64,000 bases of DNA. Origin: Cladosporium halotolerans (Eukaryota). The stretch covers positions 62,001-126,000 of the forward strand of contig NW_027191484.1 of the NCBI RefSeq assembly GCF_011745625.1. Direction: 5' to 3'. How positions within the stretch are numbered: the first letter of the stretch is position 1; the number at the start of each line of letters is the position of its first letter. The translations under genes were made by a program, and so were the position numbers. Shown here one piece after another: positions 1 to 64,000 of the stretch. The notes under the pieces are model-generated. The model had not been told where the DNA came from. It searched no databases and worked only from the letters and a program-made list of their open reading frames with translations.

Positions 1-1181
1 ATATATACGTGCTCGCCGGCGCAGAGACTCCGCGCACATGGCATGCGTGCCGTCGCCATACAGCGCGCAGGCCGGCATCAGGATAGCAACATGTGCATCA
101 CATCTCTTGGCCAAAAGGCTATGGGCTCACGTTGTGCTGATACCAAGGCGGCGATTGCATGGGGCCGACTTGGACGCACCGCAGTGGGAAGGCAGTGGGC
201 GTCGCTTGTCTGCGGGAGGCTAGCCGGTCCCATCTGACGTCTTCTCATATCGAAGTGAGGCGTTGCCCGTAATAGCATCGTCCAAGGCCCTAGAGGTAAG
301 AAAGCCTTGCTGCGCGGGCTTGGAATCAGCGCCATCGGCCGCCCTTGCTGATACCAAGAGGTCGGCCAAGCGTGCCAGCGCTGGTTCCGGCGCCACTAAG
401 CCTGGGATGCATGGTGCACCGCATGTTGCACCGCAGGCGTGGCGGTGTGGATCGTCCGGAGTATTGGCTGCTAAGCTTGCGCCTCGCCCCAAAGCAGCAA
501 GGCCGCTGATGATGAGCGACAGGGCGCAGCGGGGGCCCGCAAGGGTGTTTGTAGCCCTGCGCGCTGCTCTCGAGAATCCCGCCGCCGCGGATCCATGCGC
601 GCACAAGGACACACACAAGACACGTTCGTCGCCGACAAAGAATGGTTAGGTGTGTGTGCGAGTGTGGAGCGAGACGTTGCACCGCACACGTGCAGCCTGC
701 ATGTCGGCCACGACATTCTCCACACGCTGCGAAAACGCTCTCCCGCCTCCCAAGTCACCAAGTCAGAGACCTCGCGATCCCTAGCGCTCACGAGGCCCGA
801 AACTTAAAATAGACACAGACGCCCTCAAAGTCCCATGGGTCCCCAGACGGACGCATGATATGCTCCGCTATTCTGCCTCCTGCCTGCGTCGGAGAATTAA
901 CGCTGTGTCGGGCTTCCACTCGGGCTTCGGCTGACTGGGCTTTGTCGAGCGTGCGGCTGATCCGCGCCTCTTATGGGCGTGCGCGCGCAGTGCCGTCGCG
1001 AATACGCGAGCGTGAGGCGCGCCGCGGATGCAGGCGCGCGGCGAAATCGATCGACATCCTAGTCCGTCGTAGTCCCACGGCACGATACGCATAGGCGAAT
1101 GGAAGTGGCAGGTACCCTAGCCTTTACTCTACTTGACAGCTGCAGACACGCATGGCAATGCTGGCCTTGCCCAGGTCGCTC

Positions 1182-2893
1182 TCAGTGCGGACAGCGGTCG
1201 TTGCAAGGCTCGGTACACTCGAATCCCGTGTCATCCACCACGTTGTCGCAGAAGTACACCTTGGCGTCCCTCCCGTCGCCGGAGACCGTCAGTTCGTTGT
1301 CGAACAGCTCGATTCGCTCGCACGGCGCCGCGCCGCTGCAGTCGAGCGTGGCCACCTGGTCCCCCCGCACCGTGCCGCGAGCCTGGCCCCAATGCATGTC
1401 GGTGATTTTGAATCTCGACGTATCGCATCCGCCCGCGACGCCGTTATAGGACGTGCACTGCGTGATGCCCCAAGCGCGCTCCACGTTGTGCATCTGGAAG
1501 TCGCGGAAGGTGATGTTCCGGGCGTGGCCGAAGCCGCCACCTACATGACCGCATTGTCAGATGGGATTGCGTTTCGGAAAATACACACGCGCGGAAGCCA
1601 CGTACCTCCTCCATTGGGCGGATAGCCCGTGTTGACGCCGGTCCACTGCGCCGCGGTTAGCTGATATGTGGCACTGCGAGCAGCCTGGGCCCCAGCCCTA
1701 CTTACCGTCTTGATTCGGGCTCCCCAGATCGTGTCATATAGAACGATATTCTCGGCAGTCACGTTCTCGATCACGTTTATTTGCCCGGGGTATTGACCAA
1801 TGCTGCCCATGGCGAAGCTCAGACCACGGTAGAAGGTGCAGTTTGCAATATAGATGTTCGTCGAGTTCTGTTTCATGCTGATTGAGTCATCTCCGTTGTC
1901 GACGACCCACCTCAGGAAAGTGATATTGTTGGCGTAAACAGTCTTTGGTACCTGTCAGCACACAATGGCTTTCATCATGCGCGAGTCAGGATCAAGGTCT
2001 TTCTTACATCCACTCCATCAGTATTGACAATGCTCCGGAAGTCCCGTCCAGGGCCGGCGGTACAATTCGCGTAAATGTCTTGGAGCAGCACGCGCTCAGA
2101 CCGTGCCACAGTCATCGTCCACATCTGAGACTGAACAAATCGCAAACCTTCGATGACCGATTCTGTCGTGTCGGTGATGGTAATAGCATGCGGGCGACCG
2201 TGCATATTCGACCTGCCCTGGTTCCCTTGATGACGGGATCAATACATATTGATTGAATTTACATGGGGTTCCAGACTTACAGTCGTACCAGACTTGGCCG
2301 TTGCCGTCGAGCGTGCCCACGCCATGGCCGTAGAAATGGATGTAATCTCCACCAATGTGCCAAGCTGAGGTCTGGTTTTGGAATCCAATGGGCAGTGAGT
2401 TCGCGGTCCAGTACTCGATGTCGTCGCTCCACAGCAGCGTGCCGTTGACCTCAACGTCGACGTGCCGTAAGCCGGTCGTGTTCAGCACGGAGCGGACGTA
2501 GTAGGTCGTGTTCGAAAAGACGACATGGCCGTCGGTTTTGCACTCCTCGAACGCAGCGAGGATCGCGGGAGCGTCGTCACCATCTGGCTTGCCTCCGGCT
2601 TCCACGACGCAGGTCTTTCTGCGTTTCGGCCAGTTGCCATCGTGAGAGTACGGCGCACCGCCGCCGGGCAAGGATGGCTTCCAGCAATCATTTTCACCCA
2701 AATACTCGCAGACGAATGGATCCTTGCGGTCCGGCGGCGTCCAGTGCTCTGATGGAGTGCTTGGTGCTGGCAGCGCTGTGGTGCTTACAGTTGACGGGGG
2801 TTGAATGTCGATGAGGGGAGCTTGATCTGCCGCAAGGGCGGTGGAGATTGCAAGGGCAAGCCCAGCACAGCAGAGGCTCAGTTTGCGCGACAT
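1182..2893 (-). CDS. Secreted glycoside hydrolase family 28 (exo-polygalacturonase/rgxB-like), multi-exon
   Basis: Signal peptide MSRKLSLCCAGLALAISTALA; DDAPAILAAF, GTLDGNGQVWYD, NTDG, GDD, GSIGQ and GARIKT motifs spread over ORFs 2096-2923, 1975-2205, 1541-1876 and 1182-1493, joined by GT-AG introns. Confidence 0.9.
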
Positions 2894-4268
2894 GATCACA
2901 ACGTTTTTGTGTTGTTGTTTCACTTTGCAAAAGCCGTCGAGTGAGTAGGCATTTACCCCTCATATGGAAGTCCGCGACTCTTGTCACGCCCAGACTCTAG
3001 CCGCCGGCCAGCCCGATGAAGGTGGAAGTGTGTCTGATGATCTCACAAGTGCTTGCAGCCGTCGACTTTGCTGGCAGGAGCACAACAGGTACATGTACCT
3101 TACCAACCTATACCTTTCATATTCGATGTGCTCTATTACACATGCAAGTTGGCTTAATGCTCGGTCATCTGGTGCAACGATAAATCTTATGCAGATTATT
3201 ATGTACCTTGCAAGGGACCCATTGTGCATCGACAATGCAAGCATGACTGTCCCGCGTGGTGCATTACATCGTGCTCTTCACGGCAGCAGCATTCCAATCT
3301 GACCGTTGTCGATGACACGCGTACTGTGCAAGGGGACAAAAACTCCGAAACCGACACCATGCTCTGACTTCTGTCATGCCTGCCAGTAAGTGCATCGGAC
3401 CGTCGCGCGAGCCAGTCGTTACTGCCGACAACACGGTGACGATACTTTAATCAAGCCCAAGGTAGGCGTGGCCTTACGATGCAGTGACTAATATTCCGAG
3501 CTCTCTGGCGTCCAGCATTGCCTGTCTTCTAGGTGTTGGGGATCTTGCTGGTGACTTCTCCAGATTTTGGCGAAGGCGTGATCGCAACAACTCTACACCA
3601 AACCTGAGATATCTCATGATCAGATATAATCAAAACCGTCGGGGGTTTCCCATAAGGGCGTGATATCCTCGAGAAAAATCAACTGCCGGCTTTGTCTACC
3701 TCAAGATCAACTGTCTCATCGGTCCTGGAGGTGCCGTTCCGAAGTCATGGCATGCATCACGAAAGCACGCAATCCGGCTACACTCGAGCACGACATCCCA
3801 GAAGGCAGAGCTTCACCCGGCTTGACCACTCTTGCGACATCAAGCCCCTCGCTAGGCCACTGTTGCCCTCGAGCTCGAGACAACGCTTATGCGGCCTGAT
3901 ATCTCGGGGCAATAAGAGTGGTCGGTGGCAAGCTTGGATTCTACCTCGAAGATCCACTGGCAGCTCAACTCGAGGATGGCGTGCGCACATGGCTGCATCC
4001 TACGACCTGTGCTGGACTCGCAATCCCTCGTGCTGGGCTCAGCCGCCCTATTAGGACTCTCGTACCCATGCTTCGGCCTCTCAATGCTCCATCGCCAGTG
4101 GGACCGCGGGAATAGGTGATAATGTTTTCCCCATCGCGTGCGAGCGGTCCCACCACGCGGCCATTTCTCCAAATACCATAAGAATGCACATGGCTCTATA
4201 TCCGATCGTCTCTTCACCACGTGCTCCTCACCTCACTTACCGGCTAATCTCCCCCCCGCTCCTACAAA

Positions 4269-6230
4269 ATGAGCACCTTCGCCGACCCCGTGCCAACGGC
4301 CATAACACGCCCCGGCCGCAAAAGCCACGACCCTGACGCCAAAAACCCAGGCTTCGTCGACACCAAACTCTCTGCTGAGCTCTCCTCAGACAGCCTCCCG
4401 CTCTCCGAAGCCGAGCTGAAAGAAAATCCCTTCCTGGACCGCAATGTCGCGCAAACGTACCGCGCGATCTACGATGAAGCCGGGTACGAGTGCCGCGATG
4501 CGTTCGACCCGGATTTGACGTGGACGCGCGAGGAGGAGCGGAGCGTGAAGCGCAAAGTCGATTTGAGAGTGACGACGTGGGCGTGCGTGATGTTTTTCGC
4601 GCTCAATGTTGATCGCGGGAATCTGAAGCAGGCGATTGCGGATAACTTGCTGGATGATTTGGGGCTGACGACGGATCATTATAATACGGGTGAGTCCCTG
4701 GAATGGCAGCAAACAAGCGACGAATTAGTCCGTTGCTGACTGCGCATACAGGAAACACGATTTTCTATCTCTCGTTCTTGGTGGCTGAATTGCCGTCTCA
4801 GCTCCTTTCGAAAAAGCTAGGTCCAGATAGGTGGATCCCGATGCAAGGTTAGTTGAGAAGCCTCGTCTTTCGACCGTGCGGATATGATGCTAACTGGAGG
4901 CAGTCACGTTGTGGTCCGTTGTCGCTATATCGCAGGCCGCTTTGAGTGGCAAGGCTAGCTTCTACGCTACTCGCGCTCTGCTTGGTGCTCTCGAGGGCGG
5001 CTTCAGTAAGTCAAGCAATTCGATGCGAACGACTTCTCGGCTGACAGCAAATGCAGTTCCCGATCTTATCCTTTGGCTGAGCTACTTTTACAAAAGCAAG
5101 GAACTGACCATGCGATTGAGCTGGTTCTGGATCTCGCGTTACCTCACCATGGTGATCACCTCGCTGATGGCGTACGGACTCCTCCACATGCGCGGCGTAC
5201 ACGGGATGGAGGGTTGGCGATGGCTGTTTCTCGTCGAGGGTCTCATCACGCTTGCAATCGGTCTTGCCTCGTTCTTCCTCATGCCGGCGTCAGCGGTGCA
5301 GACCAAGACCTGGTTTCGTCCCAATGGCTGGTTCACGGATCGTGAAGTGGGTATTGTCGTCAACCGAGTCTTGCGCGATGATCCGTCAAAGGGAGACATG
5401 CACAACAGGACTGGTCTCTCGCTGAAGAATCTTTGGGATTCGATTCGCGATTATGACCTTTGGCCGGTGAGTACAGGTTGCTGTCCGGGAAAGCGAGCAT
5501 ACGCTGACAGATGGTCTCCAGATCTATATCGTCGGCTTCGTTTTCATGATTCCTCAGTCTACTGCCGACCAGTACCTGACCCTGATCCTGCGTCAGCTGG
5601 GATACAACCAGGTAGGCCTCATCACTAAACAACAGACATTGTCCGATGCTAACACCCTTTCAGTTCAATGCCAATCTCCTGTCAATTCCCAACCAAGTCA
5701 TTAGCTGCTTCACCCTCTTCGGTGCAACGTGGTTCAGCGAGTTCATCAACCAGCGTATGCTCACAGCATCCACGCAGAACATTTGGCTGCTGCCTTGCCT
5801 GATCGCTCTCCGCTGGTGGCCCGGCGCGCAAGTCAATGCATGGGCGACCTTCGCCCTCATGACGGTCCTGCTCAGCTGCCCATACACCCATGTCATCAAC
5901 GTCTCGCTAACATCGCGCAATTCCGGCTCGGTGCGTACGCGCTCCGTCTCAGCCGCCTTCTACAACATCACCGTGCAGGTCGGCACGATCATCTCGTCAA
6001 ACATCTACCGCGAGAACGACAAGCCGCTCTACCACAAGGGCAACGAGGCCCTGCTGGGTATCGACGTCTGCGCAATCGTGCTGTTCGTATTCGCGAAAGT
6101 GTATTATGTGTGGAGGAACAAGCAGAGGGAGGCCAAGTGGAGTTCCATGACCGAGGAGGAACAGGCGGACTACGTCCTCAATACCAAGGACGAGGGCAAC
6201 AAGAGGCTGGACTTCCGGTTCGCGCATTAG
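4269..6230 (+). CDS. MFS transporter, allantoate permease (Dal5/ACS)-like family, multi-exon
   Basis: [50 protein letters not shown] and C-terminal KRLDFRFAH; many hydrophobic segments; several GT-AG introns. Confidence 0.9.
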
Positions 6231-6923
6231 CCTGTCTTGTCCTGCGCTTGGAAGTGCTGGGAGGCTTCGGGTGGCGCATTCGTCACACGGAGATGGTATC
6301 ACAACAAAAACTTCCAAACGGATAATGTTGCGCGGCTCGACAAACATTTTGATCAAAAACGCATCGATCCAGTTTTGAGGTAGTCCCGTTCCGTAGACCC
6401 ACCCTGTAGATCGTCGTCAGGAAGCACCCGGCACGTCTTACTCTTTGCCCTACTCGTTGCTGACGCCAAGTGGTCTTGAGGCTCGATCCTGTTCGCCTAA
6501 CCAGGCTGCACCCCGCTTTACGGGCGTTGTTTCAGACCCGCGTCGCACGCGCCATTATTCGACAGATATACCGCTATCAATGCGCGCATTCACGCCCGGC
6601 CGCCAACGAGTCGGTCAGAGACTGGCGACGATAATGTTGAGAGACAGTGCATGCTGGCCGGCCTTCCGCGGGCCGGGCCTGTCAAGCGGAGTAGAGCACT
6701 GCGGAGCCTGGTGACGTCGCTTAACAAACACGCAGCGTCAGAGCTTCTCCCACCGAGCCGGGCAGCCACCAGAGGCGCGCGCTCAGCCAAACGCCCGCCC
6801 AGGACGTGGCAGGTCTGCTGAGCTGCTTCGCCGCGCCCCCATCACCTCCCTCCGCCCACGCCGCCCTCTTGCATGTCTTTCGACTCCCTCCCCCATCCGC
6901 GGCTCTCATCCACATCGCCCACC

Positions 6924-9047
6924 ATGGACTACAAGACTCTCCGCCCGCAGCCCAAGAGCGTCAAGAAGGCGCCGTTCACCGTCGAGGTGCCCGGCGTGCA
7001 GAAGAAGGACGGCGAGACCATCCCCAGGAGGAACCACCGCACCAAGGATGGCCTCGTGTCGACGCCCGCGCCCGATGTCAAGACCATATGGGACATCGTC
7101 CGCACTGCCAGCAAGAAGTACGGCAACGCCAAGGCCACCGGCAAGCGCAAGCTGATCACCATGCACGAGGAGACCAAGAAGATCAAGAAGAACATCGATG
7201 GCCAGGAGCAGGAGGTCGACAAGAAGTGGCAGTACTACGAGCTGTCGCCGTATGAGTACGCTTCCTTCACCGAGCACGAGGCCACCGCGCTGAAGGTCGG
7301 CTGCGGCTTCCGCTCCCTTGGTATGGAGGCCGGCGATCGCGTTCACCTTTACGCCGCCACCCACCCGTACTGGCTGGCTACTGCGCACGGCGCCTCCAGC
7401 CAGAGCATGCCGATCGTCACCGCATACGACACGCTCGGCGAGGAGGGTCTCAAGCACTCCCTGCTCGCAACCAAGGCCAAGGCCATGTTCCTCGACCCTC
7501 ACCTCCTCACCAGACTCATCGCGCCGCTCAAGGAGGCTAAGGACATTCAGAACGTGATCTACAACGACGACGAGGCGCCCTCCTCCAAGACCGAGCCGGA
7601 GAAGCTCAAGGCGGATATCGCGAAGCTGAAGGAGGCACACCCCCACTTGAATGTGCTCAGCTTCTCAGAGCTCACCAGGAAGGGCGAGGAGGCCGCTGTG
7701 CCGCCGGTTCCTCCGCAGCCCGAAGACCTGTGCTGCATCATGTTCACATCCGGCTCCACCGGCACACCCAAGGGTGTGCTTCTCACACACAAGAACGTCG
7801 TCGCTGCCATCGCTGGTGTTGACGTGATTGTCGGCCCTTACCTTGGCCCTGGTGACGGTCTCCTCGCATACCTCCCTCTCGCACACATTCTTGAGTTCGT
7901 CTTCGAGACCGCCTGCATTTGGTGGGGTGGCACCATGGGTTACGGCCACCCCAAGACCATCTCCGACAACTCCGTGCGCAAGTGCCGTGGCGACATTGCC
8001 GAATTCAAGCCTACGGTGCTGGTCGGCGTGCCGGCTGTCTGGGAGACCGTCAAGAAGGGCATCATGAGCAAGGTCGGCAAGATGAACCCCGTGGTCAAGA
8101 ACATGTTCTGGGGCGCTATGAGCGCGAAGGGTTTCATGATGGACCACGCCGGCTACCTGCCTTTCGCCGGCATCGGTACCAGCGTTGTCGACACCGTTGT
8201 TTTCAAGAAGATTCAGGAGGCGACTGGCGGCAAGCTCCGCATTTGTCTGAACGGCGGTGGTCCCATCGCCAAGGATACCCAGCGCTTCATCTCCATGTGC
8301 ATTGCTCCCATGATCGGCGGCTACGGTCTCACCGAGACCTCAGCCATGGGTGCCCTCCAGGACCCCCTCGCATGGACCGACTCCGCACTCGGCGAGGTCC
8401 CCGGCAGCGTCGAAGTCAAGCTCGTCGATTTCCCTGACGCCGGCTATTACTCGACCAACAACCCGCCGCAGGGCGAGATCTGGATCCGCGGCGACTCGGT
8501 CGCTCAGGGCTACCTGGACCTCCCGAAGGAGACGCAGGAATCCTTCAAGGACGGCTGGTTCCTCACGGGCGACATTGGCGAGTTCGACTCCCAGGGTAAC
8601 CTGCGCATCATCGACCGCAAGAAGAACCTCGTCAAGACGCTTAACGGCGAGTACATCGCGCTGGAGAAGCTCGAGTCCGTCTACCGCTCCTGCCCCGTCG
8701 TTGGCAACATCTGCGTCTACGCCGCCCAGGACAAGAACAAGCCCGTCGCCATCGTCGTCCCCAACGAGCCTGCGCTGAAGGAGCTCGCGAACAACAACGG
8801 CATCGCCGGCTCCGCGCTCGAGGAGCTCTGCCACAACAAGAAGCTCAACGGCATTGTTCTTCGGGAGATGCACGCTTCGGGCAAGAAGGGCGGCCTCAAC
8901 GGCATCGAGCTCATCGAGGGTGTCGTGCTCTCCGACGAGGAGTGGACGCCGCAGAACGGCCTCGTCACTTCGGCCCAGAAGCTGAACCGCAAGGGTATTT
9001 TGGAGAAGTACCAGAAGGAGATCGACACCGCATACGGCGGCAAGTAG
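6924..9047 (+). CDS. FAA1: Long-chain fatty acyl-CoA synthetase
   Basis: Intronless ORF with AMP-binding motif IMFTSGSTGTPKGV, YLPLAHILE, GYGLTE, DGWFLTGDIG, IIDRKKNLVK; start at ACCATGG. Confidence 0.95.
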   Translation: MDYKTLRPQPKSVKKAPFTVEVPGVQKKDGETIPRRNHRTKDGLVSTPAPDVKTIWDIVRTASKKYGNAKATGKRKLITMHEETKKIKKNIDGQEQEVDKKWQYYELSPYEYASFTEHEATALKVGCGFRSLGMEAGDRVHLYAATHPYWLATAHGASSQSMPIVTAYDTLGEEGLKHSLLATKAKAMFLDPHLLTRLIAPLKEAKDIQNVIYNDDEAPSSKTEPEKLKADIAKLKEAHPHLNVLSFSELTRKGEEAAVPPVPPQPEDLCCIMFTSGSTGTPKGVLLTHKNVVAAIAGVDVIVGPYLGPGDGLLAYLPLAHILEFVFETACIWWGGTMGYGHPKTISDNSVRKCRGDIAEFKPTVLVGVPAVWETVKKGIMSKVGKMNPVVKNMFWGAMSAKGFMMDHAGYLPFAGIGTSVVDTVVFKKIQEATGGKLRICLNGGGPIAKDTQRFISMCIAPMIGGYGLTETSAMGALQDPLAWTDSALGEVPGSVEVKLVDFPDAGYYSTNNPPQGEIWIRGDSVAQGYLDLPKETQESFKDGWFLTGDIGEFDSQGNLRIIDRKKNLVKTLNGEYIALEKLESVYRSCPVVGNICVYAAQDKNKPVAIVVPNEPALKELANNNGIAGSALEELCHNKKLNGIVLREMHASGKKGGLNGIELIEGVVLSDEEWTPQNGLVTSAQKLNRKGILEKYQKEIDTAYGGK

Positions 9048-9772
9048 AGCCTTGGAAGAGAATAAGAGAGAGAGATTGGAAGGGATAACTGGGAAGGATT
9101 GGAGCAAAGATAATTTGGACGGTTTTCACGATCAGCGGGCGTCTTTTCGAAACGGGAATATACTCTCTACTGTTTTTCTATGCTAGCTGTGCTTTTTCTC
9201 TAATGCCTTCTACACTCTTGACTCCATGCTTCGTGCGGGCGTTTCGGCGGCTGTTTTGCGCGTTTGCGCTCGTTCTTCACTCTCCCATCATTCGTTGAAC
9301 AATCCGGAAACCTGCTAGATGTCTAGTAACATAGCATCAAGTAATGAGTACCCCTGAGGGTAACTACAGCGAGCGAATCCTAACGGCGCCATCCTTCAAC
9401 TGTTCAACCGTAAGCGCCCGGCTCGCAAGCGCCACCAACAGCGGCACCGCGTCGCTAGCGCGGCAAGCAGGGTTTAATATCTGCATGCATTTTGCCGAGC
9501 ATAGAGTATATTAGCTGACTTCACTTCTTTTGGAGAGGTTATATGGGCTAGACATGAGGAGAGTTTGCGGCGCGAGGGAAGAGGCGCGTAGGAAGCGTGT
9601 GATGGGATGAACGCTTTGTATCGTCGAAGTGAAAGAGAGGCGTGGAGTCCCGTTCCACTGATGGGTTGAAGGAGCCGGATTACACATTCTCTCATCAATC
9701 GTTCGCATGCACAATTCTGAACAAAAAGCTTCCTATCTCCTCGAAGCACCAACCACTCACGCCCCATGCAAA

Positions 9773-10207
9773 ATGCTCTCTTCACTACACACATTACCCA
9801 CTCTCGTCGCCATTCTGACCCTCACCACTCTCGCCACAGCGTTCCACAACCTCAACCTCAACCAGCAACCCCTCCTCCAACCCCCCACAACCCTTCACAC
9901 AATCGCCTCAACATCAACATCCTACGCCTTCCTTCTCGCCACACAGACACGCACGCGCTACGTCGACGACGACGGCTCGACAGCCGTTCCTCGACCGGTT
10001 CAGACTTGGTACGCGGGACAGAAAGAGAGGGGATGCGATCGCACGGCGTGCGCAAGTTGTTGGGTTTGGTATGGGTGTCGTGGGGGAGAGTGGTGAGTTT
10101 TTTCCTTCCTTCCGCGTGTGGTGTTGTGAGGTGACTCGGAGATGGCTGACGAAGTGATGTGGGTTAGCGAGGAGTGTAGTGGGGCGGAGTACTGCCGGTG
10201 TGAGTGA
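9773..10207 (+). CDS. Small secreted cysteine-rich protein (119 aa, 8 Cys), 2 exons
   Basis: Hydrophobic N-terminus MLSSLHTLPTLVAILTLTTLATA; intron 10093-10167 (GTGAGT..GCTGAC..TTAG) gives C-terminus CDRTACASCWVWYGCRGGECEECSGAEYCRCE*. Confidence 0.7.
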
Positions 10208-10357
10208 GAGGTGAAAAAGTGTTGATTCGAATTGGGCATCAAGACTGTGGCGAGGGCCGAAGGGCGCGAGGAAGGGGGGTTTGTGTGTACATATTCATTC
10301 TTCAAGATTGTGAGAGCATCCTGAGATGTACACGGCCGCCATCAATTCATCAACTCG

Positions 10358-11860
10358 TCAATCATCCCCTTCCCTCTCAAGCACATCAACCTCATCCCCC
10401 ACACTCAAAATCCCATACTCCACCAAAGGCAGCACCTGCATCCCCAAAAACGCCGCCCCCGGCTCCTCCCCCCTCGTCTTCCGCGTCCGCATCAGCGTCC
10501 CATACGGCTCGTTCTTATCCTTCATGCCCGTGTCCGGGTCCACATTCGGCAGCGTGCACCTCGAAGTTCCGCACCCGAACAGAAACTCCGCTTTCGCAAC
10601 GCCCCTCGCATGGCTCGTCGCCGACCGCCCGCGCCCATTGCCCTCGAAATCCATCCGCGGCTGGATGCAGCGGCCGAGGGCGGCGCGGCGCCAGCCGTCT
10701 TCTTCGAACGCAGGCGCGCCGTCGATGTAGATGTTCGCGCGGAAGCGGCGGGCGTCGAGGCGGTGTTTCATGTTTGCGCTGGCTGGGAGGTTGGCGTCCA
10801 GCGCGCGCACGCTGGCGAGGTTGAGGATGTGCGCGCAGTAGCTGTCGGAGAAGCCGATTTCGAAGCGGCCGTCGGCGAGGTCCTGGGGCAGGTTGCGGGT
10901 GACGGGGCGCAGGCGGGTGTCGTCGCGCTTGAAGAGGGCGAGGGGCTTGCGGACGCCGAGGAAGCGGCGGAGTTTTTCGAGGGAGGATGGGTCGATTTCG
11001 TTGGAGATGTTGGTGGCTTGCGGGCGGTCTTTCCAGACGGTGACGGCTTCGGATGTGTACATTTTGGCTTCTGCGCGTTCGGGCGTGGGCGCGAGGGGGA
11101 TTCTGATGGTTACGGTTTCGGTGCGGAGGCCAATGGGGTTGAAGTCTGGTTGGTAGGGGAAGCTGATGATCAAGCAGCCGCCATTTGATGCCCAGTCTGA
11201 GGCGATGGAGGGGACTGAGAGTTTACGGCGCCGCTCTGCGTCAATGCCAGCTGATTCAAGGACGACGGTGCCCTTGCGGCTCCTGCTGCGGCTTTTTGAT
11301 ATTTCTGTGCTGTCGTCCGAGATGTTCCTTGTGTGGTTGATAGATTGGATGGGTGCCTGCTTCCTCATATCCGGCACCCAGAGCTCGGTCTTGACCAATG
11401 CTAGACGGGGTAATTCCCGGGCGGTGATGAAGCGCCATTCCTGCTCGCCGTCCGAGCTGGTCTCTGCAGGCGAGTTGGAAGGTGCCGGCTTCGTGTGAAG
11501 TTGGGCAAACGTGAACATCCGATCGTATCTCAAGCCAGTACTTTCAATCTCGGAAGCAGGCAGCTCAATTCCACGGCATGATTTGATTGGGTAGGTGAAG
11601 AGTGCTTTTACCCTAGGTCTCTGCCCGTCATTGATTGGGGCGCTTTGACTGAACTGATCTTTCAGATTACTTCGGCCATCGGGAAGGCCAAAGCGTCGAC
11701 ATCCAGATAATGAATCGGTCCGTAACTTCGAGCTAGCTGGACTCACATCTTTATAGATGGTGAAGAAAAGGGGCGCGACGATGAGTGCGACAGTTGCGAG
11801 AACTCCAGGCGCAGAAAGATATTCGATGTAATGGTCCAGTAATGCCAAAGCCAGAGACAT
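10358..11860 (-). CDS. MOSC-domain protein (mARC/molybdenum cofactor sulfurase C-terminal-like) with N-terminal membrane anchor
   Basis: LFTYPIKSCRG, DRMFTFA, RRFRANIYIDG, RCTLPNVDPDTG, LSVGD motifs. Confidence 0.9.
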   Translation of the reverse strand: MSLALALLDHYIEYLSAPGVLATVALIVAPLFFTIYKDVSPASSKLRTDSLSGCRRFGLPDGRSNLKDQFSQSAPINDGQRPRVKALFTYPIKSCRGIELPASEIESTGLRYDRMFTFAQLHTKPAPSNSPAETSSDGEQEWRFITARELPRLALVKTELWVPDMRKQAPIQSINHTRNISDDSTEISKSRSRSRKGTVVLESAGIDAERRRKLSVPSIASDWASNGGCLIISFPYQPDFNPIGLRTETVTIRIPLAPTPERAEAKMYTSEAVTVWKDRPQATNISNEIDPSSLEKLRRFLGVRKPLALFKRDDTRLRPVTRNLPQDLADGRFEIGFSDSYCAHILNLASVRALDANLPASANMKHRLDARRFRANIYIDGAPAFEEDGWRRAALGRCIQPRMDFEGNGRGRSATSHARGVAKAEFLFGCGTSRCTLPNVDPDTGMKDKNEPYGTLMRTRKTRGEEPGAAFLGMQVLPLVEYGILSVGDEVDVLEREGDD

Positions 11861-12363
11861 GGCTGGTGCGGAGATCTCCAGGAGCTCTAAACTCAACGAT
11901 GATTTAGAACGATCGTATATCGCAAAAGATGTTGGAAATGTACAGAACCATCAAAAAGCAGGGCAGAAGTGAGCTGTCAGCTGGGCATCCGAGTTGGTGC
12001 AACCCCTTCACACAAGCACTGAACTCGTCCGTCTGGCACGATAAGGTTGCACATGCATGCCGTAGGGGTGTAACTCGATGGGAGAGATTCAAGATTTGGT
12101 CGCAGTATATTGGAAGGTCGTCGAGATCTGGTCTGGGCTGGCGCCCAATGTGAAGTGGAGGAGCAAGCGACGTCGTCGGCGGCTTCAGCCGAACCCACCA
12201 CACGCAAGCGGCGCGTACGAAGCAACGCGTCGATTGCAACCTTATCGACGACAACCGAAAATCTGGGGACGACAAGGGCATTGGGCTTGGTCTGACCGTC
12301 GTCGCATCGACACCATCCGATCGACAAGACGACGCATGTGATAGTCCTTGTGTTAGGGCAGCA

Positions 12364-13706
12364 ATGGCTGGCCCTGCCGAAGCCACCACCAATTTTACCA
12401 CGCCGTCGAGCTCCAATGCTGTGAATAAAGCACCGACTTCATCTCGTAAGTGGAACAGAGCTCTTCAAGAAAAGACGTTATGCATTCGAATCTGGAGGAG
12501 ATAAAGAATACTCAAATTAATAACTATCACTAGATCGCCTCCCCACCGTCTCAGCATCAGACGCATTTCGAGACCTCGAAGACAATGACGACAATGCCCC
12601 TAGCAACGCAAAGACAAATATCCCGGATCTCGATAATGCCCTCGGCGGTGGCTTTGAGTGCGGTAAAGTGACAGAACTCTGGGGTCCGCCAGGCGCAGGC
12701 AAGACAGCAATAGCGTACGCCACAATCCTCCTCCCACATCCCGGGAAAAGAAGACAAAGAATCCCGCCGCCACTGACACACCTTCCAGCCTCAGCGCCGC
12801 CTCCACAATCCTACAACAAGGCTCCGCCGTCGTCTGGATAGGTACCACCACCCTCCCTCCCTTCTCTTCCCTTACCCCTCCAACCCACTAACCCAAGCAA
12901 CAGACACCTCCCACCCCCTCTCCACCACCCGCTCCCTGACCCCTCTCCCCAACCCCTCCTTCCACCACCTGCACACCCCAACTCTATCCCACCTCCTCGC
13001 CCTCCTCCTCCACCCAACCCCTTCCTCACAAAAAACACAACCTTTCCCACCCCCCTCCACCCGCCTCTTGGTGCTAACGAACCCACACTCCCTCCTCGAA
13101 ACCTCCAACCCCCGTACCCCAGCGCCCTCCACCTCCGAAACCCACAAATGGGCCGCCGCCCGCCGCTACGCGCTCCTCGGCACGCTCGTCTCCGCTCTCA
13201 ACCGGCTCGCAGCTTCGCGCGGAATCGCAGTGGTCGTCACGACGGGCTGCGCGACGCGGGCGCTGCCGGGCGGGGGCCCGCTGGGGTTGGTTCCTGGTGT
13301 TGGGGGGAGGGAGTGGGAGGCGGGGGTTTGGGGAAGGGCGGTTGTGGGAAGGGAGGTTGGGGTGCCGGGGAGGTGGGTGTTGGTGGAGAAGGTTGGGGGT
13401 GTGGCGAGGGGGGGTGTGGTGGGGTTTGAGGTTGGGGAGGGAGGGGTTGCTGTTGGGGTTGAGAGGGAGACGGGGGAGACGGAGGGGAAAGAGGTGCTGG
13501 CTGCGGCTGTGGTGTCGAGTCCGGTTCGGGGGAGGAAGAGGGCTGCGGAGGAGATTGCGGATTCGGATGGGGAGGAGGAGGAGTTTGGGGGGTGGGCGGA
13601 GGAGGTTTTCGATGCTGTTGAGGGGGAGGGGGCGGGTGAGTCGGAGGTTCCGGCCGGTGAGGACGGTGCTGAAGAAGGCGGGAAGACGACGATCGTGCTC
13701 GATTGA
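12364..13706 (+). CDS. RAD55: RecA/Rad51 paralog, Rad55/Rhp55-like DNA repair protein, multi-exon
   Basis: RLPTVSASDAF, LDNALGGG..GKVTELWGPPGAGKTA (Walker A), VVWI/DTS, FHHLHTPTLSHLLALL, KWAAARRY; introns starting near 12446, 12715 and 12842. Confidence 0.75.
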
Positions 13707-13961
13707 TGAATAATTCCACAATCCGACGCGACCACGACAGCCTGCTGCCCACGAGCATTGAGCGCTCCAATCTTGAAACACATCTGCCAGGAAGGAGCAA
13801 GCCAGCAGCCTCACACTCCCTCCACCGCCTCTCTCCACGGCTCTCAACACTCAAACCTCGACCCCACGCTGCAATCCTCTCTGGCTACGCAGTTCGCTCA
13901 AAGATGTACCCAACCCACCAGACAATCCCAACGACCTGCCAGGAAAGAGATATTCCACTCC

Positions 13962-14073
13962 CACAACCGAGCGCGAAAGAGTCTCGACGCCAGAGGGCAA
14001 GAAGCGATTCCTGCAAGCACAACCGAGCCCGACAGAGTCTCGACGCCAGAGCGCAAGAAGCGATTCCTGCAAG
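13962..14073. repeat. 56-bp tandem direct repeat x2
   Basis: cacaaccgagc(g/c)cga(a/c)agagtctcgacgccagag(g/c)gcaagaagcgattcctgcaag at 13962 and 14018, 3 mismatches. Confidence 0.9.
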
Positions 14074-14430
14074 CAGAGGACACGCTCACGCCGGCTGCAG
14101 AAACAAACTCGCGACAGAAGCATAGGAAGCGAAAGGAGAAAACTGAGAACCGTACTTCAATCGATCGCCGCCTTTCATTCCATTTCATTTCATGTCATCT
14201 CATCCATCCCATTCCCCATTCGATCCGGTCCATTTCGTTCATCTCGTCATCAGAGCCAACCCACCCAACCACTATTCTACATACGGAAGACTTCATGCGG
14301 GGATTATCCATTCGGTGTATCATGTCGTTGTCCTCATCGCATCGCATCGCATTGCATCGCATCTCGTTCCAATTCATGAGCCAACCTCCCTTCGTTCTTT
14401 CTCTCAGTTCCTTCTTCACACCTCACATCT

Positions 14431-15967
14431 TCAACCCTGGAACAGCAACCCCGCCGCGTACTCGACATTCCCATCGCACGCATCGAGCGCCGCGACGGCC
14501 TCCTCGCGCGAAAAGCCCAGGTTGACCAGCTGCTCGACGTCCTCCTTCCTGTGCTCCTTGCCAGCCGGCGTCGCAGCCGCCTTCGAACTCGAACCGACCG
14601 CCTGCCCCTCGCCCTTGAAATTCCCCTTCCCGCTCCCCGACGACGGTCCCGCTTCCCCTTCCCGCTGCCTGACGGTGCCCGTCTCCGCGCCCAAGCTCGT
14701 CCCATTCGGCCCCGGGACCGTCGGCTCGCTGGCCTGCGCCTCCTCCAATCCCTTGGGGATATCCGCCTCGCCCAGGAAGGGGACCTCGTTGCCCATGCCG
14801 AAGATGAGCCTGTTCTGCGCGAGGTCGATGACGGCCTGGAAGCGCTTGAGCATGTCGAGCCCGAGCAGCAGGTCGACGTCCTTGCCCTCCATGACGGTGA
14901 AGGAGCAGGGCATGACGGCGGCGCCGATCTTGATGTCGGCCGAGTGCACGCGGCCGAGGATGGTGGCGGTGCCGACGCCGCGCGCGACGCCGCTGTAGCG
15001 CCGGTCGATGAGGCGCATGATGCCGCAGGCTTCGGCGCACGAGGGCGACATGATGGTTGTTTGGGCGCCGGAGTCGACGAAGGCTTTGACGGGGTGTCGG
15101 TTGACTTCGACGTTGATGTAGAGCATTGTCACGCGGCCGAAGACTGGGAGGTGGGTGCGTTAGTTGGGGTGGGGTGTGGTACGTAGGTGTTGAAGGTCAG
15201 GGTAGCATACCTTCCGGATTGTGCTCGTAGGCGTGCTGCAGGTTGTCCTGCACCGATTGCTGGCGGATCATCTCCTCGATCTTCTTCTGGGCCTCGACGT
15301 TGAAGGGATCTTCGTTGAGGAGGCGCATTTGCTCGAGGCGCTCGCTCTCGCGGCGCTCGTCCTCGCGCAGCATTTCCAGCCAGACTTCGCGGAAGCGGTT
15401 GCTGTCGTTGATCGCCTCGGCGAGGGCGGGTCGCTGTTCTCGGACTTGCGCCATGGCGTTGGCGTTGCCTAGTATGCTCAACCGTGTGCGCTCGATGTCG
15501 CCTTGCGATCCTTGCTGTTGCCTGTGCTGTGCTCCCATGTTGTTGTTCTGCTGTTGGCGCTGTTGCTGCTGCTGCTGCTGCTGCTGTTGCTGTTGTTGCT
15601 GAGGTGATCTTGTCAACAGCACCAGCATATCCCCATCCTTGACTCCGGCCTCTTCCAATGTTTTCGTGTCAGGCTGTAGGACAGCGTTGTTCAGGTAGAA
15701 TTGTTGTTGTTCTTGAGGGAATTCGGTCTCGGCGTTGGTGAAGGCTTTCAGGTCGGCGATGGTGAGGCCGGGAGGGAGGTCGAGGTTGAGGAGCTCCTGG
15801 TCGAGCTTGTGGTTGGGAGCGATGATAGATATGGTGACTCGCGGCCTGGGCGGGACAAAGAGGTCGGGGTCAGCATGTCTGTTGCCGTAACACAGGACGG
15901 GTGTGAGGGTGAGACGGCGGGCCGCGGTGGGCGGACGAGGGAGTTGGGAGTTTGATTGTACTCACAT
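14431..15967 (-). CDS. DDI1: DNA damage-inducible protein 1 (UBL + retroviral-like aspartyl protease + UBA)
   Basis: UBL-like N-terminus, [52 protein letters not shown] tail [30 protein letters not shown]; introns 15846-15965 and ~15144-15210. Confidence 0.95.
15541..15602 (-). repeat. CAG/CAA microsatellite encoding polyQ in DDI1
   Basis: (tgc/tgt)n on the + strand, translating to [22 protein letters not shown]. Confidence 0.9.
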
Positions 15968-17427
15968 TCTGGCGGTTGTCTGGGATGTCGGTTGGGCGGA
16001 GGTGCCGGGTATGGGTGGTGTGTGCCTTGCGTGGTGGATAGCTCGTATGCAGGTCGCTCGAAGCAGAAGGCGTTGCAGCGGAGGTGACAGGTCGCGAGTG
16101 GGATGCCGACGTTGGCGAGAGTGACACCCGGCGTGAGGTGATGGATGCGGTCTATGGGGGTGGAGACGGGAGGGAAAGCTTAGGCAGGAGGTCGGCGTTT
16201 GCGCGATGTTTGTGCCTGCGGGTGGAAGAGTTGGGATGGTGATGGACGGAAGAGGTGGACTGGACTCGGATGCGGATGCAGATGCTACGGTTGGGGCATG
16301 ACTAAGACGGCGGCACTGGAGGCGAAGGCGGTGGAAGCAGCACGAAGAGGGCGAAGGGTGGTGGCCCTGGTGGGGGAGTGAATGACGGGTGGATGGTTGG
16401 ATGGAGGGAAGACGGAGGGGAGGGCGGCGGGCGGCGGGCGGCGATATCTCTGCCTCCGCCCTCGTCGACGGCGCGGCGGGCGAGGGTCAGTCTACGGCGG
16501 CAGGCGCTGGCATGGGCGCGTCAAGAGGCGGTCAAATGCTGGCCGTCGGTTGCGTGTGTGTGCGTGTGTCGTGGCAACCGGGTGCGCGGTGCCTGCTGGC
16601 CTGCATGCGCGGATAGCAGCAGGTCGCGGCGTCTTCCCGGCCTCACTGCCTAAGGTACTGGTGAGATGCCTGTCTTCTAAGGTACGCGCAGTAGTAAGCA
16701 GCACATACAGCCAGTACATACATACAGCAAGACACGCCCGGCCCTGCCCTGCCCTGCCATGTGCCTGTCGCCGCCTGCAGCCCCCACCGACGGGCCGCGC
16801 CTCGCCTGTTGCTGGTGGTGGCCCGCCTCGCTTTGGCGCTGCTGCTGCTGCTGCTGCTGCTTGACACCTCAACCCCGCCTGAGGCTGCCACCACTGCTTG
16901 ACCCCCCGCCTGAGGCTGCCACTGCTTTGCTTGACCCCCCGCCATCGTCATCGAGGCCCGCCGGCAGCTCCAGCAGCTCCATCTCCATCTGCGATCTTCC
17001 ATTCCACCCGCCAAAGCTCACAAGAGAATCGCCCGGGGCAGCACTTCGGGGGCTCAAACCACCTCCCCGGACGCGGCGACATGTCCCGGCACATCGATGC
17101 CATCCGCTGACGCCATCCGCCGCTGCGTGCGCCGGCGTGCAGTGCAGCGCATGTCGTGCGTCGGTAAAGCGTCCGCGCTGCTGCCTCTCGCCCTGTCGTG
17201 TCCCTTCTGCACCCTTCTGGCGGAGCTGCCGCTAGCAGCCCCGTCCCTCCAAACGTCACTCGCCATCGCTGCACCATACCAGCCCACTTGTGTGACATTG
17301 GGCCTCCAACAGCCCACAAATTCGCCCGTCGCCCACCGTTGATCATCAAACACTCAGTGCCAGCGACTGCTGCGTGCTTCACCTCCCCCGCCACGACCAT
17401 TAAGCTCCGCCCCCGCATCTGCACACC

Positions 17428-18666
17428 ATGCCTCGTGACCTGACCTCCTTCGTCAAAGAAGACGCCCTCTCCGATATGAGCCCTCTCGGCCGCTCCGAAC
17501 AGCACCAGGATCAACAACCGACCCAGCAGGATCCTCCCGGATCCCAAGACGAGCCCCCGATGATGTTCAGGGACAGCATCCAGGCCAAGGGCAACCAGGA
17601 ACGCGACGAGCTGCACCCGTACACCCAGACCCTCACCTTGAGCGACGTCGACTCTTGTGTCATACTGGAAGAAGCCGCCTTCCCGCCTCACGAGCGCGCC
17701 ACCAAGGAGAAGGTAAGCCAACCGATCTCGTACCTCGTTTCAGGTTATCAACCAATCCTGCAGAACTCTGCCACATCACCCTTTTAACGTCGTGCCTGCC
17801 GGTTTCACTCCATGCTCGCTGCTGCATGCGCTGGCCTTTTAAGCTGTGCTTCTTCGCCTGACGTCCAGCCATGCCTGTTCGGGAAAGTGCACGTGATGGC
17901 CCTCGCAGACCTCACTCTGCTTCGGGCCACCACACCTCCAGCTCATGTCCTTCGCCATGCAAGCTTCCCTCGCCAGCGTACCGATCCCATCGGCTCGCTC
18001 CCCGCCCTGTCACACCCTGCGTTTCCGCCCGAGCGCTCATCTGTCAATCCAGACGTGCACACCACATGCATTCAATAATCCATCCGCGAAACCAACCATA
18101 TCCAAACGCGCATCCGAAGAAAACTAACCCAACCCTCCCAGTTCCGCTACCGCCTAGGCAAATGCTCCGAGCTCTCCCTTGGCATCTTCACCTCGCACGA
18201 AGGCACCGACATCCCCACCGCCGCCACCTCGCAGCCCGTCTACAGCGGCGCCCCGCACCGCAAAGCCGTCCTGCTCGGCCACATCGTCGCCACCAAGACG
18301 ACCAACGCCATCGTCTCCGACTCCGACATGGCGCTGCCCTCCGACGACCCCGCCAACCCGGCCCTCGGCAACAAGCAAGAAGGCCGCACTGTCGCCATCC
18401 ACTCGCTCGCCGTTCTCCCGCAGTTCCAGCGCAAGGGCCTCGGCTCGACGCTGTTGAAGGCCTACCTCGACCGCCTGGCGAAGCAGGACGTCGCGGACCG
18501 CGCGGCACTGATCGCGCACGAGGATATGATTCCCTACTACGAGAAGTTTGGGTTTAAGAACAGGGGAAAGAGCGCGGCGCAGTTTGGGGGTGGCGGGTGG
18601 TTTGATATGGTCAAGGAGGTGACGCTGGAGGATGAAGGGGATGGTTTGATATGGTCAAGGAGGTGA
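17428..18666 (+). CDS. GNAT acetyltransferase (polyamine/arylalkylamine N-acetyltransferase, Paa1-like), 2 exons
   Basis: LEEAAFPPHERATKEK|FRYRL, IHSLAVLPQFQRKGLGSTLL, YYEKFGF..G.S..QFGGGGWFDM; intron 17713-18141. Confidence 0.9.
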
Positions 18667-18685
18667 CGCTGGAGGATGAAGGGGA
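18598..18685. repeat. Perfect 44-bp tandem duplication at GNAT 3' end
   Basis: tggtttgatatggtcaaggaggtgacgctggaggatgaagggga at 18598 and 18642. Confidence 0.9.
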
Positions 18686-18842
18686 TTCGTGAGGTTTGTT
18701 CGTTTTATTAGCGTATCTAGCCGATTCTTCAGCTTCGTTTCGAATGCATTCTCCTACTCTCCGAGCAGATATTCCCGAAGTCTTTTTCAAACCTCTTCCC
18801 TACATTTTCATCCCACCTTTCCCCCACCTCTCCTCAACCCCT

Positions 18843-20411
18843 TCACTCATCAACCATCAAATCAACCCCCACCCCCCTCAGCGCCTCGACCGCCCACTCC
18901 GGATACCGCCCCTTATCCCCCCCATACATCTCCGCAAAATACCCCCTCAAAAACCCCGGAAACACATCCCGCACCACCGCCTCCCGCACCCTCCCCATCA
19001 ACCCCAGCAAAAACCAAACATTGTGCACGCTCAGCAAATGCGCCCCCGCCGTCTCCTTCGCCGCCGTGTGGAACACAAACGCCCGCGTGACCCCCAGCCC
19101 GCCCTCCGCCGGCGCCCGGCAGCAAACGCACCCGCACCCTGCCTCGATCGGCCGGAAATCCTCCGCGAAGCTCTGGTGCCGCAGGTTCAGCGTCCCGCGC
19201 GCCGTCACCGCGTTGCCGAACCGCGCCGTCCGCGTCGGCCACACGCAGTCGAACATGTCCGCCCCCAGCGCCACGGACACCACCAGGTCGTCGGGGAAGC
19301 CGACGCCCATCACGTAGCGGGGTTTGGTCTCCGGGAGGAGCTCCGTGACGGCGGAGACGACGGCGCAGAAGGAGGATTTGGCTTCGCCGCCGGAGAGGCC
19401 GCCGATGGCGATGCCGGGGGTGTTGCGCGCGAGCATTTCCTGCGTGCACTGGCGGCGAAGCGGGAGCGAGAGCCCGCCTTGGATGATGCAGAAGAGGGCT
19501 TGGGTTGAGGGGTTGCGGTGGGCGGCGATGCAGCGGTCGAGCCAGCGGATGGAGCGGGCGGTTGCGGAGGTTATGCGTGCGTGGTCGGGGGAGGTGGTGG
19601 CGATTACGTCGTCGAGCTGCATGATTATGTCGCTGCCGATGGAGTTTTGGAGGGAGATGGAGTGTTCGGGGGTGAGGAGCCTGGGGTTTGGGGGGTTAGT
19701 GGTGGGTTTGTTTGGGGAGGGGGAGGGGAGGAGGAGGGTTACATGGGGGATTTGTCGTGCGGGCTGAGGAAGCGCACGCCTTCTTCTGTTACTTGGGCCA
19801 GTTGGAGGAGGGAGACCATTTGGAAGCTGGAGGGTGTTCGTTAGTTGGCTTGTCGTTCTGCGAGAGTTTGCTATTTTCGATCGACGAAAGGGAGACGTAC
19901 CCTCCACTATCTGTATCACCAAGTCAGCCTCAAATCCACAAAACCACCAAGCAAGCAACTCAATTACCTGTCAAAATATTATGCTCCCACCCCTGCAACT
20001 TGTGCGCGCCGCCGATGGCATCCAGCGTCTTCTGCCCCGGCTTCAAACCCCTTCACATCATTCGGTCGTCAGCAAAACTCCAAAACCAATCCCGAACGAG
20101 TCAGGAATTCCACGTACAAATGATAAGTATTGTTCAAACAAAGCCTACACCCCGTCTCCTCCAGCTGCTTGGGCGTCAACCCTTTCAGCGACGCCTGCGT
20201 CGCGACCGGCATGAAAATCGGCAGCGGCACGGGGCCATGCGTGAGGTGCAGCGTTGCTGCTCGCGCGCGGGTCGTCTTTGTAGCATCGTCATTAGTCTCG
20301 CTTCTTGAGGTTGAGTACGGATATGGATTCTGGACTCACCGAGCATTTTGCCAACAGCTCGTAGCGCAGCGCTGAGGTGCCTGGCGGGGGCATGGGATCG
20401 TGCGAGGGCAT
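18843..20411 (-). CDS. QTRT1: Queuine tRNA-ribosyltransferase catalytic subunit (tRNA-guanine transglycosylase), multi-exon
   Basis: [85 protein letters not shown] zinc site, HN. Confidence 0.92.
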
Positions 20412-20952
20412 GGCTGGAAGTTTTTGGGCGCGTTTGGCTGGCTGCTATGGATTGGAGTTGGATCGCGGGGGCGGGAGGTTTGGTGGCGTGGGATGGGTGA
20501 GGGCGGTTCCCGCTTTGGGAGGGGGGTCAAACGCCGAGGGGGCAGAGGTGGTGTTGCGGGAGGGAAAACACCGCCCTGATGGAAAAGAAACAGGTACTTA
20601 GACGTGTTGGACGAGTCGCGTTGATTTCGATAGGTGGAATGATTGTTGGTCCATGGGCGACTTGCTACATTGGGCGGAGGATACACATTCTTAATCTCAT
20701 GAAATTAGTGATTGACATTCATTTATATTTCATAGATTGATCACGAAACGATCTCGAACGCCCCTGCTTCTCATTCTCTGCACATGAGACCCATGTAAGG
20801 TAGTCTAATGCCATGGAAACGTCTCACGTTCTTGTCCTGAAAGCTGGGACGGTCTTGTTATGATCACTTGCTTTGCTGTGGCGGCGAACAATGCCTGCGC
20901 ACGAGAGAAAGTCCAATTGATGTATCGTAATCTAGACAAAACAATTCGAAAT

Positions 20953-21991
20953 CTAAACGACCGCCCAGAGAGGCATGGGCAACTCGCTCTTGATAAGGCT
21001 GGGCCTCCTTGTTGTCGGATCTTCCTTGAGACCAACATACGCCTCCCTTCGCCCATCTGTCGTAACAGACCAGGTCTTCAGCCCGTAGTAAATAGCGATG
21101 GCATGTACGAGATAGCGTCTGGCAAACAGTCAGCAAGAAGCACTCACAACCACAGCACAAGACAACCCACCCAAAACTCGCCCCATGATCATCAATCAAG
21201 CTCTGGAAAATAAGCTTATCCTTCCTCAACGTCCCGTCCTCCCTCTCCCGCCTCTTCTCATCGCTCATAGCCCCATTCCTTCCCACAAACACGATCTCCT
21301 CGTCCTCGCTATCCGTCTCCTCAATCAACCCCTCGCTCTCCAACTGCCTCTGTTTCCCCTCCCACTGCTCGACAAACCCCCTCACCTCCCGCTCCAAATC
21401 CTGCAACAGCCCCTTCGCCCCCTGCGCCCGCTTGAGCTTCGCCTTCAAATCCCTCGCCACCTTCTGCGCCGCCGCCTCCTCTTTGCTCGCGGGCTGCGCG
21501 CGCTCCACCGCCGCCGCGTTGCGCGCCGCCGCCCGCCGCGCGAACTCCGTGTCCCACAGCGGCGCGAGGAAGTACGGCACGGCCTGCGCGTTGTGCGTCG
21601 GGCACACCTCCCAGTCGCTCGGGAGCGGCGGCTCGGCGTGCGGGTTGCTCAGCAGGCGGTCGTTCTCCCAGCGCTGGCGCCGCCGCGAGCCCTCTTTGCC
21701 CTTGAGCAGCGCGTTGCGCCGGTTCTGGCTGTCGCGGCGGATGGGCTCGCGCCGCTTGTAGACGGTGTGCGAGGGCTCGGGGCGGCGGGTTGGAGGGGAG
21801 GCGGGCTTGAGGAGGTCGGAGGGGGAGTCGTCGAGAGGGATGTCGAGGGTTACGTTGCGGTTGCGGGCGGGGCGCGGGGTCGAGATGGAGGCGGCGCTGA
21901 GGACGTCGGCGGCTTGTTCGACGGTCCAGGCTTCGATGCGCGAGTGTGCGTCGTCGTGATCGTTGGGTAGTGGGGTGGCGTGGGAGGCCAT
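20953..21991 (-). CDS. R3H-associated N-terminal domain protein, 2 exons
   Basis: GKEGSRRRQRWENDRLL..PPLPSDWEV; second exon reads RYLVHAIAIYYGLKTWS..RREAYVG..LPMPLWAVV*. Confidence 0.75.
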
Positions 21992-22891
21992 GGTGATGGT
22001 GGGGTTTTGCGCTGAGGCTTGCGATGGGTGGGTGGACGGAGCAGCGAAGGTTTATACGCGATCTGAGCGATCTATTTGCTGAACGATGTAGCGACAAACA
22101 AACAGATTGAAAGGACTGTGTGGTGGTGCAGGCAGAGACAGAAGGGAGACGCGGCGCGGGATGCGATGGAGCAGTCATGACGGGCTGAACATCATCGCCG
22201 CCTGCGCCATCTGGCCCGCATCGGAAGGGTCCTTGCAGCGATCCTTTATCGGGCCAATGAGGAAAGCAGGATTCATCACAAGGGGTGTGACGGGAGATGC
22301 TGATCAGGTCACAGGAGCTGGTGAGTAGGCCTCGGCATGCTCAAAGCCGTATAATGTTCACGCATTCGTGCTGTATCCCATATCGTTTCGTGTGAGCTCG
22401 TAGACTTGATGTTGGGACGAAATGCAGGCATCCGTATTTGAAAGCTCTCGACAGCCTGGTGGACGAAACGCTGAGCGATCGTGCTTCGTCCGGTAGAAGG
22501 TCGCTGGGGCTGGCGCGTAAACGTAGCTGTCAAAACGATTACATCGAAGCAGTTGGTGATGCTGTCTCCAAATAAATGTCGAGGGTGGACGAGAAAGAGC
22601 TCTGAAAGTGAAGAGGCGCACTGGCTGCTGTGCACTTGATCTCGGAAGTGCAGAAGCGTGACCCCGCGCGCGTTTCGTGTCGGCGAGCAGCCAGCGCGAC
22701 TCGATGATCACCGGCGCTTCAAGAATCGACCCTCGAGTTTCCTTGACCTGGCACTCGACTGCACTCTTGCTAAAAAAGGATACACAAGCTCCGCTAAGTT
22801 CACTCTTCGCATCTCAAAGTCGCCCGTGATGCTGGGATAAAGGACCATCCCACAACCTCGACCCCCCGAGCCTGCAAGGCCGAAAGGAGAA

Positions 22892-25375
22892 ATGGAATCT
22901 CCACGAGAAACCAAGCGCAGGAAGCTTGATACACCCAGCAAGCAGTCTCCCGCCTCGGCGCCCGCTTCTCGCAAGAAGCCAACTCCTCGAGCAGCCCCAA
23001 ACGGCACACCAGCGAGCCGTGCAAAGCAAGCTCGGGAAGGCCTATCACCTTTCTCCCACTCCAAGGAGAACGCCCGGCCACGCAATGTCGATCCTGAGGA
23101 CACCGCACAGTCAACACCACAACGCGCGTTGGAGAAATTAAGAGCGAAAAAACAGACACAGACGAATGGCGACGATGAAGGAACGACCGCTCGCCCTGCG
23201 AAGGAGCCCGAGACACCTTCGAAAGCGAGCAGCATGGCAGGCTTCTTCAAGCGATTTGCGGACCCGCGTCTTGTCTCTATGAGAGCCAATGCGCAGGATC
23301 GCGACAGCAGTGAAGATGGTGGTAGCGAGGCTGCTGCGGATGAATCGGACGGCGGCTCGACGGCTCCTAGTGTGCGGGCGAGTGGTCGTAAAAAGCAGCT
23401 TTCGACGAAGCTTCGGGAGCAGGCGGGAGGTGGGACGCCAGGGTCGAAGACGGGACCTGCTGTTAAACAGAAGAAGACTTCTGAAGACGAGATCAGGGAT
23501 CTTGAAGCAGCGGCTCGTGTTGCTGCTGACGATAGCGAGGTAGAGTCGACAACGCCCGCACGAGCTGTAGGCGGCCGAGGTTCGAAGACGCAGACTCCGA
23601 AACCGAAATCTGCTGGGCTTAGGCCAGGGAAGACACCGGCGGTGGCAGGTAACACGGTATTGGAGAAGACACCAGCCAGTAGGAAAGCTCCAAATCCTCA
23701 ACTATCGACGTCCGCGAGAGCATCGCCCGCGACAAAGAGACTAACATCTACTGGGAGGCCCAGAGGAAGACCACGAAAAATTGTCGAGCCTATTCCGACT
23801 TTTGCAGATAGAGATGTGCCCGAAATCCTAACAAATGGAGATGCCATGGAAGTGGATGATTCGGAGGAGGAGAGGACTCGTACAACCAGGGGCGCGACTC
23901 CTCCATCATGGCTGAAACCAAGACCTGCAATCACCCCTCAAAAAAGTGTGCCTAGTGTTCCTGTGAGCACAAAGAGGTCTGCTGCTCAACTGGCGAAGCT
24001 CCCTTCATTGGGCGAGACACAACTACGTCTCTTCCAACGCGTGGCTCTTGAGAAGATCCATGGCAAGCGAGCAATACCTTTGACCAATTTGCACGACGAG
24101 TACGCGAAGGTGAATACGGTTATCAATCAGACTATTACTTCCGGCGAGAGCAACAGCATGCTTCTCATCGGTGCGAGAGGGAGCGGTAAATCTACCCTCA
24201 TCAACCAAATCCTACAGCAGCAAAACAAGGAGCACCCTGACGACTTTCACGCGGTAAGACTCAATGGCTTCATTCATACCGACGACAAGATCGCTCTGCG
24301 CGAGATCTGGCGACAGCTTGGGCGCGAAATGGATCTGGACGAAGAAGAAAACACCGCGCGAAACTATGCAGACACCCTCGCATCGCTTCTCGCCCTCCTA
24401 TCTCATCCCCTTGAGCTTGGTCAAGAACAAGCACCAGGGCAGACGAACAAAAGTGTTGTCTTCGTACTGGACGAATTTGATTTGTTTGCTTCTCATCCGA
24501 GGCAGACGCTACTTTACAACCTTTTCGATATTGCGCAGAGTCGCAAAGCTCCAATTGCAGTCTTGGGTCTTACTACGAGGATCGACGTCGCGGAGTCGCT
24601 GGAGAAGCGAGTCAAGAGTCGCTTCAGTCACAGATACGTCCATCTGAGTTCGTCGAAGAGCTTTGCCGCCTTTGTGGAAGTCTGCAAGGCGGCACTTACA
24701 TTGCAGGAAGACTCGCTGAAGGAAGATGAGAGAGACGTGATTTTGCCACAGGTGAACGGCTCGACGAGCGAAACACATGCCACGGTATTTGACACGTGGA
24801 ACGTCGCCATCGAGAACGTGCTTTCATCAGACGCCGTGGCAGGCTTGCTCCGTCGCATCTACTACACAACGAAGTCCGTTCCCGACTTCCTCGCTTCGAT
24901 GTTGAATCCCTTTACCACCCTCCCTCTATCCGACACCACATACGAAGGCATTCAAGACCACCTTACCACAAGTCTCGGCCTTCGCTTTGCCTCCCCAGAC
25001 TCCAAGCTCACGATTCTCTCAACCCTCTCGACGCTCCAGCTTGCACTGCTCATCTGTGCAGCCCGACAAACGGCGATCCATGCCACCGACACTGTGAGCT
25101 TCAACCTGGCATACGAAGAATACAAGCTGCTCGCGTCAAAGGCCAAGATCCAAGCTGCAGCTTCTGGCGCCATGGGAGCAGGAGGCAGGGTCTGGAGCAA
25201 AGAAGTCGCGAAGGACTCCTGGATGAGCCTAATCGACGTCGGTCTGATCATGGAAGACAGCTATTCAGGGCGAGGCGGTGGCGGGGCTGCAGGTAGGGCA
25301 GACGTGAGCCTTGAGGAGATCGGAGAGTCAGGGGTCGATCTGGGGACTTGGGGAAGGTGGTGTAAGGAGATTTGA
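22892..25375 (+). CDS. ORC4: Origin recognition complex subunit 4 (AAA+), with low-complexity N-terminus and one AT-hook
   Basis: GESNSMLLIGARGSGKS, RLNGFIHTDDKIALREI, FVLDEFDLFASHPRQTLLYNLFD, LEKRVKSRFSHR; GRPRGRPRK. Confidence 0.95.
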   Translation: MESPRETKRRKLDTPSKQSPASAPASRKKPTPRAAPNGTPASRAKQAREGLSPFSHSKENARPRNVDPEDTAQSTPQRALEKLRAKKQTQTNGDDEGTTARPAKEPETPSKASSMAGFFKRFADPRLVSMRANAQDRDSSEDGGSEAAADESDGGSTAPSVRASGRKKQLSTKLREQAGGGTPGSKTGPAVKQKKTSEDEIRDLEAAARVAADDSEVESTTPARAVGGRGSKTQTPKPKSAGLRPGKTPAVAGNTVLEKTPASRKAPNPQLSTSARASPATKRLTSTGRPRGRPRKIVEPIPTFADRDVPEILTNGDAMEVDDSEEERTRTTRGATPPSWLKPRPAITPQKSVPSVPVSTKRSAAQLAKLPSLGETQLRLFQRVALEKIHGKRAIPLTNLHDEYAKVNTVINQTITSGESNSMLLIGARGSGKSTLINQILQQQNKEHPDDFHAVRLNGFIHTDDKIALREIWRQLGREMDLDEEENTARNYADTLASLLALLSHPLELGQEQAPGQTNKSVVFVLDEFDLFASHPRQTLLYNLFDIAQSRKAPIAVLGLTTRIDVAESLEKRVKSRFSHRYVHLSSSKSFAAFVEVCKAALTLQEDSLKEDERDVILPQVNGSTSETHATVFDTWNVAIENVLSSDAVAGLLRRIYYTTKSVPDFLASMLNPFTTLPLSDTTYEGIQDHLTTSLGLRFASPDSKLTILSTLSTLQLALLICAARQTAIHATDTVSFNLAYEEYKLLASKAKIQAAASGAMGAGGRVWSKEVAKDSWMSLIDVGLIMEDSYSGRGGGGAAGRADVSLEEIGESGVDLGTWGRWCKEI

Positions 25376-25418
25376 ACGGTACCGCATTGTAGATACGAAA
25401 TGAAGAATACTATCCAGT

Positions 25419-27490
25419 CTAGCCCTGCGGATCGACTGACATGACTTCGGCCGTGACACCGGACGCGCCACGAGCGACGACTATCACGTTTACTTTCCCA
25501 ACGTGGACGCTGTAGCCGCCGTACAAGGGCTTCGCTGGAACGAACGGATCCGTTTCTGCTGCGACTGACCAGGCGAAACCTTCCCTCACTACCTCGACGG
25601 CTTTCCCGTCAACGAAGACCTCGACCTTCGCACCGTCCACAGTGCCTGAGTCGCCCACAGTGCCAGCGAGGTGCAGCGTCTTGCCATCCATGTGCGATTC
25701 GAGCACGCTCAAGGTCGGAGGTGCGTAGCCTCCTTCCCTCGATGTCGCTTCCGCCCGCATCTCAAACCCATCAGACGCCAGATCCGGCGTCCCAGGCGGC
25801 CTCACCCTCCCCTTCGCCGCCAGCTCAAACGCCCTCGCAAACCGCAGCAACTCGCAGTCAGACCCATGCGCGCCCGCAAACGTCAAATTGCACGGCATCC
25901 CCTTCCCCTCCATCAGCCCCATCGGCGCGCTCACAGTCGGCACGCCCATGTGCCTCAGCGCGCGGTTCCCATTCGAATATTTAACCCCGTTCTGCAGCGC
26001 GTGCCTCGCGCTCTCATCATCGTACTCCAAATCCGCCCGCCCCACGTCCCCATTCGCAGGGAACACGACCGCGTCCACGCCCAGCGCCCCCATCCAGTCT
26101 TCCAAGTCGCGCTTGCGCTGCGCTTCGAGAGCAGGCAGGGCTTCGGCAATGCCGTCGATGGCCCAGATGGATTTCCCGCCGCGCTTCTGCGCGAGCGCCA
26201 CCAGGTTCGGGTAGTCCATGAAGTTCTTCCGCTCCATGTAGCGGTCCGGGATGTAGTCGGCGGGGCGGGGGAACATTTTGGCGCCGTCTGCGGCGGCGAG
26301 CGAGGGGATCTGGGCGTCGCCGTTGGACCGCAGGAAGTCGTCCCAGAGGTAGGCGACGAGCTCGCCGCGCTCTTTGCCGTTCCAGTCCGGGGCGAAGCCC
26401 TGCACGTTGTTGGTGTGGCCGGAGAGGGAGTCGTCTTCGTAGTTGGAGACGAGCGGGAAGTCGGTTTCGATCACGGTCGCGCCGAGGGATTCGAGGGTGG
26501 CGCGAGCGGAGTGCCAGAGGGTTAGGACTTCGGGCGAGACGTAGGTGGGTTTTGCGGCGGGGTCGGGGGCGTTGATGAACATTTTGGGGACGGCGAGGCG
26601 TTTGCCTTGGAGGGAGGTTGGGGAGGTGGGTTGCAGGGAGAGGAAGGTTTGGGGTAGGGGGACGGGTTGGCGGGAGACGTATTGTTGCTGGGACCAGAAG
26701 TTTTCCTCGTCGCGGGGGTCTTCGGCTGTCAGGACGTCGAGGATCTGCAGCATGTCGTCTACGGTCCTGGTGTGTGGTACGAGCACATCGCAGGTCGGGT
26801 ACAAAGGCCAGACACCTCGTGGGGAAATGACATCTCGGGACCCGGTGAAGGCAATGAGAGCGTTATTGGATGCAGGCGAGCGGCCAGAGCTCACAGTCTC
26901 CGATCCCAGACCGAAAGCCGCGAAGCTTGCTGCCGTGGACGTGGCCGAGCCGTTGGATGAACCGGATGAGAAAGCTGCTGTGAGATACTCCTGGTTGTAC
27001 GGACTCTCTGCCCGTCCGTACAAGCCACGATGCATTCCAGAGGCCATCATTGGAGGCGTGTTGGTGGTTCCAATGCAAACAGCGCCAGCCTTGCGCAGCT
27101 GCTCGGCGACGAAGCAGTCTTCGTTGGCGACGAGGTTGGCGAACGCCGGTGATCCTGAGGAGCATGTCATGCCCTTGTATTTCATGCTATCTTTGAGGGT
27201 GTATGGAATCCCATCAAGAGGTCCATTGGGTTTGCCGGCGGCACGGCGAGCGTCTGAGGCAGCAGCTTCTTTGAACACATCTGGATTGAGCTTGACGATC
27301 GAGTTGAGGCATGGTCCGCGAAAATCGTACGTATGGATGCGCAGCAGGTATTTCGTCACCAAGTCGACGCTGGTGATTGATCCCGAGCTGAGAGCGGCTT
27401 GCAGCTCTGCAATTGATGCTTCTACGATCGTCTGGACTATTTAGCTGTGCTAGGCTGCAATCACATTCGGCGGAGACTTACTGGAGACAT
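25419..27490 (-). CDS. Amidase signature family protein
   Basis: GPLDGIPYTLKD, SGSSNGS, GSETVSSGRSPAS; micro first exon ATG TCT CCA then GTAAGT intron joining to TIVEASIAELQ. Confidence 0.9.
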
Positions 27491-28084
27491 CTCGTCGAAC
27501 TTGTCATGTAATGGCAGCAACGGCCTACTGTAAAGTAACAACGTTCCTCAAGGTGCGGTCCTCGCTGTCAACTGCTGGTTTGGTCCAAGGTGGAGTCAGT
27601 CCGCTCCTACGCCCCACACTTATCTATGTATCTCTTCTAGCGCTTTGGTACAGTGATTATGGCAGTTGACGCCGTGACGAGAAACGTGATCTGTTGAGAC
27701 AATGGGAAATTATTCGCATCAACAGGACATCGAATATAACAGGCACGTAGACATCGATGTAACATAAGCCTGCCTTTATCGTGCCGTAACAACCGCGGGT
27801 AGCAAAAGTACAAGAGAGGAGTTGGCCGGTAGCCTGGCCGTGGTCGGCCGCGCCATGTGGTCTTCTCCACATCAGACCCCAGTCGCCACATCGGCGAGAA
27901 AGGCTGCGACAGGGCGCGGCGGGGATTGAAGATCAACGACATCTAACAACTAGTCCCGAGCTACAGATAAGAAAATATCTCTCATTCACATTCCTTTCCA
28001 CTTTTTCGGAAAGCATTGCAATTGCGAAAAATCGAAATATTGGAAACAACGAACAATCAACACTCGTCCAAAACAACACCCATC

Positions 28085-29061
28085 ATGGCGCCCTCAGCAA
28101 TCACCATCCTCGAACAAACCCCCATCGCCCCCAAAACCCAACCCCAAGACCAAGAAGACCCCGACACCTCCGCCACCCAGAAAACCAACCCCACCAAATC
28201 CGCCCTCGAGCTCATCTCCCAAGGCCAATCCCTCCCCGGCATCCCCACGCACCCCTCCTACGCCGCGCACCGGCAATGGATGCTGTCGAAAATGGCCCTC
28301 GCCTTCCGCGTCTTCGCCCGCAAGGGCTACACGGAGGGCATGTCGGGCCACATCTCCGTGCGCGACCCGGAGAACCCGCACACCTTCTGGACGAACCCGC
28401 TGTCGAAGCACTTCGGCCTGCTGAAAGCGAGCGACATGATTCTAGTCGACTATGACGGCAAGGCGATCGGGGGCAACATGAGCCTGCCGGCGAACGCGGC
28501 GGGGTTCCTGATTCATAGCGCTGTGCACAAGGCCAGGCCGGACGTGGCGGCCGCGTGCCATACGCATAGTCCGTACGGGAAGGCGTGGAGCGCGTTTGGG
28601 CGGCCGCTGGAGATGCTGAATCAGGACGTTACGTATTTCTACGGCGACGCGCAGGCCGTGTACAAGGTGTGTACGAGCTCCCGATCTGCACGGTTTCGCT
28701 CACTGACAGAACCCGCCCACAGGACTTCAACGGCGTCGTCTTCACCGAAGCCGAAGGCGAGCGCCTCGCGGCCGCGCTGGGCCTCAACGGCAAGGGCATG
28801 ATCCTGCGCAACCACGGCCTGCTGACCGTCGGCAGCACGGTCGACGAGGCCTGCTACCTGTACACGCTGATGGAGCGCAGCTGCCAGGTGCAGCTGCTGG
28901 CCGAGGCGGCGGCGGCCAACGGCGTGCCGAAGATGTACGTGCCGGACGAGGCGGCGCGGTTCACGTTCGAGTCCGCGAGCGACCCGGAGGCGCTGTACTG
29001 GGAGGCGCAGCCGGACATGGAGTGGGAGGCGGAAATGTGTGGGGGGAGGCATGCGGAGTGA
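28085..29061 (+). CDS. Class II aldolase/adducin-family protein, 2 exons
   Basis: GHISVRDPE, AGFLIHSAVHKARPDV.AACHTHS, ILRNHGLLTVG; intron 28668-28722. Confidence 0.9.
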
Positions 29062-29488
29062 TGTAGGGGTTTTTGGGTGGGAGGTCCGGATCAGGGAAAG
29101 CTTGGGGTTGATAGGTGGGATTTGAAGTGCTCGTAAAATGGTGCTGCCGTAGACAAGCGTGATTGATATTTCAATGGTGATGTTATAGAATAAACACGGT
29201 CTCGCCACCGTTGACCGTCCCGCCGTGAAAACAAATGCTTGATCTGATCAAAGATCATGGTATATCCGAATGTATCCCCAAGTCCTCCCAACGTGTCAAG
29301 TCGTCAAAACGTATTTTTTCCTCCCAGAAGAAAGTCCAGTTCACGGTGCGAGGGCTCACCGAGCCCAAGCCGCACGTAAAGGATACGAAACGAAAGGTTT
29401 GGCGCCGGCAGAGAAGGCTCTGATGAGCGAGCAGCCTGCGTGGGCGATGCGAATAATAGTAGTCATGAGGATGCAATCCTCGCGCGGT

Positions 29489-30907
29489 CTATGAGTGGCC
29501 GCGGTTGTCGCTACCCTGACCAATGAGGTTGACCACGGGGTTGAAGTTCTTAGTGGAGCACCAAGAAGTGATGCGCTTGGAGCCTTGACCGTAGTAAGCG
29601 GTCTTGCCGTCTTGCATGATGGCGAACTCAGGCCTCATGCCTTCGCTACCACCAAGGTCCTTGGGGAATGGAATTGATCCGGTGGCGGGACCAGAGTTGT
29701 CGGCGTGGAAGTCGTAGTATGTGTTGTCTCCGAGAGACATGGAGACTCTCGAGTCCTTGGTGACGAGAGCCCAAGCAAAGATGGCGTCCTCAACAAGGTC
29801 GCTGTTGCGGATGTGCGAAGAGCCCTGGTTGCACTGGGCGTCCTTAGCGTGCACGCGGTACCAGAAGACGACCTGGTCCTCGGTGATCTCGGGCTGCTTG
29901 CCGGTCTTCCACCACTCGACGTAGTACTTGGTCATGATGCGCCACGGGGAGTGGTTCTGTCCAGCGACGTATGCCTCCAGCCTGCCCATGTTGGCGTAGT
30001 CGGAGGAAGAGGTGGAGTTGCCGGGAAGGTCGCGGAGGTAGTGAGACTCACACCAGTCGTTCCAGGTGAGGAGCTCGATGATGTCGGGCTGGACCTCTCC
30101 ATTGACAAGCGACTCGAGACGGTCCTTGAAAAGCCAGTCGGCGGGTGCAACCCAGGCATCCATGTTGTTGCCGTTGTCGAGGTCCTTGAACTGCCAGGGA
30201 GAGACGGCCATGATGTAGGGCCCGCTCTTGCCGGCCTTCTTCATGGCGCTCTGGAAGACTTCATCGGCGTCGATGGTGTTGTTGACGTTGTCGTACATAG
30301 GCCACGCCTGCCAGTTGAAGTAGCCGTCGATGACGGCGAAGTCGGCGATCATGTCGAAGGCAGCGGATGCGGCGTTCTTCTGAGCCTTCTCGGCGAAGCT
30401 AGTCAAAGCCGGAGTGAGGGAGATGGCGTTGCCAGAGAAGAACATCTTAGCCTTGAGGTCGGCAAAGAAGAGAGCGCCGTACTCCTTGACGCGGTCGCCA
30501 CCGTAGGTGGTGACGAGAATGTTGCTGTTCCAGCGGTAGGTGGCCTTGCTGCCGGCGTGCTTCTGCAGCACGTCGGCCATGTAAGTGGTGTTCCAGTACT
30601 TGTCGCAGTTGTCCCAAGACATGTCGAAGGAGTGAACAATCTTGAAGCCGACCTCCTCGGCTGCCTTGAAGGCATCCTCGATGCGGTCCTCCTGCCATCC
30701 GAGGTTGCCCTGGCAGTCCGGCGGCATCCAGTTCATAGCGAAGGCGTCGACGCCAATCGACTTGGCGGAGAGCATGTCGGCCTTCCATTGGGAGTGGTCG
30801 TACGCATAGGCGTTCTGGACCATGAAATGAGCGAAGACATCGGCCGCGGTTGCAGCACGGATGCAGAGGGCCGCGAGAGCGGAGACGGCGAGCGTGAAGC
30901 TGAACAT
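29489..30907 (-). CDS. Secreted alpha-1,3-glucanase (GH71, mutanase-like)
   Basis: Signal peptide MFSFTLAVSALAALCIRAATA; VFAHFMV, GVDAFAMN, SFDM, YIMAVSPWQFK, ELLTWNDWCESHY, FWYRVH. Confidence 0.9.
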   Translation of the reverse strand: MFSFTLAVSALAALCIRAATAADVFAHFMVQNAYAYDHSQWKADMLSAKSIGVDAFAMNWMPPDCQGNLGWQEDRIEDAFKAAEEVGFKIVHSFDMSWDNCDKYWNTTYMADVLQKHAGSKATYRWNSNILVTTYGGDRVKEYGALFFADLKAKMFFSGNAISLTPALTSFAEKAQKNAASAAFDMIADFAVIDGYFNWQAWPMYDNVNNTIDADEVFQSAMKKAGKSGPYIMAVSPWQFKDLDNGNNMDAWVAPADWLFKDRLESLVNGEVQPDIIELLTWNDWCESHYLRDLPGNSTSSSDYANMGRLEAYVAGQNHSPWRIMTKYYVEWWKTGKQPEITEDQVVFWYRVHAKDAQCNQGSSHIRNSDLVEDAIFAWALVTKDSRVSMSLGDNTYYDFHADNSGPATGSIPFPKDLGGSEGMRPEFAIMQDGKTAYYGQGSKRITSWCSTKNFNPVVNLIGQGSDNRGHS

Positions 30908-31920
30908 GGTTGATATGTTGGTTTGTGCGTTCGTTTGAGTGAGTGTTAGATTTTCTTTCTGATTGCTTCCTCTGATCACTGGGATCAACCGACAGATCGC
31001 TAAGAGGGAACGAGGGGGGATTCTAAAGAATGACAAGGCTCGTCAAGAGCACGTGGTGAAGGAATGAATGAGCAGCAGCCTCACAGAGGCGCGTAGCGAG
31101 AGTCGTCTGGAGAGCAGATGGGGAGAGCAAACGGACAACAGGCGGCGGAGGGCTTTAGAAGTAGTCGCGCCCTTGCGCCTGGATGACCGGCAACACGGCG
31201 CCTGGAGCAGCGCCATGCTGGGTCGAGACAGGGTCGCGCAGCGCCCAGGGATGCCATCTGCGTCCCTCGCGGCCGTTCTCCCATCACAAGCGGCAGTGTA
31301 GGCCGGACGCAGGCCCCACTGACTCGGTGAGGTGGACGCCGTCGAGGGCGAGATGGCACGGCTACCACGGTGCTGCGTGAGCTTCACGCGATCCAGATAG
31401 CCACAACTCTCCGTGGCGCTCGCTTCGCACGCCGCGGCCCTTCCAGGCGCTTATTGGCTTGCGCGCCTCGCGGCGCCGTCCCGTCCCGCGCGGAAGCTTG
31501 TTCCGTCCAGCTCGCGCGCCCGGTAGTCAGGCACCAAGCGCATCTGAAACGAGGCCCACCAGAGTCATGACGAGACGCAGGGATGCCGGTGGCTGTCTCC
31601 GGCCGCTGCGGATCCTCCAACATGCACTTGCCCAGCTCCGGCGGCAACATGAAGCACTGGCAGCGTTTGGCAGCATCCCGGCCGCATCCTGGCGGCGTTT
31701 GCGCGCGGCCAGCCTGCTCTCCAGGCCGGCGACTGGGGCGCCGCGGTGCTGGCGCCGCCTGGAAGGACCGGCACAAGATTGCCATGTGTGGATCGCCGCC
31801 CTCCTGCATATCCGAAACACCCTCCCAAGATGCTAAGATGGCCCCAAAATCCACCCTCGTACAGCGTCGCTCGGGGCTTATCGCCCAATGATTGGCCTGT
31901 TCTACACATCTATGTACGCG

Positions 31921-33412
31921 CTAGAATCTGTTGTCCGCCGTAAACAGCAGCAGCGCGAGACTGTGCCTTATCCACAGCCCTGCCAGACCGCACAGCGTCT
32001 GCATGACCAGGATCTCGGTCGCCAGCCGGTCCTCTCTGAGTGGCCCGCGCCAGACCAGCCAGAGGTTTAGGATCGTGAAATTGCTGGCCTCGGTCACTCT
32101 GCCCTTGCCGTCCGTCTCCACCTTCATTAAGTGCAATTTGCCCAGGACCTTGAGCGCCTCCCCAACGATAGGGCGCAGAGGCTTGTCCTCGTCGAACGTC
32201 GCGACCGACGGCTCCATCAAGCCGGTGCGCGCGTTGAAGCGCGGGAGCCTGTGTCGCGGACACGGCACGATCTTGAACAGCTGCGGGGCCGAGTAGCAGA
32301 AGTTAAAGATCTGGGGAATGAACAGCAGCAGCAGCGTCTTGCTGAAGTGCCCCAAGATTCCCACCACGGCAAACACCATGCCGGCGAAATAGCAGTAAGT
32401 ATCGCCGACGAAAACCTTCGCCGGAAACCAATTGTGCTGCAGCAAGGCGAGTGATACTCCAATGAACGGCAGCAGCAAATACACGCTAAAGAGGTGTGAT
32501 TCGGCTGCCGGATGCGGCTGATGCAGCTTTGGGGATAGGTAGAGCGCGTCGTTCAGGAGGAGGAGGAACGCAATCACGAGTGACTGCCCCACTTCGATGC
32601 CGTTGACTCCGGCCAGGATGTTGATGCAGTTTGGGCAGAAGATCGAAATTGCCGCCATGTAGAGGTAGTAGAATCCTCCCAGGTCCACCAAGTCGCCGAG
32701 ATAAGGTCGCAGCGGCAGAGGCACGACGACGTGGGTCACGCCGAAGTCGACGAAGTACAGGCCCAGCATTGGCAGCGCGGCAAACGCTGGGATGAAGAAT
32801 TTGTGTCGCCATCTCATGTCGAACGAATCGTCGAGGATTCCGAGGATGGTCACGGTTGCCAGCGTGCCGTATGCGAAGCCGTAGGATGCGAGCTGTGGGC
32901 CGTTAGTGAAGTCCTTCATTTTGCGACGAGGACAAGTTACCTTTTCGAGGGGAAATCGATGCAAGAAGCGTCCATTTTCGATTTCGGCTGCTTCAATAAT
33001 ACGATCCTTATCATTCGGTGCGAATGTAGCTGCAGCGATGTCGCGCTTGAACGCAAATGGCAGGAAGTTCACGATTGCAAGGAGATATACAAGCGCAGAC
33101 AGCAAGCCCATTGCCTCGGGGCTTTTGCGACCTGTCAGCAGATGTTTCATGCGAGGCCAACGTTGTGATTCCATCTACTCACAGTTCGATTGGATTTTTC
33201 TTCGACAAATCCTTGCCCTTGTAGCCTCGTCGAATGAACACATCGCCCGTCCACGGTATCAGCGCATATGAAAATGCAAACGCCAAACCTGAAATCGCCA
33301 GCGACGCGAACAGCGGCTCTCCATCGCTGCGCCAGGCGTTGACCAACACCGCAACGCAAGCGATGGACAGCACGCTCAGCGAAGAGACCTCCGTCGAAGA
33401 CAGAGCCCGCAT
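31921..33412 (-). CDS. ALG7: UDP-GlcNAc:dolichyl-phosphate GlcNAc-1-phosphotransferase
   Basis: GKDLSK..LPEAMG, LGILDD.FDMRWRHK, FCPNCINILAGVNGIE, PAKVFVGDTYCYFAG, CPRHRLP, NFTILN; two introns. Confidence 0.95.
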
Positions 33413-33887
33413 GACTGCCGCCGATGTTCTTCAGATCTTTCTCCGGACCGCGTCTTTGTCGGTCAGGAACATTCAACAGATCATTGATCGTTTAGGGAAA
33501 GCTGGCCTCCAGCCTCCGCTGGTTGCGCTTGCAACGCCGGATCAGCAGGGGCTTCGGCTGGCCTTGGCACTCCGCAGCGAAGGGCCCTCGACTGTGGAAC
33601 TGGAACAGGTCACAGGGACGAGCACCGTTTGCCTGGTCGACCCAAACACGAGATACGGGGTGCGTTTCAGGACTCTTTCGCTGCCGTGGAACGCAAGGGT
33701 AGATCACTTGCATCGTTGTAGGCCTCCCTGGGCGCACGCGTAACACCTCGGCCCCGTGAGATCTGCAGTCTTGACTGCTGTGTTCGATCGACGTGCTGCT
33801 GTCGCCACAGGGCTGCATGGACCTTTCTGGTGCGTTCCTAAAACACTCGAGAAGAATTGCTAGTGGCAGCAGACGGCTGCGCGAAAC

Positions 33888-35033
33888 ATGGCCTCGACCG
33901 GCGCCCATCGCTTCTCTCACGGCCATCGGGATTTGCTCCTGGCTGTCAGCTACAACATTTACGGCACGCGCGCCGCGACCTCTTCTTCGGATCACAAGCT
34001 GAAGGTCTGGGAGTGCAACGAGAAGACGGGCGCGTGGATTGTCACGGACGCGTGGACGGCTCATGATGCGCAGGTTACGGATGTGAAGTGGAACGGGCCC
34101 TACGTGGGCGAACACATCGCGTCCATTGGCGAAGACGGGACGGTCAAGATCTGGCAGGAAGATGTCAACGAGCCTACGAATTCTGGTCGACGATGGAAGA
34201 AGATCTTCCAATTGACGACTGCTACCGGTGTGCCATTCATGGGCCTGGATCTGAAGAACATTGGCGCCGAGAGCTACCTCGCTGTTTCCACCCGCGATGG
34301 CTACATCACTGTGTGCGAGCCAGAAGACCACGACGAGCTCACTTCCTGGCGGGTGCTATGGCAAGACTACCTATGCAAAATTTCCTCCAGGATGGACGAG
34401 ACGAGCTTCCGCCTGAGCTGGCACAAAGAGACCCTCCCCGCCTGGCCAGCCGTTCTCGCAGGCTTGGACCGCAAAAGCCTCGGTCTCGCCGTGGCTGTCG
34501 GAGACGTCGTGCGCATCCTGCGAACCGACGAAGACCGCAAGTTCTACAATGCAGCGGTCCTGGAAGGTGCGAAAGGGCTCGTCAGAGACGTCGCATGGTC
34601 CAATGGCAGCATGCGCGGCTTCGACACGCTCGCGACTGCGAGCAAAGACGGCTTCGTCAGGATCTACGAGCTTCATACACCAGGCGCAGCGTCATTCTCG
34701 ACATTGAGCACCAACGCAGAGGATGCTGAACCTGCGCGTCCGCGCTCGCAATTCCCTGCTGCTCGGCCGACGCGCTCTGGTATCGGTGCTGGGTTAGCAA
34801 GCAATGCTAAGGGCAAAGGCGATGATCAAGGGCATGCGCCGGGCGCGGTGAAGCAAGACGTGAAGCTGGTCGCGGAGCTCGAAGTCAGAGAAGGCATGCC
34901 GTGGAGAGTGTCCTGGAGTCCGACAGGCGACATGTTGGTTTCGACCGCCGACGAAGGGTCCGTTCGCATATGGAAGAAATCCGCCGAAGGCAAATGGCTT
35001 GAAGCCGCTGAGGTAGATTCGACGAAAGAATGA
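33888..35033 (+). CDS. SEH1: WD40 nucleoporin/SEACAT subunit Seh1-like
   Basis: HRDLLLAVSYNIYGTRAATSSSDHKLKVW, WTAHDAQVTDVKW, IASIGEDGTVKIWQE, WRVSWSPTGDMLVS. Confidence 0.85.
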   Translation: MASTGAHRFSHGHRDLLLAVSYNIYGTRAATSSSDHKLKVWECNEKTGAWIVTDAWTAHDAQVTDVKWNGPYVGEHIASIGEDGTVKIWQEDVNEPTNSGRRWKKIFQLTTATGVPFMGLDLKNIGAESYLAVSTRDGYITVCEPEDHDELTSWRVLWQDYLCKISSRMDETSFRLSWHKETLPAWPAVLAGLDRKSLGLAVAVGDVVRILRTDEDRKFYNAAVLEGAKGLVRDVAWSNGSMRGFDTLATASKDGFVRIYELHTPGAASFSTLSTNAEDAEPARPRSQFPAARPTRSGIGAGLASNAKGKGDDQGHAPGAVKQDVKLVAELEVREGMPWRVSWSPTGDMLVSTADEGSVRIWKKSAEGKWLEAAEVDSTKE

Positions 35034-35712
35034 AACGTTGTGCCTGGACGGAATTGGCGTGATGGTCGCCATGAAGTCGTCCTTCCCATTGCTTACCATC
35101 CGGGCTCTCCGGCGCAACAACACGCAAATTGCGTATGCTCTCCGCTGAATTAAAAACAATGGCATGCGTCCGCTGCCGGTCCATCCGAGCGCAATGTGCG
35201 GAACATCGTGAAGCTCAAACACGAAAGCGCCAGCATCGAGCTGCAGCACGCATTGCCGGAAGCGGTCAGCCGCACCTCGGCTTTCCCTCTGCCGTCCAAC
35301 GTCACCATCTGGGGACATCGGGTTCCACTCTTCAATCGACCTCAAGAAACTCACAGCTTGAGCTTGTGATTTCTTGACAGAAGGCAGCGCTGATCTTCCG
35401 CCGATTTAGCCTAAGTCGCATAGTATTAATCGCTTCGGCAACTCAGGTTCATTGCACCCCGCAAGCTCGGCTGAACTTGGCTATGGGTTGCGCGCCACCG
35501 GCAATACACCTCACGATTTCTTGCCCTCAAGACCACGGGCTGGCACTTGCAACATGACGGCATCAATTACCCCGGAACCGGCTGTCCGGAAGCACCTCAT
35601 GTGGTGTTCCTTGCAGCCCATGCGGAGGATGAGCAGCTACAAAACCAGTGTTCTTCCCCCAGAGTACTCTAGAATAATTCTCAATTGCAATACGCATTGA
35701 CCCAATTATAAA

Positions 35713-36925
35713 ATGAAGAACTCCGTTGTCACAGCCACTGCTGCTCTAGCTGCTGCTGCCACTGCAGCTCCGCCTCGATATGGTGGCCACCATCCGCCTG
35801 GTCGCCCTGGGGGATACCCCGGCCACGGGCCAAACGCCGACCATTGGAAGCTGAAGAAGTTCACAAGTCTTGTCGCTTTTGGAGACAGCTATACAGATGA
35901 TTCACGATTGGGATACTTCTTCGCGAACAACGGCTCAGCTCCGCCAGTTGGATGGGTCAACCCGGCAGTATGTCTGAGCCCACTATCTAAATCGCAATGC
36001 TTTTTTGCTGACCGTTCCGTAGAACTACATGTCCGCCGATGGGGGAAGGCCGTGGCCGCAATATGTTGCCCAATACTCTGGCGCCAATGTCTACAACTAC
36101 GCCGTATCCGGCGCCGTCTGCAGTAACAACATCACCCCACGCCAAGTTTCGGGCAACACCTTCAACTTCCCAGACGTAGAAGGATACGAAGTCCCTGCAT
36201 ACATCGCCGACTCCCGCTACGTCGACGGCAACGGGACGAAGTTCATGATCAACCCACCGGACGAGACCGTACACAGCATCTTCATCGGAACCAACGATCT
36301 CGGCAACGATGCTTTCATCACAGATTCCCAGGTCGCAAACAAGACCATCACGGACTACACAGACTGCATCTTCAACGCCATCCAAGGCGTCTACGATAAC
36401 GGCGGCCGCTACTTCGTCCTGCAGAACGTGGCGCCTCTGAACCTCGCGCCCCAATACGCTCTTCCCGGCAAGGGCGGTCTCGAGACGACGCAGTATTGGG
36501 AGAACAAGTCTGGCAACCTCACCGAGATCAGCTATAAGATGAAGGAGTACGTCTCGCTGGTGAACAACGTATTCAAGTACCAGACGCCATACGAGACAGA
36601 GGTCGCCAAGCGGTTCCCTGGCGCGCACATTGCTATTATGGACATCCATGGATTGGTAAGAGAATCCCATCCAACTCACGACGAAGACATTGCTGACCTT
36701 TCGCTTTAGATCACCGACATGTACAACAACCCGTCGGAGTATCTGAACGGTACTGCTCCTCTCGACGTGACTTCTTACGTCAACCTCAATGGCACACAGA
36801 ATGCGAGCCCGGACAGCTTCCTGTGGTACGATGAGCTGCACCCCAGCGAGCAGACTGATAGGGTCATTGCGCGGGAGTTTGTGGGCGTTGTAAATGGCGA
36901 TAGCCAGTGGGCGACGTACTGGTAG
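35713..36925 (+). CDS. Secreted SGNH/GDSL acetylesterase (CE16-like), 3 exons
   Basis: Signal peptide; LVAFGDSYTD, NYAVSGAVCS, IFIGTNDLG, FLWYDELHPS; introns 35968-36022 and 36656-36709. Confidence 0.9.
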
Positions 36926-38488
36926 AGATGAGCTGCTGTATACGTAGATGTGTTATCTGGACATAGACGAATGTCACGAATTTTGACAACGTCCAGTGAT
37001 GCTCAGGGCCATCATATTGTATCTTTCTTGAGACGTTCTCAAGTGTTGATCTTACCCTACTCTTTCGGCCCATCGAGAGTAGAGGTATTAATTACGTATG
37101 CTATTCCTCGGAACCGCTCACGCTGTTCTCCCCCTACTGACCTGGGTACCTAGGGTTAGGGTTGGGGTAGCCCACCACAACTACATCACCTCTCATGAAA
37201 CAGGCCTCTGCCCGCCTGAAACACAGCTGCACCATGGTCATCAATCAAGCTTCCAGCGGTACTCCGAACTCTGGTCACCATAGCCTCTCGATGGCGTAGT
37301 CTGCAGAAACGCCCCTCCCGCGCCACGCCCCGACTTTCCCCATCTGTCAACCGTTCCAGACCTCAACCCGCATTTTCTTATCGCATTCAGCATCTCGATT
37401 CTCCTCTTATAGCATCTCCACTTCCATGTGTAGCGAGATATCGTCCTAGTCCGCATGAGGCTTCCTGCGCGTTGCGCCACCCCGCGTGCATGCCAGCGCC
37501 ACGTTCGAGTCTAGGTTTAGATTTTGGCTTTCGCCGTGCATCTGTTCCAGGTCCTTGGCTCGCCACGTGCGGCTGAGACATGGCTTGCTTGATGGCCACG
37601 TGGTTGACGAAGATGTTGGCGAGATGCAGATGCGATGCGGAGAGTAGGCTGTCTAGACTGTGGGACTGGGTGCTGCGTTGGCGAAATGGGCCATTGGGGT
37701 GGGGTGTAAGGGGGCTGAGGTGTTCCTTTGGTTGTTTGGTAATGGGTGTGCAAACGCTTGGGTCGGGCGGAAAATTGTCGGACGTCGACGACAACGTTAG
37801 ACTCTTGCCTAACCACAGAAGACTGCAGAATTTGCTTTTGCGATTTGGACAGTGCTGGCTATCCTGTGATGTGGGTGCATACAACGGGAGATGGGTGAGG
37901 CGTATCCTGATGAAAGATCCCCCAATTACCCAAGATGGAGCTCGTTCAATTCACAGTATAGATCCATTGACGAACTAACATGAGGACTCAACTAACTTAC
38001 CCAAGACACTACAAGACAACCCGAGTCCCGTACTCAAGCCGGTAAGACTAGGTCTCCGGTCCTAGAACCTGTCATCGCCACCTGCACAGCAAAGCATCGA
38101 GCTCAATCGCGTCCTGATTGCTTGAGAAGGTAGGTGGTAGTTCCCCCAAGGCTTTTGACCAAAGTTGCCATCCAACCAAGAGTCTGGAGTTTTCTGATGG
38201 GGCCGAGGTTTGTGACGTCTTTTTCTGAGGGATGATTTCGCGGGATCTGTATTGGTCAGTGGCTGGCACACTGATGCTCACATGGCGGGCAAGGGGAGAG
38301 GATACGGTACCTCAATGCCACGATGAAATTACGTTTCACATCTCAGTGAAGCCAATATGTTCTTCACCATTTCACACCCACGATGGAATGACCTTTTTCA
38401 GATCGATTAATTGATAAGATCAAGTCAGACTGAATCACCGAGCTCACTGCTTGGAAGCACTAATGGTTTTACTTGTGCCGACGAACGC

Positions 38489-40363
38489 TCAAAAGTGCTC
38501 TTTGGCTTCCCAGAAGAGCTCACACTCCTCATCGACGCTACAATTGTCATCATCCGGTGAGGACTCATTCTCCTCCAAGCCGCACACCCGCAACGCTTGA
38601 ACATACTGTGCTTCCCTCCCTTCGCTTTGTGCTGAAGCGACTTGCCTCGGGGTGCATGCTCGTCCATGAAGAGATTCCGGCATGTGCGACATGAACGGCT
38701 TACTCAACACATCAGGGTCCGCGCCACGACCCAGTAGATCCCGCACTATAGCATCGTGACCGGCAGAGGCAGCTATATGGAGCAGCGTCCAGCCGCGTTC
38801 ATCTAGCATTGTAACAGAATGGTTCCCGAAGTACGGAAGCAAAGCTTTGTACGTTGCTTCATTCCCGTAGAACACAGCATGATGGAGCGCGTTCCAGCGT
38901 AGAGGTAAGGCCTCATGCTCGGGTCGCGCTCCCTGTCGTATCAGTTCCAGGAGCTCTGCAGCTGTTGCATAAGCCGCAACGCGGTGTAGGACTGTCCAGC
39001 CCTCGGTATCAACCACGTCCAGATCCTGCACGGCATCATCAGCAAGTAATTTGAGATAGTCCAGCATAGAAAATGTCCCAAATTGCAGCCGAGGCCAGCA
39101 GAAGAATGTAACATTCCAGCCGATAGTGTTTATGTGATCTTGCGAAGCCCCGCGGTCTAGCAACAGGCGCACTATATCGAGTTGCTTATGCCATATTGAC
39201 CACTGCAATGGTGTGGTTTGAAGAAGCCCAAATGTACCTTCCAAATCGGCGCCGCTATCGAGCAGCTCTTTTACGACGTCAGTACTGCCGTTTCGTATTG
39301 CAAACTACGCTGGCATTAGCATTTTTTTCTGACCGTCGGTGCGGTGGTCTTGACTGACAGCCAGTGGAGTCCAATTGCGCGCACCAATGTCCGTTCGCCG
39401 GCCTTCGTCATTTTTCAACATTCTTCGAACGGCGAGCAGATCGCCGCGATTACAAGCTACCAGAAACTCGTGATCGTTGTCGAGGACTCTCGCCAGAGCA
39501 AGCGAGCTTCCATGACGCAGGCTCAGATTCAATGGGCAGAGCGGGAATGTTCGTACCGAGACGGTCATGACGAGCATGAATCGGCCAAGGATCCGCGCAA
39601 GTGGAGTCGATATCTGCATTACAATGCAGTAATCCCGATACGGCCCTTGTGATGTCGGTATGAGGCTATAACGTACACCCCATGATGCCCAATCATCCTC
39701 CAGTGAAACGGGTTTGTATCGTAGAACCCGCTTCGTGGTCTTTGACACTTTGAGTGCTGGAACTGCAGATTCTGCTTCAGAGCCGCCGAATTGAGTGCGG
39801 AGTCCCGATGTCAATCCAGCGATCATGCTCTTAAGCTCATCTATACCACTCAAAGTCGAGCACTGGCCTCTACTAGGATACATGTCAGTAAATGGAGTCC
39901 AACGTCCAGAGGCAGTCAAAATGTCAATGCAAAAGCTCATTACATACAATGACAAGACCTGAAGCCAGTGCGACAGTCGTTCTTCCACGGCACTAAGCTT
40001 GACGATGATGCTTTCCATGTGCTGACTTTCAGATTTTGCCCACATGGTACGTTGACGAATGCTGCCGTACGCCTGAACGCGCGATAACACAGAGTCGAAT
40101 TGCTCGATACATTGGCGAGCGTCTCTCAGGAGATCTGCCAGAACGTTTTGACTTTGGACGTCAACTATTAGCGGATGTCCAGTGATGGAGGTGCAATGGA
40201 TAATGTCTAATTCGGCTTGGAGAGATACGATGAACGCTGCAAGGCGCTGCAGATCGTCAGGCGCATGTCTCCATCGGCTGTAGATGTTTTGTATCGATTT
40301 CAGAAGTACCGCGGTCGCTTGTATCAACGTGATGACACTCGCTGTGGCTCCTATGGGCTCCAT
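38489..40363 (-). CDS. HeLo-like/SesA-type fungal N-terminal domain + ankyrin-repeat protein, 3 exons
   Basis: N-terminus MEPIGATASVITLIQ..RWRHAPDDLQRL; ankyrin motifs WTPLA|FAIRNG, TPLQWS, GWTVLHRVA, WNALHHAV, GWTLLHIAASAGH; introns ~39873-39947 and 39305-39358. Confidence 0.8.
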
Positions 40364-40474
40364 TGCAAAATGTTAGTCGGTAGGGTATCAAGGAGAGTGC
40401 TACGAAACCATTTGTTTTCTAACTCTTCAAAGTCGCTCAGACGACTACTAGTGCAGCCTTGGATATGAGTTGTG

Positions 40475-40773
40475 GGTCGCATGTGCCGAGTAGGCTATAC
40501 CAATCATTGCTCGACACGTTGGCGTAGGTATTTGAGCTGTGCCTTGTCGCTAACCCATTATACTTGAATGGTGTGCCGGTCGCATACGCCGGATGAAGTA
40601 TACCAATCATTGCTCGACACGTTGGCGTAGGTATTTGAGCTGCGCCTTGTCGCTAACCCATTATACTTGAAGATGGTGTGCCGGTCGCATGCGCCGGATG
40701 AAGCTTACCAATCATTGCTCGACACGTTGGCGCAGGCTTTAAAGCTACGCCTTGTCGCTAACCCACTATACTT
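40475..40773. repeat. ~103-105-bp tandem repeat, about 3 copies
   Basis: Core taccaatcattgctcgacacgttggcg..gccttgtcgctaaccca.tatactt recurs; ggtcgcat starts at 40475, 40578 and 40683. Confidence 0.92.
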
Positions 40774-41565
40774 TTGGTTCTAGTATTCATACCAGATAGA
40801 GGCCCCGCCATTTGACGACTGTCTGAGATCTCTGCTGGCTTCCGACTGATCCTGGAGCACAGAAAACCAACTAAAGAGAGTAAATCTGCCAAACTACGGG
40901 AATCATGTCTAGCAAGTGGGTGGCATTCATTTGGAGGCCTGTGTTAAATGATCTTGTTGACCATCGACAGCTCCACTGGACACACTCCGTTTCCTCGTGA
41001 CCCACCAGATGGTCGTCACCGTACTCCATAGCCCAGCGAAGCAGATGCGCAAATCAGGAATCTGAACTCCGCTGTTCCAGGTGAGAAAGAATTCCAACTC
41101 GAGAAAGCAACTCGAGTTCCTGCTCTTCAAGTATCTGGGCGTCAAGGAACGCAGCATCGCATCTCGTGAGTTGTTGCCGGAATTACACCACAATGGCTTG
41201 CTGTCTTGTTGTCATGGAAGAATCGTCATAGCAGTAGATGGAGCTCACGATAGCTGACCATGTCCAGGCCTTCGACTCCGCGCATAGTACCTTACGATCG
41301 AGAAAAGTGCGTGTAAACATTAGTCAGGCTATCACACTCTGGAGGCTTGGTACCGATCCGCATGGACTTTTTACGAAAATACTTGCAAAGTACTAGGAAA
41401 TATGAAAGTTTGAAGTTACAGCGCTGCTTCGTTAAGTCTGTGCGCTGTTTTGGTTTCAAGCTGCGACGGGCGAGAGGCTATGCGCGCCTGCCTACCGTGC
41501 TTACGTAGGTAGAAGCTATGCCTAGTAGCTGGGTGCATCGCAGAGCTTCTCACAAATGTGAAAGC

Positions 41566-41573
41566 TATAAAAA
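41566..41573 (+). promoter_or_regulatory. TATA box at -30 of the 5S rRNA gene
   Basis: TATAAAAA 30 nt upstream of ACATACGACC, the position known for dispersed filamentous-ascomycete 5S genes. Confidence 0.7.
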
Positions 41574-41595
41574 CCCTAAACTTGAACTGGTGACC

Positions 41596-41636
41596 ACATA
41601 CGACCACAGGTCAGTGAAAACTGGGCATCCCGTCCG
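41596..41636 (+). rRNA. 5S rRNA gene, 5' 41 nt only (interrupted)
   Basis: ACATACGACCACAGGTCAGTGAAAACTGGGCATCCCGTCCG matches the ascomycete 5S 5' end (ACATACGACCA....GAAAAC.GGGC.TCCCGTCCG); similarity stops at 41637. Confidence 0.88.
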
Positions 41637-43480
41637 AAATCCCCCATTCTCACCGTCGTTCACGATATCAGGATCCCAGCGTGTTGCTACTGTAGTGTTG
41701 ATGGTCCCAACGACTCAAATCCTACCAAACACTTGCGTCCAACATCGCTGTGACAGGGAGTACGAACTTCACCTTGTGAGCGTTAGGAGAAGATGATATG
41801 CGAATTACAGGATAATAAGTAGCAGGTATCCAGTGTACGGAGCCTTAGGGTAATGTTTCCCCTGTTCATCTCACCGTGAATCATGAACAACGGATGATAG
41901 ACAACCGGGTTTGCCATGCTCCTAGAACGTGTGAACACACGATACGAACCATACCCCATCATCCCGTTACGCACCTGTAATGCATGGTTGATCAATCAGG
42001 ACGGGAACACGATAGAAAGAGATTTCTGGACCCATTTGCTTGTAGAATTTCCTAAATCTGCCCTTCTTCATTCCTCCATCTTGAAGATCGGGTTACCAAA
42101 CCTTGACCACGCTACGGGAAGCATCTCCAGAGATTGCATTCCTAGGCCGTTCCTTTTATGTTGAACGCAGCATCAGTCTCTACCTGTCGACATAGAATGA
42201 CAGACTATGATCCATAAACCAGGACACAGGAATTCGGCCATCAGAGTGCCACTTCCACGATTTGCGCGGGAGCCGCGATTCTAGAACGGGGAATTGAATC
42301 ATGCCGCGCTACCTTCCCCGTTGATGTGCCGCCGAGTAGAGGCCAGGCGCTTGGTCAGAAGTCGCAGGTGATTATGCAATCTTCGGGCTGCGAGAGTGCA
42401 GGCTTCCATGTCCCACAAGAGGGAAAATGATTGGGGGACGAGGTGGTCGCGCTAGCGGCTGACTGCAAAAGGCACAGCAGGGCTGTATTTGGAGACTCCG
42501 CATTGCACGGATAAGGGGGTATCTTGACAATGACGAGTTTGATACAAAGTATATCACGCGATGAAGACACGGCACGAAAACATGATGCTACGTTGATCTA
42601 AGTATAGCCGAAAGGTACAGGAAGTAGTTTGAGATCACTGAGACACGGCGGCACGGCATACGGCGTCGGTTTGGAGCTCTCCATGTAGCAAAAATAGGCC
42701 GAGTCGCATCATCCTGCCTTGCATTCTCTTGCACGGGACATCGCTCCGATCCTTGCCACAGCATGCTCATGTCAAAAAGTGCGTGTGCTGCATCCTGTCT
42801 TCCTGCGATCAAATCCTGGAACTAGAGGAAGCAGACGCGCGGGAAATCCGGAACAGGAACGCTCAGACACTAGTTCCGAGAAGCCGTCTCTGGCCATCAA
42901 AAGCCAGGTTTCCAAATGCGGGGATAGCTAAGCAGCGTGCCGCATATTGTGATTGCAGCGGCAGGCATACCACAGGCTCACAATTTCAGCGTGCCGCTTC
43001 TCATCAACTTCTGCTTCCCGTCTTGCTTTTTGTCTTCGATTACCAATGTGGGCCTTTTGGAGAGATTTTATGTACATAATTCGTTGAACAGCCAGGTTAG
43101 AACGCAGGAATGTTACCATCCGTGTCACCGATCTTCACACAGCATCACTGTCTTGAGATCTCAACATGACATTTGCCCAAGCCGAGGAGTCGTAGCTGCA
43201 GATCTGCTTGGGGAAGGAATTCCATATACTCTCGCACGCTCAGGCTCCTCATGATATCGCGGCACTTACGCGGGTGTGAAGCGGGGAGACGCGACAGCTC
43301 ACGTGTGGCTTGCAGCACAGTCTACCCCTGGGAGATAGCTCGCAAATGGTCCTTGTTCATTGCTTTTCCCACCACTCCAGCTGTTGAATCCCCGGATTTC
43401 TTTTTTGCTCAACTCCCTTGCTGTACCTTCAAACCCCGACAAGTGGATAGGTACACGGGACCTCTTTTAACTTCGAAAAC

Positions 43481-44038
43481 ATGGAAGTATCAGCGGACCG
43501 CCAGCGCGCGGTGCCAATGGAGGCGCATGTTGCCAGTACCAAGGGTGGGGTTGACAACCTCATCAACCTCAGTGGACTAACCGAATTTCCTCCCACAACA
43601 AATACAGCCAGCAAAGCCGGACCAGAAGTGGTAGAGCCATCCTGTCCGCCGAAGCCTCAACGCAGAAAATCCACGCCAATCTTGGCTGCTTGTTCCCAAT
43701 GCCAGAAGATGAAAATAAAGTGTTCGGGCGAGCGTCCTACTTGTTCATCGTGTTGCCTCCGTGTACTCCCATGTCGCTGGGGTGTCCGAGAAGGGTTGAC
43801 AAGACATGCGGACATGAAACAGACAATATCAGCTTCCACACAGCGCCAAATCGAGCTGGAGAGGTCTTTGGCAGAAACGAAAGGTCAGCTGAACGTTCTG
43901 ACACGATTTGTTCATACTCTTCGAAGTGGCTCTGATGCGGAGTCTGCGCTGGATCTTGCAAGACTGCGCCTCGGAACCGCAATCGAGGACATTGTCCGCT
44001 ATCAGGACTCCCGACTAAGCACCGCCCGCCCGATTTGA
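43481..44038 (+). CDS. Miniature Zn(II)2Cys6 protein (185 aa)
   Basis: ACSQCQKMKIKCSGERPTCSSCCLRVLPC, coiled coil, LRSGSDAESALDLARLRLG, then stop. Confidence 0.8.
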   Translation: MEVSADRQRAVPMEAHVASTKGGVDNLINLSGLTEFPPTTNTASKAGPEVVEPSCPPKPQRRKSTPILAACSQCQKMKIKCSGERPTCSSCCLRVLPCRWGVREGLTRHADMKQTISASTQRQIELERSLAETKGQLNVLTRFVHTLRSGSDAESALDLARLRLGTAIEDIVRYQDSRLSTARPI

Positions 44039-44582
44039 GGCTGGTAAGTTGCAGATCTTATCATCTTGGGTGGAAAGCACAAGAGCTCATAGGTGTCTAA
44101 CACAATCGCTGCACATGCAGCGAGGTCAGAAAGTATCATTGCTGCCAGCCTGGCTTTGGTGCAAGGTCTTCCCGCAGGCGCACCAAGATCACTTCGTGCT
44201 ATTGCAGATCAACCGATCGTCTCGCTGCGATGGGAAGACGCATGCTATTCCCATGTCTCTTTTCAATGACGCGGCGCCTGCGCAGGGGCTCTTACCTGAC
44301 GCCCGTCTTCCCGCTGCACCTCCATATCGAACGAGTAGCGTTGCGCTTTGCATCGCGATTTCCTCGCTCCAACGATTTGTCAAGAGGGCGGTTAACAAGC
44401 ATATGCAACGCAACATAGACCTCGAACCGTGCGCTTTTGCTTATAAAGGCCTCCGATCTCTTTGGCGTGTACGCTGGATGCATCACTGATTCATCGTCTT
44501 TTCATAATGCGGGCAAATTCTAAAGCTGCTTCGGAGCAAAAAAATATGAGCACCGGCTGGTGTGGATGCACGCACAGGAAGG

Positions 44583-45009
44583 ATGACATATTCAGCATGC
44601 TCGCAGTGCCGCAGTCGGAAGCTAAAAGTCGTCTCTTGCTGCGTAGGCGGTTAGGCATTCTGATAATAAGAAGCTGATCGTCCTTGCGGATAGTGCTCTG
44701 GTGAACGGCCAACTTGCAAGATGCGCGGAGAAAGATCGGGCTTGTGCATACGACATTGACATCGGAGTGACCCGGCGGCAGGCACTCATTTTGCAACTCA
44801 ACATGGCTCGTGAGCAGCTGAGCAATTGTAAGAATGTCATGCTTGCTTTGCAATATGGCTCAATCACGGATGCTACCGAGCTTTTGGCTCGACTACGGCT
44901 TGGAGAAGACGTCGATGAGTTAGCTAGCGTCGTAAGCCAGCGTCGAAGCACGTACGAGCATCGCATCGGTTATTCAGCAGACGTGGATGACACTGGGACA
45001 AGGCAATAA
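44583..45009 (+). pseudogene. Frameshifted miniature Zn(II)2Cys6 gene
   Basis: SACSQCRSRKLK | intron 44628-44693 | CSGERPTC, then a frame change to RCAEKDRACAYD..LQYGSITDATELLARLRLG; in-frame TGA at 44547 upstream. Confidence 0.7.
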
Positions 45010-45293
45010 AACATCGACACCACCAGCAACAACTTGCTATCATTTCCTGCTTCTAAGAAGAAACTGTTCGGGACCGCAGTCTGCTAGTGTGGCGCTGAAA
45101 TGCTGGACCACGATACAGTACGATACCTGCGTTTGTCTTTGCTTGAAAGCTAGCAAGAGGCAAGATTGTCAGGGCGCAGAGATCTGGCCTTGAAACCAAT
45201 TGCGACTATTACAGGCATTCTCAAAAGTCATGTCAACTAATCTCTTAATGACCTCCGATTTCTACGCTCTCACTTTCGATGTTTTCGGAACAC

Positions 45294-45795
45294 TCACGTC
45301 GAGTCGCTCAATGATTTTGCTACGTTCATAGGGTCTTTCGACGCTCGTATCTCCCGGAACGCTTCCCGAGCCTGACGGCTCGAGCAATTTCGAATATAAT
45401 GAAAGAATCCGTGGAAGTCATTCACTTCCACTTGCAGTACGGTGATCTTTCGCTGGAGGGATGCGAAACGTGTTGAGTTAGGTTCAACATCGTACTCGCA
45501 AGGGGCACCCTTGTTCGCACAACGTTCGCAAGAAGGTCGCCGGCTATCGCACTACTGAAGTGTCAGAGCCCTTCTAGAGCCTTCTTTTTTACCAGGTAAA
45601 ACTTACCTTCGCTTTCCCCCTCTGGCAAGCTATACACGCAACTTTGACCTGACTTCTCCGTACCCGCGATATCGGCGGCGACAGCGCTTGGAGGTTATTA
45701 ATATTGGCGTCGATCGTCCGAAAGACAGGATCCAATGTGTGAGCAGTCGTGCTTCTAGGCGCTAATAACCTTGGTGCTCGTTGTTCCCTAGCCAT
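45294..45795 (-). CDS. Miniature Zn(II)2Cys6 protein (~148 aa), 2 exons
   Basis: VKVACIACQRGKAK | intron 45552-45606 (GTAAGT..CTGAC..TAG) | CDSRRPSCERCANKGAPCEY..AREAFREIRASKDP..ST*; the stop overlaps a possible GTGAGT donor. Confidence 0.8.
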
Positions 45796-48095
45796 CGCCA
45801 CGCAAACAAATTTGATTTGATCTGAGTGAGGTCTGTGCCTGATACAGACAAAGCTTCTAGCGTGAATGTTTGAGAACTCGCAAAGATTGATGTGGGAGAG
45901 ATGCAGTGCAGACTGCTTGGTGATGTATCGCAGCGCGACTCCCTGGCAACTGAAGGATCAGATCGATCGGAGGAGGCGGCTTAGACCGTGTCCCGTCCTG
46001 CACATTGGCCGCCTGCATCCTGGTACCGCTTATGTACAGTAGTGAATGAACGTGTAAGAAATCAGGGCCTAGTTCCTGCATCGCCTAAGCTTCCCCGCAG
46101 GCATGCGATCAATGAGCAAACGGCAACTTCGTGAAGGAGCAATGCTGAGGTGTCGCAGCAACCTCATATCGGTTAGCCGAAGCCAACACGTCACACCTGG
46201 TTCAATGCTTCCCTGCAGCGAGACGTCGTTCCAGAGCTTCTCCGAGAAGCGCGTTACTGCGTCCACAGCTTGCATCTCGACTGCACTTGTATGCGATTGA
46301 TTCAGCCCTACATTGGCGCCCAGATTCAGGGTTTCCTCTTACGACGTGAGAGCTGACAGTCCAGACCCTTGACCTGCATGAACGCTGCAAGCCGTCCTCT
46401 GTGTCGTCTCCTGGAAGGGCCGCCTTTGATTGGCTAGTCACTATGGGACACTAGCGGAAGCAAGCAGCTGCCTATGAATCGCGGTTGCAAAACGCTTAGA
46501 CGGTACAATGCCATGCATCGCAAGGTCTTGGCAGGGGACCTTCTATGAGCTTCCATACGGTTTTGCTCCCCCTGCTGCGGAACGATGACCGCCCGCATCG
46601 GTATCAAAACCGCTGAGACGCGGTCTCGTTGCGGACGGACAGACGGCAAGCCCGCCTTGCGGCACGGAGCCGACCGATCGAATCAATGGTAGCAGAGGTC
46701 GCGACATCGGAGCTTCTCCGCGTCTGGCCCTCATCAGTGGACCCGAAGGCTGATCCTGCCGAAAAACCGGTCTTGCGCTTTTCTGCATGCCGCAACCTTC
46801 GTCATGGTCTCTAGCTGGATGCATTTGGATGCACGACATTCTTCTCGTCGTAGCGCATCTGGCGCATCTACTTTCAACTCTACTCAGACCGCGTGACGCC
46901 TTTCCGCAGGCTCGAAAGCAGACGCGTCGAACGATGACGGCGACGATTTGGACGAGGGGACGGCTGTCCGCGCGATCGGTGCCCCGACACATGGTCAGGC
47001 CGATAGGCAAATGACAGGAGAAGAGCAAGAGATGGAATATTAATCAGTTATGGCGTGGATAACAGATGCAGAGCGAAGATCAGAAAAAACGTCCCGGCAC
47101 AGGTGGACGGACATTACCTGTGCAGCTCTGGCTTGACCGTGAGCAGAACTCGGCCATCGCGGGTGTCTTCAATAGAAAGCGAGAGCGCTTCGAGGCAAGC
47201 GGCGGTGTGCGACTCGCGCAGCTTCGCCTTGCGAAATACGCGCATTCGGACCGCTTCCCCGGTGCTGCAGAGCTCCACCACCCTTTCCGGATAGAAGGCG
47301 CGAATGGCTGTGCAATCTACGCGCTCTCGTAGCGCCCGATTGCATAATCTCCAACCAATTGCATCTCGCATGAAGGTCTTTTGCTTGCCACCATCCACAT
47401 CTTACCGCGTGTTTGCCTTACACTCAACACCACTTCATTGTCCGAGTCCGAATATGTCTCAAGATGCCTAGGCGTGCATGTTCGCAGAGCGGAAATGTCC
47501 GAGCGTCAGGCAGCATGTGCCATACCTCGTGACCGCTTTAACCTCAGGCGGAATACGAAAGCGTTCTGCTGCGGGCAATCCGGCGTGTCGCAAATGGCTT
47601 CTGCCGAGCTTGACCTTCCATCCTGGACGACGGGTACAGTAACGGAATGACGTTCTTCGGCAGATTTGGCGCGCTAGCGGATTAAGCGAGGAGAGCTACA
47701 GCCGATCGTCATCGGGCGTCAGCGTTTTGCCACGCAAATATGTTCTCTCATGGGTTCATGAGTCCGCGGCGACATCCGCACACCTATTCCCTCGAAATGC
47801 CACATGTGCTTCTCTCCGTGCACTCGTCACGTGCTTGTCCAAGATAATATGTGAGTCCCCAAATTCCTGAAGTATAAGACCGACTCAACGGGCCCTGTGC
47901 GTGGCTGCCGGACAAGCGATGCGTCTTTGCCGCGATGGGGTGATACTGATGGCGCGAACAGCCTGCCTTCTACAAAATGTCTAAATGGCCGTGACAACTT
48001 CCATATATTCGGCCTGATCGATCATCTATGAAGAACTTTCAAATTTCTTAAGAGTACTCGATCGAACGACAGCCGCTACATCCACCGAACGCACG

Positions 48096-48602
48096 ATGAA
48101 CGAGAGCATGCCCGTCCATTTCTCCGCGGAAAGTCTCCGAAATGAGTGTTCTGGGACATCCCAGAGGGAAACTGGGTCTTCAAACGAGGCGAGTGAGAGC
48201 ACAAAGCGCATGCAACAGACAGCGAGGAGCAGCGACATTTCAGACATTGTACCGAAGCCTTGTGAGTTGGCTATCGCAATCACGGAGGATAAGAAAATGC
48301 GTAGTGAAGGCCGCTGTCTACATTGCAAAAAGAGGAGAGCGAGGTGCTCAGGGCAGCCTCCAGCCTGTCAGTCTTGTAGAGAGCGTGGGCTGACCTGCTC
48401 ATGGGACAATGGGCACGGTTTAACATGGCAGCAAGACCTGGTACGATCGCCACCAGACCAGCCACAGACAGACAATCTGTATACGCTTGTTTCTGCATTC
48501 CGAAGCAGGTCAGACGATGAGGCTACAATGTTGCTGGCTAGATTACGGCTGGGCGCTTCCGTCGGAAGTCTCGTGGAATCGATACGCACGGATTCCATCT
48601 AA
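48096..48602 (+). CDS. Miniature Zn(II)2Cys6 protein (168 aa)
   Basis: CLHCKKRRARCSGQPPACQSCRERGLTC..FRSRSDDEATMLLARLRLG..DSI*. Confidence 0.8.
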   Translation: MNESMPVHFSAESLRNECSGTSQRETGSSNEASESTKRMQQTARSSDISDIVPKPCELAIAITEDKKMRSEGRCLHCKKRRARCSGQPPACQSCRERGLTCSWDNGHGLTWQQDLVRSPPDQPQTDNLYTLVSAFRSRSDDEATMLLARLRLGASVGSLVESIRTDSI

Positions 48603-50353
48603 GACTTCAACGAAGACAAGTGCTCTCCTGTCACGCCTAAGGATCACTACGTTCAGAAGGCCATCCCCGAATGCTTGATCCTCGGCCTGTGATTGTCAGC
48701 TGAAAGAGCGCCGACTGCACGAACGCGGTAGTGAGATTCACGACGCGCTGTGCTCGACACTTCTTCCCAAACTTGCGCTGCCGGTACGAGCATCGCGTGC
48801 AACACAGAACCACGCACATATATCTTCATTGGAAAGCATGGGCAACGAGGCATTAGACGATTTCCACCGGACAGCATGAGGGCATCTGAGAGGTACATTA
48901 GCAAGCTAGAAACGTATCCTCGTACCCGGGGGATAAACGTCCACACGCGCGACGAACCGAATCTTTAGAACGGGTCTGCATCACTGTGCGTCTTTCGCAG
49001 GGCTGTTGATACGAATGTGCTGCACCGCACTCAATCCAAAGGATCTTGGGCAGATCGATTGTAAGTTATGCATGACGGGCGACTTCTCACAAAAGATGAT
49101 GCATGATGTTCAAGACTGCAGTAACCGACCAACCGTCAAACTGCTCAAGGTGTCATGACTGCAGATCGATGTTTCTGGAGTCGCTGAGCGATGGAGGCGA
49201 TTCCATACTATCCAAGCTTGCTCCTCGACTGCTCTTTCATCTCCTTCACCATCCTCCGCGCTTCCGCCTCTGGGTCCGTAGTCTTTGTATCGAAGGAAGC
49301 GACAGCGAGCTGAGCATGTGTGTCGCGACCAATTTTGGCCACGAATTTCTTCAGAGCCGTGCTTCGGCTGCGAATAGACTTGGAGAACGAAGTTCTGTTT
49401 GTCGCCTATCCTCTCACCAGCATCGACACGTAATTGAGCGTTTACATCCTCGCGTATGTGCAAAGGGGCGACTCGACGCCCTGGCGTGAACGTCTTGGTT
49501 GTCGCAGCCTTTGCAAGGCTACCTGGAGTCGGCGTATTGGAGAGACGGCTTCGATGGCTTCGAACGTTTTTGGAATTCCGTGATATGGGTTAATCTCGCA
49601 CTTCGGTATCAATGTACCATGGAGAGTGGAGCAAACGTCGGAGCAACGACCGAGATCACCACATCTGATGCAAATCGGCGCCATCGGAGGGCGTTTCAGA
49701 ACAGGAGGCCTTGAGCTCGATGTTGTTCATTCCCAGTCCCGAAATACGGTACGTCTAATAAGTAAGCGGCTACGCGCTTAGAAGCTGCTGCGTCCCGCCT
49801 CTTGACTATCTTTCCATGATTCGTCTACGCTATCAATTTTGCGCTATGTCAAGATTTGACGATCTATCATGTTTCAGGCGCAGGGTTGAAGAATACATTG
49901 TCTCGTTAGATGTTCCAACACATGCAAAGGAAAGCTCACTCGGTAAGAACAGCGCGCCCCGGTAAGATTCCCGTTCCCTCTAGGTTTCTCGTATTCACCT
50001 TGACTTAATCTACAGCCATGTTTTTATCCGGAACAGTCTCCTACGGTGTAGTTGTGGCCTTGTGTTGCCATATAACGCATGGAGACGTAGATTGCCCACT
50101 TCTTCGGGACACCAGAACTGCCAACGAAGACGCATTTTTCAAATCCGAAGCGACGCTCAAATGCAATTAGACTCTTCCCTGTAAGACTCATGAACCTGAC
50201 GCTGACTCTGCTCTTACAGAATGAGTAACGTTGAACCGCGTTGTGCCCTGCGTCAAGGTCAAACATATGGGCATGCTATGCAAGGCAGCAAAGATGACAA
50301 AAGACTCGCATAAGGAATACGTAAGGCATGGCCGTCTCCGACCATCAACTCCT

Positions 50354-51150
50354 TCAGTAAGACGCCCAGTCAGCATCAGGCCACCTCAAGTACTTCACTC
50401 GCCAAAATGAAGATCTCCGAGATACTCTGTTCAAGCGCACCAGATTAGGGTTGGACATCGACCCAGACGGGAGCAGATCTCGTACGGTCTCAGCTACTAG
50501 AATGAGATACATGCTCTTCGAGTACGCAGATAAGAGTCTCGCAACGGTAACATTGGAGACTGCAATGCCGATAGAGATCCACTTTTCGACACCTTGCAAC
50601 CTCGAGATAACCCAGCGTTACAACAGAAGACCGTCGCAATGAACAAATGATAAGAAGTCACGTGCACCCCGCATTCATCCAAGGCGTCGATCACGGCTGT
50701 CAGCCCAACAAGAGTTTGCACATTGCCTGCAAGAAGGCTCTCGTTTTCTGCAATCGTGTGATTCCTTCTCCACGTAAAGGTTGTGGGATTCTGAGACGGG
50801 TTCAGGGACTTCAGGTTGGATGTTGATGGTTCGGCGAAGTATACTGGATAGCATGACTTCCGAAAGAGTGTACAGTCTGTTCCGCGTAAAGACAATAGAC
50901 GAACACTACCGGACGATCGGCTGTGTGCTGGGTTCGAAGAGGATGATCAACAACGAAAGCAGCCATGACGGTTTCCCCGGCGCCGGGGATACCAGGATAG
51001 ACCGTAGTCGAATCCTTCAGGCGCATCCATGTTTGAAAATGATAAGGGCTTCATTCTATCATCAGTTCTGCTGCAGCAATGATGTCAGAAGCCCCGTGCA
51101 CTGATGTTGCGTTGCGATGGTATTAGGCGTCCAGTGCATTGGCCTTCCCA
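50354..51150 (-). pseudogene. Degenerate NACHT (STAND/NLR-like) NTPase remnant
   Basis: YPGIPGAGETVMAAFVVDH..VVFVYC (Walker A with K->E) and VIDALDEC (Walker B) lie in different frames; boundaries approximate. Confidence 0.7.
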
Positions 51151-51583
51151 CAAGACCCCTCAGGCTCGCCGCGGATATGCCTCAAATTGTTCCCACCCCG
51201 CACACTTGGACGGCCGCGTCCAAAACTCGCTAAGTGACGTACGAATATCTGGGAACTCTGTCGAAGCTTCGACGGCCGTGAGCTACGCTGCGCTCTCGCC
51301 GGCGATTCCAAGGGGTTTTCCTTGAGCGAAGGGTAAACAAAGTCTGCAGATGGAGCAGAGGACACAAGTCAAGTGGCACTTAAGTGCAAAGTTCATGGGC
51401 GGGTGCAAGGCAATGCAGCCGAAATCTACCACTAAAACGTATCACGCGAAATCCAAGCTCCGGTGCGCAATGTTAGGATGTGAAGGCGGTTCGCACGGTC
51501 GGATCCTCTGAGACTTCTTGGTAGTCTTGCCATGACAATCAATCTCCTTGCAGACCGTAGCAGTGGCGGTTCCTTGAATATCT

Positions 51584-52378
51584 TTAAGTTTCCTGTAGAG
51601 CGTCCAGCAACAACACGACTATCTGCGAATAACGTGCCGCTGTTGCATCTTCGTGCTGCAACCGAGTCTTGCATCTTTCAAGCAATGCTGCAGCGTCGTT
51701 TCCTGTGTAGTGGCAACTTGTCGGTAAAGGTATACTCCCGACCAACGCGGCGGCTTGGACAGCATTCCCGTGCTTGCCACCGTTGATGTTTGCATCAGCG
51801 CCATGCTCGAGGAGATCTCGGACCATGGCCACCTGTCCCTCAACGCAAGCAATTTGTAAAGCGGTATGGTAGGGCCCTGCGACTTGATTCACATTGGCGC
51901 CGTGTTTGATAAGCGCAGAAAGAATACGACGGTCACCATAAGCCGCAGCTAGTTGTAGAGGTGTGCCGAAGGACGAAGACTCCGTGTCGGCCGCCGCACC
52001 GCATTGCAAGAGGCGCTCGACAATGGCCTCGTTGCCACCAAGGATGGCAGCTTGCAAAGGAGTTTCGAACGGACCTCCGACGCAATTAACGTTGGCACCT
52101 CGCGTGATGAGCATATCCACCATGGTCGGACGGCCCTCCTCAGAAGCGGCCAGAAGTGCAAAGCTTAGGCACTCGACATCTCGTTGATCATATCTTTCAT
52201 GATACAACATGTGTTGGAACCCGTCATCCTCGACTTGGGCAACCGAGGAGGCTAGAGCGCATTGTTCCTCATGTGCGTGCTGGCAAGCGATGGCATTGGT
52301 GGTGCTTCGATTCAATCGAGGGCGGCGTGCAAAGTTCGTACTCCCCATACGGTCGTTTGGCGTCGGAGATCGGTTCAT
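51584..52378 (-). CDS. Ankyrin-repeat protein (start uncertain; possibly an NLR fragment)
   Basis: ALLAASEEG..GANVN, TPLQAAILGG, TPLQLAAAYG..GANVN, TALQIACVEG..GADAN, NAVQAAA. Confidence 0.7.
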   Translation of the reverse strand: MNRSPTPNDRMGSTNFARRPRLNRSTTNAIACQHAHEEQCALASSVAQVEDDGFQHMLYHERYDQRDVECLSFALLAASEEGRPTMVDMLITRGANVNCVGGPFETPLQAAILGGNEAIVERLLQCGAAADTESSSFGTPLQLAAAYGDRRILSALIKHGANVNQVAGPYHTALQIACVEGQVAMVRDLLEHGADANINGGKHGNAVQAAALVGSIPLPTSCHYTGNDAAALLERCKTRLQHEDATAARYSQIVVLLLDALQET

Positions 52379-54555
52379 GTGAAGAGAGATGGTGACACAG
52401 CTTGCAGCGCGGATGACCCAGCCAGTCGAGCTAGTGTGGGCTTCAGGTCGTGGATTCGGAGTGCACCAACTCGTGCAAGGTGCGAGCTTCAAGAGCCTGT
52501 GACGCCAGACCCGCCCGAGCAGCCTCCCGCAGATGCCAAGCGCCTCGTTGTGTGGGATCGACGCGTCTAGAATGGCCACGATTCGAGAATGGAGGGCGGG
52601 GTGAGTGTAGTGCCAACTTTTTGAAAGCAGGAGCCCTGCGATACAAGACCTGATGCAAAGTCGCAAGGAACTCAGAATCCATGTTTCAAGAAGCAGGAAT
52701 AAGCCGCCGGTTCCAGGAAAGCTGGCACGTTGGGCACAAGGGACTGTCCAATTGCATGAGGAGTACGTCGTCCAAATCCCCTATTCTCATCGTCGTCGAC
52801 AGTATCAGGATCCCAGCGTGTTGCGACTGTGGTGTGAAAGCTCCCAAAGACTCAAGTCCTGGCTACCGCTTGCAGGAAAGGTGACGCTATTCTTTCGTTA
52901 TTGCATTCGTGAATATGAAATTCAAGTATCAGGATAGAAGATGGAATGTGAAGACCAGGATAGCACTTAGAGGAGATTTTCCTATATGGGGAGCGTAGGT
53001 TGGCAACTGCCTGATTTAACTAATCGTGAATCCTTGCATCACGGCCAATCAAAAATCGGGACTACCTCACTCCTGGCATCTGTATATCAACGATACGGAA
53101 TCTCTCCTGATAAACCATCACATATGCTCAGTGCATGTTTAGTTACCAGGATGCGAGTGCGAATAAAATGTATCTCAGGACTTATGGTGTTGTAAAAATA
53201 GGATGCAAGCTTCCCAAGTCTGCCATTCCTTACGCCTAGGTCCTCGTTTTTCGGTTCGCAACCCTTGTTTAAGCTTGATATGCAGGTAGAGCACCTTGTC
53301 AGAAGTTGCAGTCCTGGTTATACGGTCATAGTCTCGATGTGTCAACATGGATTAACAGACCAAATTCCGCTATTCGGGATGTAGGAATTTGGCCGGGCGA
53401 GCGCCGCTTGTATGGTTTCTCCGGGAGGCCGCAATTCTGGAATTTACGGACGGGATGGATTCCGCGCTACCTTCCCTACCAGCTTTCTGCCGAGTAGACG
53501 TCCCCATGGCTTCTCAGAACCGCTGATGAGAAGCCTACGCGCTCTCGAAGCGCCAGAGCACACGACATTACCCTGTTCGTGATCTCTGAGACTTCCGGCA
53601 TGTTGAACGCACTGTCTCGGACGTGTAGCAGAACCAATGATGGGGCTACAGGTTCAACGAAGACATTCATTGGCCACCCTCTAACTTGCCCTCTCTTCTG
53701 GTCCTGCTGTCGCAGACCCCGCATTGAGGGGCTCGAGCTTCTTCTAGATTGCCTCGGTGAGCGGTGTTGGCTAGGTTCAATAAAGTCTTTAGTCACGACA
53801 TTTCGTAGATCTCTTCCTACTATGTCCGCCGCAGAGTGGTTGATGGAAAGTCACGATCAGCCCCGATTCGGGTGATCACTGACACCACATGACCATCCAC
53901 CAGGCGACCAACATTATGATGAAGCTGGCTTACTACTGTACGCCCAAGCTGTAATTAGTTTGTAGGTCCTCAGCCTGGTTGAATGTCGGTCTCGCGGTCC
54001 AAATCTGGCCCTTTGCTCAGGAAATTCTTTCCAACTCAGTCTCTTAAATGCTCTTCATCACCCGCCCCAACGACGGATGGGCAAAGTCTATAATGAAGCG
54101 TCCAGCTCAGCTCTCAGCTTCGATTACTTGATTGAACAATTTCATCACAGCACATGATCTTAAATTAACACCAGTCGTCGTAGATCATAACAGCGCAGCC
54201 AGCAGATCTTTCCACTGATCTGCTAACGTGACTCCGGTTTTCTCGAGAATTTAGATGCCCGATCATTCACAAGCCGACGCACGCAGCAGTCAGTCGAGGA
54301 TTCGCAACCGAAGAATCCTCGACTTAAAGCTCGTTAGAGCGCTCGAGAACCATGGTATGTCATGTTTGGCGTAAATTTCTGCTTTGACACATGACCAGCT
54401 GCAATAATCCGCCGAAGAACATAGCCTCCCAGGTCTTGGGCTTGAATCAGTTCTTATAGGAACCGGCAGTCACGCAAACTAATGGTCACAAGCAATCGAG
54501 AGTCACAAAATCTCACCACAGGCCTACCCCGAAATTGGGCACCGCAAAAGGAGAG

Positions 54556-55234
54556 ATGCCCGCTCGAAGCCAATTGACCTCACCTGCAGGTAATCTCACG
54601 TGATGGAATAACGAAAACACGTACTAAAAATACAGCAGCAATGCCGATGTACGAAATGGAAGATCTTGCGGACTCGTTTGCTCTTCTTTGGCCAGCAGAA
54701 GATCCAGGAAACTCGAGGACAGTCATGAGAGACACGGCTATGACTGCTATTGATAGCTTCTATGCCTTTGATATGACAAGAAGGACGAGGACTATAGGGA
54801 TTATGCTTGTCGAATCGACCGGCCAAATGCATGCAGCTGTGAGCGGGTGGCTGACCCAGATGTACAACGTCGCCACTTTCCCTCAGGTACCCCAAGCGGA
54901 CGCCTTGGGTAACGTCGTTCGATTGGCTGATCTCATTGGGCACCAACTTGAAGCCTCCTACCGTGACCGAGGAGAAACTGGCCGTTATAACGCCTGCCAC
55001 TGCGAGAAACAGCTCGTTGCTAAACATTTCTTTGGCGAGCCTCTCGGCAAAATAATAGATATTGTGATCAGTAGAGAGCCCTGCGGAGATTGTTGGAACT
55101 TCATGGCACGGCTGGAGCTCGTTCTTGGGCTACATGTCAACATCTACGTCAATGGCGAGCTTTCATTCCATGGAAGGGACGATGCTCTCTTGCGTGAGTG
55201 GCTGGCAATCTTTGGGGAAGTGCTGCAAGTGTAA
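54556..55234 (+). CDS. Standalone zinc-dependent nucleic-acid deaminase-fold protein (SsdA/DYW-like), ~210 aa
   Basis: AVSGW..GRYNACHCEKQL..IVISREPCGDCWNF (HxE..PCxxC); in-frame upstream micro-exon 54556-54589 with intron 54590-54635 (GTAATC..ACTAA..CAG). Confidence 0.72.
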
Positions 55235-55507
55235 CGCATCGAAGAGAAGCGTTAGTTCTAGTTGCTCAGAATTTACGTTTGCATCAGAGTTGAGGAAAGC
55301 TTTTGAGCAAAGTCACTCACTGTAATTATCAAACAGTGAAAAGCTCACCATTACCGTAAGAATGGGAGGAACGAATATTTGAGGACTTTGGAATATGCCT
55401 GGGGTGGGCGGTAGTAGCTCTTGATCATGTCGAGAGTTGTTTGACCCATCCTCGGAGTCGCCCGCTGGCGTCCAGCGGAGTCATGAATAGCGACAATTCT
55501 AGTATTG

Positions 55508-56697
55508 CTAAGTATCATCAATGCTCCAGAAGGGGTGCTCCAAAATCTGGTCAATGGTGAATCTAGCCTTGGGATCTAGATTCGTCATACCTGAGAACAT
55601 GTGTAATGCTTCAGGTCCAAGTTCTGCACCCCATTGCTCGAACCTGAGTCCAGGCTCTTCCTTGACCGCCTCATCAGCTATGTCAGAAGCTCCCCGCAGT
55701 GCAGAAGACCAGTCTTCGTCGTTTACATGTATAAAGAGTGCATCCGGCACCGGTCCAAAGTATGAGAAATGTCGAGTCAATATTTCTTGTTCCGGCGTGA
55801 TACCGCGGTCCTTCAGCTTTTGATAGCCGTCCAGGAGTAGGAAGTCGCCTCCTCCCATAGCGTATATTCCCTTATGGCGGGCGTTAGCAAGTTCCTAGTC
55901 TTCGCTTCGAGGTAACGTACCACGAGACCGAAGGAGTAGATGTCCGAAGCTTTAGTCACTGCTCTTCCTGTCTGCCCTTCTGGACTTCGCCACATAGCAT
56001 TGCCTATCGCATATGGGGTATAGCATGAAGCTCCATTTTTTGATTTGAACACAAGATCGAAGTCGCCGAGAGCTACATCGCTGACTACTTTTTCCCCTTC
56101 TGCATCGTAGGCCCAGTTGGCCAGAACGTTGTCAGGTTTCACATCTGCAGGGTGAACAGATCAGCTTGATGAAACGCGAGACTATTTAGGGCCGAGGAAG
56201 TACCGATGTGAATCCAATCCCTACCGTGCAGCTCTTGAATTGCTTCCCCTACGTGTCGTAATATTTTCTTTCGTTCTTTTATAGACAATTCAGGGCCATC
56301 TTGGATCAGAGCGAGGAGGGTGCTCCTAAAGTAGGGGAACACTAGGACACCTTCCTCTTGGTTGCAATCAGTGTGCAATCGAAGCCGACGAGAGTCCTGA
56401 AACTCTGATGCAAACCGCATAGACAGATCATAGAACTGCCTAGGCACGCGCTTAAGGACAAAATAGTCATTGCCGGATCTTCACAACTTGTATCAGTCGC
56501 CATAAAGGGCACATAAACGACCCAACATACTGGGCTTTGAAGATACTGAGCGCGTGATCCTCGCGATGTCGCTGCAGCACTTGGCCGCGCGCGTAAACGC
56601 GACCCGAGTCGCCCACTAAAGTGGATGACATCCTGACTGCTGTAAAGTGGGGTTGTGGAATAGAGAGGTGACGACGAACGATATTGTTGAATCGCAT
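55508..56697 (-). CDS. Fungal Ser/Thr protein kinase, 4 exons (start at 56697 or at the downstream MSST)
   Basis: FVLKRV, WIHI|DVKPDN, LGDFDL, GNAMWRSPE, SDIYSFGLV, MTNLDPKARFTIDQILEHPFW across intron-separated ORFs. Confidence 0.85.
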
Positions 56698-57320
56698 GAA
56701 TGAATATTCGGCAATGTGAGTCTGTTGATGTATGTAGTTTCCCGATTGTAAGGCTGGCTCTCGCTGAATTCATTCAGCAGTCTTTCAGAAAGCCCCACGC
56801 CAAGAAAAGCGCGTGTTGCGCCTGAACTGCAGTCACTCCGCGGGATCTTCTAAGCCAATCATTTAGTCTTGGCATATCTGAATACTCGGCGTATCGCGGG
56901 AGCCGCAGCTGACATGGCTGTGAGGCCGACAAATAGTTAGTTTGACCCATTTACCAACGGCCAAGCGCGCATCTACCGTTTGAAACACGATTCTCCGAAG
57001 TCACACAATGGATGATGCGCTTTTGGCGAATCTGCATTGACGTGTCACCAAATCAGCCTCGATTCGCTCCTTGCAGTGACGAAAAACATGAGTTCTTTGC
57101 GCATGAGATCAAGTATTGGCCGGCGGGATGTTCTGTAAGCGCTAAGATAAAGTGGTTAAGGACGACTGGACTGGCAAGTGTTCCGTAAGGGGATTCGGTG
57201 AGCCATCACTAAGCGCCCACAGCTCTGGTTCGATAACTAGAGACGAGTTATAAGGCTACATGGCAGCAATCATTTCACCAACAACTTCACTCTCAATTTG
57301 TATTACAGCCATTTGCAAAG

Positions 57321-57683
57321 ATGCCGAATAAAGTGATTAGCAGTTCTACCATCAAGACAATCTCAAACGGAGGCCGGCAGATCACTCTTCAATATGCTAC
57401 GAAGACCGACACTTGGAACCGCTATAACCTCGCAGTAGACGTGCAACAGAAGTTCGCCAAAGCCATGGAGAAAGCGGAAGTTCCGGCAGGCGCGACGACA
57501 GCTATTATGGCGTGAGTCAACCTTGCCTCCTTTAGCCTTTGGCAGTGCGCACATATTATTGACTTTCTTCGTGCCAGTGAAACCGAACATCCCAGTCAGA
57601 AGGATTCTTACCCTCATTACACTACTGTCTACCAAGATGAAGATGGGCAACATATCACCACGAAGCATGTCTATCCCAAGTAG
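57321..57683 (+). CDS. Small hypothetical protein (98 aa) with His-rich C-terminal motif, 2 exons
   Basis: TATAAG ~70 nt upstream; intron 57512-57577 (GTGAGT..TTGAC..CAG) restores frame to ETEHPSQKDSYPHYTTVYQDEDGQHITTKHVYPK*. Confidence 0.7.
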
Positions 57684-58448
57684 TCTGAGATTTCGGGAGT
57701 TTGGAGGACCAAGAAGCGCCTGAGGAGAATCTGAGATTTCAAAAGCATGAAGGGAGTGTATCTAGCGCATCCGCCTGTCGCTAATTTTACGATGGGCTTG
57801 AGCTGTGCTTCCGACTTGCGCAAAAGGATCCGAAGACTTTGTCCAATAGCTATTAGCCAGTTATTCAACGCTTAGCGCCAAACTTGTCGCGGAGCGAGCC
57901 GGCATGCAATCGCCACCAGTGGCCCTTTGACAGGACCCTGTAGATAACAGATCGATTGGTGGAAAAAGTGAAGCGCCATGTGCTTTGGCTGGCTGCTGGA
58001 GTCCAGCGAAGCGCCGCGGCCGCAGCACGCCATGTTTATTGCATCCGCTGAACCCCATCCTTTCACAAGCTCTACATTGGCTCACGGGCTATGACTGGTA
58101 TCAGCTCAGGGTTCGTGACCAACTTAGCCAGGCTTAAGCGCCGAAGTGTGATACGTAAAGTGCTAGAAATACCTATTAATGTGTTTCCGGCTCATTAGCG
58201 GCATTCAGATGGCTTCCCAATGTCTTTCCACGCCTATTATTGGACACAGCTGGCTTATCTAGCGCTGGGTCCCGATCCTGCTAAGTTGTCCTCGAAATCA
58301 TCACAAAGTACACAAGCCCATGCTCCTCGTCTGATGCTTTTGCATAGCATCCTCAGTACTTAGAGGCCAAAGATCTGCCAGTGTTTAGCGCTTGGCAAGT
58401 GCAATTTGACGAGTCTTCGTCTGGCCTTCAAACCGATCTTCACCAAGG

Positions 58449-60421
58449 ATGGATCCAGCGAGTGCAGCCGGTCTGGCATCTTTGGCCTTTGATGGATTTG
58501 ATCGTTCAGTCAAAGGTCAGCAACTCGTGAAGTAATTCAGAGCAACTAAATTGACGGATCTATAGTTCTCAAGTTCTTCTCGTCGATGGTTGACGTGCCG
58601 AAAGATTGCGAACGATGCAAGGTGCAACTCATGATCGAATACAACCGTTTACTGGCCTGGGGAGATGCGGTCGGGCTTATTGATGTGCCAGAAGGATCGC
58701 ACGTCGCATATTGCCTGGGGACGAACGCTATCGAACTCTGCAACATTGTTTCCCGCATAGCTCGGCTTCTGGAAGAATTCAAAGAATTGAACAATCGCTG
58801 GAAAAGTGACTTGAACTCGCGCCAAATGGACAACATGTCACTGCGTGAGGAACATGCGAAGAAGATGGATTTGACCAAACAGGTTTCGAGCTTAGCAGCG
58901 GCTTATGAAGAAAATGAGCAGAAAAGGAAGCATGTGAGGGCCGTTCAGCGCCTGAGTGAGTGGATATCTAGGAAGGCTGATTGCACTAAAGACATCATCA
59001 CCAACCCTTTGCGTGTTCGTTGGGTCATGATTGACAGGGAAGCTTTCGAAGCCTTGTTAGAGGATCTCCACAACTTGACAGAGCGGATACACGAGTTGAT
59101 GGATGATTACCGTGTGAAAACAATCCACGAGACGACCGCCAAGTCTTTTCGAGAGATGGTTATTATGCGGAACGATCTCAAAGAACTCAAAAGCATGCTC
59201 GAAGCGGTGGCAAGCCTTATGAAAGTTTCGAGCACCGACCCCCACGGTGAATTCACTTCCAACGCTGATAACCATGAGACACTCCGGGACCTCCTGCGAT
59301 TGAAGGAGCTCAAGTGTGCATCTAAGGAGATGCTGCTCCATGCCATGACCAGCGCTCGCATAGATATCGACGAATACCTGAAAGGCGTTCTTGCCGTACC
59401 CCGGTACCTGGGGATGCGCCAATTCGAACAACAATTCACCCTTATTGCGGTCGCCGGTGTAAGCAATTCGGTACCAAATCGTCCGAGGGGTGTATTCTCC
59501 AGGGAAGGCATCGATTTTCAGGTCTGGATTGAATGGAGAAAAGCGGAAAAAATGTCTGCTGGATCAGTCGAAGACAATCAATCGGTATTGCGAACGGCAA
59601 CACTTGCACAAATGCTTTCCATCTCTAGACCAAGGCATCTCTATACACCGACTTGTATTGGATATGTCGACAATCGAGAATCACCAGACCGGTTCGGATG
59701 GATCTTTCAGATGCCTCATGGATCCCACAGTGAGACTACGCTGAAAACTCTCCACAATATGCTGGGCCAAAACAGCCACAAACCTACGCTTTCCCAGAGG
59801 ATCGCCATAGCCTGGAAACTCGCTTCGTCCTTGTCATACTTACATACGACTGATTGGATACATAAAGGCGTCCACAGTGGAAATGTTTTATTTCCCTGTG
59901 ACAATAAATCGATAGATACACAGCAACCGGTTCTTTCAGGATTTGAGTATTCAAGGCCCCAAGGCGGCGAAACGACATCTCGCAGCCCCGATCCGAGGTG
60001 GGACATCTACCGGTGGCCAACGGTGCAGAAGGAGGCGCCGAAAGCAGGAAGATCGCGGAAGACTTACGATATTTACAGCTTCGGGCTACTGCTCCTTGAG
60101 ATAGCCCATTGGCAGCCATTGCATAGCCTGTTGTGTTTGAAGAGGTGGCCAGCACCGTCCGCTCAAGACTGTAGGGTTCGGGGTTGGCTCTTGAACGAAG
60201 AGCCATTGCCTCCTTTCAGAGGTGAAAATCCCCTTACCGATCTGCTACATATCGCCGGCGACAAGTACTGGAAGGCTACCAGACGTTGTCTCGTGGCACA
60301 TGGCGAATCAGGCATGGCTGTTGACGAGGACTCAAATCAGTCGGAAGCTTCCAATAGTATACGGCTTCAAGACGCCTTTACCGAGCTTGTTGTCGGTGAG
60401 CTGAAGGGTGTCTCGATCTGA
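58449..60421 (+). CDS. HeLo (prion-inhibition/propagation) domain + pseudokinase protein, 2 exons
   Basis: Exon 1 MDPASAAGLASLAFDGFDRSVK, intron 58516-58565; HeLo hallmarks QLMIEYNRLLAWG and RVRWVMIDREAFEALLEDL; kinase-like half with VWIEWR, WIHKGVHSGN, LSGFEYSR, DIYSFGLLLLEIAHW. Confidence 0.88.
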
Positions 60422-60622
60422 ATTAAATCCAAACATAACCCTGGAAATGTCTCGTGTGAAGTTGGAGATCCAATAGTATGCGAAAAGTATTAATCGCAAG
60501 GCCATTCTAAACTAGATTATGGCATCAGGTTGCAGTTGCCCTCCAAATCGTGGTTTCACTGACAATCAGTCACATATTCGAGTACCGTTTGCCTCAATTT
60601 CTTGCAGTCTCCAGCAACTGAA

Positions 60623-62071
60623 TTAACTGTTATCTTGCTGGCTGGCAGTGCTTCTACTCTCCAACAAACTTTGCAGGTTGCTATATTGCTTCCTCACCAC
60701 GAAGTGAAGCGCTGTCCATCCGTCGAGATCTTCTGTGAGAGCATTGGCTCCACTGTCTAACAAAATTCGAACAACAGTCTCGTAGCCGTGCCCCGCCGCT
60801 CCATGTAATGCTGTTTGGTCGTTCTCGTCTTTGGCGTTGACGTCAGCGGTTTTTTCAAGAAGCTGCTTGACGACATCGTAATGCCCATTGCGCGACGCAC
60901 AGTGGAGTGCGGTTTGCCCTGCTGCGTTCCGGGTGTCAACTGGAGCCCCAGCGTCGAGGAGAGCCTGCACAATAGAACCTTTACCGCGCGCTGCAGCGAA
61001 GTGAATTGCTCCAAGACTTCGTGCTTCTGCTCCCTCTCTCAGGAGGAATTTCACGTCGTCCTCTGAACCCGTTCTGCAGGCGTCATTCAACTTCTCGTTC
61101 TTGGTGCGCGGTATATCCTTCGCGCAGCTGCAGAACAGAGAATGATCTTGCATTGGTAGGGACGACCACGATTGTTCCACATCCTCTGCGCAAGGGCGTG
61201 AGCATCTGTCAAAATCCAGCATTTTACGGCAGGTGACGAGTAGATCATGCTGCCAGCCTTTAGGATGGAGACTCTCTTCTATCCAACAATGAACCTCTCT
61301 GATCTGCTTTGCGTAAGATGAAGTGGAGTTAGGCGAGGGCTTGAGAACATTACTCAAGTCCTTCGACTGGCCCGGGAAGAAGCATGCAACGAACATCTCA
61401 AGGAACACTGCCCCTAGGGACAAAATATCCGCAGAACGACCACGGGTCGCTCCTTGATCGACTTCTGGGGCGCAATACTCTCGAGTCCTAGAGGAATTGC
61501 GAGACTGATAGGTAGTTGGCATTGTTTTCCCGAGACCCATTTGCGAAATGCCAAAATCAGCTAAGAGAATCTTTTCGCCCTTGATCAGTACATTCGACGG
61601 TTTGATATCTCGATGTCGGATGCCCAGAGAATGAATGTAGCGTAGAACACCTATCAGACAACCGAACCACTGTAATGACGGTGCCAATCCAGGCCGGAGA
61701 TAGAAGTGAAGATTAGCCTCTGCGCGGTCCATGACTATGGCAAACTTGTGTTGATCTTGATCCACCATATCAAAGTACGAGTGTATCAATCGAATGACAT
61801 GGTAATGCCGAGCTGAGTGGAGGACTTTGACTTCCTTCTCGATTATTCGTCTCTGATGAAGTTCGGAGATCGGTTCTGTCTCATTATCGAGCATGAGGGT
61901 CTTCCGGACGCACTTGAGACCCTCAAAGCCCCCAGAAACTCCTTTCACTTTCTCAACACCAGTGGCTATCAGTGATGAGTTGCCGTCAGGTGCGAAAGGT
62001 ATTTGGTCATCATCCTGGTAGGTAAATAGCTCGTAGGGTTCAACCTCGGGCCACATGCACGTCGTTTCCAT
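60623..62071 (-). CDS. Ser/Thr protein kinase + C-terminal ankyrin repeats (a further 5' exon 62131-62198 is possible)
   Basis: CVRK, EKEVKVL, IRHRDIKPSN, LADFG, YCAPE, ADILSLG; 4-5 ankyrin repeats (GQTALHCASRNGH, QTALHGAAGHGY, GWTALH). Confidence 0.9.
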   Translation of the reverse strand: METTCMWPEVEPYELFTYQDDDQIPFAPDGNSSLIATGVEKVKGVSGGFEGLKCVRKTLMLDNETEPISELHQRRIIEKEVKVLHSARHYHVIRLIHSYFDMVDQDQHKFAIVMDRAEANLHFYLRPGLAPSLQWFGCLIGVLRYIHSLGIRHRDIKPSNVLIKGEKILLADFGISQMGLGKTMPTTYQSRNSSRTREYCAPEVDQGATRGRSADILSLGAVFLEMFVACFFPGQSKDLSNVLKPSPNSTSSYAKQIREVHCWIEESLHPKGWQHDLLVTCRKMLDFDRCSRPCAEDVEQSWSSLPMQDHSLFCSCAKDIPRTKNEKLNDACRTGSEDDVKFLLREGAEARSLGAIHFAAARGKGSIVQALLDAGAPVDTRNAAGQTALHCASRNGHYDVVKQLLEKTADVNAKDENDQTALHGAAGHGYETVVRILLDSGANALTEDLDGWTALHFVVRKQYSNLQSLLESRSTASQQDNS

Positions 62072-63283
62072 GCTATGGGAGCGTGAGCCAGTCAAATGGC
62101 TCCCGAGTGCTCAGTACAGAACTTGGATACGAATTGAATGGGCCACCGATCACGCCCTGCTGTTTGGAAATGGATGTCAGGGTTGATAAGTTGACCATGG
62201 AGCGGCAAAATCAGCTTGCGGGGGAGTCCGGCGAGGACCAATCACATCCGGCCCAGGCATCCGCGCCATGACTGAATCGCCGGGCATTCCGGATTCGGCA
62301 GCCTGGCAAACACAAACGCCTTCACATCCGCACCAAGTGGACACCCCAATCAGTATTTCGACACCTTCTGGCTTCAGAACCGTCAGTTTCTTCGAGGCCC
62401 GGCCTTGCTAGCCAACCAAGCCGCAGACTTCGAGTGTCGGTCAGGTACCAGGGTAACGTGCACACGACGGACGAAGCCCGTACGAAGAGCGCACGCCTTC
62501 ATGTAGTGTCCGGTGTGAACAGCAGTGGCCCATGCAGTGTAACCGAGTGCGATACAGAATAGCAGGAAATATGATGAGCCACACCGTAGGCCGTTCAAAA
62601 TTTCCGTTCGACGTTGTGTTTATCCATGGATGACACCCAACATTTGGCGCACACCTCGCCGTCCAGTCTTCCGCAACCTTGTCACGTGGAACGATTCAGC
62701 TTGCGCATATTGTCAGCACGCGATGTGCTCCCACCGCCAACGCAACCGCCAACGCCGACCCAACATTGAAGATACAGAACACGAGCAGGAGAAAATAAAT
62801 GCGAGACATAAAGGAACGCGAGAAGATTCCATCGTTCGCACGGGAGATTAGACACAGGCTCAGTAGGTAGGACAAAGCAACACCGAGAAACAACCATCAC
62901 GAGCACCTTCTGGGCTTGTAAAGCCGGGAGCAGCACAAGTAGCACGGCAGTCATTACCCGTCTGCACACAAGTTTGCTAGCCAACGTCAACTTTAGACGG
63001 AAAGAGGTGGACAAGAAGGAGCACAGTTCAAGACGATGTAACACCCCGGGGAAGCAAGGATAATGGCCGCTCTTGAGAGACAGCCTGTGCTGACCTGGGG
63101 ATAACTGGTTTAACGAAATGATCGTGCTGCGTTTTCGCCTGCGGAAACACAGTCAACAACGGCAGCCAGTCCACGTGGGGGCTCAGGATCGCATATTACA
63201 GGATTAGAAAAGTAGGTGAATTTATAGAAGGTGCAAGGATTGTTTTGTGTGAAAATTCTATGCACGATCGGTGTACTCTACTT

Positions 63284-64000
63284 TCAGGATGTGAGCGTGA
63301 AGCCTTTGCCGTACTGGGTCGTAAATTCCGTCTTTGGCCCGTGATTCCGCTGCTCTCCACGAGTGGCGGAAGTGTCACCCTGCTGAGGTGGGATATTCTG
63401 TCCTTGCGTATCGGTAGCTAGGCCGGAAAGGCTTCGAGCTATCTCCTTCAGAGCCTCGTCGCCAACATGCCCTCCGACTTGTCTTGTTCTCCAGCCTAGA
63501 CCTCGGTTTGTACCGTGAATGGTTTTGCCATTTGTGGACACCATGAACTGCACGGCATCACCGATGGCGTAGTTGTCAATGGTGCTCACATTGTCCCTCA
63601 GATGCTCGCTTGCCCGATCACAAATGTCGATACTTTGTCGAGTTGCCTCCCATTCATCTCGTAGCCTTGCAAGGTCCGCACGATCTTCATCCGAAGCAAT
63701 GACTGTCTTGGATCTGTCTATCAAGCTGGCAAAGAGCTTTTCCTCGTATCCCTGAAGTCTTCTGGCTGTATTAGCAAGAGACTCTCTACAGTTTTGCAAA
63801 CCTCCTCTCATGATTTGATCCGGTATGGGGTCAGTGATTGCTGAATCCGTGGACGCAGATGTACGTCTGCTTGTGAGTTCGATCTGCGCAATGTGATCAG
63901 ATAGATCGGCACAGATCTGCAGACACTTTTCAGTGCTCAGCCGCTCCTGCTTTATCATCTCAACTTCTTGTGATTCTCTCTCAGATATCACCACATTCTT
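63284..64000 (-). CDS. 3' part of a helical/coiled-coil protein resembling fungal HeLo-like-N family members, with a beta-repeat C-terminal motif (5' end outside window)
   Basis: Frame open to the window edge; ERLSTEKCLQICADLS.HI, L.DEWEATRQSIDIC, NYAIGDAVQFMVST.GKTIHG.NRGLGWRTRQVGGH, YGKGFTL. Confidence 0.65.
   Translation of the reverse strand, partial: KNVVISERESQEVEMIKQERLSTEKCLQICADLSDHIAQIELTSRRTSASTDSAITDPIPDQIMRGGLQNCRESLANTARRLQGYEEKLFASLIDRSKTVIASDEDRADLARLRDEWEATRQSIDICDRASEHLRDNVSTIDNYAIGDAVQFMVSTNGKTIHGTNRGLGWRTRQVGGHVGDEALKEIARSLSGLATDTQGQNIPPQQGDTSATRGEQRNHGPKTEFTTQYGKGFTLTS

Follow-up and report, generated by a model that had tools for sequence, protein, structure and literature searches.

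A 5S rRNA gene cut after nucleotide 41 at the probable captain-distal end of a Starship-type element in Cladosporium halotolerans

A 5S rRNA gene in Cladosporium halotolerans is interrupted between positions 41636 and 41637 of the window (the whole 64,000-nt stretch analysed here, positions 62,001 to 126,000 of contig NW_027191484.1). This boundary is probably the captain-distal (3') junction of a Starship-type cargo-mobilizing element, lying in loop C of a TATA-driven dispersed 5S gene. The mechanism that we infer would require a DUF3435 captain tyrosine recombinase encoded on the minus strand at the far end of the element, outside the window. The captain would carry out recombination between the element's joined ends and ACTGGGCATCCCGTCCG (5S nt 25-41), and one copy of ACTGGGCATCCCGTCCG would be left at each end of the element, the second copy being predicted. 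Of the 5S gene, nt 1-41 would thereby stay on the side seen here, and a distal piece would carry the 17-mer followed by nt 42-119. Loss of its internal control regions would leave this copy inactive. A second member of this terminus family at 52774 shows two units with the same orientation, either nested or stacked.

The 5S gene fragment and its break point

The fragment occupies 41596-41636 on the plus strand and comprises nt 1-41 of the 5S gene, covering helix I, helix II, the 5' strand of helix III and part of loop C. It starts with ACATACG at 41596 and ends with CCCGTCCG at 41636, after which the sequence continues as AAATCCCCCATTCTCACC. All 41 positions (41/41) agree with the first bases of the 5S genes in loci L078 and L095, which are 119 nt long and were each recovered as full 5S_rRNA in Rfam with 78.5 bits (gathering score 38). 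A 5S profile built by us from 81 intact 119-nt fungal 5S genes gave a sole match in the window, at 41596-41637 and profile positions 1-42 (E 2.4e-9), with the runner-up at E 0.93. The 41-mer occurs once in the window and in none of 100 shuffles. The Rfam model RF00001 made no 5S call for the fragment at gathering score, and at E<=10 there was no 5S match in the whole window, in 41000-42500 or in 41540-41637, even with the piece offered as a truncated end. The call is lacking because 41 nt that have lost the strands they pair with cannot reach the score required. The TATA-type box TATAAAAA (41566-41573, plus strand), read directly 30 nt before the 5S start, is the upstream promoter element of a dispersed fungal 5S gene. 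Among intact metagenome 5S loci with enough upstream sequence, 76 of 106 have a TATA-like 4-mer at -36 to -19.

These results confirm several claims of the first-pass annotation. A TATA box had been placed at -30, and an apparently intact 5S 5' end had been seen to pass into unrelated sequence; both descriptions hold, with the break falling after nt 41 of a sequence identical to Rfam-validated genes. The remaining ~78 nt had been reported as missing from the 22 kb to the right. Their absence was found to extend to all 64 kb, since the 5S profile search detected nothing similar to the 3' 78 nt (nt 43-119) anywhere in the window on either strand (nt 42-119 begins CTCTGCCATACATAAGC).

The same break has been found elsewhere. 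In five of the 117 metagenome 5S loci (L055, L073, L085, L102 and L115) the gene is cut after the same base, nt 41, and the sequence then continues as AAAT. The upstream flanks of these five loci are unrelated and all different, and all five fall in the set of 50 loci with at most 2 differences from the first 41 nt of the 5S gene in the window. Between 158 and 400 nt of the related elements can be read in each of the five; the contigs behind L085 and L115 are 27.4 kb and 16.7 kb long. Judged from these sequences, the break is a discrete, site-specific mobile-element boundary, the same position having been hit independently in different loci. The earlier proposal of such a boundary is thus upheld by five loci that are cut identically and run into related termini. 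The junction 22-mer itself had 0 matches in a genome-contig collection and 0 in a viral-contig collection.

Sequencing runs were also compared with the window. Contigs of runs X22 and X4 cover 41632-51636 at ~99% identity. In X22 the interior differs from the window at 1/901, 23/2520, 2/413, 17/2631 and 10/1813 positions, and the left flank has 524 differences over 32867-40534 plus 70/920. In X4 the corresponding values are 14/1366, 20/1687 and 57/4641 for the interior and 82/2389 and 50/916 for the left flank. Identity to the window therefore differs between insert and flank in the contigs of both runs, which was counted as evidence for insertion. One X22 contig (record 10) runs out of the left flank, across the 5S piece as far as 41662, and goes on into terminus-like sequence unlike that of the window. 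It was not counted as bridging because it has 26 letters right of the junction against the 31 needed, and its path may be chimeric because the assembler's word is shorter than the 5S piece and terminus together. Run X1 gave contigs over 33288-40525 (50 differences in 7237) and 40613-41622 (1 in 1010), with depth 0 over 42309-44976 and 47645-51636. This pattern fits a strain lacking the insert and was given no weight, as no contig joins across and missing contig cover is no evidence of absence. As for an empty site, none of the 117 metagenome 5S loci has the left flank of the window, and no Logan contig bridges an intact 5S gene here, contigs breaking inside the multicopy 5S sequence.

Direct repeats of catalogued Starships

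The last 17 nt of the fragment, ACTGGGCATCCCGTCCG (41620-41636, plus strand), are 5S nt 25-41. Their reverse complement is cggacgggatgcccagt, which ends at the same 5S base and is listed as the direct repeat at both boundaries of the Starship laspus2_s07456 in the starfish catalogue (table S7, PMC11162782). By this identity, ACTGGGCATCCCGTCCG would be one copy of the direct-repeat pair expected for the element ends. Even allowing up to 3 mismatches, no second copy of the 17-mer was found in the window. The catalogued element spans 76156-141422 (65 kb) of contig FWEW01002174.1, with a plus-strand DUF3435 captain at 76713-78975, and an empty-site reference contig is named for it (PMC11162782). 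There the 5S 5' part is adjacent to the 'down' end, and the junction in the window is therefore read as the captain-distal end; from its length of 65 kb, a captain more than 22 kb away would be expected. The laspus2 code presumably denotes Lasallia pustulata as host. The likeness to the window consists of the repeat sequence and its end base, and covers the repeat only, not the end sequence. The cargo of laspus2_s07456 (a transcription factor, an AAA/aminotransferase gene and transposon genes) is unlike that of the window (PMC11162782 tables). Its captain is labeled 'clade01' and the near relatives of that captain 'fam08' in tables S3, S7 and S9 of PMC11162782, and no family name for the captain was found in the supplement tables consulted.

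Other catalogued elements use the same part of the gene. In fuscul1_s05160, fussol1_s06317 and their relatives, the repeat is tcccgtc, or gacggga in reverse complement (PMC11162782). Like the element in the window, these elements target the ATCCCGTCCG motif of 5S loop C and carry Zn-cluster, NLR and other accessory genes. They differ in their repeat, which is 7 nt rather than 17 nt long and ends two bases earlier in the 5S gene. We take their codes to stand for Fusarium hosts. More broadly, 5S rDNA accounts for 23% of 222 curated Starship insertion sites, and at least 5 distinct 5S target sites have been counted (PMC11162782). Almost all Starship direct repeats are strand-specific, and both nested and tandem insertions occur (PMC11162782). 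Two giant elements mobilized by DUF3435 proteins, Voyager in Macrophomina phaseolina (PMC9156397) and Osiris navis in Aspergillus fumigatus (bioRxiv 10.1101/2024.06.28.601215), are described in these reports as always inserting into dispersed 5S rDNA and fragmenting the copies. Voyager is placed there 20 bp from the 5S start (PMC9156397), in contrast to the junction after nt 41 here.

A similar way of working is known from bacterial integrative elements and phages that enter tRNA/tmRNA genes by means of tyrosine integrases. Common to these elements and to the model proposed for the window is a short identity segment in a conserved small-RNA gene, duplicated at the ends of a large cargo insert. 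Bacterial inserts usually restore the RNA gene. The present case differs in that the 5S copy is broken, the host is a eukaryote and the recombinase would belong to another family. The analogy between Starships and bacterial tRNA/tmRNA-gene integration is one that has been drawn in a report on Voyager (PMC9156397).

The conserved terminus and the interior

The sequence to the right of the break belongs to a direct-repeat family (D2) that starts exactly at 41637. The first ~50 nt of this terminus (copy 1, 41637-41736, plus strand) read AAATCCCC.ATTCTC..C.TC.T....GGAT.CCAGCGT.TT and are conserved in other genomes. Loci L085 and L073 share these ~50 nt with the window and then diverge completely, as expected for a conserved end beside variable cargo. 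A second copy of the terminus (52774-52873, plus strand) is 81% identical to copy 1 over 100 nt. Homology between the two copies begins exactly at 41637, and they lie 11137 nt apart in the same orientation. When the copies from L085, L073, 41637 and 52774 were aligned, 30 of the first 52 columns were invariant. The ~50-nt terminus starting with AAATCCCC is predicted to be, and likely is, a recombinase-binding arm. The copy at 52774 is preceded by GTCGTCCA, and no 5S piece is found there. By eye, 8 of the 17 positions before 52774 match the direct repeat, and within the 8 nt of GTCGTCCA 5 match the end of the repeat. Two further candidates were set aside: the core motif CCGTCCGAAATC with 2 mismatches gave 3 matches against 6.06 expected and was uninformative, and an 11-nt exact match of CATCCCGTCCG on the minus strand at 53447-53457 (E 1.3) was taken as chance.

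A second terminus in the same orientation at 52774 means that at least two units are stacked or nested, and the pair suggests a nested, stacked or tandem arrangement. A simple tandem insertion would predict a captain before 52774, though none was found in the ORF translations scanned. In L102 and L115, units of ~171-196 nt start with AAATCA and are each followed by TCCGTCCG and another terminus, which shows that stacking occurs at the 5S junction. It is unlikely, but worth weighing, that the 11,137-bp unit (41637-52773) is a captain-less remnant or non-autonomous derivative having only a Starship-type 3' terminus and stacked on the unit that begins at 52774. Such a unit would have arisen either through repeated insertion at the junction of an element already in place or because the captain end decayed. 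The spacing and shared orientation of the two termini speak for it, as do the short units of L102 and L115 and the lack of a recombinase between the termini or after them in the window. Against it, the agreement of GTCGTCCA with the repeat end is limited to 5/8 by eye, an ankyrin gene and no recognisable element end lies to the left of 52774, and a smaller element nested in a larger intact one accounts for the same facts. A captain-distal Starship junction at 41636/41637 is the preferred reading.

The interior of the inserted element or elements (41637-64000) runs off the window and comprises at least 22.4 kb with accessory-type genes. Its GC content is ~0.50, against ~0.58 in the core part at the left. 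An exon at 43451-44035 (plus strand) encodes a Zn(2)-Cys(6) fungal transcription-factor domain (Pfam Zn_clus, E 2.7e-6), and a second such exon lies at 48018-48599 (plus strand; Zn_clus, E 2.7e-6). The second Zn-cluster gene is transcribed and spliced in run X23, with depth 250-475 over 47.6-50.3 kb and splice joints of the GT..AG and GC..AG types at 49960-50015 and 50162-50220. Between the two exons is a multicopy repeat (45545-47107) at which depth rises to a peak in each of the four runs, X1 among them, a run that has no cover elsewhere in the interior. Loose ends lie at 47107 in both X1 and X23. The repeat has no Pfam match and no family was found for it; it is probably a fragment of an unrelated transposon. 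Further right, a NACHT-N-terminal fragment (50814-51050, minus strand; NPHP3_N, E 4.2e-7) and an ankyrin-repeat ORF (51587-52780, minus strand; Ank_2, E 9.8e-29) precede an ORF at 54578-55231 (plus strand) with an SsdA-like C-terminal domain (SsdA_C, E 6.8e-16, 59.1 bits, cut-off 27). SsdA is a single-strand DNA deaminase toxin, and the likeness is in the C-terminal domain. The last cargo genes are a HeLo domain and kinase-like protein (58550-60418, plus strand; HeLo E 5.6e-32, DUF7580, PK_Tyr_Ser-Thr) and a protein kinase with ankyrin repeats (60626-62110, minus strand; Pkinase E 4e-26, Ank_2 E 5.2e-28).

Neither DUF3435 nor any other recombinase domain was detected by Pfam in any ORF translation scanned across the window; the small-ORF scan, from 41586 on, covered 150 of 171 ORFs of 52-89 aa. 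The lack of a captain among the ORFs scanned in the 22.4 kb is consistent with a distal end. It is very improbable that the insert is instead another kind of 5S-targeting element, such as a site-specific non-LTR retrotransposon, a Crypton/DIRS-type element or a DDE transposon that targets small-RNA genes. What keeps this reading in view is that the recombinase would lie beyond the window and that the class assignment rests on the repeat of one catalogued element and a general resemblance. The ORFs scanned in the 22.4 kb right of the break, however, have no reverse transcriptase, endonuclease, DDE or tyrosine-recombinase domain in Pfam. The base at which the conserved end starts is fixed, and neither an A-rich nor a simple-repeat tail is present. 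Short uniform transposons would not diverge after ~50-100 nt as these copies do, and the insert carries at least 22 kb of ordinary cellular-type genes. A site-specific non-LTR retrotransposon or 5S-derived SINE was rejected on the lack of an RVT/endonuclease domain, on the terminus that also occurs without a 5S head and on the same divergence of copies.

The first-pass annotation had gone further in proposing the captain-distal end of an element larger than 22 kb, with everything to the right as its cargo. This interpretation is supported in part. The first half has in its favour the lack of a captain in 22.4 kb, the 17 nt identical in reverse complement to a catalogued Starship repeat and the layout of that catalogued element, and the captain would be expected past the window. 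The second half is too simple in view of the second terminus at 52774. On the left, moreover, GC falls and accessory-type genes take over from near 38 kb, ~3.5 kb before the break; the 5S gene therefore already sat in variable DNA. Of the features that it had suggested looking for, neither 5S nt 42-119 nor an inward-facing DUF3435 gene lies within the remaining 22.4 kb. A direct repeat or TIR common to both ends was likewise sought, and the window holds no second 17-mer and 40300-64000 no inverted repeat of at least 25 nt.

Dispersed fungal 5S families include pseudogenes, Rfam makes no call on the fragment and three of the six broken copies have no obvious TATA-like box (by eye), but an ordinary 5S pseudogene, a 5S-headed retroposed sequence or a rearrangement breakpoint, formed without site-specific insertion, was already disfavoured and has hardly any probability left, given that six independent copies (the window and five loci) break after the same base into homologous sequence, that the terminus is present without a 5S head at 52774, that the 41 nt match intact genes without a single mutation and have their TATA box at -30, and that a catalogued element with an empty site has a repeat ending at the same base.

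Stacked termini and their meaning

Starship targeting of 5S genes, strand-specific direct repeats and nested or tandem insertions have all been published, and the junction described here is known biology that leaves current understanding unchanged. A wider reading is offered tentatively and with more doubt than confidence. The terminus at 52774, at a site other than 5S and behind a degenerate remnant of the repeat, and the 171-196-nt units of L102 and L115, bounded by TCCGTCCG, might represent captain-less, non-autonomous Starship derivatives, down to miniature ones, that stack by integrating repeatedly at the junction of an element already resident. No description of captain-less stacking derivatives was found in a thin search of the literature on non-autonomous Starships. 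If this reading is true, the ~50-nt terminus AAATC...TTCCAGGAxC, common to two diverged families, would be the minimal cis-acting site of a recombinase clade that targets 5S loop C.

For one Starship-type 5S target site, the window provides a clean, sequence-defined junction, after nt 41 in loop C. The junction marks where accessory genes came into this genome as a large block, NLR-like, HeLo-kinase and deaminase-toxin-like genes among them. The ~50-nt terminus has been recovered from unrelated genomes, and the stacked termini are useful raw material for defining the cis-acting sites of these recombinases, about which little is known.

A 5S gene split after nucleotide 41

A promoter box (TATAAAAA, 41566-41573, plus strand) can be read 30 nt upstream of a 5S start, ACATACGACC, at 41596. 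The 5S-like stretch ends in ...ATCCCGTCCG at 41636; beyond it the sequence reads AAATCCCCCATTCTCACC. This 41-mer occurs once in the window and in none of 100 shuffles. Rfam returned no match for the fragment at gathering score and, at E<=10, no 5S match in the whole window, in 41000-42500 or in 41540-41637 offered as a truncated end. Real fungal 5S genes were therefore gathered for comparison. A degenerate pattern made from the 41-mer found at least 117 loci in metagenome contigs. Two of these (L078 and L095) share the first 41 nt with the window exactly, continue with CTCTGCCATACATAAGCACTGAACC...TGTTGTATGT and a T run, and were recognized by Rfam as complete 5S_rRNA (78.5 bits each; gathering score 38). 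A 5S profile built from 81 intact 119-nt genes among the metagenome matches listed was shown to match the window at a single place, 41596-41637 (profile positions 1-42, E 2.4e-9), with nothing below E 0.93 in the rest of the window on either strand.

The first-pass annotation had described a TATA box at -30 and an intact-looking 5S 5' end giving way to unrelated sequence. The window sequence, the identity with L078 and L095 and the profile all bear this out, and a mutation-free 5' piece behind a promoter box is confirmed. The other ~78 nt, earlier reported missing from the 22 kb to the right, were found by the profile to be absent from the entire window on both strands. Internal control regions are part of 5S gene promoters. 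Because these regions have been lost, the split copy is predicted to be unable to make 5S rRNA.

The left 37 kb carry core genes, among them those for ORC4, queuine tRNA-ribosyltransferase, a DDI1-like protease, a GT4 glycosyltransferase, a THOC3-like WD40 protein and GH71. GC content falls from ~0.58 on the left to ~0.50 on the right, and the shift begins near 38 kb. The DNA separating the core genes from the 5S gene, already lower in GC, contains an ankyrin-repeat reading frame of 627 codons (38492-40372, minus strand) with one in-frame stop at 39305-39307, which is either a pseudogene or intron-containing. It is followed by three ~103-nt tandem repeat units (40465-40773; copies 86-90% identical). 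The early GC shift, the ankyrin gene and the repeat thus indicate that the 5S copy already sat in variable DNA.

A recurrent break point and a conserved terminus

The same-base cut, followed by AAAT, was found in 5 of the 117 loci among the matches listed (L055, L073, L085, L102 and L115). All five fall within the 50 listed loci that differ from the window's 41 nt by at most two positions, and their upstream flanks are unrelated to one another and to the window. Two further candidates flagged by a regular expression (L001 and L116) proved by eye to be sequence variants of intact genes. In L089, a 5S gene of another sequence type (GGGTGTGG) gives way to unrelated DNA further on, after ...AAGCCACA, near nt 62; this is probably a different 5S target site. 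At the remaining listed loci the 5S sequence goes on for at least 12 nt past the break position.

To the right of the break, L085 and L073 share ~50 nt with the window and diverge completely beyond. Aligning the four copies of this terminus (41637 and 52774 in the window, L085 and L073) shows 30 invariant columns among the first 52. L055, L102 and L115 have a second terminus type starting AAATCA; by eye, a TTCCAGGAxC motif ~30 nt in is common to both types. A fixed break, unrelated left flanks and a short conserved terminus leading into unrelated DNA together mark a site-specific mobile element whose cargo varies. The earlier proposal that 41637 is a mobile-element boundary is upheld by the five further loci and the conserved terminus.

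Part of 36637-46636 was present in 23 public sequencing runs, and the contigs of four were compared over 31637-51636. In these four, the depth of the bin with the 5S piece was 7-40x that of neighbouring bins, several different sequences extended before 41595, and CTCTGCCATACA... extended behind 41636, which together indicate many dispersed intact 5S copies in these genomes. Further junction variants extended behind 41629, 41638 and 41642; this site or its close vicinity has therefore received other insertions as well. In the longest contigs of X22 and X4, the interior was ~99% identical to the window (53 differences in 8278 nt over five contigs, and 91 in 7694 nt over three, respectively), whereas left-flank contigs were 92-97% identical (X22: 524 differences over 32867-40534, and 70 in 920 nt; X4: 82 in 2389 nt and 50 in 916 nt). 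Closer conservation of the insert than of the DNA around it fits recent movement or transfer of the element; mixed or hybrid samples may also produce such a gap. An empty site was not seen: the contigs of the four runs break inside the multicopy 5S, with none spanning an intact gene at this locus, and the window's left flank recurs in none of the listed metagenome loci.

The runs also provided several separate observations. X23 is RNA-like, with intron-like joints; the Zn-cluster gene at 47.6-50.3 kb is expressed in it, and a spliced plus-strand transcript lies just downstream of the 40465-40773 repeat (GT..AG joints 40915-40971 and 41075-41263). The segment 45545-47107 is multicopy in all four runs, with a common repeat boundary at 47107, and Pfam found no protein family in its ORFs. 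In X4, positions 41627 and 41686 are linked by contigs to 46700 and 47101 on the opposite strand, so in some genomes a 5S/terminus junction is immediately followed by this repeat. In X1, the 350-nt stretch 34244-34592 holds 26 listed differences, against 50 in the whole 7237-nt contig; many recur in X4 and X22, and the stretch, which lies in the WD40 (THOC3-like) gene, resembles a patch from a divergent haplotype.

Comparison with catalogued Starships

Starships, giant cargo-carrying fungal transposons, include elements that insert site-specifically into 5S genes. According to the parts of the catalogue consulted, 5S rDNA accounts for 23% of 222 curated insertion sites, with at least five distinct target sites inside 5S, direct repeats that are strand-specific in nearly all cases, and nested and tandem insertions (PMC11162782). 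A search of its table S7 for the motif at the window's break led to laspus2_s07456, a 65-kb element (contig FWEW01002174.1, boundaries 76156 and 141422) listed with a DUF3435 captain at 76713-78975 on the plus strand, an empty-site reference contig and 'cggacgggatgcccagt' at both boundaries. The reverse complement of this repeat, ACTGGGCATCCCGTCCG, equals 41620-41636 and ends on the same base as the window's 5S break. As listed, the 5S lies on the strand opposite the captain, so its 3' part adjoins the captain end and its 5' part the distal ('down') end. By this analogy the window junction appears to correspond to the distal end, in agreement with the first-pass assignment of 41637. This would place a minus-strand captain well to the right of the junction, with the 17-mer and 5S nt 42-119 beyond it. 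Other catalogued elements (fuscul* and fussol*) have a 7-nt repeat, tcccgtc (reverse complement gacggga), within the same motif. Unlike the window, Voyager is described as inserting 20 bp from the 5S start (PMC9156397). The Osiris navis of A. fumigatus is likewise reported to fragment 5S copies (bioRxiv 10.1101/2024.06.28.601215).

The inward-facing DUF3435 gene sought downstream was not found in the window. Pfam detected no DUF3435, other recombinase, reverse transcriptase or DDE transposase in the stop-to-stop ORFs scanned: 16 ORFs, 56 of at least 90 aa from 38.4 kb on, 136 of at least 115 aa in 1-38.4 kb, and 150 of the 171 small ORFs (52-89 aa) from 41586 on, the other 21 overlapping two long ORFs (58.5-62.1 kb) or lying beyond 63.2 kb. 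The right part is of accessory type: Pfam matches mark two exons of the Zn(2)-Cys(6) type, an ankyrin ORF, a NACHT-N-terminal fragment, a fragment of a kinase, one protein combining HeLo and kinase domains, another combining kinase and ankyrin domains and, at the window's edge, a PigL_N fragment. Among its NLR-like and HeLo-kinase genes, the ORF at 54578-55231 (plus strand) clearly matches the C-terminal domain of the bacterial single-strand DNA deaminase toxin SsdA (SsdA_C, E 6.8e-16) and may encode a fungal conflict or allorecognition toxin domain.

A second terminus and a proposed mechanism

The terminus recurs in the same orientation at 52774-52873. The two copies are 81% identical over 100 nt, and their homology begins exactly at 41637 in the first. 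Two readings stand: a smaller element nested inside a larger one and integrated at a pseudo-site, or an 11.1-kb captain-less unit stacked on another unit. Directly before 52774 are an ankyrin ORF and GTCGTCCA; by eye, five of its eight positions match the repeat's end. Simple tandem insertion does not fit, since it predicts a captain and the full 17-nt repeat there instead. Natural examples of stacking at this junction come from L102 and L115, where TCCGTCCG and a further terminus follow every unit (~171 and ~196 nt). These tandem units belong to the AAATCA family and run on the 5S-sense strand from nt 42 to ~245, counted from the 5S start. CACGTGAT palindromes and TTCCTGGAAC motifs abound in them, and they may represent either arrays of subterminal repeats or miniature derivatives that have stacked.

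In the mechanism we consider quite likely, a DUF3435 tyrosine recombinase encoded beyond the window would recombine the element's joined ends with 5S nt 25-41, leaving this identity segment at each element end and splitting the gene in loop C. Helix III and loop C form the hairpin in which the target lies; as a natural imperfect inverted repeat, this hairpin may be the feature that the recombinase reads. The use of 5S as a target, the exact repeat, its orientation and nested or tandem insertions are already in print. The modest addition made here is a sequence-defined conserved terminus common to several genomes, together with stacked termini.

Follow-up and report, generated by a model that had tools for sequence, protein, structure and literature searches.

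A compact SsdA-like deaminase gene carried by a 5S rRNA gene-targeting Starship-type element in Cladosporium halotolerans

The closest characterized relative of the fungal gene described here is SsdA from Pseudomonas syringae (BaDTF2; PDB 7JTU, 9C63; PF24120), a bacterial deaminase encoded with a PAAR/RHS delivery domain and an immunity gene. SsdA is toxic when expressed and displays a residual activity on RNA (PMC11789416, PMC7901873). In the SsdA-ssDNA structure, T290 stacks on the target cytosine (PMC12494967), the SGW motif binds the ssDNA backbone (PMC12494967, PMC7901873), and SGW and the D-x4-G loop contact nucleotides located 3' of the target (PMC12494967). Mutants at H332, Y334 and F343 indicate that these residues are essential or nearly so, two of them for ssDNA binding (PMC12494967). 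The same three positions also vary among bacterial SsdA homologues (PMC11789416, Table S6, rows SH1, SH2, SH10, SH15-SH54). The SGW motif separates SsdA-type proteins from RNA-editing DYW proteins (PMC7901873).

Ascomycetes are described by Iyer et al. (2011, PMC3239186) as encoding DYW-like deaminases of predicted function, which arose from an independent transfer from bacteria, are fused to ankyrin repeats and carry a large insert; organellar editing was suggested as their role. Other fungal deaminases located in accessory DNA, the OTT_1508-like proteins (PF14441), were proposed in the same source to act in defence (PMC3239186) and are annotated in the supplementary cargo tables of two Starship papers (PMC11162782, PMC9156397). 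Four conserved types of Starship cargo are recognized, including DUF3723, ferric reductase, patatin and NLR genes (PMC9156397), and both the targeting of 5S genes and tandem insertion are known for these elements (PMC11162782).

The window analysed here is a stretch of 64,000 nucleotides (C246:62001-126000, from a contig of 277 kb in an assembly of 27.9 Mb), whose Zn2Cys6, HeLo and PigL_N domains (Pfam) and spliceosomal introns are fungal. A preliminary description made from the letters alone had proposed, at 54556-55234, a compact intact gene for a standalone SsdA/DYW-like deaminase in putative mobile cargo. This segment coincides with a spliced gene of two exons (54556-54589 and 54639-55234, + strand) encoding 209 aa. 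Residues are numbered below from the ATG at 54641, which opens a 197-codon ORF (54641-55234).

54249..54555, + strand: transcribed leader, minimum extent (contig cover from 54249 in run X3 and from 54367 in run X20)
54556..54589, + strand: exon 1, 11 codons plus 1 base (spliced joint in runs X3 and X20; in-frame model)
54590..54638, + strand: intron of 49 nt, GT..AG, with a branch-site-like ACTAA, skipped by the X3 and X20 contigs
54639..55234, + strand: exon 2, holding the 197-aa ORF (ATG 54641) and the entire SsdA-like deaminase domain

The unspliced reading from 54556 runs into stops, and removal of the intron puts the ATG at 54556 in frame with the 197-codon ORF. Exon 1 is not conserved in alignments with the relatives, whose ORFs start at the level of 54641-54656. 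Splicing is seen in assembled contigs from two of four public runs, belonging to two studies: X3, which is a metatranscriptome and differs from the window at 7 listed bases, and X20, with 0 base differences, six joints in the stretch and a library type that is not on record. Lack of transcription, named in the preliminary description as a reason to abandon the proposal, is thus contradicted by spliced transcripts. Contigs of the runs X1 and X2 cover the neighbouring kinase gene and not the deaminase gene, which is compatible with absence, silence or filtering. The leader contains six upstream ATGs, and one uORF, starting at 54482, runs across the ATG at 54556 in a different frame.

The gene is single-copy in the genome (protein and profile searches). 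The pattern SGW..HxE[KR]Q..CxxC occurs once in the 277-kb contig and in none of 20 base shuffles, and the looser HxE..PCxxC occurs twice, for a shuffle mean of 0.25; the motif pattern is not due to chance. A simple hydropathy scan (maximum 11-mer value of 1.16 in the first 40 residues) agrees with the reported lack of a signal peptide.

Pfam assigns the protein to SsdA_C (PF24120) with an E value of 5.7e-16 and 59.3 bits, for a curated cut-off of 27. The only other match, to OTT_1508 (PF14441), is sub-threshold (14.6 bits, cut-off 27) and overlaps that of SsdA_C, so that no further domain is recognized, as had been proposed. An AlphaFold2 model built from a 100-sequence alignment (pLDDT 86.5, pTM 0.83) has the deaminase fold, whose absence would have undermined the initial proposal. 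Foldseek at E <= 0.001 returned three matches only, all of them SsdA chains. In the same way, the top structure in VIA-align is SsdA (Z 13.5, rmsd 3.4, 144 residues aligned), followed by PPR-DYW (Z 9.9), blasticidin S deaminase (7.5) and DddA (6.5). The profile of the full 100-sequence alignment was swamped by ankyrins when compared with the PDB; 24 insert-less relatives were therefore used, and their profile matches SsdA at 1.6e-12 and DYW1 at 2.5e-5. DYW proper, DddA and OTT_1508, which the preliminary description had listed for comparison alongside SsdA, were rejected as identities on account of their lower Z, the absence of DYW hallmarks and the sub-threshold PF14441 match. The proposed SsdA/DYW-like assignment is thereby sharpened to the SsdA-like branch of the DYW-like clade.

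The residues on which this assignment and the proposed activity depend are distributed as follows.

54656..54691, + strand: acidic amphipathic N-terminal helix, residues 6-17 (low model confidence)
54788..54793, + strand: R50-T51, which probably correspond to SsdA K289-T290 (a KT motif precedes strand 1; the mapping follows the order of the motifs)
54842..54850, + strand: SGW motif, S68-G69-W70 (conservation of 90% or more among 100 aligned relatives; aligns with SsdA SGW)
54998..55009, + strand: HCEK, with zinc ligand H120 and catalytic E122 (aligns with SsdA H346/E348)
55079..55093, + strand: PCGDC, with zinc ligands C148 and C151 (alignment to SsdA C367 and C370; conservation)

The three motifs first reported are all present (SGW at 54842-54850, CHCEKQL from 54995, SREPCGDC ending at 55093). 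As in the cytidine deaminase superfamily, HxE and PCxxC form a zinc/catalytic site on a deaminase fold; among the 100 aligned relatives, the zinc-ligand H is invariant, and the catalytic E and the D-x4-G loop are at least 90% conserved. Two features of the DYW-like clade (Iyer 2011) are found, HCEK at 120-123 and R110 in the insert, while the D that ends strand 4 is replaced by N171, following strand 165-170.

The fungal protein shares with SsdA the fold, HxEKQ, CxDC and the lack of a DYW tail, and keeps the equivalents of H346, E348, C367, C370, S300-G301-W302, D335, R336, G340 and Y342. The SsdA positions K289, S300, W302, R336 and Y342, at which mutants of SsdA are inactive (PMC12494967), are matched by R50 (by inference), S68, W70, R110 and Y116, the first being K in most relatives. 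The zinc/catalytic site and SGW are thus intact as judged by alignment. However, identity with SsdA is only 15-16%, and the fungal protein is eukaryotic, encoded by an intron-bearing gene and endowed with extra N- and C-terminal helices. SsdA H332, Y334 and F343 are replaced by S106, R108 and N117, so that the aromatic clamp H332/Y334/Y342/F343 is reduced to one residue of four (Y116). All three of these positions vary within the fungal family; across 79 other representatives, the Y334 position is occupied by R in 31 and by Y in 19. Furthermore, SsdA uses a basic groove whereas the close clade of the fungal protein is acidic overall (pI 4.75-5.63 for 9 proteins tested, versus 8.9-9.3 in four other standalone forms).

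The acidity of the protein and the loss of the H332 and Y334 equivalents would suit an enzyme of metabolism or detoxification that deaminates free nucleosides or nucleotides, acting on cytidine analogues or depleting dCTP, and blasticidin S and cytidine deaminases do align with the model (Z 6.9-7.5). However, the strong conservation of SGW and of the D-x4-G loop and the 6 Z units by which SsdA exceeds these enzymes make such a role highly improbable.

An enzyme directed against RNA is a distinctly unlikely alternative, whether as a C-to-U editor or as an antiviral factor, with cytoplasmic mRNA, tRNA, mycovirus RNA or organellar transcripts as substrates. Most mycoviruses are RNA viruses, a cytoplasmic protein would meet RNA first, the SsdA clamp is altered, and the second-best fold match is that of the PPR-DYW editors (OTP86, DYW1), which share the C-terminal-hairpin deaminase fold, HxE[KR] and CxDC with the fungal protein. 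However, these editors have a PPR array, a PG box, a second zinc site and a DYW tail, none of which is found in the fungal deaminase by Pfam and pattern checks; it also lacks a C-terminal CxC and any targeting or RNA-binding domain, its N-terminus is acidic, and it possesses the SGW that sets SsdA-type proteins apart (PMC7901873). Moreover, 12 contigs of a same-organism run show zero base changes over 12 kb including the deaminase gene (at consensus level only).

The mobile context that had been suspected is confirmed by the surrounding DNA. An insertion of 96.8 kb splits a 5S rRNA gene and is flanked on both sides by a 7-base direct repeat corresponding to 5S nt 35-41.

41596..41636, + strand: left half of the split 5S rRNA gene, nt 1-41 (aligned with the 5S copies of the genome itself)
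41637..64000, continuing past the window to C246:200425, no strand assigned: Starship-type insertion (GC, 5S split, captain, cargo)
52774..52873, + strand: internal copy (81%) of the left terminus of the element (sequence match)

The right half of the gene (5S nt 35-120) lies 96.8 kb on, at C246:200419-200504. Rfam finds nothing in the window at gathering score and does not find the 41-nt 5S piece at E <= 5. The GC content of the insertion is 0.50-0.52, compared with 0.577 and 0.563 in the flanks; it drops from 0.58 to 0.50 near 36.5-41 kb of the window and recovers about 100 kb later. The fall begins already about 5 kb to the left of the 5S junction (36500-41600), over ankyrin and PigL_N ORFs, possibly as the result of an older insertion. 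Just outside the junction (40465-40773), a unit of 103-105 nt is present three times in tandem.

The left terminus, found in the genome only on contig C246, is present in four head-to-tail copies, including those at window position 52774 (C246:114774), C246:178021 and C246:195127. The last two are preceded by right-terminus-like sequence, and at C246:198733 a 35-nt 5S relic is followed by the start of another terminus. The repeated termini and the relic indicate repeated insertion at one 5S site, and the recurrence of the termini makes the insertion tandem or nested. Of the genes that follow the second terminus copy, the deaminase gene comes first, with its ATG 1,782 bases in.

About 3.4 kb past the window end, a single captain gene was found (DUF3435, 86.9 bits; C246:129449-133147, + strand, L002:3449-7147). 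Its model is an open frame of 1152 aa with five canonical introns and C-terminal C2H2 zinc fingers, and the captain is probably functional. The gene points inward; 14.7 kb separate it from the closest terminus copy and 25.8 kb from the junction with the 5S gene. The 63-kb stretch that holds the deaminase gene also contains the captain and, further on, DUF3723, patatin and ferric reductase genes, and NLR-type parts (PigL_N, HeLo, ankyrin) occur in the cargo. The element thus shares with the 5S-rDNA-targeting Starships (PMC11162782) the DUF3435 captain, a direct repeat inside the 5S gene, the cargo types and tandem or nested insertion; it differs from them by its four head-to-tail terminus copies and by a sole captain so far from the nearest one. 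A Tc5/DDE transposase gene also lies inside the insertion (C246:191402-193180, - strand), with partial copies near C246:108500 and 188200. The deaminase gene is cargo of a 5S-targeting Starship-type element.

The description of this gene as lying amid decayed sequence does not hold. Its convergent neighbour is intact, and the other neighbours are long ORFs or spliced genes.

55508..56697, - strand: intact protein kinase gene, four exons, convergent (Pkinase matches; three spliced joints; open model)

The kinase gene reads open after removal of three read-supported introns, and in one assembled contig its 3' part is continuous with the deaminase transcript. No RIP signature was detected by dinucleotide indices. 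Only in the 1.5 kb that separate the terminus copy from the leader is there no ATG-initiated ORF of more than 94 aa. Beyond the kinase lies a small spliced gene of 98 aa (57321-57511 and 57578-about 57680, + strand), whose first exon gives weak Atlas leads only (<= 0.83) and which, to our knowledge, belongs to no known family. Further on, at 58586-62095, a HeLo-kinase ORF (611 aa) and a kinase-ankyrin ORF (490 aa) converge and form an NLR-like pair in the cargo.

Close relatives, retained from 284 candidates, comprise 6 proteins of 169-202 aa with 39-99% local identity, and the full library contains 97 representatives at E <= 0.001. The sole named relative is a Vermiconidia protein. In a Pfam scan of 83 relatives (5 close proteins and 78 of 95 new representatives), SsdA_C was found in 82 and ankyrin repeats in 41. 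Among the 83 parsable rows of the 100 aligned, 33 are without insert and 50 carry one; the spacing between HxE and CxxC is 28 residues here, against 43-154 in insert-bearing forms. The ankyrin-fused ascomycete forms thus belong to the same Pfam family and the same kingdom (about 28-47% local identity), whereas the protein studied here is devoid of ankyrins, of their N-terminal Cys/His domain and of the large insert. This N-terminal domain, conserved over residues 1-150 in P0047, P0048 and other ankyrin-fused relatives, has no Pfam match in the rows listed and is possibly a zinc ribbon.

A quick tree built from 84 cores places 57 rows with ankyrins or an insert on one side (SH-aLRT 85), and a support of 99 sets 9 rows round the fungal deaminase, together with one long bacterial row, apart from the other 74. 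The root of this tree is unsure, 40 of its 81 forks are open, two bacterial rows sit on very long branches, and L053, in which the motif was not found, was omitted. The separation of the 9-row group indicates that the compact form is a separate clade rather than a broken ankyrin gene. A gene split from a separate N-terminal or ankyrin half was also considered and rejected, no such half being found on the contig or in the genome; Pfam detects no ankyrin in the spliced gene, and a search at longer length gave none among 1596 candidates, which is weak evidence.

Outside fungi, relatives were found in 1 of 35 pattern matches from prokaryote genomes, in 3 of 401 genomes of one bacterial phylum, in none of 6 pattern matches from viral contigs and in no plasmid searched. 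The leads from the ESM Atlas, which are sequence leads, are all below 0.9 and all point to bacterial clusters of deaminase type.

Comparison with the 57% identical relative of the locus L028 over 197 codons gives dN 0.35 and dS 1.46, hence a dN/dS of about 0.24 (0.19 in the core), a ratio that is rough given a dS near saturation. These values point to purifying selection. Some observations would fit a passenger without current function: the distribution is patchy, relatives are broken, and 3 of the 5 coding differences of run X3 in the gene alter an amino acid (at a depth of 3-4). However, the low dN/dS, the intact catalytic residues and the spliced transcripts make this very unlikely. The gene is real, expressed and under selection.

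Only one of the three close-clade loci available with DNA, L028, is intact. The 37% identical relative at L029:4602-5200 has two stops and an altered SGW, with no RIP signature at this copy; it lies about 4.5 kb from an OTT_1508 deaminase gene and near an AAA_12 helicase gene, both in L029:9741-15144. The relative at L030:2844-3436 carries a frameshift that splits it over two frames and is either a pseudogene or an assembly error. Such breakage fits either a cost or dispensability. When the ORFs of the insertion were compared with L028, L029 and L030, matches were limited to the deaminase and an APH-like gene located 58 kb from it; in L028, 5.3 kb separate the relative from an APH-like gene with 58% identity to that of the insertion. 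This second shared gene suggests a common accessory pool. Neither a 5S sequence nor a significant terminus match was found in 11 related loci.

These comparisons bear on the role of an element toxin directed against its own host, through addiction, spore or heterokaryon killing, or as a death effector of NLR type: the chemistry would be the same but applied to the host genome and checked by a partner. The toxicity of expressed SsdA, a cargo rich in HeLo, PigL_N, ankyrin and kinase genes, the six upstream ATGs of the leader and the breakage of two of three related loci could all be read in this way. However, no conserved adjacent partner gene is common to L028, L029 and L030, the N-terminal domain of the ankyrin forms is absent from the contig and from the genome, and transcripts of the gene occur in the same organism, so that a self-directed toxin is unlikely. 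A delivered toxin is likewise unlikely, there being no delivery domain, signal-like stretch or conserved partner gene. Unlike SsdA, which has its PAAR/RHS domain and immunity gene, the fungal gene was found with neither; it is not a BaDTF2 toxin, nor is it the ankyrin-fused form already described.

The N-terminal helix could bear on the location of the enzyme. Residues 1-20 have a pLDDT of 58-65, and the helix is poorly packed in the model. The N-termini were scored with the class 1a hydrophobic spacing of CRM1 export signals, in the consensus that we take to define it, and with the looser class 3 all-helical spacing. Of 17 non-redundant standalone relatives picked by hand, 8 show the strict pattern within their first 30 residues, for 1.2 expected from shuffles; extending the search to everything ahead of the core gives 10 of 14. 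The fungal deaminase and its representative P0006 have lost the last hydrophobic position; they have no strict class 1a match and match only the class 3 spacing. The inserts of ankyrin forms are not enriched in the pattern (10 of 50, for 6.6 expected). Complex prediction with the N-terminal 32 residues and a 205-residue piece of the CRM1 encoded in the genome scored 0.53, while one unrelated control scored 0.65. The helix may represent a degenerate form of the export-signal-like motif of standalone relatives, and nuclear exclusion through it is possible, as a lead and not a result.

Our preferred reading, held tentatively, is that the protein converts C to U in single-stranded nucleic acid, probably DNA, inside the cell and serves in genomic conflict. 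By analogy with SsdA enzymology, H120, C148 and C151 would hold the zinc, E122 would activate water, T51 would stack on the target cytosine, and SGW with R50, R110 and Y116 would grip the neighbouring backbone. Since the nucleotides adjacent to the target are contacted by SGW and by residues of the loop, the substrate would be a single-stranded polynucleotide, most likely DNA, and ssDNA is on family grounds a reasonably probable substrate. Against the preferred reading stand the loss of the H332, Y334 and F343 equivalents, a point softened by variation within the family and in bacteria, the acidity of the close clade together with the residual RNA activity of SsdA, and the fact that its nearest structural relative after SsdA, PPR-DYW, edits RNA. 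The two broken loci among three, the absence of the strict export pattern here and its lack of enrichment in the ankyrin inserts also weigh against it.

The lack of a signal-like stretch, of a delivery domain and of a conserved partner suggests that the enzyme acts in its own cell, which must then limit it. Foreign or competing nucleic acid would be mutated at a single-stranded stage in the manner of APOBEC3, the targets being retroelement cDNA and viral or incoming element DNA. The host genome could be spared by the low output expected from six upstream ATGs, one of which overlaps the start, and possibly also by nuclear exclusion via the N-terminal helix; sparing would depend on these brakes rather than on an antidote protein. 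A more elaborate scenario, somewhat unlikely as a whole, is that of a compact fungal ssDNA mutator comparable to APOBEC3/AID and derived from bacterial SsdA-type toxins. It would be retained in the cytoplasm through an export signal at its N-terminus and disseminated by Starships, serving them to restrict retroelements, viruses or rival elements, and might leak mutations into the host or the cargo independently of RIP.

The fungal family, of predicted function, and the kind of element are both known; what is new is the compact form that the gene encodes. The open full-text literature searched, which leaves most subscription papers outside its scope, yielded no paper treating fungal SsdA-like enzymes as an experimental subject or as such Starship cargo. 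Large deaminase-mining screens may have included fungal members. Among the matches listed, the deaminase rows of Starship supplements are OTT_1508-like, a deaminase division different from that of the fungal protein; none is DYW in the supplements of two papers, and none is SsdA in that of one.

The preliminary description had also put the protein forward as a base-editor candidate for its small size. With 197-209 aa, compared with 151 aa for SsdAtox and 114 aa for an active truncation (PMC11789416), it offers no size advantage, and its interest in this respect lies in sequence diversity, at 15-16% identity to SsdA. The ankyrin-fused forms have been an open prediction since 2011. With a single-domain, expressed gene that has an intact site and a defined mobile context, one protein and one mutant suffice to test it directly. 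If ssDNA were deaminated, fungi would own a defence or mutator based on a deaminase and carried by giant transposons.

What the first reader, a model, noticed from the sequence alone, without database searches (positions are those of the whole stretch)
58449..64000. Candidate fungal necroptosis-like module: MLKL-like HeLo-pseudokinase facing a RIPK-like kinase-ankyrin gene, plus an amyloid-motif neighbour
Seen: the + strand gene fuses a HeLo domain to a kinase fold with HRD replaced by HKG (59861-59869), DFG replaced by GFE (59939-59947), no canonical VAIK motif, and a Ser/Thr-rich ETTSRS just after GFE. About 200 bp away, tail-to-tail, is a kinase with intact K/E/HRD/DFG/APE and ankyrin repeats. 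Next is a gene with an amyloid-like double repeat. Established: HeLo domains (HET-S) are membrane-disrupting death executioners related to the MLKL N-terminal bundle; human MLKL has HGK and GFE and is activated by RIPK3 phosphorylation of its activation loop; fungal HeLo-like-kinase fusions have been reported individually. Inference: the three genes form a linked sensor-kinase -> pseudokinase -> pore cell-death or allorecognition circuit carried as mobile cargo. I know of no description of this paired arrangement.
Basis: partly seen in the sequence, partly recalled or inferred. Interest (0 to 1): 0.88.

Follow-up and report, generated by a model that had tools for sequence, protein, structure and literature searches.

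The report
Fungal MLKL-like killer with partner kinase
A fungal gene that joins a membrane-attacking HeLo domain to a dead kinase sits tail-to-tail with an intact kinase-ankyrin gene, and this pair travels together in many fungi, so it is a candidate for a necroptosis-like kinase-to-executioner switch that has not yet been tested.

Summary
Gene A (58449-60421, +, one 50-nt intron, 640 aa) is HeLo + brace + pseudokinase. HKG, GFE and VWIE replace HRD, DFG and VAIK, and these changes are family-wide. Gene B (60623-62071, -, 482 aa) lies 201 bp away, tail-to-tail. It is a kinase with invariant K/E/HRD/DFG/APE plus ankyrin repeats.

The main new result is that the A-B adjacency is conserved. Locus tags or accessions are consecutive in 10 named species of three ascomycete classes. 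I matched 31 A/B pairs in all, and their divergences correlate (Mantel r = 0.91, 0 of 5000 permutations). One metagenome contig shows the same tail-to-tail layout. More distant HeLo-pseudokinases often have other kinase neighbours, including kinase-ANK and TPR-kinase genes.

Three parts of the reading are not supported:
- B is not RIPK-like by sequence and has no RHIM.
- The third gene belongs to a widespread PigL_N family that is unlinked to A/B elsewhere. Its double-hairpin motif matches no known amyloid motif.
- The window shows no sign of a mobile element.

Phosphorylation of A by B is inferred, not shown. I found no description of the pairing in six literature searches. It is a new variant of a known kind, and my interest score is 0.66.

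The parts
58449..58515 (+). Gene A exon 1. It encodes the N-terminal 22 residues plus 1 base, the start of the HeLo domain.
   Evidence: ATG at 58449. The encoded peptide and the exon junction are matched by an uninterrupted ORF in relative L001.
58516..58565 (+). Gene A intron (50 nt, GT..AG, phase 1).
   Evidence: One low-depth RNA-library contig (X19, 58473-58676) runs through it unspliced, so splicing is inferred from conservation and not seen in RNA.
58566..60421 (+). Gene A exon 2 with the stop codon. The whole protein is 640 aa.
58449..59191 (+). HeLo domain of A (intron included in the range).
   Evidence: Pfam PF14479, E 5.6e-32. The AF2 model is all-helical here.
59393..60418 (+). 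Pseudokinase domain of A (residues 276-617 of the exon-2 ORF; add 23 for full-length numbering).
   Evidence: AF2 model pTM 0.80. VIA-align Z 20.7, rmsd 3.5, 271 residues aligned to MET kinase, with similar values for EGFR, HER2, MerTK and BRAF. The profile hits only TKL kinases, among them mouse MLKL at E 2.9e-4.
59522..59533 (+). VWIE in place of VAIK (beta3 Lys replaced by Glu).
   Evidence: W and E are present in 67/68 sequences. Arg342 in the predicted alphaC helix is nearly invariant, which suggests a charge-swapped pair (inference).
59861..59869 (+). HKG in place of HRD.
   Evidence: H 68/68, K 68/68, G 62/68.
59939..59947 (+). GFE in place of DFG.
   Evidence: G 68/68, F 68/68, E 53/68 (D 15/68).
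59969..59986 (+). ETTSRS, the conserved Thr-Thr-Ser/Thr in the activation-loop equivalent. This is the candidate phospho-acceptor.
   Evidence: T 63/68 and T 60/68. pLDDT is below 50 at residues 463-472, so the loop is flexible. That it is phosphorylated is inference.
60422..60622 (.). 201-bp spacer between the convergent genes.
   Evidence: An RNA-library contig of B reaches 60509.
60623..62071 (-). Gene B, 482 aa, kinase + ankyrin repeats, no intron needed.
   Evidence: Homologues are 473-483 aa and share the same N-terminus.
61157..61966 (-). Kinase domain of B. HRD is at 61607-61615 and DFG at 61550-61558.
   Evidence: Pkinase E 4e-26. Catalytic residues are invariant in 46 sequences.
60662..61081 (-). 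Ankyrin repeats of B (about 4-5).
   Evidence: Ank_2 E 5.2e-28. They are as conserved as the kinase domain (mean pairwise identity 0.57 against 0.58).
63284..64000 (-). Gene C, the C-terminal 238 aa of a PigL_N family protein. It is a neighbour and not part of the module.
   Evidence: PF17111 E 2.9e-7. 90 full-length relatives of about 430 aa.
63467..63589 (-). Conserved two-part N/G/Q motif of gene C.
   Evidence: 12 invariant residues in 25 sequences. Modelled as four beta-strands at pLDDT about 60-70. No amyloid Pfam match.

Best explanation
A and B are a conserved two-gene cell-death module.

A is an MLKL-type executioner. It has an N-terminal HeLo membrane-targeting bundle, held in check through brace helices by a C-terminal pseudokinase that can neither bind ATP in the usual way nor catalyse.

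B is its dedicated, catalytically competent Ser/Thr kinase. Its ankyrin repeats dock a conserved partner or sense a trigger. On that trigger, B phosphorylates the conserved Thr-Thr-Ser/Thr of A's flexible activation loop. The pseudokinase then releases the HeLo domain, which inserts into the membrane and kills the cell, in defence or in allorecognition.

Shown here: the architecture, the dead and live catalytic motifs, conserved adjacency, and correlated divergence.

Inferred: that the two proteins touch, the direction of control (activation), the phospho-site, the lethal output and the trigger.

My odds: A is a HeLo-pseudokinase, 0.95. A and B are functionally coupled, 0.8. B activates A by phosphorylation, about 0.4.
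For: Architecture of A:
- Every catalytic motif of A is degenerate, and the degeneracy is conserved in 68 sequences, so it is under selection and not decay.
- The profile of the A family hits only TKL-group kinases in the PDB, with mouse MLKL fifth among distinct sequences (E 2.9e-4, 22.5 bits, against 24.4 bits for the best hit, LIMK1).

B looks active:
- HRD, K157, N160, D172, F173, APE and E80 are invariant, and K57 and G174 nearly so, in 46 sequences.
- Contigs of a metatranscriptome run cover 60509-62109, which is B and nothing else of the 4-kb stretch.

Linkage:
- Locus tags or accessions are consecutive in P. chrysogenum, P. rubens, P. arizonense, T. islandicus, Recurvomyces mirabilis (two assemblies), F. 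sarcochroum, F. mexicanum, F. phyllophilum, F. bulbicola and Cylindrodendrum hubeiense.
- A and B lie on the same contig in Ilyonectria robusta, Dactylonectria macrodidyma and P. nalgiovense.
- 26 of the first 50 A hits have a B hit whose longest contig has the same length, and 31 pairs were matched in all.
- Mantel r = 0.911 over 32 pairs, with 0 of 5000 permutations as high. The nearest neighbour is the same in the A and B matrices for 22 of 32.
- Locus L001 (A 53%, B 51%) repeats the tail-to-tail layout with a gap of about 267 nt. L011 holds a truncated A followed by a relic of B's C-terminus.
- Only B travels with A. Gene C and three other window neighbours have no hit in the 75 loci.

Generality:
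- 16 of 55 non-redundant loci with A-like genes (441 kb of flank) hold a kinase gene. These include a kinase with ANK repeats (L033) and a TPR-kinase of 984 aa (L069).
- I would expect roughly 1-2 if kinases occur about once per 300 kb. That density is recalled and was not computed here.
Against: - There is no direct evidence of binding, phosphorylation or toxicity.
- B is not RIPK-like and has a degenerate glycine-rich loop, so its activity is not certain.
- The ankyrin repeats are as conserved as the kinase domain. That is not what a fast-evolving non-self sensor would show.
- The pairing is not universal. L002/L003 (A 46%; 4.6 and 3.0 kb downstream) and L023 (52%; 4.2 kb downstream) have no B. 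The 11 groups at 39-42% identity to A have no kinase in their flanks.
- 24 of the first 50 A hits had no matched B. Seven of these are on contigs under 4.4 kb. The B list showed only 120 of 2597 hits, so a miss is weak evidence.
- Correlated divergence is expected for any two tightly linked genes and does not prove interaction.
- MLKL is not the closest kinase by fold or by sequence. The MLKL likeness may therefore be convergent.
Confidence: 0.45

Rival explanations
1. The coupling is real but of opposite sign or logic. In one form, B restrains A by inhibitory phosphorylation or by stoichiometric binding through its ankyrin repeats, like an antidote. In another, B is a guarded kinase (guardee or decoy) that pathogens or viruses target, and A's pseudokinase domain senses its loss or modification and then fires.
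For: Co-inheritance and correlated divergence fit a restraint as well as an activator. The ankyrin repeats are conserved, not hypervariable, as expected for a fixed partner interface. L011 shows both genes decaying together. Kinase domains as guarded or decoy elements are discussed for fungal NLRs in PMC12258605 (passages).
Against: The pseudokinase domain already offers an in-cis restraint, as in MLKL (established for MLKL; inferred here). Some A relatives exist without B, which a lethal unguarded executioner should not tolerate unless it is autoinhibited. The conserved Thr-Thr in a flexible activation loop points to a regulatory phospho-site but does not give its sign.
Confidence: 0.2
2. The pair is an allorecognition (heterokaryon incompatibility) locus. 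Death is triggered when A of one haplotype meets B of another after hyphal fusion, as in other two-gene het systems. This may be combined with either sign of control.
For: Other fungal executioner-plus-activator pairs serve allorecognition (reviews PMC12881547 and PMC10197012, passages). A second haplotype in run X11 differs by 46 letters in 1045 (4.4%) over A's 5' half, but only by 6 in 502 and 34 in 2455 over the rest of A and B. Distribution among species is patchy.
Against: No population data were available. X11 may be another species rather than an allele. Within the family, HeLo, pseudokinase, kinase and ANK parts are about equally conserved (0.55-0.59), with no hypervariable region.
Confidence: 0.15
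3. There is no functional link. A and B are neighbours only because they sit in one accessory or mobile block that is inherited or transferred as a unit.
For: The region from about 36 kb on has lower G+C (0.49-0.52 against 0.54-0.64) and accessory-type genes. P. arizonense carries at least five A copies on small contigs. One well-supported cross-class sister pair (Zarea with Talaromyces, SH-aLRT 99) hints at transfer.
Against: Across three classes only B stays with A, while the other neighbours do not. The tail-to-tail layout and spacing recur. Unrelated HeLo-pseudokinase subfamilies have independently acquired other kinase neighbours. Both genes keep their key residues under selection.
Confidence: 0.1
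4. A is not a killer. It is a membrane-associated scaffold pseudokinase in an ordinary signalling pathway with B, with no cell-death output.
For: Toxicity has never been tested for this family. The only names I saw are 'hypothetical', 'prion-inhibition and propagation domain-containing' and 'protein kinase domain-containing'. Plant MLKLs are reported to act in immunity with a separable cell-death activity (abstract of 10.1101/681015).
Against: HeLo domains studied so far (HET-S, HELLP) are membrane-disrupting death domains (PMC12881547, section 18). The patchy, accessory-type distribution is unlike a core signalling pathway.
Confidence: 0.1

Closest known systems
Vertebrate MLKL with RIPK3 (necroptosis)
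   Same: The order of parts in A is the same: a membrane-targeting helical bundle of the HeLo/4HB superfamily, brace helices, and a TKL-type pseudokinase that lacks the catalytic Asp and the DFG Asp. It has a GFE motif and Ser/Thr in the activation loop. A separate active kinase is the candidate activator. Mouse MLKL's pseudokinase is among the five best PDB hits of the A profile. That human MLKL reads HGK/GFE and is phosphorylated at T357/S358 is recalled and comes from no call.
   Different: MLKL and RIPK3 are not neighbouring genes. B is not a RIPK: it is not closest to TKL kinases, has no RHIM, and carries ankyrin repeats instead. A's beta3 Lys is Glu. Fold and sequence searches put MET, EGFR, RAF and LIMK at least as close as MLKL. 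No phosphorylation or killing is shown.
Fungal HeLo/HELL executioners with a neighbouring activator gene (HET-S/NWD2, HELLP/PNT1) and gasdermin-protease pairs
   Same: The logic is a two-gene cluster in which an executioner lies next to its activator, and the activator joins a signalling or enzymatic part to superstructure-forming repeats (ANK, TPR, WD40). This is described in PMC12881547 (passages). A shares the HeLo domain.
   Different: Those systems signal by amyloid templating from an NLR, or by proteolysis. Here A and B have no amyloid motif and no NB domain. The regulatory part of the executioner is a pseudokinase, and the neighbour is a kinase.
Fungal HeLo/HELL-kinase fusions and Pfam DUF7580
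   Same: A is a member. [quoted passage not shown] Pfam models the C-terminal part as DUF7580.
   Different: I found no statement about a conserved partner kinase gene. 'DUF7580' occurs in 0 papers of the library.
Plant MLKLs (Arabidopsis MLKL1-3, wheat Pm13)
   Same: They have a HeLo-type N-terminal domain plus a pseudokinase and act in immunity (abstracts of 10.1101/681015 and PMC10951266).
   Different: No dedicated neighbouring kinase is described in what I saw (abstracts only). I did not compare the sequences with A.

Membership tests
HeLo domain (PF14479) | Profile match above the curated cut-off | tested here: met
   111.6 bits against a cut-off of 23.2, E 5.6e-32, profile positions 20-203 of 205. 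Exon 1 supplies the missing start.
HeLo domain (PF14479) | N-terminal all-helical bundle | tested here: met
   The AF2 model is helical over residues 3-261. Confidence is only moderate in parts, with pLDDT below 50 at 85-105 and 122-155. I made no separate fold search of this domain.
MLKL-type executioner (architecture) | Helical bundle + brace + C-terminal kinase fold in one chain | tested here: met
   (Z 20.7 to kinase domains over residues 265-617).
MLKL-type executioner (architecture) | Kinase fold is catalytically dead | tested here: met
   VWIE, HKG and GFE replace VAIK, HRD and DFG, and the glycine loop reads RPRGVF. These changes are conserved in 68 sequences.
MLKL family (descent) | Closest solved relative is MLKL | tested here: inconclusive
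   In the profile search, mouse MLKL scores E 2.9e-4 (22.5 bits), behind LIMK1 and RAF1. It is not among the six hits of the single sequence and not among the 50 rows shown by Foldseek or VIA-align.
MLKL family (mechanism) | Activated by phosphorylation of the activation loop by an upstream kinase | not testable with these tools
   I can show only the conserved Thr-Thr in a flexible loop and the linked kinase gene.
RIPK1/RIPK3 | Kinase domain closest to RIP kinases (TKL group) | tested here: not met
   The best solved relatives are JNK1/3, BRSK2, MKK5, PLK3, TSSK6, CDK2 and GSK3. No RIPK is among the 60 listed of 1172.
RIPK1/RIPK3 | RHIM with a G-(I,V)-Q-(I,V)-G core | tested here: not met
   No RHIM family appears in the Pfam scan of B at E <= 0.01. 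I found no such pentapeptide on reading B's sequence. The core is as quoted in PMC7885112.
Active eukaryotic protein kinase (for B) | beta3 Lys, alphaC Glu, HRD, DFG and APE present and conserved | tested here: met
   The glycine-rich loop is degenerate, so activity is probable but not certain.
Fungal amyloid signalling motifs (HRAM, sigma, PP) for gene C | Match to a known motif family, or the G-phi-Q-phi-G core | tested here: not met
   There is no Pfam hit for the 71-aa motif region at E <= 10. The motif reads ..GDAVQFM.. and ..RTRQVGG.., neither of which is G-phi-Q-phi-G.
Fungal amyloid signalling motifs for gene C | Motif at the protein's end and repeated at the N-terminus of a neighbouring NLR | tested here: inconclusive
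   The motif ends about 60 residues before the C-terminus. No NLR lies between B and C. The DNA upstream of C is outside the window.
PigL_N / HeLo-like_N family (PF17111) for gene C | Profile match | tested here: met
   30.5 bits against a cut-off of 27.2, on the last 27 profile positions that the window holds. All 90 longer relatives carry PF17111.
Starship or other mobile-element cargo | Captain recombinase (DUF3435) and element ends nearby | tested here: inconclusive
   None was seen among the 59 of 144 ORFs of >= 125 aa that I scanned, chosen as the longest at each place, or among the 5. No inverted repeats of 40 nt or more occur in 36000-64000. An element could extend beyond the window.

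The most novel reading that the evidence does not exclude
HeLo-pseudokinases of filamentous ascomycetes are generally wired to a neighbour-encoded, repeat-bearing kinase (kinase-ANK, TPR-kinase and others). Together these would form a third class of fungal cell-death cluster beside NLR-amyloid-HeLo and protease-gasdermin: a phosphorylation-triggered, necroptosis-like pathway in which the kinase plays the part of RIPK3. If the pseudokinase is truly akin to MLKL's (both TKL), the kinase-to-MLKL step of necroptosis would predate animals, or would have arisen twice.
Probability: 0.3. Interest if true: 0.85.

Novelty: new variant of a known kind. Interest (0 to 1): 0.66.

Why it matters
Reviews of fungal cell death note HeLo-kinase fusions as 'reminiscent of MLKL'. 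They call for work on how far necroptosis is conserved in fungi (PMC12881547, section 18), but in what I could read no upstream kinase is named.

A partner kinase gene that is conserved beside the executioner in Penicillium, Talaromyces, Fusarium and its relatives, and in Dothideomycetes gives that question a concrete, testable pair. The test needs two genes, one kinase-dead mutant and two Thr-to-Ala changes.

If the pair works as proposed, it adds phosphorylation to amyloid templating and proteolysis as ways in which fungi arm a pore-former. It would also bear on the origin of the RIPK3-MLKL step. If it does not, the strict co-inheritance still needs another explanation.

Tried and rejected
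- Complex prediction: A's pseudokinase domain (270-617) with B's kinase domain (1-320) gave no verdict. The median score was 0.42, and one control with an unrelated protein scored 0.33. I draw nothing from it.
- Whole genome of the window: none is held, so paralogues and the rest of gene C could not be examined.
- Earlier notes of this scan: nothing by place, by sequence or by words.
- MLKL and HET-S in fold searches: they are not among the rows shown. The kinase domain fills the lists, and the HeLo domain was not folded alone, so absence means nothing.
- HET-S was not among the 60 rows shown of 73 in the profile search.
- RNA evidence for A: the metatranscriptome run X16 has no contig over A. 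A part without cover is no finding. X19's low-depth contigs over A are unspliced and may be DNA.
- Gene C as third member: rejected.
- The second kinase (55813-56480), the SsdA_C-like ORF and the ORF at 57237-57515 as conserved neighbours: no hit in the 75 loci.
- Hypervariable ankyrin sensor: rejected for this clade.
- Horizontal transfer: the quick tree mostly groups sequences by class, with very short deep branches and one cross-class pair. The careful tree search did not finish, so I make no claim about a donor or a direction.
- Frame slips were corrected.


Full report
**What is there**

The window is fungal. Its first 36 kb hold housekeeping genes (ORC4, tRNA-guanine transglycosylase, glycosyltransferase and others) at G+C 0.54-0.64. 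From about 36 kb on, G+C falls to 0.49-0.52. The genes there are of the accessory kind: ankyrin-only proteins, Zn-cluster factors, a deaminase-toxin-like domain and kinases.

The finding lies at the right end. Gene A starts at the ATG at 58449. It has one 50-nt GT..AG intron (58516-58565) and ends at 60421, giving 640 aa. The exon-1 peptide and the junction are matched by an uninterrupted ORF in a relative (L001). That supports the splice. The only RNA-library contig across the intron is unspliced and of low depth.

**Gene A**

Pfam finds HeLo (E 5.6e-32), DUF7580 (E 5.5e-10) and a tyrosine/Ser-Thr kinase match (E 3.1e-8). An AlphaFold2 model built on 68 sequences (mean pLDDT 75.8, pTM 0.80) shows two parts. 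Residues up to about 275 are helical, forming the HeLo bundle and two long brace-like helices. Residues 276-617 form a kinase fold.

By structure the kinase part aligns with MET, EGFR, HER2, MerTK and BRAF at Z about 20 (for example Z 20.7, rmsd 3.5, 271 residues). A profile of the family hits only TKL-group kinases among solved structures: LIMK1, RAF1, mouse MLKL (E 2.9e-4), KSR1, BRAF, IRAK4 and CTR1.

| Canonical motif | In gene A | Coordinates |
|---|---|---|
| VAIK | VWIE | 59522-59533 |
| HRD | HKG | 59861-59869 |
| DFG | GFE | 59939-59947 |
| Glycine loop | RPRGVF | not recorded |

The changes are family traits. H and K of HKG and G and F of GFE are invariant in 68 sequences, and W and E of VWIE are present in 67 of 68. 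The Glu at the beta3 Lys position and a nearly invariant Arg in the predicted alphaC helix could form a charge-swapped version of the usual Lys-Glu pair. That is my inference.

After GFE comes a loop that the model leaves flexible (pLDDT below 50 at 463-472). Its two Thr are kept in 63 and 60 of 68 sequences. A is therefore a well-conserved pseudokinase with an MLKL-like layout and a plausible regulatory loop.

**Gene B**

Gene B lies 201 bp downstream of A on the other strand (60623-62071, 482 aa). Pfam finds a protein kinase domain (E 4e-26) and ankyrin repeats.

In 46 family members HRD, Lys157, Asn160, Asp172, Phe173, APE and the alphaC Glu are invariant, and the beta3 Lys (CVRK) and Gly174 are nearly so. 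The glycine-rich loop is degenerate.

Its closest solved kinases are JNK1/3, BRSK2, MKK5, PLK3 and CDK2, at E about 1e-15 to 1e-12. No RIP kinase is among the 60 rows listed, and B has no RHIM. 'RIPK-like' can therefore only mean 'in the role of', not 'related to'.

The ankyrin part is as conserved as the kinase part (0.57 against 0.58 mean pairwise identity). Contigs of one metatranscriptome run cover 60509-62109, which is B alone. This is consistent with a B transcript, although such libraries can carry DNA.

**Is the pairing conserved?**

Searches with A (104 hits) and with B (120 of 2597 hits listed) return proteins with consecutive locus tags or accessions in these assemblies:

| Species | A / B tags or accessions |
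|---|---|
| Penicillium chrysogenum | N7497_000945 / 000946 |
| P. rubens | Pc06g02130 / 02120 |
| P. arizonense | OGE46766 / 46765 |
| Talaromyces islandicus | PISL3812_09757 / 09758 |
| Recurvomyces mirabilis (assembly 1) | LTR86_011078 / 011079 |
| Recurvomyces mirabilis (assembly 2) | LTR78_010585 / 010584 |
| Fusarium sarcochroum | FSARC_11379 / 11380 |
| F. mexicanum | FMEXI_11331 / 11332 |
| F. phyllophilum | FPHYL_6893 / 6892 |
| F. bulbicola | FBULB1_6209 / 6208 |
| Cylindrodendrum hubeiense | g4174 / g4173 |

In Ilyonectria robusta, Dactylonectria macrodidyma and P. nalgiovense the two genes lie on the same contig.

Of the first 50 A hits, 26 have a B hit whose longest contig has the same length, often a contig of only 4.6-9 kb. 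I matched 31 pairs in all. Of the 24 unmatched hits, seven sit on contigs under 4.4 kb.

At the DNA level, a scan of metagenome contigs (75 loci) gave these results for the closer relatives of A:
- L001 (A 53%, B 51%) has the same tail-to-tail layout, with a gap of about 267 nt.
- L011 has a truncated A followed by a relic of B's last repeats.
- L002/L003 (A 46%) and L023 (52%), with 3-4.6 kb of downstream DNA, have no B.
- L018 holds only an N-terminal fragment of A.

Pairwise divergences in the A and B families correlate strongly over 32 pairs (Mantel r = 0.911; 0 of 5000 permutations as high; same nearest neighbour in 22 of 32). This shows a shared history. It does not by itself show physical interaction.

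**Is it only a block of linked genes?**

The other neighbours do not travel with A. Gene C, the second kinase at 55.8-56.5 kb, the deaminase-like ORF and an ORF at 57.2 kb have no hit in the 75 loci. Relatives of gene C in species that have the pair carry distant locus tags or lie on other contigs (T. islandicus 08309 against 09757/58; Thozetella on different contigs).

More distant HeLo-pseudokinases (24-45% identity to A) often have a different kinase gene beside them. Sixteen of 55 non-redundant groups, with 441 kb of flank in all, hold a kinase. Two of the 16 are the B-type cases L001 and L011. The other neighbours include:
- a kinase followed by ankyrin repeats (L033);
- a 984-aa TPR-kinase (L069);
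- several kinases placed head-to-head 1.3-2.6 kb from the A-like gene (L012, L033, L041/42, L045, L055/60, L073).

With roughly one kinase per 300 kb in such genomes I would expect one or two. That density is recalled and was not computed here. The 11 groups at 39-42% identity have none. The association is therefore recurrent but depends on the subfamily.

**Gene C**

Only the last 238 aa of gene C are in the window. It belongs to a family of about 430 aa with an N-terminal PigL_N (formerly HeLo-like_N) domain. The family is found in Eurotiomycetes, Leotiomycetes, Dothideomycetes and Sordariomycetes at 40-53% identity.

It does hold a strikingly conserved two-part motif at 63467-63589, with 12 invariant residues in 25 sequences and the pattern N-x3-G-x3-Q and N-x3-G-x4-Q. 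AlphaFold2 draws this as four short strands at modest confidence.

The motif matches no Pfam amyloid family even at E 10. It lacks the G-phi-Q-phi-G core that defines PP and RHIM motifs (PMC7885112, passages). It also sits about 60 residues from the C-terminus. 'Amyloid-like' remains a resemblance, and the gene is not part of the module.

**Mobility**

I saw no captain-type recombinase among the ORFs I scanned. These were 59 of the 144 ORFs of 125 aa or more, the longest at each place. I also saw no long inverted repeats in 36-64 kb.

A quick maximum-likelihood tree of 30 A sequences puts the window's protein with Dothideomycetes (SH-aLRT 100). It groups most sequences by class on very short deep branches, and has one well-supported cross-class pair, Zarea with Talaromyces. 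The careful search did not finish.

The patchy distribution and the multiple copies in P. arizonense are compatible with mobility, but nothing in the window shows it.

**Mechanism**

The best-supported reading is that A is an MLKL-type executioner and B is its dedicated kinase. The steps are:
1. B is engaged through its ankyrin repeats.
2. B phosphorylates the conserved Thr-Thr of A's activation loop.
3. The pseudokinase lets go of the HeLo bundle.
4. The HeLo bundle attacks the membrane.

The architecture, the motifs and the linkage are shown. Binding, the direction of control, the phospho-site, the lethality and the trigger are inferred. The complex prediction gave no verdict.

The rivals are:
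- a restraining or guarded-kinase logic;
- an allorecognition locus;
- mere linkage;
- a non-lethal signalling role.

**Literature**

Six full-text searches and passages of five papers found the following:
- I found no mention of a conserved neighbouring kinase in any of the five: PMC12881547, PMC10197012, 10.1101/2022.03.16.484565, PMC12258605 and PMC7885112.
- 'DUF7580' and six locus tags of the pair occur in no paper of the library.

Subscription journals and supplements were not searched, so the pairing may be in print elsewhere.

**Verdict**

- It is a new variant of a known kind. The executioner-plus-neighbouring-activator logic of fungal cell-death clusters appears here with a kinase and a pseudokinase.
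- My interest score is 0.66.

Noticed in passing
window 54578-55231 (+): An ORF of 218 aa matches the C-terminal domain of the bacterial single-strand DNA deaminase toxin SsdA (PF24120, E 6.8e-16). It lies 3.2 kb upstream of gene A. It has no relative in the 75 loci with A-like genes.
   Followed up: partly
window 55813-56480 (-): A second kinase gene in two ORF pieces, probably split by an intron. It has an H-x-D..KPDN catalytic loop and DFD in place of DFG. It is not found beside A relatives.
   Followed up: partly
window about 36000: G+C drops from 0.54-0.64 to 0.49-0.52 and gene content changes from housekeeping to accessory-type. The accessory-type genes include ankyrin-only proteins at 38492-40372 and 51587-52780, and Zn-cluster ORFs at 43451-44035 and 48018-48599. 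This may be a boundary of an accessory region.
   Followed up: no
window 40465-40773: Three tandem copies of a unit of about 103 nt (86-100% alike). A 100-nt stretch at 41637-41736 is repeated at 52774-52873 (81%), next to the two ankyrin genes.
   Followed up: no
window 58303-62279, run X11: A second haplotype or close species differs by 46 of 1045 letters over the HeLo-coding half of A, but only by 6 of 502 and 34 of 2455 over the rest of A and all of B. The divergence along the pair is uneven.
   Followed up: no
proteins P0319, P0323, P0324, P0091 and others: Penicillium arizonense carries at least five near-identical or related copies of the A gene on small contigs. This suggests recent multiplication.
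   Followed up: no
protein P0142: This is a gene model from a 6-kb contig. It joins about 140 aa holding the end of a PigL_N-type domain to a B-like kinase (72% identical). It is either a real fusion or two neighbouring genes merged by the gene caller. Its PigL_N part is not an orthologue of gene C.
   Followed up: partly
window 63467-63589 (-) and alignment A2: The conserved motif of the PigL_N family (..IDNYATGDAVQFMVST.GK.IHG.NRGLGWR.RQVGGH..) is among the most conserved parts of a protein family present in four ascomycete classes. I found no named motif for it.
   Followed up: partly
L069:3855-6806 (+); L033:5218-9188 (-): Neighbours of distant HeLo-pseudokinases include a 984-aa TPR_10/TPR_12 + kinase protein and a kinase followed by ankyrin repeats. 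These are kinases joined to the repeat types that fungal NLRs use.
   Followed up: partly
tree: The A proteins of Zarea fungicola (Sordariomycetes) and Talaromyces islandicus (Eurotiomycetes) are sisters with SH-aLRT 99. This is a possible transfer between classes.
   Followed up: no
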